A stretch of 64,000 bases of DNA from Candidatus Latescibacterota bacterium (GCA_965242865.1 CBDETK010000013.1:3136001-3200000), one strand, 5' to 3'; shown: positions 1 to 64,000, counted from the stretch's first letter. The notes: generated from the letters alone by a model not told the origin. Program-made: numbers and translations.

Positions 1-1
1 C

Positions 2-2320
2 GCGCCCGGCATTCTGGACAGCTACTACCGCGAGGGCAAGGGCGGCGATCCCATCGTGCATTTTTACGAGACCTTTCTGGCGCAATACGATCCCGACGAG
101 CGCGAGCGGCGAGGCGTTTATTACACGCCAGAGCCGGTGGTCGGTTACATCGTGCGTTCCCTAAATGGCCTTCTCAAGACGGAATTTGACAAACGCGACG
201 GCCTCGCTTCGGACGGCGTTACATTGCTCGACCCGGCGGCGGGGACGATGACGTTTGTCGCCCGTGCGGCCCAACAGGCGGTTGCCGAGTTCGAGGAGAA
301 ATACGGTCGTGGCGGACGGGAGGACTTCATCCGTCGGCATATCCTCGAGAATTTCTACGCGCTGGAGTTGATGATGGCCCCGTACGCGGTCGGCCATCTC
401 AAGATGATCTTTTTCTTGGAAGAACTCGGCCACCGCCTCGGCGACGATGAGCGGGTGCCCTTTTATCTCACCAATACGCTCGACATGGAGGAATTGGAGC
501 AGAGCCGGTTGCCCGGCTTGTCTGCACTGGCCGAGGAGTCCCGCTTGGCTGGCGCGGTCAAAAAGCAAACGCCGATTTTGCTCATCTTGGGCAATCCGCC
601 TTATTCGGGGCATTCGAGCAACACGGGCGATTGGATTACGGGCTTGATCGACGATTACAAGCAAGTGGATGGCGAGCCGTTGGGGGAGAGAAATCTGAAA
701 TGGTTGCAAGACGACTACGTCAAGTTCCTGCGTTTCGCGCAATGGAAAATTGGGCAGGCCGGGCGCGGTGTCGTGGGGATGATCACCAACCACAGCTATC
801 TCGACAATCCGACGTTTCGCGGGATGCGCCGCAGTCTGATGCAGACCTTTGACGACATTTACATCCTCGACTTGCATGGCAATTCGCTGAAAAAGGAAAC
901 CAGTCCAGACGGCAGCCTCGATCAAAACGTTTTCGACATCCGGCAGGGCGTGACTATCGCCTTTTTCGTCAAACGCGGCGATGGTCGAGAATCAGAAGCT
1001 GTCGTCCAGCACACCGAATGTTATGGAACGAGAGAGAGCAAATATGAATGGCTAGACGCTCACGACCTCGGTAACACCAAGTGGCAACAAATAAATCCCG
1101 CGTCGCCGTTCTATCTGTTCGTGCCCCGCGACGACGCGCTTGAAGCTGAGTATCGGCGGTTCCTCTCTATCCCCGAAGTATTTTCTGTTTCCGAAGTATT
1201 TCCGGTCAACAGCGTCGGCATTGTAACCGCCCGCGACCGTCTGACGATCCATTGGTCTGAGCAAGAGGCGTGGGATACGGTGCGGGCTTTTTTAGAGATG
1301 GACCCAGAACTCGCTCGGCAGGGGTATAAACTCGGCAAAGATACGCAAGAGTGGAAAGTGACGATGGCGCAAAAGGACTTGCGGGATTCCGGCCCGACAC
1401 GCGAGAACGTGGTCCCGATTCTTTATCGGCCCTTTGACATCCGCCGCACCTACTACACGGGTCGGTCGCGGGGATTTATCTGTAGGCCCCGTTCCGAAGT
1501 CATGCGTCACATGCTGGCCGGGGAAAACTTGGCGTTGTGTGTTGGACGTCAAGGGCAGGTTGTTGGCGCGGGCGAATGGAATTTGATCTATTGCTCGCAG
1601 AACATAGGGGATCTTAATCTGTTCTATCGCGGCGGAAACGTGAATTTTCCCCTCTATCTCTATCCCACCGCTGACCGCGACGACCTTTTCGCGCAACGCG
1701 AATCGTCCGAGCGTCAGCCGAATCTGAGTCCCAAGTTGCTCGCGGTACTCACAACGGCACATGGTCAAGCACCCTCGCCCGAGGACATTTTCTACTACAT
1801 GTATGCGATCTTGCACGCGCCTGCGTACCGCGAGCAATACGCCGAATTTTTGCGGATCGATTTCCCCCGCATTCCGTTCACAAAAGACAGCGCGTTGTTC
1901 GCCGAACTTGCCGCCCTCGGTGCGCGATTGGTCGGCCTGCATCTGCTCACCTCGCCGGAACTCGACCCACCCACCTGCCGCTTTGAGGGCCAAGGCGAGC
2001 CGTTGGTCGCACGGACGAAGGCGCAGGGCTTTCGCTATGACCCACCCGCGCAACGCGTTCACATCAGCAAAACGCATTATTTCGGCCCCGTGCCCCCGGA
2101 AGTCTATGACTATCGCATCGGCGGCTACCAAGTCTGCGACAAGTGGCTGAAAGATCGCAAAGACCGCCGCCTCACCCTCGACGACATCCGCACTTACTGC
2201 CGGATGGTGACGGCCCTCGGGCTGACGCTCGCAATCCAGCAAGAACTCGACATGGTATATGAAAACGTGGATAATAGTCTAATGTCGGTTGAGGCCGAGC
2301 AATCGCCGAAAGGGGCTTGA
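2..2320 (+). CDS. Type ISP/IIG-like restriction-modification enzyme, N6-adenine methyltransferase plus specificity region (5' partial)
   Basis: Frame is open from position 2 (APGILDSYYREGKGGDPIVHFYETF). Motifs RGVYYTP, LLDPAAGT (motif I), GNPPY (motif IV), YRPFD, LRIDFPRIP, YRIGGYQV-DKWLKDR. Confidence 0.85.
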   Translation, partial: APGILDSYYREGKGGDPIVHFYETFLAQYDPDERERRGVYYTPEPVVGYIVRSLNGLLKTEFDKRDGLASDGVTLLDPAAGTMTFVARAAQQAVAEFEEKYGRGGREDFIRRHILENFYALELMMAPYAVGHLKMIFFLEELGHRLGDDERVPFYLTNTLDMEELEQSRLPGLSALAEESRLAGAVKKQTPILLILGNPPYSGHSSNTGDWITGLIDDYKQVDGEPLGERNLKWLQDDYVKFLRFAQWKIGQAGRGVVGMITNHSYLDNPTFRGMRRSLMQTFDDIYILDLHGNSLKKETSPDGSLDQNVFDIRQGVTIAFFVKRGDGRESEAVVQHTECYGTRESKYEWLDAHDLGNTKWQQINPASPFYLFVPRDDALEAEYRRFLSIPEVFSVSEVFPVNSVGIVTARDRLTIHWSEQEAWDTVRAFLEMDPELARQGYKLGKDTQEWKVTMAQKDLRDSGPTRENVVPILYRPFDIRRTYYTGRSRGFICRPRSEVMRHMLAGENLALCVGRQGQVVGAGEWNLIYCSQNIGDLNLFYRGGNVNFPLYLYPTADRDDLFAQRESSERQPNLSPKLLAVLTTAHGQAPSPEDIFYYMYAILHAPAYREQYAEFLRIDFPRIPFTKDSALFAELAALGARLVGLHLLTSPELDPPTCRFEGQGEPLVARTKAQGFRYDPPAQRVHISKTHYFGPVPPEVYDYRIGGYQVCDKWLKDRKDRRLTLDDIRTYCRMVTALGLTLAIQQELDMVYENVDNSLMSVEAEQSPKGA

Positions 2321-2325
2321 CGTGA
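2300..2325 (+). repeat. 26-nt imperfect direct repeat, copy 1 (encodes QSPKGA-stop of the RM gene)
   Basis: caatcgccgaaaggggcttgacgtga versus cagtcgccgaagggggcttgacatga at 3024-3049; 3 mismatches. Confidence 0.75.
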
Positions 2326-2395
2326 ACGGATATTTCTTTTCGTATTTTTTCCATCGATGCAGAAAGGCATCGTCACTTTACTCGGAGGGTTTGCC

Positions 2396-3001
2396 ATGAC
2401 CGCCGTTGCATTGCAATCGAGACAGAATGCCCTGACGCTTCATTTTGGGGCGGCCTTACGCATGAACAGGCATGAGTTTTTTCAATTCTGCCGATCCAAC
2501 CCCGATTTGAGAATGGAACTCACCAGTGAAGGAGATCTGATCATTATGTCGCCAACGGGGAGCAAATCCGGCCATCGAAACTTTACGCTCGCGACCCAAT
2601 TTGGCCTGTGGCTACAATCCGATGAAACGGGTTTGGGCTTTGATTCATCTGCGGGTTTCACCCTTCCAAATGGCGCGGTGCGCGCCCCTGATTTGGCTTG
2701 GGTTCGCAAAGAGCGATGGGACGCGCTCTCGGCAGAAGAACAGGAGGAGTTCGCCCCCATTTGCCCCGATTTTGTCGTCGAATTGCTATCGCGGACCGAT
2801 CGCCTCGAGACCGTACAAAACAAGATGCGGGAATACATCGCCAATGGCGCGCAACTCGGCTGGCTCATCGATCCCAAAGAGCGGAATGTTTATATCTATC
2901 GTCCAGACGAAGCGGTCGTTTGTCTGTCCGATCCCAAAACCATTTCGGGCGATCCCCTATTGCCCAAATTTGAATGTCAGGTGGAAAAACTCTGGCCATA
3001 G
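2396..3001 (+). CDS. Uma2/DUF820 family putative endonuclease
   Basis: ELTSEGDLIIMSP, GFTLPNGAVRAPDLAWV, CPDFVVELLS, KMREYIANGAQLGWLIDP. GGAGG precedes ATG 2396. Confidence 0.9.
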   Translation: MTAVALQSRQNALTLHFGAALRMNRHEFFQFCRSNPDLRMELTSEGDLIIMSPTGSKSGHRNFTLATQFGLWLQSDETGLGFDSSAGFTLPNGAVRAPDLAWVRKERWDALSAEEQEEFAPICPDFVVELLSRTDRLETVQNKMREYIANGAQLGWLIDPKERNVYIYRPDEAVVCLSDPKTISGDPLLPKFECQVEKLWP

Positions 3002-3023
3002 ATCACCGCCAGTTAAAATCGCC

Positions 3024-3049
3024 CAGTCGCCGAAGGGGGCTTGACATGA
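3024..3049 (+). repeat. 26-nt imperfect direct repeat, copy 2
   Basis: Matches 2300-2325, so the two copies bracket the Uma2 gene. Confidence 0.75.
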
Positions 3050-3143
3050 TCGCGCAACAGAAGGCTGAATTTAGTGGCGAGCGTCGGGCGGCTAGATGGG
3101 GCAGGGGGCTAAATTTACTTTTTAAACTAACGGGAGCAGGACA

Positions 3144-4322
3144 ATGGCTAAGAAAGTAATCCTCGAAACGCATGTACTCTACGACATAGGATTGAAGCAG
3201 GTCAGCATTGAGAACGTCCGGTCGCCCGAAGAACGGCTCTTTTACTCGCCCATCTCGGTCCTCAAGTTGGTATCCAAACTCAATGAGAGATCGTTTGCAG
3301 ACCGGAAGGCAGCGGCTAACGCCATCCTCGATCACGGGATAGAGGAACTCCCAGACCCCGAATCGCATTTGACGATGGCATTTGGCTATAAATTGGCAGA
3401 GTCTGTCCCCTCTTTTGTCGATGCTGTTCGCGCCTTGGCGAAAGCCGAGAACCTCGGGGAGGCTCAAAGCGGCGTACCGGATTACGAACTTCGCGTTTGG
3501 CGGAGCTTGAATGTCCCGCCGGTAGCGACATTGCGCGAGGAGGTCGAGCAAAAATGGGTGGATGATCTCATCTCACTGATGAAAGAGAACATCCCCAAGT
3601 TTCAGAAGTGGTATGCCGAGGATGCAAAAAAGCGGTCTTCGTCTGTGCCTAAGTTGCGAAACGAGGAGAAGGAGAAATTTCTCAGCGGGATGAAGTCGGA
3701 AGAGTTGTCTGCCCGAGTTATATCCGCTTGCCAAATGCGTGCCTTCCTCAAGGCGGACAAAGACGATCTGCGTGTATTTTCCAAGCAGAGAGCAAATGAA
3801 CTCGCCGCCGCTATCCCCAAGGTGGCGTGCTTCACCCAGATGTACAAGCACTACTTGCTCCGCCTCATGACAGAGGGGCTATTGCCCGATAAGAACGACA
3901 GTGGAGACATAGATTTTTTTCTTTACTCAACCGATGGTGACCACGTCGTAGTCACCAATGAGAAGAAGTGGATCAACATTGCGGAGGCCGCGGGTTTTGC
4001 CCGGAGGATACGCCGGTACGGTGTCGGACTCCAGGAAGCCGCACCGACTCAAGAACAGAACTGCCTGAAGGAGAAGGCCTCAAGGTATCGCAAAAAGTAC
4101 TTTGAAGATTACCTCGAACCCCGGCCGGGTGTTCGCGGCGGCATGATCTGTTTCAAAGGCACCCGGATAACCGTCTATGATGTATTGAAGTACTTGGAGG
4201 GGGGGATGACGGAGGGTGAGCTTTTAGGCGATTTTCCGACTCTGACACCGCAGCACATCTGCGCCGCCCGGGCCTTTGCCGATGCCCACAACTTTCAGCT
4301 CGCGCCCGGTTCCACGGCGTGA
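3144..4322 (+). CDS. PIN-like domain fused to C-terminal DUF433 antitoxin domain
   Basis: N-terminal KVILETHVL and later NDSGD...VVTNEKKW resemble PIN motifs. C-terminal RPGVRGGMICFKGTRITVYDVLKYLEGGMT..ELLGDFPTLT is DUF433. Confidence 0.65.
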   Translation: MAKKVILETHVLYDIGLKQVSIENVRSPEERLFYSPISVLKLVSKLNERSFADRKAAANAILDHGIEELPDPESHLTMAFGYKLAESVPSFVDAVRALAKAENLGEAQSGVPDYELRVWRSLNVPPVATLREEVEQKWVDDLISLMKENIPKFQKWYAEDAKKRSSSVPKLRNEEKEKFLSGMKSEELSARVISACQMRAFLKADKDDLRVFSKQRANELAAAIPKVACFTQMYKHYLLRLMTEGLLPDKNDSGDIDFFLYSTDGDHVVVTNEKKWINIAEAAGFARRIRRYGVGLQEAAPTQEQNCLKEKASRYRKKYFEDYLEPRPGVRGGMICFKGTRITVYDVLKYLEGGMTEGELLGDFPTLTPQHICAARAFADAHNFQLAPGSTA

Positions 4323-4660
4323 AACTGCTCCTTGACGAGAACCTTAGCTATCGGCTCGTGGCACGCCTCAAGGAAGCCTTTCCCGGCACCGTGAGTGTCG
4401 CGCAAGTTGGGCTCGATAGCCAGCCTGATATAGCCATTTGGGCTTATGCCGCCGCACAGGGCTTTGCAATTGTGTCTAAGGATGACGACTTTCGTCAACT
4501 CAGTTGCTCAGGCCATCCGCCCAAGGTAATATGGCTCGACGTGGGAAACGCTGGGACCGACCGGATTGCGTCCCTATTGCTGCGGAACAAAAATCGGATC
4601 GTCGCTTTTCTCGGCCAGAACGAAGCCGCCCTTCTCACGCTGGATTTGATTGCAAGATAA
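4319..4660 (+). CDS. DUF5615 PIN-like toxin (VapC45-like)
   Basis: MKLLLDENLS...DIAIWAYA...IVSKDDDF...GHPPKVIWL. GTGA overlap with the DUF433 gene. Confidence 0.85.
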   Translation: MKLLLDENLSYRLVARLKEAFPGTVSVAQVGLDSQPDIAIWAYAAAQGFAIVSKDDDFRQLSCSGHPPKVIWLDVGNAGTDRIASLLLRNKNRIVAFLGQNEAALLTLDLIAR

Positions 4661-4708
4661 ACATATTCGACCTATCAGAAGGGTCTGTAAAACGTCTCGC
4701 CGAGCGAT

Positions 4709-5617
4709 ATGAATCCGACCTCCGCCCCCCCGCCAACCCGCTACCGCGACCGCCGAACCGGGGCGATAGTCGAAGAGCGCGTTCCGGGGCAGTCGCTCCT
4801 CGGCTGGCTCTACGGCACGAGCACAGGACAGCTCGTTTTTCGCGCCGTGCTCAACCGGCCCCTTTGCTCGCGCCTCTATGGCTGGTGGCAGCAACGCCCT
4901 TGGACTCGGCGTCAAATCCGCCGCTTTGTCGAGCACTACCGCATTGACCTCGACGAAATCGAACATCCCCTCAGCCACTACTTTAGCTTCAACGACTTTT
5001 TCATTCGCCGCCTCAAGCCCGGAGCAAGGCCCTGCGACCCCGACCCCGAGCGCCTCTGTTGCCCAGCCGATGGCAAGGTGCTCGTCTATCCGCAGCTCGC
5101 AGCCGAGGAGGGGTTGCCGGTCAAAGGCAGCCAACTCGCGGCCCACGCGCTCCTAGCAGCAGCCGTCGATCCCACGCCATATCGCGGCGGCTCCGCCCTC
5201 GTCGTGCGCCTCGCCCCCTACGACTACCACCGCTTCCACTTCCCGGCCGACGGCCAAGCCGGGCCGACGCAGTGGATCGACGGCACTTACCACTCGGTCA
5301 ATCCAATCGCCCTCGCCCGCGTACCCGACGTTTTCCACCGCAACCGGCGCTCCGTCTGCGAGCTGACGACGCCCGCCTTCGGCAGGATTGCCTATGTCGA
5401 GGTCGGGGCCATCAACGTCGCCAGCATCGTCCAGACGCATTCGCTGGGGCCGTGTGAGCGCGGCCAAGAAAAGGGCTTTTTCCAGTTCGGCGGCTCGACC
5501 GTCGTGCTGCTTTTTGAGCCGGGGGCAATTGTCTTTGACAGCGACCTAGTGGCCGACTCCGCGGCCAGCCTAGAGGTCCACGTCCGCACCGGAGCCGGCG
5601 TCGGGCGCCGCGCTTGA
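4709..5617 (+). CDS. psd: Phosphatidylserine decarboxylase proenzyme
   Basis: SFNDFFIRRLK, PADG, RLAPYDYHRFHFP, and the FQFGGST autocleavage motif. Confidence 0.9.
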   Translation: MNPTSAPPPTRYRDRRTGAIVEERVPGQSLLGWLYGTSTGQLVFRAVLNRPLCSRLYGWWQQRPWTRRQIRRFVEHYRIDLDEIEHPLSHYFSFNDFFIRRLKPGARPCDPDPERLCCPADGKVLVYPQLAAEEGLPVKGSQLAAHALLAAAVDPTPYRGGSALVVRLAPYDYHRFHFPADGQAGPTQWIDGTYHSVNPIALARVPDVFHRNRRSVCELTTPAFGRIAYVEVGAINVASIVQTHSLGPCERGQEKGFFQFGGSTVVLLFEPGAIVFDSDLVADSAASLEVHVRTGAGVGRRA

Positions 5618-5678
5618 CCCGCTCCGGTCGCTTAGGCAAATTCCCCGCCCTGCAACCCCTTACCTCTGGAGGCTACTT

Positions 5679-6659
5679 ATGTCCCTGCAAATGCGCGTGG
5701 GTCTGGGCCAGTTCAACGAACTCACCGACGAAAAGCTCGCCTTTATCAAGCAGCTGGGCTGCGACGACTTCCTGATGAATACCCCCAAACTCCCCGGCGA
5801 CAAGCAGTGGGAATACAGCGACTTGGCCGCGCTCAAAAAGCGGGCGGACGACGCTGAGTTGCGTCTAATGGCACTGGAAAACGTCCCCACGTCGTTCTAC
5901 GACAAAATCATGCTCGGTCGAGCCGGGCGCGAAGAACAGCTCCAGCAGATGATCAACACCGTGCGGAACGTGGGCCGGGCTGGCATCCCGATCCTCGGCT
6001 ACCACTGGATTCCCAACAGCGTCTGGCGCACGCCCGAGCCAGCGACCTTGCGCGGCGGCGCCCGCGGCACTCGCTTTGCCCTCGCCGAGCACGACCCCGC
6101 GGAGCAGACTCACGGCCGCGTCTTCACCCACGAGGAGATGTGGGAAAACTACCGCTGGTATTTGGAGCGCATCCTGCCGGTAGCCGAGGAAGCCAACGTG
6201 CGCCTCGCCCTGCACCCGGACGACCCACCCACCGGCACGACCCTCGGCGGCATCGCGCGGATATGCAGTTCCTTCGCCGACTTCAAGCGCAACATGGACG
6301 CCTTTGACAGCCCGCATCACGGCCTCGACTTCTGCATGGGGTGCTGGTCGGAGATGGGCGGGCACGACAACGTCATCCGCGTCATCCGCCACTTCGGCGG
6401 CCAAAAGAAGATCATCTACATCCACTTTCGCGACGTCGTCGGGCCGGTAGAAGACTTCCACGAGACCTTCATCGACTGCGGCCAAGTCGATACCTTTGAA
6501 GTGGTCAAGACGCTCAAGGCCGTTGGTTTTGACGGCTTTATGATCACCGACCACGTGCCCCGCATTGTCGATGACTCGCCTTGGGGGCACCGGGGACGCG
6601 CCCATTGCGTGGGCTTTATGCAGGCCCTGATCCAAGTGGTCAACAAGCTCGGCGCGTGA
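5679..6659 (+). CDS. uxuA: Mannonate dehydratase family protein
   Basis: YDKIMLG, MWENY..YLERILPVAEEANVRLALHPDDPP, IHFRDV, FHETFID.G, DHVP. Confidence 0.8.
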   Translation: MSLQMRVGLGQFNELTDEKLAFIKQLGCDDFLMNTPKLPGDKQWEYSDLAALKKRADDAELRLMALENVPTSFYDKIMLGRAGREEQLQQMINTVRNVGRAGIPILGYHWIPNSVWRTPEPATLRGGARGTRFALAEHDPAEQTHGRVFTHEEMWENYRWYLERILPVAEEANVRLALHPDDPPTGTTLGGIARICSSFADFKRNMDAFDSPHHGLDFCMGCWSEMGGHDNVIRVIRHFGGQKKIIYIHFRDVVGPVEDFHETFIDCGQVDTFEVVKTLKAVGFDGFMITDHVPRIVDDSPWGHRGRAHCVGFMQALIQVVNKLGA

Positions 6660-7582
6660 CCCAAATCGCCCCGGCGCATTCCGCCCCAGTTCGCGGCGAT
6701 CTCCTGCTCCTGCTCACTGCCGCGATCTGGGGCTTTGCCTTCGTCGCCCAACGCGCCGGCATGGAGCACGTCGGTCCCTTCTTCTTCAATGGCGTACGCT
6801 TTGCCCTCGGCTGCTTGCCGCTCGTGCCCTTTGTCCTGCGAACCACCGCTACACCGCTCGCCGCCCGCTTCCGGCGCGCCCTCCCGGGCGGCCTGCTCGC
6901 CGGGCTGTTCCTGTTTGCGGCCGCTTCCCTGCAACAGGTCGGCATCGTCTCCACTACGGCCGGCAAGGCCGGGTTCATCACCGGGCTGTACGTAATTCTG
7001 GTGCCGATTCTCGCCTTGTTGCTGCGGCATCGCAGCCGCCGCCGCACTTGGATCGGCGCGCTGGTGGCGACCGCTGGCCTGTACCTGCTGAGCGTGGACC
7101 CGCCGCTGACCATGGCCCGCGGCGACGCACTCGTGCTCGGGAGCGCGTTCTTTTGGGCCGGGCACGTGCTGGTCATCGGCAACCTTTCGCGTCGGCTCGA
7201 TTGGGCGATGCTGGCCTTTTTGCAATTCCTCGTCTGCTCGCTCCTCAGCGCGGCCCTCGCCCTCGGCACCGAGCCCATCGCCCTGCAACCGCTTGTCGAA
7301 GCGGCCGTACCCCTGTTTTACGGAGGCGTGTTGTCGGTGGGGGTGGCCTATACCCTGCAGGTGGTGGCGCAGCGGCGAGCGGCCCCCGGCCACGCGGCCA
7401 TTATCCTGAGTCTGGAAACGGTTTTCGCCGCGTTGGGGGGGTGGCTTTTGCTGGACGAGGCAATGCCCGTGCGCGGGCTGGTCGGGTGTGGGCTGATGTT
7501 GGCGGGGATGCTGATCTCGCAGGCGGGATTGGGGCGGCGCACCAAAACGCAGACCGCCCCGCCTCCCCGTCGGATACAGTAA
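6656..7582 (+). CDS. EamA/DMT family transporter
   Basis: AAIWGFAFVAQR, TTAGKAGFITGLYV, AYTLQVVAQR, AAIILSLETVFA and many hydrophobic helices. GTG start overlaps the uxuA stop. Confidence 0.9.
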   Translation: MTQIAPAHSAPVRGDLLLLLTAAIWGFAFVAQRAGMEHVGPFFFNGVRFALGCLPLVPFVLRTTATPLAARFRRALPGGLLAGLFLFAAASLQQVGIVSTTAGKAGFITGLYVILVPILALLLRHRSRRRTWIGALVATAGLYLLSVDPPLTMARGDALVLGSAFFWAGHVLVIGNLSRRLDWAMLAFLQFLVCSLLSAALALGTEPIALQPLVEAAVPLFYGGVLSVGVAYTLQVVAQRRAAPGHAAIILSLETVFAALGGWLLLDEAMPVRGLVGCGLMLAGMLISQAGLGRRTKTQTAPPPRRIQ

Positions 7583-7652
7583 GACGGTAGCTTGCTCCGC
7601 CAACGCCCTTCTCCTACCTTCCCAAGCCGCCGCGCCCCGCCTTCACCGAGGA

Positions 7653-8873
7653 ATGAACCCCATGACCGACCGCCCCCAAATCGCCGCCATCAGCACCATT
7701 TTTCATCAGTATTCCCACACTCAGCACATCGTCGATCGCTTCTTGGAAGGCTACGGCTGGAATGGCCGCCATCACCGGCCGGCCATGGACTTGGTCTCGC
7801 TCTACGTCGATCAGGTCAATCCCGACCCACAGGCCGACCGACCCGACCTGAGCCGCGACCGCCAAGCGCGCTTTCCCCAGCTAACCATCTACCCGACCGT
7901 GGCCGACGCCCTGACGCTGGGCGGCTCAACTCTGGCCGTGGATGGCGTCCTGCTCATCGGCGAGCACGGCACCTACGGCCGCAACGAAAAGGGCCAGCAC
8001 CTCTACCCGCGCTACGAGTTGTTCAGCCAGATCGCCGCGGTCTATCGCACGACCGGCAAGAGCGCGCCCGTGTTCAACGACAAGCATCTTTCTTGGAACT
8101 GGGACTGGTGCCAAGCGATGTACGATGTTTCGCAAGAACTCGATTTCGCCTTTATGGCCGGTTCTTCGCTGCCCGTCACTTGGCGCACCCCGTCGCTCGA
8201 CATGCCCCTCGGAGCCGAGGTCGAAGAAGCGGTCTGCGTCTGCTATGGCGGCGTCGATAGCTACGACTTCCACGGCTTGGAGACCGTCCAGTGCATGGTC
8301 GAGCGCAGAAAGGGCGGCGAGACGGGAGTCAAGCGGCTCCGGGCCTACCGCGACGACCGCTTCTGGCAAGCCCACGCCGACGGGGTGTGGTCGCCCGCGC
8401 TCTTTGAAGCCTGCCTGTGCCGCAGCCACACGCTCGCGCCGGCAAGACCGGGGTTCAACAACCCCTTCCCCACCATCGACGAGCTCAAGCACCTCGTCAA
8501 AAGCCCGGTCGCCTACCAGTACGAGCACGCCGATGGGCTCCGCTCGACCATGATTCTGATGAACGGGCTCGTCGAGGACTTCAATTTTGCCGCTCGGCTC
8601 AAGGGGCGGGACGAGCCGCTCTCAACGCAGATGTACTTGCCCATGCCCCCGGCCCGCACCACGCTGGCCAACTTCTTCAGCCCGCTGGTCAACAACATCG
8701 AGCGGATGTTTCTGACCGGCCAAGCCACCTATCCGGTTGAACGCACCCTGCTCACGTCGGGCTTGGTCATCGCCGGCGTCGATAGCCTCCACCAAGGCCA
8801 AGCCGCGGTCGAGACGCCCCATTTAGACATCGCCTACCAAGCTACCAAAGAATCGACCTTCTGGAGGACGTGA
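7653..8873 (+). CDS. Conserved hypothetical protein, Gfo/Idh/MocA-like oxidoreductase fold (paralog 1)
   Basis: VDGVLLIGEHG, VFNDKHLS, MAGSSLP, YDFHGLE. Clearly paralogous to the next ORF. Confidence 0.55.
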   Translation: MNPMTDRPQIAAISTIFHQYSHTQHIVDRFLEGYGWNGRHHRPAMDLVSLYVDQVNPDPQADRPDLSRDRQARFPQLTIYPTVADALTLGGSTLAVDGVLLIGEHGTYGRNEKGQHLYPRYELFSQIAAVYRTTGKSAPVFNDKHLSWNWDWCQAMYDVSQELDFAFMAGSSLPVTWRTPSLDMPLGAEVEEAVCVCYGGVDSYDFHGLETVQCMVERRKGGETGVKRLRAYRDDRFWQAHADGVWSPALFEACLCRSHTLAPARPGFNNPFPTIDELKHLVKSPVAYQYEHADGLRSTMILMNGLVEDFNFAARLKGRDEPLSTQMYLPMPPARTTLANFFSPLVNNIERMFLTGQATYPVERTLLTSGLVIAGVDSLHQGQAAVETPHLDIAYQATKESTFWRT

Positions 8874-8925
8874 TTTGCTTTAGCGGATCCCACCCCTCGC
8901 CTCTTTCCCCGGAGCCTTCCTTCTC

Positions 8926-10107
8926 ATGGCCACCAAACGCATTGCCGTCATCGCTACGATCTATCGCTATCTCTCGCACGCCCAGCACTTTGCCGACCGC
9001 TTCTTAGTCGGCTATCCCTACGGCGGCCGCTGGCAGCGCCCGGACTGCAAAATCGTCTCGCTCTACGTCGATCAGCAGCCCGAGGGCGACCAAAGCCAAG
9101 ACCGGGCGCGCGAGTTCGGCTTTGCCGTGTATCCCACCATTGCCGAGGCCCTGCGCTGTGGCGGCCACGAGCTCGCATGCGACGCCGTCCTGATCATCGG
9201 CGAGCACGGCGAATACCCGGACAACGAAAAGGGGCAAAAGCTCTACCCGCGCTACGAGTTTTTCAAAGAATGCGTCCAAGTCTTTGAAGAAGACGGCCGC
9301 ACCGCACCCATCTACAACGACAAGCACCTCTCCTACAGCTTCGCCAAGGCGCACGAGATGGTCGCCGACAGCCACCGCCTCGGCTTCCCAATGTTGGCCG
9401 GTTCCTCCCTGCCCGTAACGTGGCGGCTGCCCGATGTCGAGTTGCCTTTGGGCTGCCAAATCGAAGAGGCCCTGATGGTCGGCTGCGGCGGCTCCGACCC
9501 AATGGATTACCACGCGCTAGAGGCCATGCAGTGCATGATCGAGCGCCGTTCCGGCGGCGAGACCGGGGTCCAGTCCGTGCAACTGATCGAAGGAGACGCC
9601 GTGTGGAAAGCGGGCGAAGAGGGACGCTATTCGCTGGAGTTGCTCGAAGCGGCCCTCTCGCGCAGCGACACCCCCGGCGGCAAAACCAACGACGACGGCC
9701 GCACCCAAGACTTGCTGGGCAACGGCGAGTTGCCCCAGCTCGTCAAAGAGCCGGCCGCGTACTTCATTGAGTACAACGACGGCCTCCAGACCACCCTCCT
9801 AATGCTCAACGGCGCCATCCGCGACTACTGTTTCGCCGGCAAGCTGGCTGGCGCAGACGCGCCCATCTCGACCCAGTTTTTCTTGCCGCCGACGCCCAAC
9901 GTCACCTACTCGGCCTGCTTGGTCGCCAAGATCTGGGAAATGATCGAGACCGGCCGCGCGCCCTTTCCCGCCGAGCGCACCCTAATCGTCAGCGGCGCGC
10001 TCGAAAGCTGCCTGACCTCCAAAACGGAGGGCCACAAGCGGCTCGCAACACCTCATCTCAGGGTAGAGTACCAAGCACCCGCCGAGTCGCACCACGGCCG
10101 CTTTTAA
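8926..10107 (+). CDS. Conserved hypothetical protein, Gfo/Idh/MocA-like oxidoreductase fold (paralog 2)
   Basis: DAVLIIGEHG, YNDKHLS, LAGSSLP, DYHALE. Confidence 0.55.
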   Translation: MATKRIAVIATIYRYLSHAQHFADRFLVGYPYGGRWQRPDCKIVSLYVDQQPEGDQSQDRAREFGFAVYPTIAEALRCGGHELACDAVLIIGEHGEYPDNEKGQKLYPRYEFFKECVQVFEEDGRTAPIYNDKHLSYSFAKAHEMVADSHRLGFPMLAGSSLPVTWRLPDVELPLGCQIEEALMVGCGGSDPMDYHALEAMQCMIERRSGGETGVQSVQLIEGDAVWKAGEEGRYSLELLEAALSRSDTPGGKTNDDGRTQDLLGNGELPQLVKEPAAYFIEYNDGLQTTLLMLNGAIRDYCFAGKLAGADAPISTQFFLPPTPNVTYSACLVAKIWEMIETGRAPFPAERTLIVSGALESCLTSKTEGHKRLATPHLRVEYQAPAESHHGRF

Positions 10108-10123
10108 TGTCCAACGTTCCTGC

Positions 10124-10158
10124 CCCGGGATCGAGGGCGTCCCGCCCTCGATCCCGGG
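10124..10158. repeat. Perfect 16-bp inverted repeat (REP-like hairpin or possible terminator)
   Basis: cccgggatcgagggcg-tcc-cgccctcgatcccggg just after the stop at 10107; no U-tract. Confidence 0.7.
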
Positions 10159-10267
10159 CACAACGGCAACACCAGAAAAGGCGGACGCAAAGCAAGGGGC
10201 GCGTACGAGGCGTCATTTGACTGGCGTTGCCCATAACGAGGCCAAGCGAAATAAGGTCAGCCACAGC

Positions 10268-11950
10268 ATGAACACCGTACGCATCGACCTGTTGCGCGGT
10301 CAGCCGACGGAGACGGAATGGTTGGAGTTCAAGCGCAATCGCTACGCCCCCGAGCAACTCGGAGAATACCTGTCCGCGCTTGCGAACTCGGCCTGCCTCG
10401 CGAATCGGCCGACGGGCTATCTGATCTTCGGAATTGACGACGAGACCCACGAAGTCGTCGGCACGAATTTCGATCCCTATAACACCAAGGCCAAGGGCAA
10501 CCAAGACCTGTTGCCATGGCTCGCGGCGGGCCTGCATCCCAATACGGGATTCGAGCTACGTATCGTCGATTACCCAGCCGGGCGGGTCGTCGTCTTTGAG
10601 GTCGGTCCGGCGCGGGATCAGCCGGTCAACTTTTACGGAACGGCGTACATTCGGGTAGGCTCTAGCAAAACCAAACTCAGCAATCATCCCGAGAAAGCGC
10701 GAGCGATTTGGACGCACGGGAGCGACTGGTCGGCGGAAGTGTGCGAACAAGCGAGTCTCCACGACCTCGCCCCCGAAGCCATAGCCAAAGCACGCGAGCA
10801 GTTCATCGTTAGACATCCGTCGCAGACGGCCGAAATCGAGGGATGGGACGACACGACCTTTCTCAACAAGGCGCGAGTTCTCAAGCAAGACACTATGACA
10901 AACGCCGCGTTGCTGTTGCTCGGACAGCCCGAATCGTCGGCTCTGCTGGTGCCGGCAGTGGCCCGCATCTCTTGGGTGCTCAAAGACGCCGACAACCGCG
11001 AATTGGATTACGAGCATATTGAGCCGCCGTTCTTGCTCGCCGGCGACCGCCTTCTGCAACGCATTCGCAACCTCACTGTGCGCGCCCTGCCCAACGGAAC
11101 CCTGTTCCCGCAGGAGTTCACCCAGTACGACCCGTGGGTGATTCGCGAGGCCCTGCACAACAGCATCGCGCACCAAGACTATCGCCTCCGAGGACGAATC
11201 GTCGTCGTTGAGTTCCCCGACCGCATCCTGCTGACTAATGTCGGTGGTTTCCTGCCCGGCGATGTCGCAACGGTCATCCGGCAGGACGCTCCCCAAGCTC
11301 TCTACCGCAACCCGTTTTTGGCCCGTGCGATGGTTGAACTGAACCTGATCGACACGCAGGGCGGCGGTATCAAGCGCATGTTTGACACGCAGAGGAAGCG
11401 TTCCTTCCCGCTACCGGACTACGACTTGACCGAGACGGAGACGAGCCGCGTGGCCGTGAGCCTCCACGGCCGCATCCTCGACGAGCGTTACACTCGCCTC
11501 TTGATGGAACGGACCGACTTGGACCTCAACTGCGCCATGTTCCTCGACCGGGTGCAAAAGGGCCTGCCCATCAGCCGGGAAGAGCATCGTCGTCTGAAGG
11601 CCGAGGGTCTCGTTGAGGGCCGTTACCCGAACCTGATGGTCGCCGGATTGATCGCCAAAGCGACGGGCGAGGCCGGTCGCCACATCCGCGAGCGCGGGTT
11701 CGACAAGCAGTACTACATGGATCTGATCGTAGCTTTGGTGCGCGAGCATGGGCCGGTCAGCCGCAAAGAGATCGATCAGGCTTTGATACCCAAATTGCCA
11801 GATCGACTGACGGACGCGCAGAAGCGGTGGAAGGTACAGAATTTAATGCAGGTATTGCGTCGCTCCGGCCAAATCGTCAATCAAGGCACGCGTACCCAAT
11901 CTGCATGGATACTCGCAAAGGCGCAGCCGAGAGAGATATTTGATAAATAG
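10268..11950 (+). CDS. AlbA_2/Schlafen-like DNA-binding domain + HATPase_c_4 + HTH protein
   Basis: ETEWLEFK, YLSALAN, GYLIFGIDD, IREALHNSIAHQDY, YRNPFLARAM, IDTQGGGIKRMF. Confidence 0.85.
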   Translation: MNTVRIDLLRGQPTETEWLEFKRNRYAPEQLGEYLSALANSACLANRPTGYLIFGIDDETHEVVGTNFDPYNTKAKGNQDLLPWLAAGLHPNTGFELRIVDYPAGRVVVFEVGPARDQPVNFYGTAYIRVGSSKTKLSNHPEKARAIWTHGSDWSAEVCEQASLHDLAPEAIAKAREQFIVRHPSQTAEIEGWDDTTFLNKARVLKQDTMTNAALLLLGQPESSALLVPAVARISWVLKDADNRELDYEHIEPPFLLAGDRLLQRIRNLTVRALPNGTLFPQEFTQYDPWVIREALHNSIAHQDYRLRGRIVVVEFPDRILLTNVGGFLPGDVATVIRQDAPQALYRNPFLARAMVELNLIDTQGGGIKRMFDTQRKRSFPLPDYDLTETETSRVAVSLHGRILDERYTRLLMERTDLDLNCAMFLDRVQKGLPISREEHRRLKAEGLVEGRYPNLMVAGLIAKATGEAGRHIRERGFDKQYYMDLIVALVREHGPVSRKEIDQALIPKLPDRLTDAQKRWKVQNLMQVLRRSGQIVNQGTRTQSAWILAKAQPREIFDK

Positions 11951-12121
11951 AATTAAAGGAAAAGGGCGCGACAAGTACTGAATCGCGTCTGTCAAATCTC
12001 CGCAAGTATCTGTTTTACAACACTTTTACTCTTTAATAGATTTTGGACATTTTTGAGAAGCTATTAAAGGATTTAGTAAAGAATTTTACCAGCCCTCCGC
12101 CTACAACCGAAAGGAAGCATC

Positions 12122-13177
12122 ATGTCCATCATCCCCACGCGCCCTTTGCGCACCGGCGTCGAGCTAAGCACCCTCGGCTTTGGCGGCGCGCCTTTGGGCG
12201 AGCTTTTCGATCCGGTCAGCGAAACCCAAGCTCAAGCCACCCTGCAAGCGGCTTGGGACGCCGGCATCCGCTACTACGACACCGCCCCGTTTTACGGCTA
12301 TGGCAAAAGCGAGCACCGCCTCGGCCACTTTCTCCGCCAGCAAGAGCGCGGCGACTTTGTGCTCTCGACCAAGGTCGGCCGGGTGCTCACCGCCACCCGC
12401 GACCTCAATGCTTTTGAGCAAGGCTTCTGGCTCGGCGGCCTGCCCTTTGACTTCCGCTTCGACTACGGGTACGACGGCATCATGCGCTCGTGGGAAGACA
12501 GCTTGCAGCGGCTGAGCCTCAGCTCCATTGACCTGCTGTTGATCCACGACCTCGACAGCTTCTTCCACGACAGCGAGCAACGCTTCTCCGCCCATCTCAA
12601 CCGCCTGATCACCAGCGGCTGGCGCGCCCTCGACGAGCTGCGCTCCCAAGGGCTGATCAAGGCCGTCGGCGCCGGGATCAACCGCATGGGGGCCATGCCG
12701 CGCCTGCTCGACGGGGTGGATCTGGACTTCTGCATCGTCGCCATGCCCTACACGCTCTTGGACCAAGCCTCCCTCGACGAGGAATTTCCGCTCTGCGCGG
12801 AGCGCGACGTGCGCATCGTCATCGGCGCGGTGTTCGCTTCCGGCATCCTCGCCTCCGGCCCGGTCGAGGGCGCTCGCTACGCGTACGACACGGCCTCGCC
12901 GGCAATCCTCGCAAAGACTCGCCGCATCCAAGCCGTCTGCGAGCGGCACGACGTGCCCTTGCCGGCCGCGGCCATGCAGTTCCCGCTCGGGCACCCCCTC
13001 GTCTCGGCCATCATCCCCGGCGCGCTCGTCCCAGCGCACATCGAGACCAACGCCGAGTGGTTTAAGCACCCCATACCCACCGATCTGTGGGCCGAGCTAA
13101 AGGCCGAAGGATTGGTGCGGGCAGACGCTCCGACGCCGTGCGGGAATGAGAATGACGAGGTTAAAAATGGCCCCTGA
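12122..13177 (+). CDS. Aldo/keto reductase (D-threo-aldose dehydrogenase-like)
   Basis: LGFGGAPLG, GIRYYDTAPFYGYGKSE, LSTKVGR, IDLLLIHD. Confidence 0.85.
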   Translation: MSIIPTRPLRTGVELSTLGFGGAPLGELFDPVSETQAQATLQAAWDAGIRYYDTAPFYGYGKSEHRLGHFLRQQERGDFVLSTKVGRVLTATRDLNAFEQGFWLGGLPFDFRFDYGYDGIMRSWEDSLQRLSLSSIDLLLIHDLDSFFHDSEQRFSAHLNRLITSGWRALDELRSQGLIKAVGAGINRMGAMPRLLDGVDLDFCIVAMPYTLLDQASLDEEFPLCAERDVRIVIGAVFASGILASGPVEGARYAYDTASPAILAKTRRIQAVCERHDVPLPAAAMQFPLGHPLVSAIIPGALVPAHIETNAEWFKHPIPTDLWAELKAEGLVRADAPTPCGNENDEVKNGP

Positions 13178-16100
13178 GCCTCCCAAAAAGAAGGTGTTTG
13201 ATCACATCCTCGGCGAACACTACACGGTCTTTGACGGGCTGGGCGGGATGCACGTGGAAGACATCTACCAAGACCGCAACGGTCTGCTCTGGATCGCCAC
13301 GGCCGACGGCGGCGTGAGTCGGTTCGACGGAGCGAACTTCGACACCTTTGGCCTGTCGAACGGGATGCCCCATCTCACGGTAATGACGATTGCCGAGGAC
13401 CAAGACGGGCGTCTGCTCTTCGGCACGCTGGGCGGCGGGCTGGCCATCTATGACGGGCAGGAGCTTCAGGTGCATACCACCGAGCACGGGCTGCCGTCCA
13501 ACGAGATTTTGAGCCTGCAACCCCAAGCCGATGGCTCGCTGCGGATGCTGACCGGCGCCGGGCTAGCCCAGTTCGCCGAGGGTAAGTGCGTGGAGCACAT
13601 GCCGGAAGTTGCGGGTCGGCCGCTCGGAGCGGTGTACGACATGGCGACCGACGCGGCCGGCACGACGTGGTTGGCGACGCGGGAGCGAGGGGTTATCAGC
13701 CTAGAGGGCCGCTCCCTGAGCGGAGACATGGGAAACAACTCGATTCAGTGGCCTTGGAAATTTGCCCAAGGCCCCTCCGGCCCGCTTTGGATCGCCTTTC
13801 ACCACACCGGCCCCGAACCCCTCGTAGGCCGCTACGATCCAAGCAGCCAACAACTCGAACTCATCGAGGTAGAAGACCACGCCGAGGGGGCCGAGGCCGT
13901 CCAGCACGGCACGCGGCACGTGCGCGTCGATGATAGAGGCTTGCTGTGGATGACCCGCCGGGGCGTCCTAGTGTACGACGGACAGGCTTGGCATCCCTTC
14001 TCCACCCAGTCGTCGGATAGCCACTTTTCGGATACGCGGCTGACGTACGAGGACCGCGAGGGGAACATCTGGTTGGGGCTGTGGGGCGGCGGGCTGGTTT
14101 TTTGCGATCCGCTCAGCGTCCAGCTATACACCCAAGCCGATGGCCTGCCCGACAGCGAGGTCCAGTGTCTGGGCGAAGATCGCGAAGGTCGGCTGTGGGT
14201 CGGTACGATGGGCGGCCTAGCCTGCCGCCAAGGCGACCGGATTCGCCCCGTAGGGCCAGAGCGGACGGTCTCAGCGCTGGTGGTAGATCGACAGGGGCAG
14301 GTCTGGAGCGGCGGGTCCGAAGGACAGGTCCTCAAGGCGACGGGCGGAGACGCCGAGGCGATTGAGGTGGCCGCGACGGTCCACACTGGAGAAGTCACCG
14401 GGCTGTGGGAAGACCGAGCAGGCCGCCTAAACGTCTGCACCGCCGAGGGGCGATTGGGGCGGATTGAACGAGATCGCTTTACGGCACTGGCACTAAAGGA
14501 GCAGTTTCCCCGCGATTGCACCGTCGCGCTGCAGGATGGAGCAGGCACCCTCTGGCTCGGCCTCAGCCGGAAAAAGGCCGCTATATGCTATTGCGAGGAC
14601 GGCCGTTTCCACACGCCTGCTGCGGCCGGCGTGGAAGACATCGCGGATGTGCGTGCTTTGTGCGAGTACCAAGGCGCACTCTGGATCGGGACGGAGAACC
14701 AGGGCCTGTTCGCCTTAGACTACGCTTCCGGGGCGATCCGCCGGTTTACGGTGGATCAGGGGGTGCTGTCCGTCAATGGGATCTCGGCTCTGATGAACGA
14801 TCCCCAAGGCAGCTTGTGGATTGGGACCAGCGGCGGGGGCGTACTGAGGTACGACGGCCAGAACTTCCATACCATTCGGCTGGGACAGGGCGCGTTGGAA
14901 AACATCGTCGAGGCCGTTGTGCGCGATAGCCGGGGCCGGCTGTGGTTTGGGACGCGCGCGGGTCTCATTGCGTATCGGCCCGGGGAGACGCGGCCGCGCA
15001 TCCTGCTGCGCCAAGTCGTGGCCGGGCAGACTTGGGACAAACCGCAAGCCGTGTCCTGCCCAGACAGCACGCCCGAGATTCAGTTTCACTTCCAAGGCAT
15101 CAGTTTCAGGAGCGGGGCCGGCCAGATGCGCTACAGCCACCGGCTCGTCGGCCACGGCCCGGCCGAAGAGTGGAGCGCCTTCTCGCCCGCCAACGAGGCG
15201 ACGTACCAAAACGTGCCGGCCGGCCAGTTCCACTTTGAGGTGCGGACCATGGATCGGGATGGCTTGGTGTCGGACATCGCCCGCCTAACGGTGCAAGTGG
15301 TCCCCACCCAATCTCGGCACCTAGAGCAAATGCTGCGGGCCGCACATCAGGGGTTTATCAGCCAAAGTCCGGCCATCGCCGAGCTTCTCGGTAAGCTCGA
15401 CTTAATAGCCGAGACGAATATGGCGGTGCTGGTGTTGGGCGAGACCGGGGTCGGCAAGGGGGTGTTGGCGCGGTTTATCCACCACCTTAGTCCGCGCCGA
15501 GCGAAGCCCTTTATATATGTCAACTGCGGGAACCTGCCCGCCGGGCTGGTAGAAAGCGAACTGTTCGGCCACGAGAAGGGGGCCTTTACCAGCGCCCATG
15601 CCCAAAGAATCGGCTACTTTGAACGAGCGAATGGCGGAACCTTGTTCCTCGACGAAGTGGGCGATTTACGCTTCGAGTCCCAACGGGTCTTGCTCCACAT
15701 CTTGGAGGAGAAACACCTGACGCGCGTCGGCGGCGGGAAGGAGATCCCGGTCGATGTGCGGATCGTTGCTGCGACCAACAGGGACCTAAAAGAGGACATT
15801 CGGGCGGGAACGTTCCGGGGGGATCTGCTCCATCGGCTGAACGAATTCTCAGCCGAACTGCCGCCCCTGCGGGAGCGTCGGGAGGATATCTCGCTCTTGG
15901 CGGTGCATTTTGCGAAAGAGTGGGCCCAAGAGGAAAGGCGGTCGGTGCCGCCTCTAAGCGACGAAGTGCTCGCGCACTTGGAGGGATATCCTTGGCCGGG
16001 GAACGTGCGTGAATTGGAGCATGTGATCAAGCAGGTGATGGTACTGAGCCGTGGGGATGTCATTCAGGTGGAGGATCTGCCGCAGCCAGCGGCCCTCTCT

Positions 16101-16358
16101 GTTGAACAAGGGGCTAACGAGGAGGCTAAAAAGGAGGCTAACGAGGAGGCTAACGAGGAGGCTAAAAAGTGGCAAACTTTCGACGCGGATGCGAGAGATG
16201 AAGCTGAAAAGCAGCGAATTTTGGCGGCTCTCCAAACCACGAACTGGCGGGTTGATGGACCGCGGGGGGCGGCTCGGTTATTGAACATGAGCGCGGAGAA
16301 GCTGCGCTACCGCATGCGCAAGCACGGATTGAAACGACCCAAGAAGTCGTCGAAGTAA
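13167..16358 (+). CDS. Sigma54-dependent enhancer-binding protein with N-terminal Reg_prop beta-propellers and Y_Y_Y domain
   Basis: Repeated D..G.LW.GT..GG blades, Y_Y_Y (YSHRLVG..W...TYQNVPAGQFHFEVR), Walker A GETGVGK, ESELFGHEKGAFTSA, Walker B FLDEV, WPGNVRELE and a C-terminal Fis HTH. GAGGT precedes ATG 13167. Confidence 0.9.
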   Translation: MAPEPPKKKVFDHILGEHYTVFDGLGGMHVEDIYQDRNGLLWIATADGGVSRFDGANFDTFGLSNGMPHLTVMTIAEDQDGRLLFGTLGGGLAIYDGQELQVHTTEHGLPSNEILSLQPQADGSLRMLTGAGLAQFAEGKCVEHMPEVAGRPLGAVYDMATDAAGTTWLATRERGVISLEGRSLSGDMGNNSIQWPWKFAQGPSGPLWIAFHHTGPEPLVGRYDPSSQQLELIEVEDHAEGAEAVQHGTRHVRVDDRGLLWMTRRGVLVYDGQAWHPFSTQSSDSHFSDTRLTYEDREGNIWLGLWGGGLVFCDPLSVQLYTQADGLPDSEVQCLGEDREGRLWVGTMGGLACRQGDRIRPVGPERTVSALVVDRQGQVWSGGSEGQVLKATGGDAEAIEVAATVHTGEVTGLWEDRAGRLNVCTAEGRLGRIERDRFTALALKEQFPRDCTVALQDGAGTLWLGLSRKKAAICYCEDGRFHTPAAAGVEDIADVRALCEYQGALWIGTENQGLFALDYASGAIRRFTVDQGVLSVNGISALMNDPQGSLWIGTSGGGVLRYDGQNFHTIRLGQGALENIVEAVVRDSRGRLWFGTRAGLIAYRPGETRPRILLRQVVAGQTWDKPQAVSCPDSTPEIQFHFQGISFRSGAGQMRYSHRLVGHGPAEEWSAFSPANEATYQNVPAGQFHFEVRTMDRDGLVSDIARLTVQVVPTQSRHLEQMLRAAHQGFISQSPAIAELLGKLDLIAETNMAVLVLGETGVGKGVLARFIHHLSPRRAKPFIYVNCGNLPAGLVESELFGHEKGAFTSAHAQRIGYFERANGGTLFLDEVGDLRFESQRVLLHILEEKHLTRVGGGKEIPVDVRIVAATNRDLKEDIRAGTFRGDLLHRLNEFSAELPPLRERREDISLLAVHFAKEWAQEERRSVPPLSDEVLAHLEGYPWPGNVRELEHVIKQVMVLSRGDVIQVEDLPQPAALSVEQGANEEAKKEANEEANEEAKKWQTFDADARDEAEKQRILAALQTTNWRVDGPRGAARLLNMSAEKLRYRMRKHGLKRPKKSSK
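16111..16169 (+). repeat. In-frame 12-nt tandem repeats in the EBP linker (ANEE/AKKE)
   Basis: ggctaacgagga and ggctaaaaagga units giving GANEEAKKEANEEANEEAKK. Confidence 0.7.
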
Positions 16359-16364
16359 GAGCCC

Positions 16365-16441
16365 GTGCGAAACTGTAAAAAGTCGTGCAAAAGCTGTGCA
16401 AAAGCCGTGCAATTCAAACGACTTTTGCACAGCTTTTGCAC
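16365..16441. promoter_or_regulatory. Putative enhancer (UAS), copy 1: phased GTGCAAAAGNN repeats in direct and inverted orientation
   Basis: 23-bp inverted repeat 16385-16407 / 16419-16441 with one mismatch, about 135 nt upstream of the -24 element. Repeated at 36167 and 49150. Confidence 0.7.
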
Positions 16442-16506
16442 AGAAAATCGCCGATCAACATGGCGGCGACGCCTCATGCCGGCCTCGTAGAAAATTATTT
16501 TTAGCT

Positions 16507-16557
16507 ATCCAATCCCTTGTTTTTCAATCCTTTAGGTAATCCTAAAGGATTTTTTTG
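16507..16557 (+). promoter_or_regulatory. AT-rich tract with IHF-like CAANNNNTTR sites and an 11-bp hairpin followed by a T-run
   Basis: CAAtcccTTG (16510), CAAtcctTTA (16525), aatcctttagg-taat-cctaaaggatt; lies between the UAS and the promoter. Confidence 0.5.
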
Positions 16558-16574
16558 TGCCGGACCGGCCTCGT

Positions 16575-16590
16575 TGGCACGAAACTTGCG
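16575..16590 (+). promoter_or_regulatory. Sigma54 -24/-12 promoter, copy 1
   Basis: TGGCACgaaacTTGCg with canonical GG-N10-GC spacing, directly downstream of an EBP gene. Confidence 0.85.
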
Positions 16591-16635
16591 ATAGTCTTTG
16601 CAAGCGAAGCTCATCTACTCTGAGGCGAAACGGAT

Positions 16636-17775
16636 ATGGAAGCCCTGCTCAACGATTTTGGCCGCGTATTTTTGCTGGAGCTGATTATGGCCTGCGCCAT
16701 TACCATCTGCGGTTGCTATACAACCTATACCGATATTCACTTCCGCCACATTCCCCATTGGGCTAGTTGGGGGCTGCTGGCCGTAGGTTTAATCAGCCAA
16801 GGTCTATTTTGGATGTGGGGTGTGGTCGAACTGGACCAAGCAGGCATCGTCTTGGTGGTCGGTTTTGCCGTTGGTTACATACTCTATATCTATGGATTTT
16901 GGGCACCCGGCGACGCCAAATTGTTTTGGGCTTTTGTCTTGGTGCTGCCGCCGACGTTCTTCCCTTCCACTTCCCTCGCCTCCTTTAACGCGCCGATTTG
17001 GGCACTCCTGCTCAACGCCTTAGTGCTCACCTGTTTTGTCTTGCTGGTGCTGTGGGCGGTTTTGCGCCGAGGTCGGTCCGCAGAAGTCGAGGGGGATTGG
17101 GACGCATCGCAATGGCTGTATCTAGGCTTGGAGTTGGCCGGCCTAATAGGGATCGTGCTGGGTTTTGGCACCTTTCTGCTGGCCGAGACCATGACCTTCG
17201 TAGAGGTCGTGATCGCCATCTTGGTACTCTATCTGCTCGTTGATCACTTCGTCCCCCAGAGGTTCCGGCTGACCTTGGCCCTGCCCGGTCTTATCCTCGG
17301 CGGCTACACGGCCCTAGAATCCGGCGAATGGCTGATCTACCTAGTGTTGTGGGGCCTCTCTTGGGGGGTGTTCTCCCTCTATAAAATCATCCGGCGCCTA
17401 GTCCCTCGGTACTTCGTACAGGCGATGCCTATTCAGGCGTTGCGCGCTGGCATGGTGCCGCAGGTGGCGATCTACGCGGTGGGCGGAGCGGCGGAATACC
17501 GGTGTGGCGCAGAGGTTGGGCAAGGGCAAGACATGCTGTGTTATCCCGGCCGGCCGTTGACCAAGGGGCAGGTGCGGACACTGCACAAAAAATCGGCGGG
17601 CGGTGCTTTCGCGTCGTTTGGCCATGAGTTGGCCGTGGAACTGGCCGTCCCTTTCGCGCCGATAATCGCCGGCGCTGGGGTGCTGACCATCGTCTTGGGC
17701 GGCAGTCTGATCAGACCTCTGATCCAGTTGTTCTCTCCGTGGCTGCCGTCGCTTCAGCAGTTGTTGGCGGGGTAA
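16636..17775 (+). CDS. A24 family prepilin/preflagellin-like aspartic peptidase (long FlaK/PibD/EppA-like form)
   Basis: YTDIHFRHIP (first Asp), GFWAPGDAKLF (GD), multiple TM helices, LRAGMVP insert and C-terminal VPFAP. Confidence 0.8.
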   Translation: MEALLNDFGRVFLLELIMACAITICGCYTTYTDIHFRHIPHWASWGLLAVGLISQGLFWMWGVVELDQAGIVLVVGFAVGYILYIYGFWAPGDAKLFWAFVLVLPPTFFPSTSLASFNAPIWALLLNALVLTCFVLLVLWAVLRRGRSAEVEGDWDASQWLYLGLELAGLIGIVLGFGTFLLAETMTFVEVVIAILVLYLLVDHFVPQRFRLTLALPGLILGGYTALESGEWLIYLVLWGLSWGVFSLYKIIRRLVPRYFVQAMPIQALRAGMVPQVAIYAVGGAAEYRCGAEVGQGQDMLCYPGRPLTKGQVRTLHKKSAGGAFASFGHELAVELAVPFAPIIAGAGVLTIVLGGSLIRPLIQLFSPWLPSLQQLLAG

Positions 17776-17777
17776 TC

Positions 17778-18404
17778 ATGAATCGGGATAGAAAAGACCC
17801 TGTAACAATCGCCTTTGGCGTCCTGTTCGTCGCGTTGCTGCCAACCTTTTTCCTGTTGGTGAGCCACTACCCGTCGATAGACGAGCGCGTGCGACAGTTG
17901 CAGCAGTTGCAGCCCAAGCCCTTGGTGCCTGCGCCTTCACTGGAGGACCTGTTGGCACGAGTCAGCCAAGCCGTATCCGACAGTACGCTCCAACTCCAAC
18001 AGGTATGGGCGGCCGAGCCGGAACCGACTTCTGGCCTAGTGGCCGCCTACGCGGTCGTGCGCGGCGGTCCAGCCGTCTATCGGCTGGTGGTGTTGCGCCA
18101 CGACATCGCCTGTAGCGTCTGCCGAGACGTGTTGGCCGCGGCTCTGTACGACAGCGACGCACTGGTGCAGATCTTCCTGCTCGACGATTGGGAGGTGCGC
18201 GGCGAGCGGGTTGATACCGCGCGGTTTTTGCGCCAATTCGCCGGCCGGCCGCTGGCGACCGAACTGGTTCTTGAGGCCAATGTCGATGGGATCAGCGGGG
18301 CCACGTTTTCAACCGGGGGCCTCGTCGAACAGCTCAACACGGCGGCGGCGTGGGTGCGGACGCATCCACTGACGCCGCTGGCAAGCGAGGGAGAAAACCT
18401 GTGA
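17778..18404 (+). CDS. Membrane-anchored FMN-binding domain protein with CxxC
   Basis: N-terminal TM helix, IACSVC, and VDGISGATFS flavinylation-type motif. Confidence 0.7.
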   Translation: MNRDRKDPVTIAFGVLFVALLPTFFLLVSHYPSIDERVRQLQQLQPKPLVPAPSLEDLLARVSQAVSDSTLQLQQVWAAEPEPTSGLVAAYAVVRGGPAVYRLVVLRHDIACSVCRDVLAAALYDSDALVQIFLLDDWEVRGERVDTARFLRQFAGRPLATELVLEANVDGISGATFSTGGLVEQLNTAAAWVRTHPLTPLASEGENL

Positions 18405-18940
18405 ACCCTCTCAGACCTAATCGCTGGGCTACGACCTTGATCGGGGCTACGGGCCTTCTGTTGGGAGCCTGTGTATTCTTGGCGGCCAAGATCGTCAATC
18501 CCCCGCCCATTGATCCGCTCGATGTGGCGTTTTGGGATTTGCTGGGTACACAAGCGGCTGTCTTGGAATTAGAGGGCCTGACGGGCGCGGACGAGGTTTC
18601 CAACGCACAGTTTGCCGGCGAGCCTTACCTGCTCATTTTCGCCGACCCGACTTGCAGTGCCTGCGAGGCCATTTACCCCCACTTGCTGCGCGCCTCGCAG
18701 GTGCAGGGCGTGAATGTCCTGTTCATTGCCTCGGGCGACCGGCAGGCGATGCAAGACAAAGTGGAGGAACACAGTTTTGCGTTCCCGGTGGCCTTTGATT
18801 CCCTGTTGACGGCTAACAAGCCCTTTGAGGTGGGTGCTCTTCCCGCCTCCATACTGGTCGATGCCGAAGGCAACATTGCCAAAGCCGCTACCGGCGATCA
18901 GGGTGCTGTCGCCGTAATACGCTTGGCTGGAAGTTCCTGA
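18401..18940 (+). CDS. TlpA/MauD-like thiol-disulfide oxidoreductase (redoxin)
   Basis: N-terminal TM, LLIFADPTCSAC, FPVAFD, ALPASILVDAEG. GTG start overlaps the previous stop. Confidence 0.8.
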   Translation: MNPLRPNRWATTLIGATGLLLGACVFLAAKIVNPPPIDPLDVAFWDLLGTQAAVLELEGLTGADEVSNAQFAGEPYLLIFADPTCSACEAIYPHLLRASQVQGVNVLFIASGDRQAMQDKVEEHSFAFPVAFDSLLTANKPFEVGALPASILVDAEGNIAKAATGDQGAVAVIRLAGSS

Positions 18941-18955
18941 AAGGATGGATGCGCC

Positions 18956-19672
18956 ATGTACGTTGTAACTCTCTTGCGTCGTCCGGTGGTGTGGACGGTG
19001 GTAGCCAGCGCCGCGGTCGTGGTCTTTTTGGCCTTGCGTCCCTCTTCGTCGGCCCTCTCGCCGGTGGTGTGGACCGAGCCGCCGGCCAACCCGCTGGCCG
19101 AGGTGCTGCGACCGGGGGATACCGCGCCGGACTTTGCTCTGCCGGCGGTACAGGGCGGCACGGTCGCCTTGAGCGCGTTACGGGGCAAGCCCGCTCTGCT
19201 GGCCTTTGTTACGGCGGAATGTCCGTATTGTCAGAAGCTATACCAGAAACTCGAAGCCTTTGAACTGAATGCGGACCAATACCTCGTATTCATCTGCCCA
19301 AGCGAGGAGGGTGCTCGGAAAATCAGCGCGACCTATTCCTTTACGTATCCGGTGTTGATCGACTCGGCTGGGGCGATTTCACAAGCGTACAAAACCCCTG
19401 GGGTGCCTGCGGTGTATCAGATAGACCCCGAGGGGAAGGTTGTGGATTTGGCGGTGGGGTGGCCATCGGCTTGGACGTTTGTCCGGGGTTTTGGCCGCCC
19501 CCAGCCGAGCGAAAGCTCTGGAGGTCATTTGCTCAATGACTCAGTCACCATTCTGGCTCAGAAAGGAGGTGCATTCCGTGCTCGTAGGTATGATGTTCGT
19601 CAGCAACCGCACTGGTTTGCTGATCCTTTTTCCTATTCTTTTTTCTATCACTCAAGGAGAATTGAGTTATGA
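18956..19672 (+). CDS. TlpA/AhpC-TSA family redoxin
   Basis: GDTAPDFAL, LRGKPALLAF..ECPYC, YPVLID, GVPAVYQIDPEGKV. The C-terminal tail is probably low-information. Confidence 0.85.
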   Translation: MYVVTLLRRPVVWTVVASAAVVVFLALRPSSSALSPVVWTEPPANPLAEVLRPGDTAPDFALPAVQGGTVALSALRGKPALLAFVTAECPYCQKLYQKLEAFELNADQYLVFICPSEEGARKISATYSFTYPVLIDSAGAISQAYKTPGVPAVYQIDPEGKVVDLAVGWPSAWTFVRGFGRPQPSESSGGHLLNDSVTILAQKGGAFRARRYDVRQQPHWFADPFSYSFFYHSRRIEL

Positions 19673-20016
19673 ACTTTTTGACTTTGGTCTTGCAGTCGGC
19701 GCTGGTGCTGCCGCTGGTGGCTCCGCTGGTGGAGTTCGCCACGTCGACGAGCGGCCACGTTGAGCCGCGCGAGGGCTTGGCACTGGGCTGGCTGGGCAGC
19801 GTGGTGGCGGGGCTGGCGGTGGTGTTCGGCACGGCCGAACGGACCCAGGCCGATTCCTGCTACGGAATCTCCGAAGGCTCATCCGGAACGGTCTGCCGAA
19901 CGGACCAACCGTGCATTTATGATCACAATGGAAAGCCCAGAGGGTGGTATCAGGTCACATACTACCACAACTCTGCTACAGGCTGTGAATGGCGATCGGG
20001 GTCCTGCCAGTGCTGA
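19669..20016 (+). CDS. Cys-rich precursor peptide 1 (constant leader, 54-aa core with 6 Cys)
   Basis: AAGGAG SD. Leader nearly identical to 36511 and 49496. Core DSCYG...SCQC follows TQA. Confidence 0.8.
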   Translation: MNFLTLVLQSALVLPLVAPLVEFATSTSGHVEPREGLALGWLGSVVAGLAVVFGTAERTQADSCYGISEGSSGTVCRTDQPCIYDHNGKPRGWYQVTYYHNSATGCEWRSGSCQC

Positions 20017-20022
20017 GCCGTA

Positions 20023-20063
20023 CTGCCGCTGTGGCACTATCGGGCCGGGTGCCACAGCGGCAG
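20023..20063 (+). terminator. 15-bp stem-loop after precursor 1
   Basis: ctgccgctgtggcac / gtgccacagcggcag; homologous hairpins at 36852 and 49934. Confidence 0.65.
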
Positions 20064-20150
20064 GTCGTGTTTTGGCTATCATGTCGGTCACTCGAACAAT
20101 GGTAGGTCGTTAGACCGGCTACTACATCCACTTACTGCCTCTGGAGGTGC

Positions 20151-22259
20151 ATGATGCGCGGCTTGCTTTTTGCGATTGGTTTGTTGATGGCTCCGGTTGG
20201 AGCCTTGGCTTTAACGTGGGATTTCGACGAGGGCACTACGTGGGGCTGGACCGCCCAAGAGGCGGGTTTCTACAGCACTGGGGGAACGGCTGATGCCACC
20301 ACGGTACACAGCGAAGTCGAAGACGGCGTTTGGCGTCTTGCGCCCGTGCCGGGGGCTCGAAAACCCACCCTTCAGTTGCGCTCGCCGCCGATCGAGGAAG
20401 ACTCGGCCCTATTCGACTGGGTCACTCTCCGGCTGCGCATCATCCACCATACCCCGACCGCGGGAACTCTCCTGATGCGATGGTTCAATTCCGAGTACAG
20501 AAGACTCCTCGGTCTGAACCGAATCGACTCCGCCTTTGTTCATTTTGAGACGAGCCGTTTTCAACTCTATCCCACTCAATGGGAAGACATCACCATAGAT
20601 ATACGCGCCTTAGAAGCGAACCCAGAAGTCGCGATCGTCTGGCAGGACACCCTTTTTGAATTCCATTTTGACTTGGACCTACACACCGCCGCACAGGGAC
20701 CGGCCGATCATCCGTCCTTTGTCGAAGTAGATTGGATTCAACTGACCGGGGTGGAAGAGTTATTGCTGGGGGAATTGTCGCCCCGGGCCATCGTCGTGGA
20801 GGCGGGCGTACCCGGCATGTTGTTCGACGAACCGGCCTTTTTTCCCCTCGTTGAGGGCATCAGCAGAATAACGAACATTAGACAATCGGCGGGTACTTTG
20901 GGGGATGTGGATGGCGATGGCGATGTGGATCTAGTGGCGGTTTGGGAACGCCGCACCGTCCCTAGAAGCGACTACGGCTGGATAATAGCCTCCAACGATG
21001 GCTTCGGCGGCTTTGCTCCCACCCAAGACGCGGCCACAAGTACATACCATCTCCAAGGGAGCGACTTCGACGGGGATGGGCTGTTAGACTTGGTCTTTAG
21101 TGGAAACCAGATCGTTGAACTGTGGCATAACGAGGGCGAGGGTGGGTTTGAGAGTATGCTACGGCTGTCCGGCGTCGAGTTCTCTGGCCTCGCTGATGGC
21201 GATGGCGATGGCGATGTGGACCTGTTGGTTTATCAGCTTGGCGACTTATCGCCTCATGTAGTGTTGTGGATCAACGATGGCACCGACGGGTTTGTCCGCA
21301 GCGATCGGTTCGATCTCGACAGCGAAGAAGAGCTCTACGCCTACTGGCCCTCCGGCCAACCGTTGGGTGAGGCCGTGCCCCTATTGTGGAACCGACCCTG
21401 CCACCTGCCCGTGGGGCCTTGGCAACTGACTCGGCCGTGGGCGGCCAGCGAGGAGCCGCCGCTGCTTTTCGAGACCGGAGTCAACCCCTGTGCGCTGCAC
21501 CTGCTCGCCGATGTGGATGGCGACGGGAATGTGGATTTACTCGGCTCCTCTGAGAGTAGAGAGTTCTACTTCGTCTCCAGAACCTACTACGGTTTGGACG
21601 TGTGGCGGTTGGACGCCCTGGGCGGGGTGTCCCGCCACTCCCTGCTCAGCCCGCAGGTACATGTGTCGCCTGGGGTCACTGCCAGCGACCTCAACGGCGA
21701 TGGCCTGCTGGACTTGGCCTTGGTCGATGGCAACTTAGCCACCGGACCGGCGCTGGTGGTGCTGGTCGGCCAGCGCGATGGGCTGCCCGTCGTCGAAGGC
21801 CGCTATCGGCTGCCGGGCACGGGCGGCCAAGTGCTCCCCGGCGACGTAAACGGCGATGGGGCTGTCGATCTGGTGGTGCTGGGGCGGAATATGGAAGGCG
21901 GTCCGGGCGGAGCCTTCGTCTTTCTCAACCAGAGTGCGCCAGCCACCGCCATCGCCGCTGAGACCACATCCACCCCCTCAGCCTTTGCCCTCGGTGCCAA
22001 CTACCCCAACCCATTCAATCCGGCCACGACCATCCCCCTTACCCTGCCCGCCAGTGCCGAGGCGGTGGACGTAACCATCTACAACGTCTTGGGGCAGCCG
22101 GTGCGCCGCGTATGGAACGGTTCGTTGGCGGCGGGCGCACACCGGCTGGCTTGGGATGGTCGGGACGCACAGGGACAGCCCGTCGCCGCAGGGGTCTATT
22201 GGTATCGGTTGCAGGTGGGCGATCAGACGCACACCCGCAAGATGATCAAAATCGAATAG
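20151..22259 (+). CDS. Secreted CBM-like + FG-GAP/VCBS propeller + FlgD-Ig/T9SS-like CTD protein, paralog 1
   Basis: Signal peptide ending ALA|LTWDF, repeated GDVDGDGDVD/DFDGDGLLD motifs, LGANYPNPFNPATTI...WDGRD..G.PVAAGVY tail. Confidence 0.8.
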   Translation: MMRGLLFAIGLLMAPVGALALTWDFDEGTTWGWTAQEAGFYSTGGTADATTVHSEVEDGVWRLAPVPGARKPTLQLRSPPIEEDSALFDWVTLRLRIIHHTPTAGTLLMRWFNSEYRRLLGLNRIDSAFVHFETSRFQLYPTQWEDITIDIRALEANPEVAIVWQDTLFEFHFDLDLHTAAQGPADHPSFVEVDWIQLTGVEELLLGELSPRAIVVEAGVPGMLFDEPAFFPLVEGISRITNIRQSAGTLGDVDGDGDVDLVAVWERRTVPRSDYGWIIASNDGFGGFAPTQDAATSTYHLQGSDFDGDGLLDLVFSGNQIVELWHNEGEGGFESMLRLSGVEFSGLADGDGDGDVDLLVYQLGDLSPHVVLWINDGTDGFVRSDRFDLDSEEELYAYWPSGQPLGEAVPLLWNRPCHLPVGPWQLTRPWAASEEPPLLFETGVNPCALHLLADVDGDGNVDLLGSSESREFYFVSRTYYGLDVWRLDALGGVSRHSLLSPQVHVSPGVTASDLNGDGLLDLALVDGNLATGPALVVLVGQRDGLPVVEGRYRLPGTGGQVLPGDVNGDGAVDLVVLGRNMEGGPGGAFVFLNQSAPATAIAAETTSTPSAFALGANYPNPFNPATTIPLTLPASAEAVDVTIYNVLGQPVRRVWNGSLAAGAHRLAWDGRDAQGQPVAAGVYWYRLQVGDQTHTRKMIKIE

Positions 22260-22288
22260 ACGACCTAAGTTATCACTGGAGGCAAACT

Positions 22289-24403
22289 ATGCGCGGCTTG
22301 CTTTTTGCGATTGGTTTGTTGATGGCTCCGGTTGGAGCCTTGGCCCTAACGTGGGATTTCGACGAGGGCACCACGTGGGGCTGGACCGCCCAAGAATCGG
22401 GTTGGTACAGTACTAGGGGAACATTTGATGCCACCCTAGTGTACAGCGAAGTCGAAGACGGCGTCTGGCGCCTAGTGCCCGTGCCGGGGGCGCGAAAACC
22501 CACCCTTCAGTTGCGTTCACCACCGATTGGCGAAGACTCCGCCCTGTTCGACTATGTCACCCTCCGGCTCCGCATCATCCACCATACCCCGACGGAGGGA
22601 ACTCTCCAGATGCGATGGTTCAATTCCGAGTACACAAGACTCCTCGGTCTGAACCAACACGAGGGCGAGAATCAGTTTTATCGGGGCCGTTTGCAACTTT
22701 ACCCCACTCAATGGGAAGCCATCACCATAGATATACGCGCCTTAGAAGCCGCAGCCGTAGCCGACCCAGAAGTCGAACTCACCTGGCAGGACACCCTTTT
22801 TGAATTTCGTTTTGACTTGGACTTAAACACTACCGCGCAAGGGCCGGCCGATCATCCGTCCTTTGTCGAAGTAGATTGGATTCAACTGACCGGGGTGGAA
22901 GAGTTGCTGCTGGGGGAATTGCCGCCCCAGGAAATCGTCGTGGAGGCGGGCTTGCCCGGCGCGTTGTTCGACGAACCGGCCTTTTTTTCCCTCGTCGAGG
23001 GCATCAAAGGCAAAATGGGCATTGGACAATCGATGGGTACTTTGGGTGATGTGGATGGCGATGGCGATGTGGACCTCGTGGCGGTTTGGGATCGCTTCAC
23101 CGCTACCGGAAGCGACCACGGTTGGCTCATAGCCTCCAACGATGGTTTCGGCGGCTTTGTCCTCACCCAAGAGGAGGCCGCAAGCACCTACCTCAGTCTC
23201 CAAGGGAGCGACTTCGACGGAGATGGGCTGTTCGACTTGGTCTTTAGTGGAAACCAGATCGTTGAACTGTGGCATAACGAGGGCGAGGATGGGTTTGAGA
23301 GTACGCTGCGGCTGTCCGGCGTCGGGTTTGTTGGCCTCGCCGATGGCGATGGCGATGGCGATGTGGACCTGTTGGTTCATGAGCTTGACGACGAATCGCC
23401 CCACGTGGTGTTGTGGCTCAACGATGGCGACGCCGGATTCGTCCGCCGTGAGCGGTTCGATATCGATAGCGAAGAGGAACTCTATGCTTACCCGTCCTCC
23501 GGGGAACCGCCGGGCGAGGCCGTGCGCCTGTTGTGGACCCAACCCTGCTACCTACCCCAAGGGCCGTGGCAACTGACCCGGCCGTGGGCGGCCAGCGAGG
23601 AGCCATCGCTGTTTTTCGAGACCGGGGTCAACCCCTGTACGCTGCACTGGGTCGTTGATTTGGGTGGCGATGGAGCGGTGGAGTTCGTCGGTTCCCTTGA
23701 ACTGAGACGGTTCTCCTCCGACTACACCAACCACGGCTTGGTCGTGTGGCGTCTAGACGCTTCGGGCGGGATGTCTCGCCATCCCCTGCTCGGCTCGCAG
23801 GTACACGTGTCGCGTGGGGCCACGGCCAGCGACTTCAACGGCGATGGCCTGCTGGACTTGGCTGTGGTCGATGGCAACTTGGCGACTGGACCGGCGTTAG
23901 TGGTGCTGACCGGCCAGCGCGATGGGCTGCCCGTCGTCGAAGGCCGCTACCGGCTGCCGGGCACGGGCGGCCAAGTGCTCCCCGGCGACGTAAACGGCGA
24001 TGGGGCTGTCGATCTGGTGGTGCTGGGGCGGAATATGGAAGGCGGTCCGGGCGGAGCCTTCGTCTTTCTCAACCAGCATACGCCAGCCACCGCCATCGCC
24101 GCTGAGACGCCGACTACGCCCACGGCCTTTGTCCTCGGGGCCAACTATCCCAACCCGTTCAATCCAGCCACGACCATCCCCTTGGCACTGCCTGCCCAAG
24201 CCAGCGAGGTGGCCTTAACCATCTACAACGTCTTGGGGCAGCCCGTGCGCCGCGTGTGGGCGGGTTCGTTGGCCGCCGGCGAACACCGACTGGCTTGGGA
24301 TGGTCGGGACGCACAGGGACAGCCGGTCGCCGCGGGGGTCTATTGGTATCGGTTGCAGGTGGGCGATCAGACGCGCACCCGCAAGATGATCAAAATCGAA
24401 TAG
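22289..24403 (+). CDS. CBM-like/FG-GAP/CTD protein, paralog 2
   Basis: Same architecture; start reset to MRGLL after GGAGG. Confidence 0.8.
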   Translation: MRGLLFAIGLLMAPVGALALTWDFDEGTTWGWTAQESGWYSTRGTFDATLVYSEVEDGVWRLVPVPGARKPTLQLRSPPIGEDSALFDYVTLRLRIIHHTPTEGTLQMRWFNSEYTRLLGLNQHEGENQFYRGRLQLYPTQWEAITIDIRALEAAAVADPEVELTWQDTLFEFRFDLDLNTTAQGPADHPSFVEVDWIQLTGVEELLLGELPPQEIVVEAGLPGALFDEPAFFSLVEGIKGKMGIGQSMGTLGDVDGDGDVDLVAVWDRFTATGSDHGWLIASNDGFGGFVLTQEEAASTYLSLQGSDFDGDGLFDLVFSGNQIVELWHNEGEDGFESTLRLSGVGFVGLADGDGDGDVDLLVHELDDESPHVVLWLNDGDAGFVRRERFDIDSEEELYAYPSSGEPPGEAVRLLWTQPCYLPQGPWQLTRPWAASEEPSLFFETGVNPCTLHWVVDLGGDGAVEFVGSLELRRFSSDYTNHGLVVWRLDASGGMSRHPLLGSQVHVSRGATASDFNGDGLLDLAVVDGNLATGPALVVLTGQRDGLPVVEGRYRLPGTGGQVLPGDVNGDGAVDLVVLGRNMEGGPGGAFVFLNQHTPATAIAAETPTTPTAFVLGANYPNPFNPATTIPLALPAQASEVALTIYNVLGQPVRRVWAGSLAAGEHRLAWDGRDAQGQPVAAGVYWYRLQVGDQTRTRKMIKIE

Positions 24404-24432
24404 ACGACCTAAGTTATCACTGGAGGCAAACT

Positions 24433-26544
24433 ATGCGCGGCTTGCTTTTTGCGATTGGATTGTTGACCGCTCCGGTTGGAGCCTTGGCCTTAACGTGGGA
24501 TTTCGACGAGGACACCACGTGGGGCTGGACCGCCCAAGAGGCGGGTTCCTACAGCACTAGGGGAACGGATGATGTCACCACGGTGTATAGCGAAGTCAAA
24601 GACGGCATTTGGCGTATTGCGCCCGTGCCGGGGGCTCGAAAACCCACCCTTCAGTTGCGCTCGCCGCCGATCGAGGAAGACTCGGCCCTGTTCGACTATG
24701 TCACTCTCCGGCTCCGCATCACCCACCGTATCCCGACGGAGGGAACGCTCGTGATGCGATGGTTCAATGCTGAGTACACGAGACGCCTCGGGCTGAACCG
24801 ATACGAAGGAGAAGGGAAGTTTTTGACGAGCCGTTTTCAACTCTATCCCACTCAATGGGAAGACATCACCATAGATATACGCGCCTTAGAAGCCGCGACG
24901 GAAGCCGACCCGGAAGTCGAGATCGTCTGGCAGGACACCCTTTTTACGTTTCTCTTTGACTTGGACCTACACACCACCGCACAGGGGCCGGCCGATCATC
25001 CGGCCTTTGTCGAAGTAGATTGGATTCAACTGACCGGGGTGGAAGAGTTACTGCTGGGGGAGTTGCCGCCTCGGGCCATCGTCGTAGAGGCGGGCTTGCC
25101 CGGCACGTTGTTCGGCGAACCGGCCTTTTTTCCTCTCGTCGAGGGCATCAAAGGCAAAGTGGCCATTGGACAATCGGCAGGTACTTTGGGGGATGTGGAT
25201 GGCGATGGCGATGGGGATCTAGTGGCGGTTTGGAATCGCCTCACTGCCACCGGAAGCGACCATGGTTGGCTCATAGCCTCCAACGATGGCTTGGGCGGCT
25301 TTGCTCCCACCCAAGAGGAGGCCGCAAGTGCCTACCTCAGTCTCCAAGGAAGCGACTTCGACGGAGATGGACTTCTCGATCTGGTCCTTGGTGAAGGCCG
25401 GACCCTTGAACTGTGGCACAACCGGGGCGAGGATGGGTTTGAGAGTACGCTGCGGCTGTCCGGCGTCGGGTTCGTTGGCCTCGCCGATGGCGAGGGCGAT
25501 GGCGATGTGGACCTGTTGGTTCATGAGCTTGACGACGAATCGTCCCACGTGATTTTGTGGATCAACGATGGCGACGCCGGATTCGTCCGCCGTGAGCGGT
25601 TCGATCTCGACCGCAAAGAAGCACTCAAGCCGTACCCGCCCTCCAAGCAACCGCCGGGCGAGGCTGTGCGCCTGTTGTGGAACCGCCCCTGCGACCTGCC
25701 CGTGGGGCCTTTGCTCCTGACCCGACCGTGGGCGGCCAGCGAGGAGCCGCCGCTGTTTTTCGAGACCGGAGTCAACCCCTGTACGCTGCACTGGATCGTT
25801 GATTTGGATGGCGATGGGGTGATGGAATTAGTCGGTTCCCTTGAGGAGAGATGGTTCTTCGGCTACACCTACCACGGCTTGGCCGTGTGGCGGTTGGACG
25901 CTTCGGGCGGGGTATCCCGCCATCTCCTGCTCGGTCCGCAGGCACACATGGCGCATGAGGCCGTTGCCCACGACCTCAACGGCGATGGCCTGCTGGACTT
26001 GGCTGTGGTCGATGGCAACTTGGCGACTGGACCGGCGTTAGTGGTGCTGACCGGCCAGCGCGATGGCCTGCCCGTCGTCGAAGGCCGCTACCGGCTGCCG
26101 GGCACGGGCGGCCAAGTGCTCCCCGGCGACGTAAACGGCGATGGGGCTGTCGATCTGGTGGTGCTGGGGCGGAATATGGAAGGCGGTCCGGGCGGAGCCT
26201 TCGTCTTCCTCAACCAGCGTACGTCGGCCACCACGGTCACTACTGAGACCGCGACTGTCCCCTCAGCCTTTGTCCTCGGGGCCAACTATCCCAACCCGTT
26301 CAATCCAGCCACGACCATCCCCTTGGCACTGCCTGCCCAAGCCAGCGAGGTGGCCTTAACCATCTACAACGTCTTGGGGCAGCCCGTGCGCCACGTGTGG
26401 GCAGGTTCGTTGGCGGCGGGCGCACACCGGCTGGCTTGGGATGGCCGGGACGCGCAGGGGCGGCCCGTCGCTGCGGGCGTCTATTGGTATCGGTTGCAGG
26501 TGGACGATCAGACGCACACCCGCAAGATGATCAAAATCGAATAG
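24433..26544 (+). CDS. CBM-like/FG-GAP/CTD protein, paralog 3
   Basis: Same architecture; start reset to MRGLL. Confidence 0.8.
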   Translation: MRGLLFAIGLLTAPVGALALTWDFDEDTTWGWTAQEAGSYSTRGTDDVTTVYSEVKDGIWRIAPVPGARKPTLQLRSPPIEEDSALFDYVTLRLRITHRIPTEGTLVMRWFNAEYTRRLGLNRYEGEGKFLTSRFQLYPTQWEDITIDIRALEAATEADPEVEIVWQDTLFTFLFDLDLHTTAQGPADHPAFVEVDWIQLTGVEELLLGELPPRAIVVEAGLPGTLFGEPAFFPLVEGIKGKVAIGQSAGTLGDVDGDGDGDLVAVWNRLTATGSDHGWLIASNDGLGGFAPTQEEAASAYLSLQGSDFDGDGLLDLVLGEGRTLELWHNRGEDGFESTLRLSGVGFVGLADGEGDGDVDLLVHELDDESSHVILWINDGDAGFVRRERFDLDRKEALKPYPPSKQPPGEAVRLLWNRPCDLPVGPLLLTRPWAASEEPPLFFETGVNPCTLHWIVDLDGDGVMELVGSLEERWFFGYTYHGLAVWRLDASGGVSRHLLLGPQAHMAHEAVAHDLNGDGLLDLAVVDGNLATGPALVVLTGQRDGLPVVEGRYRLPGTGGQVLPGDVNGDGAVDLVVLGRNMEGGPGGAFVFLNQRTSATTVTTETATVPSAFVLGANYPNPFNPATTIPLALPAQASEVALTIYNVLGQPVRHVWAGSLAAGAHRLAWDGRDAQGRPVAAGVYWYRLQVDDQTHTRKMIKIE

Positions 26545-26573
26545 ACGACCGCAGTTATCACTGGAGGAGACCT

Positions 26574-28718
26574 ATGCGCGGCTTGCTTTTTGCGATTGGC
26601 TTGTTGATGGCTCCGGTTGGAGCCTTGGCCCTAACGTGGGATTTCAACGAGGGCACCACGTGGGGCTGGACCGCCCAAGAGGGGGGGTTCTACACCATGG
26701 GGGGAACGTCTGATGCGACCACGGTGTACAGCGAAGTCGAAGACGGCGTCTGGCGTATTGCGCCCGTGCCGGGGGCTCAAAAACCCACCCTTCAGTTGCG
26801 CTCGCCGCCGATTGGCGAAGACTCGGCCCTGTTCGACTGGGTCACCCTCCGGCTCCGCATCATCCACCATACCCCGACCGCGGGAACTCTTCAGATGCAA
26901 TGGTTCAATTCCGAGTCCACAAGACTCCTCGGTCTGAACCAACACGCCGACCCCTACGAAGTGATGCCGTTTGCAACGGGCCGTCCTCAACTCTACCCCA
27001 CTCAATGGGAAGACATCACCATAGATATACGCACCTTAGAAGCCGCCGCGGCAGCCGACCCCGAAGTCGAGCTCATCTGGCAGGACATCCTTTTTGAGTT
27101 TCATTTTGACTTGGATATACACAGCGATGCACAAGGCCCGGCCGATCATCCGTCCTTTGTCGAAGTAGATTGGATTCAACTGACCGGGGTGGAAGAGTTG
27201 CTGCTGGGGGAATTGCCGCCCCGGGCCATCGTCGTGGAGGCGGGCGTACCCGGGGCGTTGTTCGCCGAACCGGCCTTTTTCCCCCTCGTCGAGGGCGCCA
27301 CAGACAAAACAGTGGGCCTTGGAGCATCGGCGGGTACTTTGGGCGATGTGGATGGCGATGGCGATGTGGACCTCGTGGCGGTTTGGGACCGTCCCCAACC
27401 CTTCACCACCGAAATCGACTACGGCTGGGTAATAGCCTCCAACGATGGCTTGGGCGGCTTTGTCCCCACCCAAGAGCAAAAGGCCGCCGACCAAGCCACA
27501 ACCATCAGTCTTCAAGGAAACGACTTTGACGGGGATGGGCTGTTAGACTTGGTCTTTAGTGGAGACCAGATCGTCGAACTGTGGCATAACGAGGGCGAGG
27601 ATGGGTTTGAGATCGCGCTGCGGCTGTCCGGCGTCAGGTTCGTTGGCCTAGGCGATGGTGAGGGCGATGGCGATGTGGACCTGTTGGTTCATGAGCTTGA
27701 CGACGAATCACCCCACGTGGTGTTGTGGCTCAACGATGGCGACGCCGGATTTGTCCGCAGCGATCGGTTCGATCTCGACAGCGAAGAGGAGCTCCTTCCG
27801 TACCCGACCTCCGAGCAAGCGCCGGGCGAGGCCGTTCATCTATTGTGGAACCGCCCCTGCTACCTGCCTCAAGGGCCGTGGCAACGGACCCGGCCGTGGG
27901 CGACCAGCGAGGAGCCGCCGCTGTTTTTCGAGACCGAGGTCAACCCCTGTACTCTACAACTGCTCGCCGATGTGGATGGCGATGGAGAAGTGGATTTACT
28001 CAGCGTCTCTGTGATGAGAGAGTTCTTCTTCGCCGCCACCACCTATCACGGTTTGGACTTGTGGCGGTTGGACGCTTCGGGCGGGGTGTCCCGCCACCCC
28101 CTGCTCGGCTCGCAGGTACAGGTGTCGCATCGCGCCATTGCCCACGACCTCAACGGCGATGGCCTGCTGGACTTGGCCTTGGTTGATGGCAACTTAGCCA
28201 CTGGTCCGGCGTTAGTGGTGCTGACCGGCCAGCGCGATGGGCTGCCCGTCGTCGAAGGCCGCTACCGGCTGCCGGGCACGGGCGGTCAAGTGCTCCCCGG
28301 CGACGTAAACGGCGATGGGGCAACCGATCTGGTGGTGCTGGGGCGGAATATGGCAGGCGGTCCGGGCGGAGCCTTCGTCTTCCTCAACCAGCATACGCCA
28401 GCCACCGCCATCGCCGCCGAGACCACGTCCACCCCCTCAGCCTTTGTCCTCGGGGCCAACTACCCCAACCCGTTCAATCCGGCCACGACCATCCCCTTGG
28501 CACTGCCGGCCGACGCTGGCGAGATGGCCTTAACTATCTACAACGTCTTGGGGCAGCCGGTGCGCCACGTGTGGGCAGGTTCGTTGGCGGCGGGCGAACA
28601 CCGACTGGCTTGGGATGGTCGGGACGCCGAAGGACAGCCGGTCGCCGCGGGCGTCTATTGGTATCGGTTGCAGGTGGGCGATCAGACGCGCACCCGCAAG
28701 ATGATCAAAATCGAATAG
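26574..28718 (+). CDS. CBM-like/FG-GAP/CTD protein, paralog 4
   Basis: Same architecture; start reset to MRGLL. Confidence 0.8.
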   Translation: MRGLLFAIGLLMAPVGALALTWDFNEGTTWGWTAQEGGFYTMGGTSDATTVYSEVEDGVWRIAPVPGAQKPTLQLRSPPIGEDSALFDWVTLRLRIIHHTPTAGTLQMQWFNSESTRLLGLNQHADPYEVMPFATGRPQLYPTQWEDITIDIRTLEAAAAADPEVELIWQDILFEFHFDLDIHSDAQGPADHPSFVEVDWIQLTGVEELLLGELPPRAIVVEAGVPGALFAEPAFFPLVEGATDKTVGLGASAGTLGDVDGDGDVDLVAVWDRPQPFTTEIDYGWVIASNDGLGGFVPTQEQKAADQATTISLQGNDFDGDGLLDLVFSGDQIVELWHNEGEDGFEIALRLSGVRFVGLGDGEGDGDVDLLVHELDDESPHVVLWLNDGDAGFVRSDRFDLDSEEELLPYPTSEQAPGEAVHLLWNRPCYLPQGPWQRTRPWATSEEPPLFFETEVNPCTLQLLADVDGDGEVDLLSVSVMREFFFAATTYHGLDLWRLDASGGVSRHPLLGSQVQVSHRAIAHDLNGDGLLDLALVDGNLATGPALVVLTGQRDGLPVVEGRYRLPGTGGQVLPGDVNGDGATDLVVLGRNMAGGPGGAFVFLNQHTPATAIAAETTSTPSAFVLGANYPNPFNPATTIPLALPADAGEMALTIYNVLGQPVRHVWAGSLAAGEHRLAWDGRDAEGQPVAAGVYWYRLQVGDQTRTRKMIKIE

Positions 28719-28788
28719 GGTGAAAGTACCACAGGAGCAGGCGACCAGAACATCCTAAAACAAATCTATCACGCTCTGGAGGTGCATT

Positions 28789-30924
28789 ATGTACGTCTTA
28801 CTCGTTGCGATTGGATTGGTGGTGGCTCCGCCTAAAGCCTTCGCGTTAACGTGGGATTTTGACGACGGCACGACTTGGGGATGGACTGCCGAAGAGAGCT
28901 TCATAGGCTCTACCACTGGTACCACCACGGTGTTCAACGAAGTCGAAGCCGGCGTCTGGCGCATTGCGCCGGTGCCGAACGGGCTAAGACCAGCCATTCG
29001 CTTGTCTTCGCCGCTGATTGGGGAAGACTCTGACCTATTTGACTGGGTCACCTTACGGCTACGCATCGTCCACGATCGCCCCACCGAGGGAAGCTTCCTG
29101 ATGATGTGGTCCAACGCCGAGTACAGACGCCTCAAGAAGGAAGGATCCCGCGAATCAATCGGGTTGGGGTTTTTTATGGGCGATTCTCACATTTATTCCA
29201 CCGAATGGCAAAACATCACCGTAGATATACGGGCCTTGGAAGCCGGTGCGGAAGCGGACCCAGAAGCAGAGATTACTTGGCAAGACACCCTCTTCCACTT
29301 CCACTTCGACCTAAGCTTATTGTCTTCAATCGCCTGGGACGAAAACAGCTTAAACAACTTAAAACCGGAGGATCGTCCGGCTTTTGTCGAAGTCGATTGG
29401 ATTCAACTGACGGGGGCCGAAGAGCTGCTACTGGGGGAACTACAGCCCCGGGCGAACACCGTGGAGGCCGGGTTGCCCGGGACGTTGTTCGCAAAACCGC
29501 GGTTTTCGGTGCTGGGTCGAGAGATCGGAGGCCCCAACGTGTATGGTACTTTGGGCGATGGCGATGGCGATGGCGATGCCGATCTGGTCGTGGGCTGGTT
29601 AATGCGAAACGCGGGCTGGACTATAGCGACCAGCGATGGCTTGGGGGGCTTGGTTCCCACCCAAGAGGTCCGCCTCCCAAAGGCGATTGTTCCGGTTATC
29701 GTGGGGGGCGATTTCAACGGCGATGGGCTGCTCGATCTGGCCCTTGATACCGGTCGAACCATCGAATTGTGGCTCAACCGGGGCGAGAATGAATTTGAGA
29801 CCATCCTACAGCTATCCGGCGGCTATCTCATCGGTCTAGCCGATGGCGACGGCGATGGCGATGGGGACCTGTTGGTGGTAGAGGACCTCGACGACCGCTG
29901 GTCTAACGTGACTATGTGGATCAATGATGGCGCGGCCGGGTTTGCCCACAGCGACCAGTTCGTCCTCGACACCGAAGAAGAGCTCGGGGTTTCCCTGCTG
30001 GCAGGGCAACCGGCGGGCGAGGCCGTGCGCCTGTTGTGGAGCCGACCCTGCTGGAAGCCGGTGGAGCGGTGGCGCCTGACCCAGCCATGGGCGGCCAGCC
30101 AGCCGCCACCGCTGTTTTTTGAGACCGGGCAGACCAATCCCTGCGACATGTACCTGCTGACCGATCTGGATGAGGATGGAGCGGTGGAGTTGATCGGGAC
30201 GCCCGAACGGAATCTGTACTTAGGCTTTTCTGTGGGCAACACCTACCACGGTTTGGCTGTGTGGCGGGTGGACGCCGCGGGCGGGGTGGAACGCCACACC
30301 CTGCTCGGTCCGCAGGTGATGGTGCCGGATGAAGAGGGGGGGGTTATTGCCCGCGACCTGACTGGCGATGGCCTGTTGGACTTGGCTGTGATCGACATCA
30401 ACATAGCGACGGGTCCGGCACTGATCGTCTTGGTTGGCCAGCGCGATGGCCTGCCCATCGTCGAAGGGCGCTATCCCCTGCCGGGCATCGGCCACAAGGT
30501 ACTAGCGGGCGATGTCAACGGCGATGGGACGACCGATCTGGTCGTGCTGGGACGGAGTCAGCGCGGCGAGGGCGGAGCCTCCGTCTTCCTCAACCAAGGC
30601 GTTCCCGCCACCGCCATCGCCGCCGAGACAACGACCACCCCCTCAGCCTTTGTCCTTGGTGCCAACTATCCCAACCCGTTCAACCCGGCCACGACTATTC
30701 CCGTGTCGGTGTCGGCGGGTGCGGGCGAGGTAGATTTAACCATCTACAATGTCTTGGGGCAGCCGGTGCGCCGCGTGTGGGCGGGTTCGTTGGCGGCGGG
30801 CGCCCACCGGCTGGCTTGGGATGGCCGGGACGCGCAAGGACAGCCGGTCGCCGCGGGCGTCTATTGGTATCGGTTGCAGGTGGACGACCAGAGGCACACC
30901 CGCAAAATGGTCAAACTTGAATAG
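28789..30924 (+). CDS. CBM-like/FG-GAP/CTD protein, paralog 5 (subtype B)
   Basis: Same architecture with the RSQRGEGGASV / IPVSVSAGAG subtype tail. Confidence 0.8.
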   Translation: MYVLLVAIGLVVAPPKAFALTWDFDDGTTWGWTAEESFIGSTTGTTTVFNEVEAGVWRIAPVPNGLRPAIRLSSPLIGEDSDLFDWVTLRLRIVHDRPTEGSFLMMWSNAEYRRLKKEGSRESIGLGFFMGDSHIYSTEWQNITVDIRALEAGAEADPEAEITWQDTLFHFHFDLSLLSSIAWDENSLNNLKPEDRPAFVEVDWIQLTGAEELLLGELQPRANTVEAGLPGTLFAKPRFSVLGREIGGPNVYGTLGDGDGDGDADLVVGWLMRNAGWTIATSDGLGGLVPTQEVRLPKAIVPVIVGGDFNGDGLLDLALDTGRTIELWLNRGENEFETILQLSGGYLIGLADGDGDGDGDLLVVEDLDDRWSNVTMWINDGAAGFAHSDQFVLDTEEELGVSLLAGQPAGEAVRLLWSRPCWKPVERWRLTQPWAASQPPPLFFETGQTNPCDMYLLTDLDEDGAVELIGTPERNLYLGFSVGNTYHGLAVWRVDAAGGVERHTLLGPQVMVPDEEGGVIARDLTGDGLLDLAVIDINIATGPALIVLVGQRDGLPIVEGRYPLPGIGHKVLAGDVNGDGTTDLVVLGRSQRGEGGASVFLNQGVPATAIAAETTTTPSAFVLGANYPNPFNPATTIPVSVSAGAGEVDLTIYNVLGQPVRRVWAGSLAAGAHRLAWDGRDAQGQPVAAGVYWYRLQVDDQRHTRKMVKLE

Positions 30925-30933
30925 GGAGCGGAC

Positions 30934-31020
30934 GTGCTGGAGACGTTGCGCCAATACATAGCGGCTGACTGGCAGCGTTCCATGGACTGGTTAGGCCCTG
31001 TCGAGAAGCGAGGGACATAA
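30934..31020 (+). pseudogene. 28-codon relic of the glycosyltransferase-transglutaminase 5' end (copy 1; also 52154-52240 and 56553-56639)
   Basis: VLETLRQYIAADWQ versus MLDKLRQHIATGLQ at 32573, in the same position after a CTD stop. Confidence 0.55.
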
Positions 31021-31024
31021 GACG

Positions 31025-32356
31025 ATGAGACGACCGTGGAAAGCACCGCTCCGCAAAAACAGAACCCTGCAAAGCTGCTTGGCGGTGTCGCTGGCCTTGC
31101 ATCTGCTGGTGATCTTCGGCATCACGCACCGCGAACAGGTTGCTCAGTTTCCTGTCCTACAGCCGATCATGGTGGAGTTTATCAAACGCCCGCCGCCGCA
31201 GCGCACCCTTACCCGCCGCCAACGGCCCCGCCAACGGCCCTTAGTGCGCCGCCCCGCCCTGCAAGCCGCCCCGGTCGTTGCGGTGCGCCCGGCTCCCACG
31301 GCGACACGGCCCCTGCCGATGTTCAAGCCATCGGCACTTAGGCTGCCGATGGCAGCATTGCCCGATCGACTGGTGCTACCCGTGCCGGACTTCCCCGCTC
31401 GGCACATTGGTCCGCAAATGCAGGCTGGGGCATTGGAAGGAACGCGACAGGGGACCGACGAGATTGACTTGGCCTTAGAACTGATGGATGTGCAGGCCAT
31501 GGACACCGGCCAGCACCGGGCGATGGTGGTCGTCGATCCAAAAGACCGGCGTCAACTCAAGGGATTCCTCTATATGTCCAATGTATATAGCTCCTCCATT
31601 GAACGGGCTGAGCGAGAAACATCACGCCGACTTTTGCAGACGCGCCAAATGGTGGAAAACCGGATGCTGCAAGGGTTGGCCGACAAAATGGTCGCCAGTA
31701 CGCAGGTTCACGCCGAAGTGCTCGACGCGGTGGCACTAGACGACCCCCAGCTATTGCAGGTGCCCTTCGTCCTCCTGACGGCGAGCGATCATTTCGAGTT
31801 TACCGAGGCGGAGACAGCCAATCTCGGAGCGTACTTGACTTCGGGCGGCTTTCTCTTTGCGGAGATTGTGCGCGAATTGGGGTACCACTACAGCGACGAC
31901 GAATTGGACATTCCCGCGGTGCGATCCCTCATTCGCGCCAGCTTGCAGGCGGCGGGTTATCAAGAGTGGAAGGACTGGCAATTTAGACGCCTAGAGCTAA
32001 CCCATCCGATCTATCATTGCTTCTACGATGTGGAGAGTCTCCCCCGCGGGATGCGCGATATGCACTATGCAAACTATGCAACAGGAGCGGGAATGAGAAC
32101 GCCGCCAACTCCGGACTATTTGGAGGGCATTGTCGTCGGGGATCAGTTGGTGGGCGTGTATTCGATGCGTGGCTACGCCGATTTCTGGGCGGGAATCGCC
32201 GAGCAGGAAAAGGAAGTATTTGCTACGCTCAGTAATATTAGTCCGTTTCTGGCCAGTGCCGAGGAGCCGATGGTGTATAACTTGGGCGTCAATTTCTTGG
32301 TGTATGCGCTGACACGCGAGGGGTCACTGACCCAACAATTAGTCGTTGCGGACTGA
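31025..32356 (+). CDS. DUF4159 domain protein with TonB-like N-terminal anchor, copy 1
   Basis: TM with SLALH, Pro/Arg-rich linker, then ANLGAYLTSGGFLF, HPIYHCFYD, LEGI, LGVNFLVYALT. Confidence 0.7.
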   Translation: MRRPWKAPLRKNRTLQSCLAVSLALHLLVIFGITHREQVAQFPVLQPIMVEFIKRPPPQRTLTRRQRPRQRPLVRRPALQAAPVVAVRPAPTATRPLPMFKPSALRLPMAALPDRLVLPVPDFPARHIGPQMQAGALEGTRQGTDEIDLALELMDVQAMDTGQHRAMVVVDPKDRRQLKGFLYMSNVYSSSIERAERETSRRLLQTRQMVENRMLQGLADKMVASTQVHAEVLDAVALDDPQLLQVPFVLLTASDHFEFTEAETANLGAYLTSGGFLFAEIVRELGYHYSDDELDIPAVRSLIRASLQAAGYQEWKDWQFRRLELTHPIYHCFYDVESLPRGMRDMHYANYATGAGMRTPPTPDYLEGIVVGDQLVGVYSMRGYADFWAGIAEQEKEVFATLSNISPFLASAEEPMVYNLGVNFLVYALTREGSLTQQLVVAD

Positions 32357-32395
32357 GGGCTATCAGAACAAACTGTGTGGATCCTTTTTCTCAAC

Positions 32396-32563
32396 GGGCA
32401 GCCGGTGCGCCGAGTGTGGGCGGGTTCGTTGGCAGCGGGCGAACACCGGCTGGCTTGGGATGGCCGGGACGCGCAGGGCCAACCCGTCGCCGCGGGCGTC
32501 TATGTGTATCGGTTGCAGGTGGGCGACCAGACGCGCATCCGCAAGATGGTCAAAATCGAATAG
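32396..32563 (+). pseudogene. Orphan half of a FlgD-Ig/T9SS-like CTD (remnant of a deleted peptide-CTD gene)
   Basis: GQPVRRVWAGSLAAGEHRLAWDGRD...KMVKIE joined directly to the post-DUF4159 spacer that precedes peptide-CTD genes elsewhere. Confidence 0.75.
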
Positions 32564-32572
32564 GGTACGGAC

Positions 32573-35065
32573 ATGCTGGATAAATTGCGCCAACATATAG
32601 CGACTGGCTTACAGAATCTGAGCGTCCGGCTGCAACGGGCCGGCACGATCAAGGGGCTGCCGCGCCACGAGTGCCCCGTCTTGATCTTTTTCCACGGCTA
32701 CAGCTTGGCCCACACCATCCGGCCACTGGTCGTAGGACGAGCACTGCGAGCGTGCGGCTACCCCGTTGAGTTCGCGGGAGTGGGGCCTCACGCCGCTCGG
32801 ATCGCCGCCGAAGGGTTTCAAGTGCATGAGGTAGAAACCATGCCGCAAAGCCGCATGGACGAGTACGTAGCCCGCAGCGACTACGCCTACTACAACGCAG
32901 AGTGGATAGACCGCTGCGTACAAGCCGAACGCACCCTCCTCCGGCGGCTCTGCCCCGCCCTCGCGCTGGCCGACCTGCGGCCCACCTTGCCGCTTACCGC
33001 CTCTCTTGAAGGGGTGGATATAGCCCTGATAGAGGCAGCCTACAACCAACCGGACTACCCGTTTCCCATTCGCCTACCCACGTCCTTTTCCTTGGGCACC
33101 GAGCCATTCGACGAATACGCTCGCAACCACATCTCGACCTTCAAGCCACACCACACCCTCTACTTGGTGGCCGATGTGCCCCAGTTCCACCCACCGGGTG
33201 AACAGACCCCATCCCATTATTGCTATGTGGGGCCATTGATCGAATTCCCACCGCCCCGCCCTATCGCGGAACTGAGCGATTGGGACGATTCGTTGCCGCT
33301 GGTCTATTTCAACTGCGGCAGCACTGGGGGCCATCCCGGCTTTCTCGACGAGGTGCTGTGCCGCATGGCCCATAAACCCTACCGCGTCTTGGTGACCACC
33401 GCGGGCCGTTGGGCTGGACAGGCAGCGGCCCCCAATATCCGCGTCGCCGACTTCGTACCCGCAGCTTGGGTGTTGGCGCGGGCGGCCCTCTTCGTGGGTG
33501 TGGGCGGCATAGGCTCCATCTACCATGCCTTGCGCCAAGGCGTACCCGTGCTCGGCGCGCCCGAGCACTTGGACCAAGAGTACCACCTCAACCGAGTGCG
33601 CGACCTCGGCTTGGGGTCCAAGCTCAACTGGGACGAGTTTCTCCGGGTGAACCCCCTGTTGGAGGCCATCGACGATCTCTTGGCTCGTCGCGGCGAATTT
33701 GCCTCGCGTTGCCAAGCCTTTGCCGCCCACGTGGGGCAATGGGACGGAGGCGAGGCCGCAGCCGATGCAGTAGAAGCCTTTTTTGCGGACCAGCGTTCCG
33801 CCCACTCGATCGAGGCGGCCTACCAAATGCCCGAGCCCGAGTTTATCCACTACCTCAACCTGAGCACCCCGGCCAACCTCGGCGTCGCCGAGCTCCGCAC
33901 CTTGCTCCACCGCAACCTGAGTCGCGGTTTGCCGCATGTCCAACAGGGCGGTCAGATCGCCTTTGACCGGGCCGATTCTTGGAACTGGCTCTACGATCAC
34001 GAGCCTGCGTTCTTTGAAAGCGATTACCGCGCCCTCGAAGAGAAACGCCGCGATTTTTTCTCTCCTGCAAATGGCCACGTCGCGCAGCACCGAAATCGTC
34101 AACGCTACCGCCTCACCTATACCTATCGGCTCTACCCCGCGACCTTGCCGCCCGATGTAAGCACCCGGCTCTTTCTGCCCTATCCCATCCCTAGTCCTCA
34201 TCAAGAGGCTATTGAGTTGTGCGCCTGTGCGCCGGACGATCTGCGAACTTGCTTTGCGCCGCAGGCCGGTTTTTTCTACGGCTATCCCGTCCGGGTAAAG
34301 GAGGCCGCTGCAGCCGCGGTGGATTTTTCCTACACCTGTGAGTTGACCGTGCGGGGGCGCAACGGCGCAACGGCTCCGCTGTCGGCCAGCGAATCCCGCC
34401 GCTACAGCGCAATCGAGCCAACGTTGGCGCAAGAAGCGGTCGTCCAAAATTTCTTTGCCGCACTGGATTTGGACGAGGTGGAAGACCCGTTGGAAAAGGC
34501 GCGGCGCATCTACGACCGCTTGGCCACGGTCAAGCGCTTCAAAAAAACCAAAGAGCGATCGCAGGACTTGGCCTCTTGCATCCACGTGGTGTTGAACGAC
34601 AGCGGCGGCCATTGCATCACCCTGTCCAATGCCTTTATCGCCCTTTGTCGGTTACAAGGGGTCGCGGCGCGGGCGGTCACCGGCGCTCTAGCCGGCTACC
34701 CCGCTGGCGCGGGTCGTTTTGAGCTGGCGGCCTATAACGAAATTCTCTTTGGGCACACGTGGGCGGAGGTTTTCGCGCCGGGACGAGGTTGGGTGCCAGT
34801 GGAATTTCACGGTATTGTCATTGGCCCGCAGTCGGCCACTGAGGACAACGTCGCCGACGAGGCCCTGCGCCGTCATATCGCCGAAGTCGGCGGTCGCTAC
34901 GTCGATTTTTACTTTGGCCAGTTGGATTGCCACCGCGTGGTGTGTTCCAATTCAGTCAAGACCGTGCCGCAACTGTTGGCTTGGCGCGAGACCGCGTCCG
35001 GGCCGCAATCCCACGTGCCGGAGGGCGTACAATACGAGTGCCGGCTCGTCTGGGAGTGCATTTGA
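32573..35065 (+). CDS. Fusion of GT-B (GT1/MGT-like) glycosyltransferase and transglutaminase-like domain
   Basis: GYSLAHTIRP and DFVP..WVL..AALFVGVGGIGSIYHAL..GVPVLGAP..LDQ. C-terminal GGHCITLSNAFIALCR..GVAAR, GHTWAEVF, GWVPVE. Confidence 0.75.
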   Translation: MLDKLRQHIATGLQNLSVRLQRAGTIKGLPRHECPVLIFFHGYSLAHTIRPLVVGRALRACGYPVEFAGVGPHAARIAAEGFQVHEVETMPQSRMDEYVARSDYAYYNAEWIDRCVQAERTLLRRLCPALALADLRPTLPLTASLEGVDIALIEAAYNQPDYPFPIRLPTSFSLGTEPFDEYARNHISTFKPHHTLYLVADVPQFHPPGEQTPSHYCYVGPLIEFPPPRPIAELSDWDDSLPLVYFNCGSTGGHPGFLDEVLCRMAHKPYRVLVTTAGRWAGQAAAPNIRVADFVPAAWVLARAALFVGVGGIGSIYHALRQGVPVLGAPEHLDQEYHLNRVRDLGLGSKLNWDEFLRVNPLLEAIDDLLARRGEFASRCQAFAAHVGQWDGGEAAADAVEAFFADQRSAHSIEAAYQMPEPEFIHYLNLSTPANLGVAELRTLLHRNLSRGLPHVQQGGQIAFDRADSWNWLYDHEPAFFESDYRALEEKRRDFFSPANGHVAQHRNRQRYRLTYTYRLYPATLPPDVSTRLFLPYPIPSPHQEAIELCACAPDDLRTCFAPQAGFFYGYPVRVKEAAAAAVDFSYTCELTVRGRNGATAPLSASESRRYSAIEPTLAQEAVVQNFFAALDLDEVEDPLEKARRIYDRLATVKRFKKTKERSQDLASCIHVVLNDSGGHCITLSNAFIALCRLQGVAARAVTGALAGYPAGAGRFELAAYNEILFGHTWAEVFAPGRGWVPVEFHGIVIGPQSATEDNVADEALRRHIAEVGGRYVDFYFGQLDCHRVVCSNSVKTVPQLLAWRETASGPQSHVPEGVQYECRLVWECI

Positions 35066-35066
35066 G

Positions 35067-36131
35067 ATGGATATTTCCGTGGTCATTGCCACGCATAACC
35101 AGCAGGAACGGCTGCGGCTGGTATTGGCCGGATTGCGCGGCCAGACTGCGCCGGCTACGCGCTTTGAAGTGGTGGTGGTAGAAGATGGTTGTAGCGACAA
35201 AACGGCCGAGATGCTCGACGAAGTGGATCGTCAGATGGACTTAAAAATTGTTCGCCTGCGGCCCAACGAGGGACGTTGTATGGCGCGCAACCGGGGCGTA
35301 GAGGCCGCTGCCGGGGAATTTGTCGCCTTCTTGGACGGGGACGCCCTGCCGCATCCACAATGGCTCCAACGCCATGTCGAAGCACTAGAACAGGGCGGGC
35401 GGGAGTCTCTGTTGTGCGGTGCCGAATACAGTCTGCCCGATTTGGAGTACCTGCAAGACCCCCAACGGGGAACGCCGATGGAGGGCAAGACCCCGAGCGT
35501 AGTGCGCGAGTACCTCCGCGCCCATCAACAGGAGTTGATCCTGACCGAGGATATGGTCCTCAGAGCCTTTGACCGCGTCGAAGCGCGCGCCGTGCTCGGG
35601 GGGTATCCCTTTCCCGAACTCGAGATCATGCAGGAGCAGATCGCCGCGCTCTTTGTCCAGCATCCCGATTCCCCTATTGGTTGGATGGGCTTTTTCCCGC
35701 ACAACGGCGCGGTCGCTAAGGAGGCTTTTTTAGAGGTGGGTGGTTTTGATCCCGACATGGCCTTTAGCGAAGGGTGGGACTTGGCTTATCGGCTACAGCA
35801 GCGTGGGTGTCGGCCCCACTTTGTCCCCGAGGCCAAGACCTATCACCTCTATCACTACCACGACTTTTCTGACCCGCTCAAGGCGCACGAAGAAACGCTC
35901 GCCCCCCAACGGGCCATGCAGTACATGGAGCGGAAATACGGCGATCCCAAGTTGCTGCTATTCCACTTCTGGTACGCCAGTATCTGGCCGGATCCCCTCC
36001 TGCCCGAAGAGACGTTGCTAAGAGACTTGGTAGAATTTCACCATGCGTACGCGCACTGGCCCACTAGCCGACTGCGCGATCTGCGGATATTGTTAGACCA
36101 TCACCCGACATGGGCAAAACCGGCCGGCTAA
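35067..36131 (+). CDS. GT2 family glycosyltransferase
   Basis: ISVVIATHN, VVVVEDGCSD, ARNRG, VAFLDGD (DxD), VGGFD...EGWDLAYRL. Start reset to MDISVV. Confidence 0.85.
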   Translation: MDISVVIATHNQQERLRLVLAGLRGQTAPATRFEVVVVEDGCSDKTAEMLDEVDRQMDLKIVRLRPNEGRCMARNRGVEAAAGEFVAFLDGDALPHPQWLQRHVEALEQGGRESLLCGAEYSLPDLEYLQDPQRGTPMEGKTPSVVREYLRAHQQELILTEDMVLRAFDRVEARAVLGGYPFPELEIMQEQIAALFVQHPDSPIGWMGFFPHNGAVAKEAFLEVGGFDPDMAFSEGWDLAYRLQQRGCRPHFVPEAKTYHLYHYHDFSDPLKAHEETLAPQRAMQYMERKYGDPKLLLFHFWYASIWPDPLLPEETLLRDLVEFHHAYAHWPTSRLRDLRILLDHHPTWAKPAG

Positions 36132-36166
36132 CTTGAACGGGCGGAAGCCGCCTGTTTGGCCAAACC

Positions 36167-36233
36167 GTAAAAAGTCGTGCAAAACCTGTGTAAAAGTCGT
36201 GCAATCCGAACAACTTTTGCACGACTTTTGCAC
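36167..36233. promoter_or_regulatory. Putative enhancer (UAS), copy 2
   Basis: Same phased GTGCAAAA / TTTTGCAC array as 16365-16441. Confidence 0.7.
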
Positions 36234-36365
36234 GGAAAATCGCCGATCAACTGGCGACGATGCCTTACGCCGGCCTCATAGAAAACTATTTTTAACTGTC
36301 CAAATCCTTGTTTTTCAATCCTTTAGGTAATCCTAAAGGATTTTTTTGTCCCGGACCGGTCTCGT

Positions 36366-36381
36366 TGGCACGAAACTTGCA
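36366..36381 (+). promoter_or_regulatory. Sigma54 -24/-12 promoter, copy 2
   Basis: TGGCACgaaacTTGCA. Confidence 0.85.
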
Positions 36382-36510
36382 ATAGTCATTACAAGACAAG
36401 TGAAGCTCATCTACCAGAAAGGAGGTGCATCCCGTGCTCGTAGGTTTTGCTCGTCAGCAACCGCACTGGTTTGCTGATCCTTTTTCCTATCACTCAAGGA
36501 GAATTGAGTT

Positions 36511-36846
36511 ATGAACTTTTTGACTTTGATCTTGCAGTCGGCGCTGATGGCTCCGCTGGTGGAGTTCGCCACGTCGACGAGCGGCCACGTTGAGCCGCGC
36601 GAGGGCTTGGCACTGGGCTGGCTGGGCAGCGTGGTGGCGGGGCTGGCGGTGGTATTCAGCACGGCCGAACGGACGCCGGCCGATTCCTGCTACGGAATAG
36701 CCGAAGACTCCCATGGATCGGTTTGTCTTCCCTACGCATGTGCGTTTGATCATGAAGGGCGGCCTAGGGGGTGGTACCAAGCAAACTACTATCACTCGTC
36801 GGTTACAGGCTGTCAACAAGACAGAGGATGGTCCTGCAATTGCTGA
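36511..36846 (+). CDS. Cys-rich precursor peptide 2 (54-aa core with 6 Cys)
   Basis: Leader as in precursor 1; core DSCYGIAEDSHGSVC...WSCNC. Confidence 0.8.
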   Translation: MNFLTLILQSALMAPLVEFATSTSGHVEPREGLALGWLGSVVAGLAVVFSTAERTPADSCYGIAEDSHGSVCLPYACAFDHEGRPRGWYQANYYHSSVTGCQQDRGWSCNC

Positions 36847-36851
36847 GAGTA

Positions 36852-36893
36852 CAGCCGCTGTGGCACTTTAGGGCTTGAGTGCCACAGCGACTG
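36852..36893 (+). terminator. Stem-loop after precursor 2
   Basis: cagccgctgtggcac / gtgccacagcgactg with one mismatch. Confidence 0.6.
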
Positions 36894-36956
36894 CAATCTG
36901 ATAGGTGGAAATATTAGAGGGGCTATACACCCATCCAACGACTTTGGAGGCGAATT

Positions 36957-39086
36957 ATGCGCGGCTTGCTCTTTGTTATTGGGCTATTGACCGCTCCGCT
37001 TGGAGCCTTCGCTCTAACGTGGGATTTTGACGAGGACACCACGTGGGGCTGGACCGCTCGGGAGAGCATCTTAGGAGATGACTTTGGAAGCTCCAGTACT
37101 ACGGTGTATAGCGAGGTAGCCGATGGCGTCTGGCGCATTGCGCCCGTGCCGAACTCTCAACGACCAGCCATCAATTTGCGTTCGCCGCCAATTGGGGAAG
37201 ATTCTGCCTTGTTTGACCGGGTCACCCTACGGCTGCGCATCATTCATGATCGCCACACTGAGGGACGAATCCAGATGGCGTGGTTCAATGCCGAGTATAG
37301 ACGCCTCAAAAAGGAATCGGGTTCATCCTTTATAACAGAATTGATTGGTCGTTTTTTTCTGGTACGTACACAACGTTATCCCACTGAATGGGAAGACATC
37401 ACTGTCGATCTGCGTACTTTGGCAGCAGCCCTAAAACGAGAAATCACTTGGCAGGATACTCTCTTCGACTTCCAGTTAGAACTGGATTTAAACGAATTCT
37501 CCCAAGGTCCGGTCGATCATCCAGTCTTTTTAGAAGTGGACTGGATTCAACTGACGGGGACTGAGGAGTTGCTATTGGGAGAATTACAGCCTCGGGCGGT
37601 CTTCTTGGAGGTGGGATTGCTTGGCAGGTTGTTCGCTGAACTCGGCTTTTTTCCCCTTGGCGTGGGTATTGAGGATATACGCTCAGGTTATGGGCTTCCG
37701 CAAAGTGCGTTGGGCGATGTGGACGGCGATGGGGATGTGGACTTGGTAACGGACTGGACGCGCTCCGACGCCGGCCAGACCTCGGGCTGGATGGTAGCTT
37801 CTAACGATGGTTTGGGGCACTTGGTCCCATTCAGGGAGTACACATCCCCTCTTGGACTTATAAGCCAACTCCAAGGGGGTGATTTTAACGGGGATGGACT
37901 CCTCGATCTGGCCTTTGCTGACGGTCGGAACCTCGAACTGTGGCTCAACAAAGGCGAAGACCGCTTTGAAGTTACTCTACAACTGTCCGATGTCTTATTC
38001 AATGGCCTAGCCGATGGCGATGGAGACGGGGACGTGGACCTGTTGAGTGTGGAAGTAGGCGATTCGCAGTACAACGCGATCCTATGGCTCAATGACGGCA
38101 ATGCCGGGTTTGCCCTCAGCGATCGGTTTGCCCCTAACAGCGAGGAGAAGCTCTTTCCTTTTGCGCTCGCTGGACACTCGTTGGGCGAGGCCGTGCGCCT
38201 GTTATGGGTTCGGCCCTGTTACCAACCTCAAGGTACTTGGCAGCTAACCCAGCCGTGGGCGGCTAGCGCGGAACCGATGCTGTTTCTTGACCCAGTGGTC
38301 AACCCCTGTAACCTGCACTTGCTCGCCGATTTGGATGACGATGGAACAGCAGAATTAATCGGGGCTGCTGAACGCGATTTACAATTCGATCCTTTTTACA
38401 CTGGCACAACCTATCACGGTTTGGCCCTGTGGCGTCTGGACGAGTCGGGCGAGTTGGTACGCCACGTTCTGCTTGATTCAGAGGTGCTTTTACCGCATCG
38501 CGCCATTGCCCACGACCTCAACGGCGATGGCCTGTTGGACTTGGCTGTGGTTGATGGCAACTTGGCGACCGGACCGGCGCTGGTGGTGCTGACCGGCCAG
38601 CGCGATGGCTTGCCCGTCGTCGAAGGCCGCTATCGGCTGCCGGGCACGGGCGGTCCCATCCTCGCCGGCGACCTCAACGGCGATGGGGCCGCCGATCTGG
38701 TCGTTCTCGGACGAAGCATAGAAGGCGGTCCGGGCGGAGCTTTCGTCTTTCTCAACCAGAGTGCGCCAGCCACCGCCATCGCCGCCGAGACGCTGACTAC
38801 GCCCACGGCCTTTGCCCTCGGGGCCAACTATCCCAACCCATTCAACCCAGCCACGACCATCCCCTTGGCACTGCCGGCCGACGCTGGCGAGGTGGCCTTA
38901 ACTATCTACAATGTCTTGGGGCAGCCGGTGCGCCGCGTATGGGCAGGTTCGTTGGCCGCCGGCGAGCATCGACTGGCTTGGGATGGCCGGGACGCGCAGG
39001 GGCAGTCCGTCGCCGCGGGGGTCTATTGGTATCGGTTGCAGGTGGGCGATCAGACGCACACCCGCAAGATGATCAAAATCGAATAG
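36957..39086 (+). CDS. CBM-like/FG-GAP/CTD protein, paralog 6
   Basis: Same architecture. Confidence 0.8.
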   Translation: MRGLLFVIGLLTAPLGAFALTWDFDEDTTWGWTARESILGDDFGSSSTTVYSEVADGVWRIAPVPNSQRPAINLRSPPIGEDSALFDRVTLRLRIIHDRHTEGRIQMAWFNAEYRRLKKESGSSFITELIGRFFLVRTQRYPTEWEDITVDLRTLAAALKREITWQDTLFDFQLELDLNEFSQGPVDHPVFLEVDWIQLTGTEELLLGELQPRAVFLEVGLLGRLFAELGFFPLGVGIEDIRSGYGLPQSALGDVDGDGDVDLVTDWTRSDAGQTSGWMVASNDGLGHLVPFREYTSPLGLISQLQGGDFNGDGLLDLAFADGRNLELWLNKGEDRFEVTLQLSDVLFNGLADGDGDGDVDLLSVEVGDSQYNAILWLNDGNAGFALSDRFAPNSEEKLFPFALAGHSLGEAVRLLWVRPCYQPQGTWQLTQPWAASAEPMLFLDPVVNPCNLHLLADLDDDGTAELIGAAERDLQFDPFYTGTTYHGLALWRLDESGELVRHVLLDSEVLLPHRAIAHDLNGDGLLDLAVVDGNLATGPALVVLTGQRDGLPVVEGRYRLPGTGGPILAGDLNGDGAADLVVLGRSIEGGPGGAFVFLNQSAPATAIAAETLTTPTAFALGANYPNPFNPATTIPLALPADAGEVALTIYNVLGQPVRRVWAGSLAAGEHRLAWDGRDAQGQSVAAGVYWYRLQVGDQTHTRKMIKIE

Positions 39087-39116
39087 ACGACCCGAAGCTA
39101 TCACTGGAGGTGACCT

Positions 39117-41267
39117 ATGCGCGGCTTGCTTTTTGCGATTGGCTTGTTGACGGCTCCGGTTGGAGCCTTGGCCTTAACGTGGGATTTCGACGACGGCACC
39201 ACGTGGGGCTGGACCGCCCAAGAGAGTACTCTCAGCCTCGCCGCCGTTGGCGGTAGTCTCACCACGGTATATAGCGAAGTCGAAAACGGCGTTTGGCGCA
39301 TTGCGCCCGTGCCGGGCGGGCGACAACCGGCCATCCTATTGCGCTCGCCACCGATTGGGGCAGACTCGGCTCTGTTCGACCGGGTCACCCTACGGCTTCG
39401 CATCGTCCACCATACCCCCACCGAGGGCGATCTCCTGATGTGGTGGTTCAACACCGAATACAAACGCCTCATTGATGCTGGCATCCGACTTCCAAAGGGG
39501 TTTAGGACGATCCGTTATCAAATCTATCCCACCGAATGGCAACACATCACCATAGACCTACGTGCCTTAGAAGCCGCGGCGGAGGCGAATCCAGAAGTCG
39601 AGATCACTTGGCAGGACACCCTCTTTGATTTTCAGCTAGACTTGAACTTAAACCACGACGCGCAGAGTTCGGCTGATCATCCGGCCTTTTTAGAAGTGGA
39701 CTGGATTCAACTGACTGGGGACGAAGAGTTGCTGCTGGGAGAATTGCACCCTCGGGCGATCGCCGTGGCGGCGGGACTGCCCGGTGCCCTGTTCGCCGCG
39801 CCCGGTTTTTTCCCCCTCGGCGAGGGCATCTTGATAACAGATCACCTACTCCCAAACAATGCTTTGGGGGATGTGGACGACGATGGGGATGTGGATATGG
39901 TGGCGACCTATGTGCGCCACTCTCTGGGTGGAGCAGTAGAAACGGGCTGGATGGTGGCGTCCAACGATGGACGGGGTGGTTTTGTCCCGACCCAAGAGGT
40001 TTCCCTCTCCAAGACAGGGGAGGGCTCTTACATACGACCCGTCGTTGAGGGAGGCGATTTCGATGGAGATGGACTCCTCGATCTGGTCGTTACAGTGGGT
40101 GCTTCCGTTGACCTGTTGCACAATCAGGGCAAGGACGGCTTTGAAACGGTGCTGCACCTGTCTGATTTTGCTTTCGTTGGCTTGGCCGATGGCGATGGCG
40201 ATGGCGATGTGGATCTGTTGGTTCATGAGCTTGACGACGAGTCGCCCCATATAGTGTTGTGGCGCAACGACGGTGCGGCCGGATTTGTCCGCGATGATCG
40301 GTTCGTCCTCGACACCGAGGAAAGACTGTTTCCTTGGCTCCTCTCCGGGCAGCCGTTGGACGAGGCCGTGCGCCTGTTGTGGACCCACTCCTGCTACCAG
40401 CCCCAAGGGACTTGGCAACTGACCCAGCCGTGGGCGACCCGTGCGGAGCCACCGCTGTTTTTTGACGCGGTGGTCAACCCCTGTGATATGCACTTGCTCG
40501 TTGATTTGGAGGGTGATGGAGCGATGGAGTTGATCGGGGCTTCCGAGCGAAATCTATACTTCGACCCTACGAATACTAACGCCACCCGTCACGGTTTGGC
40601 CCTGTGGCGGGTGGACGCTTCGGGCGGGGTGGAACGCCATATCCTGCTCGATTCGCAGGTACGCCTATCCGATGGGACTGGAGCTATTGCCAGCGACCTG
40701 ACCGGCGATGGCCTGTTGGATCTAGCTGTGGTCGATGGCAACTTGGCGACTGGGCCGGCGTTAGTGGTGCTGACCGGCCAGCGCGATGGGCTGCCCGTCG
40801 TCGAAGGCCGCTATCGGCTGCCGGGCACGGGCGGCCAAGTGCTCCCCGGCGACGTAAACGGCGATGGGGCAACCGATCTGGTGGTGCTGGGGCGGAATAT
40901 GGCAGGCGGTCCGGGCGGAGCCTTCGTCTTCCTCAACCAGCGCACATCGGCCACCGCTGTCGCCGCCGAGACGTCGACCACCCCCTCAGCCTTTGTCCTC
41001 GGTGCCAACTATCCCAACCCGTTCAATCCAGTCACGACCATCCCCTTGGCACTGCCCGCCGACGCTGGCGAGATAGCCTTAACCATCTACAATGTCTTGG
41101 GGCAGCCGGTGCGCCACGTATGGGCGGGTTCGTTGGCGGCGGGCGCACACCGGCTGGCTTGGGATGGTCGGGACGCGCAGGGGCGGCCCGTCGCTGCGGG
41201 GGTCTATTGGTATCGGTTGCAGGTGGGCGATCAGACGCACACCCGCAAGATGGTCAAGATCGAATAG
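39117..41267 (+). CDS. CBM-like/FG-GAP/CTD protein, paralog 7
   Basis: Same architecture. Confidence 0.8.
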   Translation: MRGLLFAIGLLTAPVGALALTWDFDDGTTWGWTAQESTLSLAAVGGSLTTVYSEVENGVWRIAPVPGGRQPAILLRSPPIGADSALFDRVTLRLRIVHHTPTEGDLLMWWFNTEYKRLIDAGIRLPKGFRTIRYQIYPTEWQHITIDLRALEAAAEANPEVEITWQDTLFDFQLDLNLNHDAQSSADHPAFLEVDWIQLTGDEELLLGELHPRAIAVAAGLPGALFAAPGFFPLGEGILITDHLLPNNALGDVDDDGDVDMVATYVRHSLGGAVETGWMVASNDGRGGFVPTQEVSLSKTGEGSYIRPVVEGGDFDGDGLLDLVVTVGASVDLLHNQGKDGFETVLHLSDFAFVGLADGDGDGDVDLLVHELDDESPHIVLWRNDGAAGFVRDDRFVLDTEERLFPWLLSGQPLDEAVRLLWTHSCYQPQGTWQLTQPWATRAEPPLFFDAVVNPCDMHLLVDLEGDGAMELIGASERNLYFDPTNTNATRHGLALWRVDASGGVERHILLDSQVRLSDGTGAIASDLTGDGLLDLAVVDGNLATGPALVVLTGQRDGLPVVEGRYRLPGTGGQVLPGDVNGDGATDLVVLGRNMAGGPGGAFVFLNQRTSATAVAAETSTTPSAFVLGANYPNPFNPVTTIPLALPADAGEIALTIYNVLGQPVRHVWAGSLAAGAHRLAWDGRDAQGRPVAAGVYWYRLQVGDQTHTRKMVKIE

Positions 41268-41293
41268 ACGACCGCAGTTATCACTGGAGGTGC

Positions 41294-43420
41294 ATGATGC
41301 GCGGCTTGCTTGTTGCGATTGGCTTGTTGACCGCTCCGGTTGGAGCCTTGGCCTTAACGTGGGATTTCGACGACGGCACCACGTGGGGCTGGACCGCCCA
41401 AGAGAGTTCTCTCAGTACTGCCGCTGTTGAAATTAGTCTCACCACGGTGTATAGCGAAGTCGAAGACGGCGTTTGGCGCATTGCGCCCGTGCCGGACGCA
41501 CAACGACCAGCCCTTCTATTGCGCTCGCCGCCAATTGGGGAAGACTCCGCCCTCTTTGACCGGGTCACCCTACGGCTCCGCATCGTCCACGATCGCCCCA
41601 CCGAGGGCAATCTCCTGATGTGGTGGTTCAATTCCGAGTACAAACGCTTCATAGACGCTGGCATACCAGACCCCGAGGGATTTTCGATGGGACGGTTCCA
41701 AATCTATCCGACCGAATGGCAAGACATCACGATAGACCTACGCGCCTTAGAATCCGCTGCGGAAGCGAACCCAGAAGCCGAGATCACTTGGCAGGACACC
41801 CTCTTCGACTTCCAGTTAGATTTGGACTTAAACACCGACCCGCAGGGCTTGGCCGACCATCCTGAGTTTTTAGAAGTGGACTGGATTCAACTGACCGGGG
41901 TTGAAGAACGGCTGCTGGGGGAATTGCAACCCCGAAAGATCGCAGTGGAAGTTGGGTTGCCCGGCGCGTTACTCGCATCGCCCGACTTTTTCCCTCTCGG
42001 CGAGGGGGTAGAGATTGAGATGGGACCGCAAACGCTGGGCGATGTAGATGGCGATGGCGATGTGGACTTGGTGGCAGCTTGGAGCCGCTCCACAGGCAAC
42101 GTCGGCCCCGGGCACGGGGGCTGGACGGTGGCGTTCAACAACGGACAGGGGGAATTTGTCTCCACCCGAGAGATACAAGTAGGGCCGGCCACGCGCGCTC
42201 CCCGCATTCAAGGGGGGGATTTTGACGGAGATGGGCTCCTCGATCTGGTCGTTGGGGGGGCTTCCGTTGACCTGTTGCACAATCAGGGCAAGGACAGCTT
42301 TGAAACGGTGCTGCACCTGTTCGATGTCGTTCTCCGTGGCCTCGCCGATGCCGATGGCGATGGCGATGTGGACCTGTTGGTTCATGAGCTTGACGACGAG
42401 TCGCTCCATGTAGTGTTGTGGCGCAACGACGGTGCGGCCGGATTTGTCCGCAGTGCTCGGTTTGTCCTCGACACCGCGGAAAGACTTTTTCCTCGGCTCC
42501 TCGCCGGGCAACCGTTGGGCGAGGCCGTGCGCCTGTTGTGGACCCGCTCCTGCTCCCAGCCTCAAGGGACCTGGCAACTGACCCGGCCATGGGCGACCCG
42601 CGAGGAGCCGCCGCTGTTTTTCGAGGCCACGGTCAACCCCTGTGACTTGCACCTGCTCATTGACCTCAACGGAGCTGGAAGAGTGGAGTTAATCGGAGCT
42701 TCCGAGCGGAATCTGCAATTTGACCCTACTACTATTAACCCCACTCGCCACGGTTTGTCGCTATGGCGGTTGGACGCCTCGGGCGGGGTGGAACGCCACC
42801 CCCTGCTTGGTCCGCAGGTGCTCTTATCGCATCGCGCCATTGCCCACGACCTCAACGGCGATGGCCTGTTGGACTTGGCCTTGGTCGATGGCAACTTGGC
42901 GACCGGGCCGGCGTTAGTGGTGCTAGTCGGCCAGCGCGATGGCTTGCCCGTCGTCGAAGGCCGCTATCCGCTGCCGGGCACGGGCGGTCCCGTCCTCGCC
43001 GGCAATGTAAACGGCGATGGGGCCGCCGATCTGGTCGTTCTCGGACGAAGCGTGGCAGGCGGTCCGGGCGGAGCCTTCGTCTTTCTAAACCAGAGTGCGC
43101 CAGCCACCGCCATCGCCGCCGAGACGCTGACTACGCCCTCAGCCTTTGTCCTCGGTGCGAACTATCCCAACCCGTTCAATCCAGCCACGACCATCCCCTT
43201 GGCACTGCCGGCCGACGCTGGCGAGGTGGCCTTAACCATCTATAACGTCTTGGGGCAGCCGGTGCGCCACGTGTGGGCAGGTTCGTTGGCGGCGGGCGCA
43301 CACCAGCTGGCTTGGGATGGCCGGGACGCGCAGGGGCGGCCCGTCGCTGCGGGGGTCTATTGGTATCGGTTGCAGGTGGGCGATCAGACGCACACCCGCA
43401 AGATGGTCAAAATCGAATAG
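41294..43420 (+). CDS. CBM-like/FG-GAP/CTD protein, paralog 8
   Basis: Same architecture; start reset to MMRGLL. Confidence 0.8.
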   Translation: MMRGLLVAIGLLTAPVGALALTWDFDDGTTWGWTAQESSLSTAAVEISLTTVYSEVEDGVWRIAPVPDAQRPALLLRSPPIGEDSALFDRVTLRLRIVHDRPTEGNLLMWWFNSEYKRFIDAGIPDPEGFSMGRFQIYPTEWQDITIDLRALESAAEANPEAEITWQDTLFDFQLDLDLNTDPQGLADHPEFLEVDWIQLTGVEERLLGELQPRKIAVEVGLPGALLASPDFFPLGEGVEIEMGPQTLGDVDGDGDVDLVAAWSRSTGNVGPGHGGWTVAFNNGQGEFVSTREIQVGPATRAPRIQGGDFDGDGLLDLVVGGASVDLLHNQGKDSFETVLHLFDVVLRGLADADGDGDVDLLVHELDDESLHVVLWRNDGAAGFVRSARFVLDTAERLFPRLLAGQPLGEAVRLLWTRSCSQPQGTWQLTRPWATREEPPLFFEATVNPCDLHLLIDLNGAGRVELIGASERNLQFDPTTINPTRHGLSLWRLDASGGVERHPLLGPQVLLSHRAIAHDLNGDGLLDLALVDGNLATGPALVVLVGQRDGLPVVEGRYPLPGTGGPVLAGNVNGDGAADLVVLGRSVAGGPGGAFVFLNQSAPATAIAAETLTTPSAFVLGANYPNPFNPATTIPLALPADAGEVALTIYNVLGQPVRHVWAGSLAAGAHQLAWDGRDAQGRPVAAGVYWYRLQVGDQTHTRKMVKIE

Positions 43421-43439
43421 ACGACCGATTTGGAGGTGC

Positions 43440-45560
43440 ATGATGCGCGGCTTGCTTTTTGCGATTGGCTTGTTGACCGCTCCGGTTGGAGCCTTGGCCT
43501 TAACGTGGGATTTCGACGACGGCACCACGTGGGGCTGGACCGCCCAAGAGAGCGACTTCAGCAGTGGAACTTCAGCCAATGTCACCACAGTGTACAGCGA
43601 AGTCGAAGATGGCGTCTGGCGCATTAAGCCGGTGCCGAGCGGACAACGACCGGCCATTGCGTTGATCTCGCCGCTGATTGGGGAAGACTCGGCCCTGTTC
43701 GACTGGGTCACCCTCCGGCTCCGCATCATCCACCATACCCCGACCGAGGGGCGACTCACCATGGAATGGTTCAATGCCGAATACAAACGGTACAGACGCC
43801 TCAGTCCTGCGTCCCGATTCCTTGAATTGGCGTCTCAGTTTCATACAGGACATCCGCAATTATATCTCACGGAATGGCAAGACATCACCATAGATATACG
43901 GGACTTGGAAGCGGACCCGGAAGCAGAATTCACTTGGCAGGACACCCTTTTCGATTTTCAGATAAACTTGGACTTAAACACCGACCCGCAGGGCATGGCC
44001 GACTATCCTGAGTTTTTAGAAGTGGATTGGATTCAACTGACCGGGGCGGAAGAATTGCTGTTGGGGGAATTGCCGCCCCGGGCGGTCGTCGTGGAGGCGG
44101 GATTGCCCGGCACTCTGTTCGCGGCACCCGACTTTTTTTCGCTCGGCGAGGTCTCTGGGAGGCCAGCCAGATGGGCAGGATCATCCGGCGCGCTGGGCGA
44201 TGTGGATGGCGATGGCGATGTGGATTTAGTGGCGGTTTGGGATCGACTCACGGACGCCGACTTTCAAGTTGGCTGGCTAATAGCGTCCAACGATGGGTTG
44301 GGCGGCTTTGAGACCATCCAAGAGCAAGAGGCCACCGGTCAGTCCATCAATCTCCAAGGGAGCGACTTCGACGGGGATGGCCTCCTCGACTTGGTCCTTG
44401 ATGGAGGCTCGACCCTCGAACTGTGGCACAACCGGGGCGAGGATGGGTTTGAGACCACGCTGCGGCTATCCGGCGTCTGGTTTCTTGGCCTAGCGGATGG
44501 CGATGGCGATGGCGATATGGATGTGTTGGGTGCGGAACTGGACGACCAGACACCCCACGCGATGGTATGGCTCAACGATGGCCCCGACGGATTTGTCCGC
44601 AGCGATCGGTTCGATCTCGACAGCGAAGAGGAGCTCTTTGCGTACCTTCCCGCCGGGCAACCGTTCGGCGAGGCCGCGCACCTGTTGTGGAACCGCCCCT
44701 GCTACCTGCCTCAAGGGCCGTGGCAACGGACCCGGCCGTGGGCGACCAGCGAGGAGCCGCCGCTGTTTTTCGAAGCCGAGGTCAGCCCCTGTAATCTGCA
44801 CCTGCTCGCCGATGTGGATGGCGACGGGGAGGTGGATTTACTCAGCTCCCCTGATACAAGAGAGTTTTTCATCACCGCCACCACCTATCACGGTTTGGAC
44901 TTGTGGCGGTTGGACGCTTCGGGTGGGGTGTCCCGCCATCCCCTGCTCGGCTCGCAGGTACAGGTGTCGCATCGCGCCATTGCTCACGACCTCAACGGCG
45001 ATGGCCTGCTGGACTTGGCCGTGGTTGATGGCAATTTAGCTACCGGACCGGCGCTGGTGGTGCTGGTCGGCCAGCGCGATGGCCTGCCCGTCGTCGAAGG
45101 CCACTACCGGCTGCCGGGCACGGGCGGCCAAGTGCTCCCCGGCGATGTAAACGGCGATGGGGCTGTCGATCTGGTGGTGCTGGGACGGAATATGGCAGGC
45201 GGTCCGGGCGGAGCCTTCGTCTTTCTAAACCAGCATACGCCAGCCACCGCCATCGCCGCCGAGACCGCGATCATGCCCTCAGCCTTTGCCCTCGGTGCGA
45301 ACTATCCCAACCCGTTCAATCCAGCCACGACCATCCCCTTGGTGCTCCCCGTTGACGCCAGCGAGGTGGCCTTAACCATCTACAATGTCTTGGGGCAGCC
45401 CGTGCGCCGAGTATGGAACGGTTCGTTGGCCGCCGGCGCACACCGGCTAGCTTGGGATGGCCGGGACGCCGCGGGCAAGCCGGTCGCCGCCGGCGTCTAT
45501 TGGTATCGGTTGCAGGTGGACGATCAGACGCGCACCCGCAAGATGGTCAAAATCGAATAG
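43440..45560 (+). CDS. CBM-like/FG-GAP/CTD protein, paralog 9
   Basis: Same architecture; start reset to MMRGLL. Confidence 0.8.
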   Translation: MMRGLLFAIGLLTAPVGALALTWDFDDGTTWGWTAQESDFSSGTSANVTTVYSEVEDGVWRIKPVPSGQRPAIALISPLIGEDSALFDWVTLRLRIIHHTPTEGRLTMEWFNAEYKRYRRLSPASRFLELASQFHTGHPQLYLTEWQDITIDIRDLEADPEAEFTWQDTLFDFQINLDLNTDPQGMADYPEFLEVDWIQLTGAEELLLGELPPRAVVVEAGLPGTLFAAPDFFSLGEVSGRPARWAGSSGALGDVDGDGDVDLVAVWDRLTDADFQVGWLIASNDGLGGFETIQEQEATGQSINLQGSDFDGDGLLDLVLDGGSTLELWHNRGEDGFETTLRLSGVWFLGLADGDGDGDMDVLGAELDDQTPHAMVWLNDGPDGFVRSDRFDLDSEEELFAYLPAGQPFGEAAHLLWNRPCYLPQGPWQRTRPWATSEEPPLFFEAEVSPCNLHLLADVDGDGEVDLLSSPDTREFFITATTYHGLDLWRLDASGGVSRHPLLGSQVQVSHRAIAHDLNGDGLLDLAVVDGNLATGPALVVLVGQRDGLPVVEGHYRLPGTGGQVLPGDVNGDGAVDLVVLGRNMAGGPGGAFVFLNQHTPATAIAAETAIMPSAFALGANYPNPFNPATTIPLVLPVDASEVALTIYNVLGQPVRRVWNGSLAAGAHRLAWDGRDAAGKPVAAGVYWYRLQVDDQTRTRKMVKIE

Positions 45561-45571
45561 ACGACCGATTT

Positions 45572-46270
45572 GACTGCGCGATCTACAGACCTTGTTGGAC
45601 CATCACCCGACATGGGCAAAACCGAACGGAGCGCAAATCATAATGAGTCGCTTAAAAATAGAAGAGGGAAAGGTCCTCAAAGCACTGGCCCAAGCTGAGG
45701 TAAATGAGGATAAACAAGGAATGACAGCGGCCCATCTTCAATTAGGCCATCTACACAAGAGAGCCGGCCAACTTGAACGGGCAGAAGCCGCCTATCAGCG
45801 TGCCCGCGTCTTGGCCGAAAAGTCGGTGCTGCCCTAGAGGCCGATGCCTATAGCGGCTGGGGTCTGTTGTGTGAGGTGCAGGGCAACTTGGGGCGGGCGT
45901 GGGAACTGCTCATGTCATCTTATGAGATAAACAGGGCAGGCGAGGACCGAGCGCGCTTGGCGGACAATTACAGCAATCTGGGTTTTCTGGCGCAAATGCA
46001 GGGCGATTTTGCCGATGCCGAGCGCCTGTACGGCTATGCCTTGCACCTGCGCGAAGAACTGGCAGACAAGGCTGGACGGGCCGTGGGGGACAAATCTATC
46101 TCCAGACGGAGCGGCTCGACGAGGCCGAATCCATGTATCGGAAAGCCCTATCCGTACAGGAGCGGTTGGGACATAAGCGCAACCAAGCCAGCGCGGCCGG
46201 CCATCTGAGCATGATATATCAGCAGCACCAAGCGCACGAAAGCGCGAAAGAGATGGCGCAGAAAGGTTGC
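45572..46270 (+). pseudogene. Relic of a GT2 C-terminus fused to TPR repeats, frameshifted
   Basis: LRDLQTLLDHHPTWAKP matches the GT2 end at about 36070-36122. TPR-like segments are split over ORFs 45592, 45867 and 46133. Confidence 0.65.
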
Positions 46271-46273
46271 TAT

Positions 46274-48160
46274 ATGGTGGCTTCAGCGGTGAAACATGCC
46301 CTCCGATCCAGTGGATTGGTCGCGTATGTGGCTCTGTCGTTGCTGCATCCTTCGCATCTTAGAGCCTTCACTTGGGACTTTGCTCAAGAAGGCGATGCCC
46401 AAGGTTGGGTGGCTTGGGAAAGCGGGGCTTCGGGCGCGGTAATTAGAGTACCGCTGCATTCGGAAACAGCCGGCGGAGTATGGCGCGTTGCGCCCCGGGA
46501 CTTTGTGCCCGGTATCAGGCCGATAATCGAATTGATCTCCCCGCCGATTGGCCGCGATTCGGCCCTGTTCAACCGAGTGCGCGTCCGCCTGCGCGTACTG
46601 CATACACAGCCGCTCGAAAGTCAGATTACGCTCCTGTGGAAGAATCCCGCGAACAAGGATCACCTAGGATTCTTTATCAACGCGCCGCCGAGAACGGGGA
46701 TTGATCATACTACCTTGCTCAAGGGCCAACGCCATACCTACACTGTGGACTGGCAGGAGGTGACGATCGATAGTGTAGCATCCAAGACTTATGTACGAGA
46801 GGACAAGGTCTATCGGCGTCTATGGGAGGGTGAATTGCTCGAAATACGCCTTCGCCTGCCCTTGTTCAACTACTCAAAGGACGTGGAGGGACCGGGGGAG
46901 ATCCCCGAGGCGGTAGAAATCGATTGGATCGAGTTGACCCATGCGGAAAGGCCAGATTCAGAGGGCGCGCCGCCGAGGGGGGAAGAGCCGTACCCTGTCG
47001 GGACGCTCTTTGCTCTACCGATCTTTTATCCTTTAGACCAGCATGGATTGGACGTAGGGCAGCGCGGCCAGCCCGTAGCCGAATTGGGGGATCTGGATGG
47101 CGATGGCGACATGGACGTGGCGGCAGTATGGAAAGACTGGCAGCCCAGCACGAACTCCGACAGGGCCGGTTGGCTGTGCGCGTTCAATGAAGATGGTCGC
47201 TTTTCCCCCAAGGTCCGCATGGAACCATTCCCCACAATCGCTCCCATACCTAGGCTGGCCGGTGCTGATTTGCTCGGCGATGAGCGCATGGAACTCATCG
47301 TAGGCTCTGGTCGTTCACTCGACCTATTGGAGCATTCATCAGCTATCTGGTCGGTAGCGCGACATGTGGATGGGGCGATTCCCTTGGGTACAGGCGATGT
47401 CGATGGAGACGGAGACGAGGATATATGGCTGGCCGAGTTCTACTCCAAGCTCTCGGAGCGTGCCGTCATTTTGCTCAATGATGGGGAGGGGCGGTTCGAC
47501 AAACGAATGACTCTGGCCCCCGAATTGGCCGAGTTCGCTTGGTCGCCCATGCGGCTGATCGATCATATCCCGGGTGGCCGCAAGACGGGATTGCTTTGGG
47601 GCGGCCCCGATGTGGGCACTCCATACGACTATATGGCGACCTATCTGGACGATAATGGAGAAACCGTCCAAGAGTACCTCCGAGTGGATGCCGCGGCGGA
47701 TTTGATCTGTTACGCGGGCGATTTTGATCGGGATGGAGATACAGATATGGTCGCGGGTAGAGCGGTCACCTCTACGACGATAGGCTCTGTGCCCACAGTG
47801 CTCACCGGGCTAGACCTTTTGATCAATCGAGGCGATGGCGTCTTGGACAAGGTTGCATGGTATGAGAGGGGGCATGTACAACAGGATGTGGTGTTTTCCG
47901 ACCTCAATGAAGATGGTATCTTGGACGCAGTGTTTGTCGATCGCGATTTCCGCCAGCCGGCACTCGTCGTCAACATGGGAAGAAGGAACGGTGTGCCCCT
48001 GCGGGAAGGCCACTATCCGCTGCAAGGGTTGGGTGGAACAGTCGTGGATGGCGACATGGATGGCGACGGCGACCTAGACTTGGTCGTGCTGGAAAATGCC
48101 GTGCGCGGGGGGGGCAGTGGCATATACATCCTGTCCAACCAGACAAAAACAGACGACTGA
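46274..48160 (+). CDS. Divergent CBM-like/FG-GAP paralog lacking the CTD (paralog 10)
   Basis: LRA|FTWDF, SPPIGRDSALF, VEIDWIEL, GDLDGDGD repeats, EGHYPL.G.GG. Ends at SNQTKTDD with no NYPNPFNP tail. Confidence 0.7.
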   Translation: MVASAVKHALRSSGLVAYVALSLLHPSHLRAFTWDFAQEGDAQGWVAWESGASGAVIRVPLHSETAGGVWRVAPRDFVPGIRPIIELISPPIGRDSALFNRVRVRLRVLHTQPLESQITLLWKNPANKDHLGFFINAPPRTGIDHTTLLKGQRHTYTVDWQEVTIDSVASKTYVREDKVYRRLWEGELLEIRLRLPLFNYSKDVEGPGEIPEAVEIDWIELTHAERPDSEGAPPRGEEPYPVGTLFALPIFYPLDQHGLDVGQRGQPVAELGDLDGDGDMDVAAVWKDWQPSTNSDRAGWLCAFNEDGRFSPKVRMEPFPTIAPIPRLAGADLLGDERMELIVGSGRSLDLLEHSSAIWSVARHVDGAIPLGTGDVDGDGDEDIWLAEFYSKLSERAVILLNDGEGRFDKRMTLAPELAEFAWSPMRLIDHIPGGRKTGLLWGGPDVGTPYDYMATYLDDNGETVQEYLRVDAAADLICYAGDFDRDGDTDMVAGRAVTSTTIGSVPTVLTGLDLLINRGDGVLDKVAWYERGHVQQDVVFSDLNEDGILDAVFVDRDFRQPALVVNMGRRNGVPLREGHYPLQGLGGTVVDGDMDGDGDLDLVVLENAVRGGGSGIYILSNQTKTDD

Positions 48161-48204
48161 ATGGGTAGCCCTGCCAAAAAGAAAGGGGCATAAGATGATG
48201 AGTT

Positions 48205-49137
48205 GTGCCGTGGTACATAACTGAGGAGGGGACTGCGAGGCATGGAAATCATTCCGTTAATTCCCGAACGCGACGTAGCGATACAGTGCGCACATGCCGC
48301 ACAAGATCGCGATATACGCACCCAAGGGAAGGCTTGTCTCCTTTCCACACAGCGTTGGGGAATAGGGCTTATTGGGCTGAAGAATGCGGCAACTTGGGGC
48401 AGTTGGCACTCCAGCAAAACAAACCGGACGAGGCTGAGGCTCACTTCCAACAGGGCTTGAAGGTTTGCACAAAACTCGGCGATCTGTCGGGCATTTCCGG
48501 CCACTATCAGGGCTTGGGGCTGGTCTATCTCGGACAGCAGCGTTTGGCCGAAGCCGAAACCGTCCTCAAAAAAGGCGTTGAGATCGAGGAGCGACTCCAG
48601 CACGACGAGGGGTTGGCTCATCATTACAGCGTTCTGGGGGCCGTATATAGCCAAGCGGGTCGATTTGATGAGGCGGCAGCAATGTACCGTCGGACGCTGG
48701 CGACCCAACAAAAATTAGGCAATAAACAGTTTGAGGCTCGCACCTTGGGCGGTCTGGGACAGGTGCTACGGGAGAAAGGCGACCTGCGAGAAGCCACGGC
48801 GTTCTTTCAACAGGCGAGGGCACTGTTTGACGCGATTGGAGACAACAGAGGCCAAGCGGTACAAGCGGCTATTTTGGGCGATATTTATATGGACGTTGAA
48901 AACTTTAATGCGGCTGAGGAGGCATATCGGCAGGCGTTGCAACTGTTCACGGAAGTATCAGACTTAGAGGCTGTAGCCGCCGTTAAAGTCAGCTTGGGGA
49001 GGGCCTATGCGTCGAATCAGGCCCCTTTTGATGCCTTACTTCAGTGGCGGCAAGCACTAGAACTATACCGCGAACTCCAACGCGGCGACAAGGTTGAGTT
49101 CGTAGAAGAACTGCTGAGGACGAGCGGCCGAATGTGA
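48205..49137 (+). CDS. TPR repeat protein (5' end uncertain, possibly frameshifted)
   Basis: GNLGQLA...EAEAHFQQGL, LGLVY...AEAE, LGAVY...DEAAAMYRR.L repeats. An alternative start at 48242 is in another frame. Confidence 0.65.
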   Translation: MPWYITEEGTARHGNHSVNSRTRRSDTVRTCRTRSRYTHPREGLSPFHTALGNRAYWAEECGNLGQLALQQNKPDEAEAHFQQGLKVCTKLGDLSGISGHYQGLGLVYLGQQRLAEAETVLKKGVEIEERLQHDEGLAHHYSVLGAVYSQAGRFDEAAAMYRRTLATQQKLGNKQFEARTLGGLGQVLREKGDLREATAFFQQARALFDAIGDNRGQAVQAAILGDIYMDVENFNAAEEAYRQALQLFTEVSDLEAVAAVKVSLGRAYASNQAPFDALLQWRQALELYRELQRGDKVEFVEELLRTSGRM

Positions 49138-49149
49138 AGCGGCTAATCT

Positions 49150-49216
49150 GTAAAAAGTCGTGCAAAAGTCGTGCAAAAGTCGTGCAATCCGAACAACTTT
49201 TGCACGACTTTTGCAC
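49150..49216. promoter_or_regulatory. Putative enhancer (UAS), copy 3
   Basis: gtaaaaagtc (gtgcaaaagtc)x2 gtgcaatccgaac aacttttgcac gacttttgcac. Confidence 0.7.
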
Positions 49217-49348
49217 GGAAAATCGCCGATCAACTGGCACCGACGCCTTACGCTGGCCTCGTAGAAAATTATTTTTAGCTATCCAACACCTTGTTTTTCA
49301 ATCCTTTAGGATTACCTAAAGGATTTTTTTGTGCCGGACCGGCCTCGT

Positions 49349-49364
49349 TGGCACGAAACTTGCA
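49349..49364 (+). promoter_or_regulatory. Sigma54 -24/-12 promoter, copy 3
   Basis: TGGCACgaaacTTGCA. Confidence 0.85.
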
Positions 49365-49495
49365 ATAGTCATTACAAGACAAGCGAAGCTCATCTACCAG
49401 AAAGGAGGTGCATTCCGTGCTCGTAGGTATGATGCTCGTCAGCAACCGCACTGGTTTGCTGATCCTTTTTCCTATCACTCAAGGAGAGTTGAGTT

Positions 49496-49825
49496 ATGAA
49501 CTTTTTGACTTTGATCTTGCAGTCGGCGCTGATGGCTCCGCTGGTGGAGTTCGCCACGTCGACGAGCGGCCACGTTGAGCCGCGCGAGGGCTTGGCACTG
49601 GGCTGGCTGGGCAGCGTGGTGGCGGGGCTGGCGGTGGTATTCGGCACGGCCGAACGGACCCAGGCCGATTCCTGCTACGGAATCTCCGAGGGAAGCACGG
49701 GCTCTTACACAACGGGTCGTCCGTGCGAGTGGAGAGACCATAAACCCTCGGCTTATTGGAGGGAATATTATTACCACGAACCTCGTGATCAGGGCTGTAC
49801 CTATCTGTATGCTGTATGCGTATAG
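49496..49825 (+). CDS. Cys-rich precursor peptide 3 (52-aa core with 4 Cys)
   Basis: Same leader; core DSCYGISEGSTGSYTTGRPCEW...GCTYLYAVCV. Confidence 0.8.
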   Translation: MNFLTLILQSALMAPLVEFATSTSGHVEPREGLALGWLGSVVAGLAVVFGTAERTQADSCYGISEGSTGSYTTGRPCEWRDHKPSAYWREYYYHEPRDQGCTYLYAVCV

Positions 49826-49933
49826 CCCGGCCGCTCAGTGCTCCGTCGCTGGATTCCCGGCTGTATCTATCAGCGTTTTACATGCGGCTAGGTGAGGTCC
49901 TGTGACGTTGCCCGGCCGTTGCAGAAACGACGC

Positions 49934-49970
49934 GCCCCTGTGGTACTTTCGGGCCGAGTACCACAGGGGC
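49934..49970 (+). terminator. 14-bp stem-loop after precursor 3
   Basis: gcccctgtggtact / agtaccacaggggc, with compensatory changes relative to 20023-20063. Confidence 0.65.
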
Positions 49971-50020
49971 AGGCGGCCAGAACACCCTAAAACACATCTA
50001 TCACGCTCTGGAGGTTCGTT

Positions 50021-52144
50021 ATGCACGGCTTGCTGGTTGCGATTGGATTGGTGGTGGTTCCGCTTAAAGCCTTTGCTTTAACGTGGGATTTTGACGACGG
50101 CACGACTTGGGGATGGACCGCCCAAGAGAGTGCCTACGGCTCTGACTATGGCACCACCACGGTGTTCAGCGAAGTCGAAGATGGCGTCTGGCGCATTGCG
50201 CCGGTGCCGCACGGGAAAAGACCAGCCATTCGCTTGCTCTCGCCGCTGATTGGGGAAGACTCTGACCTGTTCGACTGGGTCACCTTACGGCTACGCATCA
50301 TCCACAATTACCCCACCGAGGGGGTCCTTGAAATGTCGTGGTCTAATGTCGAGTACAGACGCCTCAAGGAGGAAGACTCCATCATAGGGTTGGGGTTTTT
50401 TATGAGCCGGCCTCAAGTTTATTCCACCGAATGGGAAAACATCACCATAGATATACGGGGCTTGGAAGCGGCCCCAGCAGAAGAGATCAATTGGGAGATC
50501 ATTTGGCAGGACACCCTCTTCCACTTTTTCCTAGACCTAGACTTATTGCAACTACACGACATACAAGAATCCAGCTTAAGCCCGGCCGATCGTCCGACCT
50601 TTGTCGAAGTTGATTGGATTCAACTGACGGGGGCCGAAGAGTTGCTGCTGGGGGAATTGCAGCCCCGGGAGGTCGCCGTGGAGGCCGGGTTGCTTGGGAC
50701 GTTGTTCGCGGAACCGCGTTTTTCGGTGCTGGGCCAAAATATCGGTAGCCCAACATCGCACGGTACTTTGGGCGATGTGGACGGCGATGGGGATGCCGAT
50801 CTAGTCGTGAAATGGGATACAATGGAGAGCACGGGCTGGACTATAGCGACCAGCGATGGCTTGGGGGGCTTGGTTTCCACCCCAGAGGTCCGCCTCCCAA
50901 CCGGGCATCCGACAATTGCGGGGGGCGATTTTGACGGGGATGGTCTTCTCGATCTGGCCTTTAGCGACGGTCGAACCATCGAATTGTGGCTCAACCGGGG
51001 CGAAGATGGATTTGAAACCATCCTACAGCTACCCGACAGTCACCTCATCGGTCTAGCCGATGGCGATGGCGATGGCGATGTGGACCTGTTGGTATTAGAG
51101 GAGTACGACGACCTATGGTCTAACGTGACTATGTGGATCAACGACAGCGCGGGTGGGTTTGTCCACAGCAATCGGTTCGTCCTCGACACCGAAGAAGAGC
51201 TCGATCCTTCCCTGCTGGCAGGGCAACCGGTGGGCGAGGCCGTGCGCCTGTTGTGGAACCGGCCCTGCTGGAAGCCGGTGGGGCCTTGGCGGCTGACCCA
51301 GCCATGGGCGGCGAACGAGGAGCCACCGCTGTTTTTTGAGACCGGCGAGGTCAAATCCTGCGACATGTACCTGCTGGCCGATCTGGATGGGGATGGAGCG
51401 GTGGAGTTGGTTGGAACGCCTGAGCGGAACCTGGCCCTAGGCTTTTCTAACGGCAACACCCATCACGGTTTGGCCCTGTGGCACGTGGACATCGCGGGCG
51501 GGTTGGAACGCCATATCCTGCTCGGTCCGCAGGTGATCGTGCCGTATTCGTGGCCTAGGAGTGGGGTCATTGCCAGCGACCTGACCGGCGATGGCCTGCT
51601 GGACATAGCCGTGATCAATATCAACCTAGCGGGTCCGGCACTGATCGTCTTGGTCGGCCAGCGCGATGGCCTGCCCGTCGTCGAAGGACACTATCCCCTG
51701 CCCAGCATCGGCCGCAGCCTAGTCGCGGGCGATGTCAACGGCGATGGGGCGGCCGATCTGGTCGTGCTGGGACGGAGTCAGCGCGGCGAGGGCGGAGCCT
51801 CCGTCTTCCTCAACCAAGGCGTTCCCGCCACCGCCATCGCCGCCGAGACAACGACTACCCCCTCAGCCTTTGTCCTTGGTGCCAACTATCCCAACCCGTT
51901 CAACCCGGCCACGACTATTCCCGTGTCGGTGTCGGCGGGTGCGGGCGAGGTAGATTTAACCATCTACAATGTCTTGGGGCAGCCGGTGCGCCGCGTGTGG
52001 AACGGTTCGTTGGCCGCCGGCGCCCACCGGCTGGCTTGGGATGGCCGGGACGCGCAAGGACAGCCGGTCGCCGCGGGCGTCTATTGGTATCGGTTGCAGG
52101 TGGACGACCAGACGCACACCCGCAAAATGGTCAAACTTGAATAG
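50021..52144 (+). CDS. CBM-like/FG-GAP/CTD protein, paralog 11 (subtype B)
   Basis: Same architecture, subtype B tail. Confidence 0.8.
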   Translation: MHGLLVAIGLVVVPLKAFALTWDFDDGTTWGWTAQESAYGSDYGTTTVFSEVEDGVWRIAPVPHGKRPAIRLLSPLIGEDSDLFDWVTLRLRIIHNYPTEGVLEMSWSNVEYRRLKEEDSIIGLGFFMSRPQVYSTEWENITIDIRGLEAAPAEEINWEIIWQDTLFHFFLDLDLLQLHDIQESSLSPADRPTFVEVDWIQLTGAEELLLGELQPREVAVEAGLLGTLFAEPRFSVLGQNIGSPTSHGTLGDVDGDGDADLVVKWDTMESTGWTIATSDGLGGLVSTPEVRLPTGHPTIAGGDFDGDGLLDLAFSDGRTIELWLNRGEDGFETILQLPDSHLIGLADGDGDGDVDLLVLEEYDDLWSNVTMWINDSAGGFVHSNRFVLDTEEELDPSLLAGQPVGEAVRLLWNRPCWKPVGPWRLTQPWAANEEPPLFFETGEVKSCDMYLLADLDGDGAVELVGTPERNLALGFSNGNTHHGLALWHVDIAGGLERHILLGPQVIVPYSWPRSGVIASDLTGDGLLDIAVININLAGPALIVLVGQRDGLPVVEGHYPLPSIGRSLVAGDVNGDGAADLVVLGRSQRGEGGASVFLNQGVPATAIAAETTTTPSAFVLGANYPNPFNPATTIPVSVSAGAGEVDLTIYNVLGQPVRRVWNGSLAAGAHRLAWDGRDAQGQPVAAGVYWYRLQVDDQTHTRKMVKLE

Positions 52145-52244
52145 GGAGCGGACGTGCTGGAGACGTTGCGCCAACCCATAGCGGCTGACTGGCAGCGTTC
52201 CATGGACTGGTTAGGCCCTGTCGAGAAGCGAAGGACATAAGACG

Positions 52245-53567
52245 ATGAGACGACCGTGGAAAGCACCGCTCCGCAAAAACAGAACCCTGCAAAGCTGCTT
52301 GGCGGTGTCGCTGGCCTTGCATCTGCTGGTGATCTTCGGCATCACGCACCGCGAACAGGTTGCTCAGTTTCCTGTCCTACAGCCGATCATGGTGGAGTTC
52401 ACCAAACGCCCGCCGCCGCAGCGCACTCTCACCCGCCGCCAACGGCCCCGCCAACGGCCCTTAGTGCGCCGCCCCGCCCTGCAAGCCGCCCCGGTCGTTG
52501 CGGTGCGACCCGCCCCCACGGCGACACGGCCCCTGCCGATGTTCAAGCCATCGGCACTTAGGCTGCCGATGGCAGCATTGCCCGATCGACTGGTGCTACC
52601 CGTGCCGGACTTCCCCGCTCGGCACATTGGTCCGCAAATGCAGGCTGGGGCATTGGAAGGAACGCGACAGGGGACCGACGAGATTGACTTGGCCTTAGAA
52701 CTGATGGATGTGCAGGCCATGGACACCGGCCAGCACCGGGCGATGGTGGTCGTCGATCCAAAAGACCGGCGTCAACTCAAGGGATTCCTCTATATGTCCA
52801 ATGTGTATAGCTCCTCCATTGAACGGGCTGAGCGAGAAACATCACGCCGACTTTTGCAGACGCGCCAAATGGTGGAAAACCGGATGCTGCAAGGGTTGGC
52901 CGACAAAATGGTCGCCAGTACGCAGGTTCACGCCGAAGTGCTCGACGCGGTGGCACTAGACGACCCCCAGCTACTGCAGGTGCCCTTCGTCCTCCTGACG
53001 GTGAGTGATCATTTTGAGTTCACCGAGGCGGAGACAGCTAATCTCGGAGCGTACTTGACTTCGGGTGGCTTCCTGTTTGCGGATATTGTCAGCCCATTGC
53101 AGCGCGAATACAGCGACGACGAATTGGATATTCCCGCGGTGCGTTCCCTCATTCGCACCAGCTTTCAGGCGGCGGGTTATCAAGAATGGAAGGACTGGCA
53201 ATTTGGACGCCTAGCGATGACCCATCCGATCTACCATTGCTTCTACGATGTAGAGAGTCTCCCCCGCGGGATGCGCGATATGCACTATACCGGCGGAGTG
53301 CGGCGGCCTCCGCGGACTCCGGACTATTTGGAGGGCATCATAGTCGGGGATCAGTTGGTGGGCGTGTATTCGATGCGCGGGTACGCCGATTTCTGGGCGG
53401 GAATCGCCAAGGAGGAAACGGAGATATTTGATCCTGTTCTTTTTGGCGATAGTCCGTTTCTGGCCAGTGCCGAGGAGCCGATGGTGTATAACTTAGGCGT
53501 CAATTTCTTGGTGTATGCGTTGACACGCGAGGGATCACTGACCCGACAATTAGTCGCTGCGGACTGA
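52245..53567 (+). CDS. DUF4159 domain protein with TonB-like anchor, copy 2
   Basis: Near-identical N-terminal half to 31025; variable C-terminal loops. Confidence 0.7.
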   Translation: MRRPWKAPLRKNRTLQSCLAVSLALHLLVIFGITHREQVAQFPVLQPIMVEFTKRPPPQRTLTRRQRPRQRPLVRRPALQAAPVVAVRPAPTATRPLPMFKPSALRLPMAALPDRLVLPVPDFPARHIGPQMQAGALEGTRQGTDEIDLALELMDVQAMDTGQHRAMVVVDPKDRRQLKGFLYMSNVYSSSIERAERETSRRLLQTRQMVENRMLQGLADKMVASTQVHAEVLDAVALDDPQLLQVPFVLLTVSDHFEFTEAETANLGAYLTSGGFLFADIVSPLQREYSDDELDIPAVRSLIRTSFQAAGYQEWKDWQFGRLAMTHPIYHCFYDVESLPRGMRDMHYTGGVRRPPRTPDYLEGIIVGDQLVGVYSMRGYADFWAGIAKEETEIFDPVLFGDSPFLASAEEPMVYNLGVNFLVYALTREGSLTRQLVAAD

Positions 53568-53626
53568 GAGCTATCAGAACAAACTGTGTGGATCCTTTTT
53601 ATTACTCTTTAAGTGAGGAATGAGTT

Positions 53627-54325
53627 ATGCAGTCTTTAACGTTTGTCTTTAAGGCCCTCGCCACGTCAGCGAGCGAGCACATAGAGCCACGTCAGGGGTT
53701 GGTGCTGATGGTGCTGAGGTGGCTGGGTAGCGTGGTGGCGGGGCTGGCGATGGTGTTCGGCACGGCCGCCCGGACGCCGGCCGATCCCTGCTTTGGGATC
53801 GCAGAGGGAAGCAGCGGATCGCACACAACGCCGTATCCATGCGAGTGGCAAGACCACAAATCCGCCGAGTATTTCCACTATTCTGAGACGCCGGCCGACA
53901 GCTCTCGGTCTGAGACGCCGGCCGATAGCTCTCGGCAGGATCATTATTTACACCATCGTGGAAATCCGGGATGTGTTTATCTGGGTTCTACCTGTGGCTC
54001 AAGTGCGGCCACCGCCATCGAGGCCGAGGCGGCGACTACACCTTCCACTTTTGCCCTCGGTGCCAACTACCCCAATCCATTCAATCCGGCCACGACCATC
54101 CCCTTGGTGCTACCCGCCGGAGCTGAGGAGGTGGACTTAACCATCTACAACGTCTTGGGGCAGCCGGTGCGCCGAGTGTGGGCGGGTTCGTTGGCGGCGG
54201 GCGAGCATCGGCTGGCTTGGGATGGCCGGGACGCGCAGGGGCAGCCCGTCGCCGCGGGCGTCTATTGGTATCGGTTGCAGGTGGACGACCAGACGCGCAT
54301 TCGCAAGATGGTCAAAATTGAGTAG
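53627..54325 (+). CDS. Precursor-type leader + Cys-rich core fused to FlgD-Ig/T9SS-like CTD
   Basis: EPRQGLVL..WLGSVVAGLA.VFGT..TPA|DPCFG, 4 Cys, SETPADSSR x2, then LGANYPNPFNP. Confidence 0.8.
   Translation: MQSLTFVFKALATSASEHIEPRQGLVLMVLRWLGSVVAGLAMVFGTAARTPADPCFGIAEGSSGSHTTPYPCEWQDHKSAEYFHYSETPADSSRSETPADSSRQDHYLHHRGNPGCVYLGSTCGSSAATAIEAEAATTPSTFALGANYPNPFNPATTIPLVLPAGAEEVDLTIYNVLGQPVRRVWAGSLAAGEHRLAWDGRDAQGQPVAAGVYWYRLQVDDQTRIRKMVKIE
53882..53935 (+). repeat. 27-nt in-frame tandem duplication within the peptide core
   Basis: tctgagacgccggccga(c/t)agctctcgg x2. Confidence 0.85.
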
Positions 54326-54410
54326 GGCGAAGGCTCTTGAGCCATGCACTCAAAGAAAGGGACATAAGACGATGAGACGACCCGAAGCTATCACGCTCTG
54401 GAGGTGCATT

Positions 54411-64000: not shown

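Follow-up and report, generated by a model that had tools for sequence, protein, structure and literature searches.

A divergent A24 peptidase beside a family of long-leader, cysteine-rich precursors in a Latescibacterota genome

What does a prepilin-type peptidase cut at a locus that holds no genes for a pilus? The question arises from a 64,000-nucleotide stretch of a Candidatus Latescibacterota genome (here, the window; its genes and promoters named below lie on the plus strand), where a gene for such an enzyme stands among genes for small precursors. A sequence-only reading had placed a candidate class III cleavage site in the leaders of these precursors and had offered two outcomes: that they are non-canonical mini-pilins with disulfide-bonded heads, or that they are processed in two steps, by the A24 enzyme and then by signal peptidase I.

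The peptidase and its operon

The gene at 16636..17775, whose coordinates and content had been given correctly in that reading, encodes a protein of 379 amino acids. It matches the Pfam profile Peptidase_A24 (PF01478) over residues 21 to 121 with 27.1 bits, a small margin above the cut-off of 26.5 bits; a six-frame search of the whole 6.0-Mb genome scored it at 30.7 bits and returned it as the only A24 match. The protein comprises about 10 helices and a β-rich soluble domain at residues ~260 to 338. Its catalytic aspartates, D33 (YTD) and D93 (APGDAKL, of the small-x-G-D-x-K-L type), were invariant in 18/18 and in 27/27 relatives, and each was at least 90% conserved across 107. The AlphaFold2 model (pLDDT 92.2, pTM 0.87) had FlaK as its top structural match (3s0x_B; Z = 10.4, rmsd 3.6, 170 residues aligned of a chain of 186), which was also the sole match at Z ≥ 8 (next best Z = 7.5). 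Foldseek gave no match to the model at E ≤ 0.001, and the NCBIfam profiles supplied no name for the peptidase, with no EppA hit among them. A bifunctional PilD/GspO enzyme (A24A) was ruled out, as the protein lacks the N-terminal Zn-binding or methyltransferase region: the Pfam match begins at residue 21 and no further domain was found. Judged by sequence and model together, the window protein genuinely belongs to the A24 family (GxGD), if as a divergent member: an active-looking aspartyl intramembrane protease whose nearest counterparts are FlaK and EppA, enzymes of archaeal type.

The peptidase is indeed the first gene of its operon, as had been proposed: it directly follows a perfect sigma-54 promoter (-24/-12; TGGCACGAAACTTGC, 16575..16589) and is trailed by tightly packed genes for an FMN_bind-like protein, two thioredoxin-like proteins and the first precursor, p1, whose ATG overlaps the preceding stop. 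The product of the FMN_bind-like gene (17778..18404, in a reading frame open from a GTG at 17739) is anchored in the membrane, and its C-terminus weakly resembles FMN_bind/RnfG (17.8 bits for Pfam FMN_bind, short of the cut-off of 22, and 20.9 bits for NCBIfam RnfG). Thioredoxin-fold oxidoreductase 1 (18350..18940) is TlpA/ResA/MauD-like, with CxxC and an N-terminal membrane anchor (AhpC-TSA 39.3, Redoxin 32.2, ResA 43.6 and MauD 38.3 bits). Oxidoreductase 2 (18956..19672), also with CxxC (AhpC-TSA 66.3 bits, Redoxin 56.1 bits), has a reading frame ~45 codons longer than those of its relatives (~193 amino acids). Two conserved accessory genes follow at 32573..36131, a GT1-like glycosyltransferase/transglutaminase-like fusion (32573-35065; Transglut_core 59.7 bits, EryCIII-like_C 35.2 bits) and a GT2 glycosyltransferase (34719-36131; Glycos_transf_2 87.5 bits). 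The FMN_bind-like gene and oxidoreductase 1 are syntenic with the peptidase in Latescibacterota loci, and the accessory genes are syntenic with the peptidase module in most of them, at 39 to 82% peptidase identity. A first run of paralogous FG-GAP proteins of ~700 amino acids with type IX secretion tails occupies 20151..30924 (FG-GAP_3 69.1 bits, Por_Secre_tail), and in the map of reading frames more FG-GAP copies alternate with precursors along the rest of the window.

The window holds three perfect sigma-54 matches, the other two lying at 36366-36380, upstream of precursor p2, and at 49349-49363, upstream of precursor p3. The three promoters are identical, and the upstream regions of the operon, p2 and p3 align with a mean column identity of 85%. 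Repeated TTGCAC-N5-TTTTGC elements (16387..16439; one-mismatch hits at 16387, 16398 and 16425) form a block that recurs upstream of p2 and p3 and is a candidate upstream activator site. Just before it, 13146..16358 encodes a sigma-54 enhancer-binding protein with an N-terminal Reg_prop/Y_Y_Y propeller sensor (Sigma54_activat 208 bits, Reg_prop 121 bits, HTH_8); its homologues adjoin the peptidase module in related loci, and it is likely the regulator of the peptidase/precursor system.

A precursor family with a common leader

A six-frame motif scan recovered exactly the five precursors that had been claimed for the window, each with EPR(E/Q)G-L(A/V)L, a hydrophobic stretch and T(Q/P)A-D. Precursor p1 (19669..20016; 115 amino acids) has a 36-residue N-region ending in EPREG, then the hydrophobic stretch, TQA/D and a core of ~55 residues with six cysteines. 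Precursors p2 (36511..36846; 111 amino acids, six cysteines in the core) and p3 (49496..49825; 109 amino acids, four cysteines in the core) each have their own sigma-54 promoter. Both p4 (53627..54325; 232 amino acids, with a cysteine-bearing core) and p5 (58041..58913; 290 amino acids, with two core repeats and eight cysteines) have shortened leaders and end in a type IX secretion C-terminal domain. The motif reads EPREGLAL in three of the five, EPRQGLVL in one and EPRQGLAL in one, followed by WLGSVVAGLA(V/M)VF and then by TQA/D (three) or TPA/D (two). A ribosome-binding site of the AGGAG type precedes each ATG, with GTGAG in p4.

Genome-wide there are 13 such precursors, so that 8 lie outside the window and had been missed. 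The leader model retrieved 13 of 85,423 reading frames of its own genome at E < 0.01 (next best E = 0.72), a specificity to be read with the fact that the model was partly built from the same loci later scored with it. The number of cysteines was even in 13/13 cores. Identity among paralogues was 0.90 in the leader versus 0.37 in the core (28 pairs, one clade) and 0.71 versus 0.50 (10 pairs, other clade); by this comparison the precursors have the conserved leaders and variable cores of ribosomal peptide families, and the thioredoxin and glycosyltransferase genes nearby suggest that the cores may be modified. The family, on its predicted features, is one of small cysteine-rich secreted peptides with an unusual, long common leader.

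That leader comprises a conserved cytoplasmic N-region, F-x3-[E/S]-x-G-x3-4-[R/K]-x-[G/A], a hydrophobic membrane span beginning L-x-L-G-W, and a predicted AxA-type signal peptidase I site, which is kept across phyla. For a leader bearing AxA, signal peptidase I might suffice.

The proposed class III site, RxG/L (a cut between Gly and Leu), held up in part. Where the hydrophobic stretch meets the cytoplasm, the leaders do have class-III-like features, among them Gly at -1 and Arg at -3, but a second candidate is the conserved Gly seven residues upstream, in F-x3-[E/S]-x-G. At the RxG position, Gly or Ala occurred in 51/54 unique leader cores from Latescibacterota, while in other phyla the aligned residue was Ala in 18/26 cores and Ile or Leu in 8/26. 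The upstream Gly was present in 49/54 Latescibacterota cores and in 26/26 from other phyla, which makes it, in these alignments, the more widely conserved candidate; neither Gly is universal, and p4 and p5 lack the upstream one. Hydrophobic stretches that open with R-G-L or RxG-L are not uncommon: ordinary signal peptides of the neighboring FG-GAP proteins read MMRGLLFAIGLL. What carries weight is therefore less the motif by itself than its conservation and its occurrence together with the peptidase.

Among the 25 genomes of the genus, peptidase and leader occurred together in 15, the leader alone in 2, the peptidase alone in none and neither in 8, and in a phylum sample of 151 genomes the corresponding numbers were 18 with both, 4 with the leader only, 5 with the peptidase only and 124 with neither, counts that overstate the support since related genomes are not independent. 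Two closed genomes with leader-bearing genes and no peptidase have degenerate leaders. Peptidase and leader genes lie 200 to 350 bp apart in eight genomes from three families, and synteny of the FMN-like, A24 and thioredoxin genes with precursors extends over peptidase identities of 82% to as low as 27%. Farther afield, small reading frames with the leader core were found near peptidase relatives at 43 of 79 loci (Poribacteria, Chloroflexota, a Desulfobacteraceae MAG, Omnitrophica and DPANN archaea). The maturation enzymes beside the pair differ outside Latescibacterota: phmmer did not find the thioredoxin and FMN-like genes at the Poribacteria, Chloroflexota and Hxs-type loci, where leader-bearing reading frames are present, and one locus carries HxsB (444.8 bits) and HxsD-like genes instead. 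It is therefore the peptidase and the leader that form the shared pair. Literature searches returned no description of a pilus-less A24 peptidase paired with these leaders.

Proposed leader processing and its alternatives

We propose, with a probability of roughly 0.6, that the A24 enzyme is the dedicated leader-processing enzyme of a small exported protein family, acting outside any type IV filament system. If this reading of the sequences is right, a prepilin-type peptidase has been put to use as a dedicated leader peptidase without pilus machinery. Homology, catalytic residues, fold, operon structure, a common promoter, and co-occurrence and adjacency across phyla are supported directly. 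From these we infer that the A24 enzyme cuts the leader, at which position and in what order relative to signal peptidase I, and what the thioredoxins do, as follows. The precursor would be inserted by Sec, its N-terminus remaining cytoplasmic. Because both aspartates lie at the cytoplasmic face of the membrane, the A24 enzyme would cut where the span meets the cytoplasm, with RxG/L and the position following the upstream Gly as the alternative sites. On the periplasmic side, cleavage at AxA by signal peptidase I would release a core of 47 to 59 amino acids with an even number of cysteines. Its oxidative folding would fall to the two thioredoxin-fold proteins anchored in the membrane, perhaps with the help of the FMN_bind-like protein. 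Forms with a C-terminal sorting domain would exit via the type IX secretion system, and one sigma-54 activator would turn on the operon of the peptidase together with the precursor genes that stand apart from it.

A cut at RxG/L alone, with the hydrophobic stretch kept and the disulfide-rich heads displayed or polymerized as non-canonical pilins, would suit the class-III-like layout of basic residue, Gly and hydrophobic stretch, as well as an enzyme family that is used for pilins. Yet the window has no PilB/PilC/Tad-type genes, as had been noted, with no match to T2SSE (PF00437) or T2SSF (PF00482); in the genome, matches to these profiles and to N_methyl fall solely on a 41-kb contig (C1) and none on the main chromosome contig. 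A type IV filament system with the peptidase therefore fails, as the assembly ATPase and platform protein are on C1 only. Of the 15 genomes of the genus that carry the peptidase, 11 gave no T2SSE match above the cut-off, and among those in a single contig it was 6 of 7. Nor do the precursors look like pilins: they were rejected as bacterial type IV prepilins for their long leader (24 to 36 amino acids instead of short), for want of Glu at +5, as the sequence-only reading had it (Trp stands there, and Arg in p4), and for giving no match to the N_methyl profile, and as Flp/Fap pilins for having no profile match (Flp_Fap, PF04964; E ≤ 10) and no G/xxxxEY processing motif, Flp_Fap itself being found in 0/151 phylum genomes. 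The conserved AxA site directly after the stretch and the type IX tails of p4 and p5 (Por_Secre_tail, TIGR04183; 35.8 and 39.7 bits, cut-off 23) likewise argue against the hydrophobic segment staying on the mature protein. Type IX secretion tails need a soluble periplasmic intermediate, and the genome encodes the machinery (PorU 624 bits, SprA 482 bits), so that p4 and p5, with sorting domains, appear to be type IX cargo. Between the two outcomes first offered, two-step processing fits better, because AxA is conserved, two precursors carry type IX tails and the system is encoded; mini-pilins are very unlikely.

Even less credible is a housekeeping role, in which the enzyme would process the four pseudopilins of C1 and its place beside the peptide genes would be incidental. 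Such a role would explain why the genome has a single A24 match while C1 holds GspE, GspF, four N_methyl pseudopilins (canonical ones, overlooked earlier) and a secretin-sized gene, with no peptidase beside these type II secretion-like genes. However, C1, 41 kb long, belongs to a bin whose contamination is estimated at 6.8%, and it is probably foreign or a rare acquisition. N_methyl occurred in only 2/41 related genomes, the other of which has a canonical A24 gene (82 bits) on the same contig; elsewhere in the genus, fourteen genomes encode the divergent peptidase and gave no match to N_methyl, and the peptidase tracks the leaders across phyla.

The peptidase-like protein might instead not act on the precursors at all, processing the thioredoxins or the FMN-like protein or serving as a non-proteolytic scaffold, with the leader removed by signal peptidase I or the transglutaminase-like protein. 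The N-terminal anchors of the FMN_bind-like and thioredoxin proteins do carry basic residues, and the transglutaminase-like (papain-fold) domain, conserved in the cluster, could be a protease. We consider this unlikely, given that the catalytic aspartates are invariant in 18 relatives and near-invariant in 107, and that leader-bearing reading frames persist at the Poribacteria, Chloroflexota and Hxs-type loci where phmmer found no thioredoxin or FMN-like genes. A less remote, still doubtful possibility is a role like that of signal peptide peptidase (SPP): signal peptidase I would free the core first, and the A24 enzyme would then cut the leftover leader of 45 to 60 amino acids in the membrane, as presenilin-type SPP does. 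A24 enzymes have GxGD chemistry in common with SPP and presenilin, and the structural match to FlaK and the conserved AxA site would suit this order of events, as would an N-region conserved far beyond the needs of export and the 13 to 20 precursor genes that some genomes carry, which would load the membrane with long leaders; but no receptor for a freed fragment is evident. The leader would thereby be cleared, or its conserved N-terminal part set free in the cytoplasm, where it might act as a signal. This role is a variant of dedicated leader processing, not its opposite, and the order of the two cuts would separate them.

Comparison with known systems

The closest enzymes to the proposed leader peptidase are FlaK, EppA and PibD (MEROPS A24B), likewise GxGD proteases with two aspartates at the cytoplasmic face, no methyltransferase domain and a soluble β-domain, whose substrates have a hydrophobic stretch preceded by a basic and a small residue. 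A Chloroflexota relative of the peptidase gave a weak full-length EppA match (26 bits), and relatives also occur in DPANN archaea. Unlike A24B systems, the window system has no filament ATPase, platform protein or pilins, its enzyme has ~380 amino acids and extra helices, and its candidate substrates have a conserved N-region of 20 to 36 amino acids and AxA after the hydrophobic stretch, which is therefore probably discarded, not kept. TadV/CpaA are also small peptidase-only A24 enzymes, and in Flp leaders the cut is immediately preceded by F-x-x-D/E-E-x-G, a spacing that would match F-x3-[E/S]-x-G; the window leaders, however, lack G/xxxxEY, have a basic segment after the Gly and a cysteine-rich mature domain behind AxA, and come with no Tad genes.

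A precedent for A24 enzymes cutting exported proteins other than pilins is given by the PibD-processed sugar-binding proteins of the Sulfolobales bindosome. A 2026 survey reports that many archaeal binding proteins carry class III signal peptides (PMC13705601). Bindosome proteins retain the hydrophobic N-terminus and depend on an assembly system that resembles a type IV filament, whereas the window system has no such assembly and a predicted second cleavage site follows.

His-Xaa-Ser (HXS) systems are linked through distant peptidase relatives, which adjoin HxsB, HxsD-like genes and HxsA3-like precursors with the same leader core as in the window; these precursors score 39 bits, and distant leader relatives 14 to 39 bits, below the cut-off of 65 of the NCBIfam HxsA3 profile (NF038309). 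The window precursors were rejected as HxsA3 themselves: neither they nor those of the second clade matched that profile at E ≤ 1, and their cores are cysteine-rich, not His-x-Ser. The published HXS system, in the portion of the article available, has an ordinary 22-residue signal peptide and no peptidase is mentioned there (PMC13128918). The window locus differs further in having no radical SAM gene.

As a leader-guided peptide system with private disulfide enzymes, the sublancin sun operon offers a parallel for the products. Sublancin-type systems, too, combine a conserved leader and a variable cysteine-rich core with thiol-disulfide oxidoreductases and glycosyltransferases in the cluster; where they export through an ABC transporter with a C39 peptidase domain, the window peptides would leave by a Sec-type signal and a membrane aspartyl protease.

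Operon and precursors

The 379-aa A24-type (GxGD) peptidase (16636-17775, + strand) is the first of five genes in a tight operon behind a perfect match to a sigma-54 promoter (TGGCACGAAACTTGC, 16575-16589), its ATG at 16636 lying shortly downstream. The gene immediately upstream of the operon (13146-16358) encodes a sigma-54 enhancer-binding protein that has a propeller sensor. The second gene (17778-18404) encodes a membrane-anchored protein with a weak FMN_bind/RnfG-like end, the third and fourth (18350-18940 and 18956-19672) encode membrane-anchored CxxC thioredoxin-fold proteins of the TlpA/ResA/MauD type, and the fifth is precursor p1 (19669-20016), whose ATG overlaps the stop of the preceding gene. 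The sequence-only reading had counted five precursor genes with EPR(E/Q)G↓L(A/V)L (arrow, proposed cut), a hydrophobic stretch and T(Q/P)A↓D, and a six-frame scan of the window returned exactly those five: p1, p2 (36511-36846), p3 (49496-49825), p4 (53627-54325) and p5 (58041-58913). An AGGAG-type ribosome-binding site precedes every precursor ATG (GTGAG in p4), so the long N-terminal extension of the precursors is translated. Both p4 and p5 are longer than the others and end in a C-terminal type IX secretion system (T9SS) sorting domain.

The same promoter and upstream repeat block precede p2, p3 and the peptidase operon. Upstream of p2 (36381-36510) and p3 (49364-49495), the ~130 nt that separate this promoter from the ATG are conserved and could be a regulatory 5' UTR; the stretch is partly found upstream of p1. 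The second thioredoxin ORF ends in ~45 codons (19520-19672) that align with this conserved region, and the protein has 238 aa here compared to ~193 aa in relatives; the ORF therefore seems to have been extended into a former leader region. Within the leader coding sequences of p1 to p3, TGGCACTGGGCTGGC (codons for G-L-A-L-G-W-L) forms a one-mismatch sigma-54 pattern (19778-19792, 36608-36622 and 49593-49607), probably by coincidence.

More than 12 paralogous FG-GAP proteins of ~700 aa with T9SS tails alternate with the precursor genes, both in related loci and in the window (20151-30924, 36957-45560, 50021-52144, 54222-56543 and 58810-64000). They were considered as peptidase substrates and dropped, since R-G-L is not kept in the paralogues of a second precursor cluster of the genome. 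A DUF4159 protein with an N-terminal anchor is present in three near-identical copies (31025-32356, 52245-53567 and 56644-57981), two of them directly upstream of p4 and p5. DNA sequencing runs containing at least half of the sampled words of 16500-20100 include three labelled as sponge metagenome, all from one study (X5-X7); no RNA run is listed as containing the sequence.

A divergent A24 enzyme and the question of filaments

A24 peptidases are customarily treated as markers of type IV filament systems. Despite a marginal Pfam match (27.1 bits against a cut-off of 26.5), we regard the A24 assignment as firm on the combined grounds of residue conservation and the predicted fold. D33 (YTD) and D93 (APGDAKL) are invariant in 18 relatives and in a set of 27, and each is at least 90% conserved in 107. 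An AlphaFold model built with the 107 sequences reached a pLDDT of 92.2 and a pTM of 0.87 (pLDDT of 47.6 from the single sequence). Neither Foldseek of the model against the PDB (E ≤ 0.001) nor the sequence profile against PDB chains (E ≤ 1) gave a match; in a structural search against representatives, FlaK (3s0x_B) came top (Z = 10.4, rmsd 3.6, 170 residues aligned, chain length 186) and was the sole match at Z ≥ 8. By our own reading of the model helices and the positive-inside rule, both Asp residues and a beta-rich domain (residues ~260-338) would be cytoplasmic, as in FlaK. Together with the lack of any methyltransferase region in the protein, this placement points to a peptidase-only enzyme of archaeal type, which on the model has access to the membrane span of a substrate at its cytoplasmic end only. 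Predicting the peptidase in complex with a leader gave a score of 0.04 against a mark of 0.32, which counts neither for nor against binding.

The enzyme might simply be the housekeeping prepilin peptidase of its host. The 6.0-Mb assembly has no other A24 match, and it also carries a type II secretion-like cluster (C1:26051-36586) of GspE, GspF, four N_methyl pseudopilins (G↓xTLxE) and a secretin-sized gene, and no peptidase gene lies beside that cluster on its 41-kb contig, C1. Processing of these pseudopilins would thus fall to the divergent enzyme, but related genomes weaken this explanation. N_methyl proteins occur in just 2 of 41 of them, so C1 may not belong to the bin, or may have been acquired in a rare event; in the other genome with N_methyl proteins, a canonical A24 gene (82 bits) shares a contig with them. 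The divergent peptidase is present in 15 of the 25 genomes of the genus, and 11 of these 15, including six of the seven single-contig ones, have no T2SSE match over the cut-off. Flp_Fap was found in none of 151 genomes of the phylum. Three genomes of family f3 in the same class (G026, G028 and G030) have PilB-like ATPases (336-343 bits) yet matched neither PF01478 nor N_methyl; their peptidase and pilins may be too divergent, or a six-frame first look may have missed them.

Coupling of peptidase and leader

A leader profile retrieved 13 precursors from the source genome: the five in the window, seven at C13:371-411 kb and one at 2.27 Mb. In these last eight the leader is of a second type, M-x-x-L-R-E-F-F-x-S-S-S-G-L-A/V-P-A-R-Q-G-L-A-L-G-W (clade 2; that of the window is clade 1). 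In the second cluster (C13:367000-411000), seven clade-2 precursors alternate with FG-GAP/T9SS paralogues; it has its own sigma-54 activator, a DUF4159-like gene, glycosyltransferases and an FMN-like gene, and is without the A24 and thioredoxin genes found at that place in other genomes. All eight clade-2 leaders of the source genome, which has the clade-1 peptidase only, read RQG-LALGW like its clade-1 leaders, whereas in loci L035-L043 and L047, from genomes where a clade-2 peptidase is encoded as well, most of the short clade-2 leaders read LGLGW or LSLGW. The difference may reflect co-adaptation of substrate and enzyme, or a single event.

Among the 25 genomes of the genus, 15 have peptidase and leader, two the leader only, none the peptidase only and eight neither; the corresponding counts in a phylum sample of 151 genomes are 18, 4, 5 and 124, all descriptive only, because related genomes are not independent. 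The two genomes of the genus with a leader but no peptidase, G012 and G023, each consist of a single contig, and their leaders are degenerate: the G-L-x-L-G-W stretch has been lost by deletion, and one gene is truncated to 42 aa. Position is the stronger signal of coupling. A leader-bearing ORF lies 200-350 bp or less from the peptidase gene in at least eight genomes of three families, and synteny of precursors with the FMN-like, A24 and thioredoxin genes persists as peptidase identity falls from 82% to 27%.

The pair extends beyond Latescibacterota. At E ≤ 0.001 the peptidase family has 1537 cluster representatives, of which 507 remain at E ≤ 1e-10; most are full-length (350-390 aa). Species genomes with a member belong to Latescibacterota, Poribacteria, Chloroflexota/Anaerolineales, Desulfobacteraceae, Omnitrophica and DPANN archaea. 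Related loci were searched with a 27-row peptidase alignment, and their flanks fetched up to 8 kb on each side. A small ORF with the same leader core was present in 43 of 79 peptidase loci; the leader model was partly built from the loci scored, but 16 non-Latescibacterota loci without a seed sequence also matched. Applied to the source genome, this model was specific, with 13 of 85,423 ORFs at E < 0.01 and the next best at E = 0.72. The cargo consists of Cys-rich, multi-copy peptides in Poribacteria and has His-rich or His-x-Ser-like tails in Chloroflexota, Desulfobacteraceae and archaea. In a Desulfobacteraceae MAG (L114:3260-7478), a peptidase relative heads an operon with HxsD-like genes, HxsB (444.8 bits) and an HxsA3-like precursor (39 bits on the NCBIfam HxsA3 model, below its cut-off of 65), which suggests that some His-x-Ser systems use this type of A24-like peptidase. 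The thioredoxin and FMN-like genes of Latescibacterota were not found beside distant members. The case for the enzyme reading the leader rests mainly on peptidase and leader being what the distant loci have in common.

Proposed processing of the leader and known systems

The sequence-only reading had left two alternatives: that the peptides are non-canonical mini-pilins, or that they are processed in two steps, by the A24 enzyme and then signal peptidase I. Two-step processing fits better on five points. Every group has an AxA-type site behind the hydrophobic stretch. T9SS cargo crosses the periplasm as soluble protein, and p4 and p5 carry T9SS tails in a genome encoding PorU (624 bits) and SprA (482 bits). 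Filament assembly machinery is absent. All 13 cores (the variable part after the AxA site) have an even Cys count, which would suit the private thioredoxins of the operon, and leaders are conserved while cores vary (identity 0.90 against 0.37, and 0.71 against 0.50). Pfam, searched with the precursors up to E = 10, gave nothing relevant, and NCBIfam gave only sub-threshold HxsA3 matches, only for distant leaders. The feature, an A24 protease independent of filaments and genetically linked to the hybrid leader of small exported peptides, is both real and unusual; its mechanism is what we infer.

The position of the putative A24 cut was considered on an alignment of 80 unique leader cores (Latescibacterota, 54; other groups, 26). 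The -1 position of RxG↓L, proposed in the sequence-only reading (site B), is Gly or Ala in 51/54 Latescibacterota cores, and Ala (18/26) or Ile or Leu (8/26) in other groups. Its position at the margin of the hydrophobic stretch is that at which A24 enzymes cut, and its sequence is similar to the archaeal basic-small-hydrophobic pattern. Seven residues upstream, the Gly of F-x3-[E/S]-x-G (site A) is kept in 49/54 and 26/26, respectively; the exceptions are two cores with Glu, which have the SVSEH-type leader of p4 and p5, and three gapped cores. This motif resembles the Flp leader, F-x-x-D/E-E-x-G↓; profiles gave no support for a Flp relationship (Pfam Flp_Fap, with no Flp sequence in the phylum to compare). 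Site B is the better candidate, at somewhat less than even odds, and site A about half as likely; the remaining probability, about as large as that of site B, goes to another site or to no A24 cut.

We speculate, with a probability of roughly one in three, that these leaders constitute a widespread, unrecognised export signal. A GxGD protease acting independently of filaments would recognise and cut its cytoplasmic part (F-x3-[E/S]-x-G ... basic-small), signal peptidase I would cut its periplasmic end, and the pair of leader and protease would be used for small, variable effector peptides of Latescibacterota, Poribacteria, Chloroflexota, Desulfobacteraceae (HxsA3-type) and DPANN archaea. Cutting by the A24 enzyme could act as a checkpoint, timing the peptide's release to follow its folding or modification, or could free a conserved N-terminal fragment as a cytoplasmic signal. 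The whole A24 subfamily (507 cluster representatives, E ≤ 1e-10) appears to travel with small secreted peptides rather than pilins. If so, the annotation of such A24 genes would change, a third protease would be added to bacterial signal-peptide processing, and a large unexplored set of disulfide-rich peptides would gain a handle.

In the open-access literature covered, no paper was found that connects prepilin-type peptidases with the leaders of secreted or ribosomal peptides. HxsA3-like proteins bear the same leader, a hint of a connection to periplasmic anti-phage effectors of a class whose route of export is not yet clear; in the published HXS anti-phage system, HxsA has an ordinary signal peptide, and the accessible part of that report does not mention a peptidase (PMC13128918). 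In archaeal type IV filaments, according to the accessible part of a 2026 survey, class III signal peptides occur on many binding proteins, always with filament machinery (PMC13705601).
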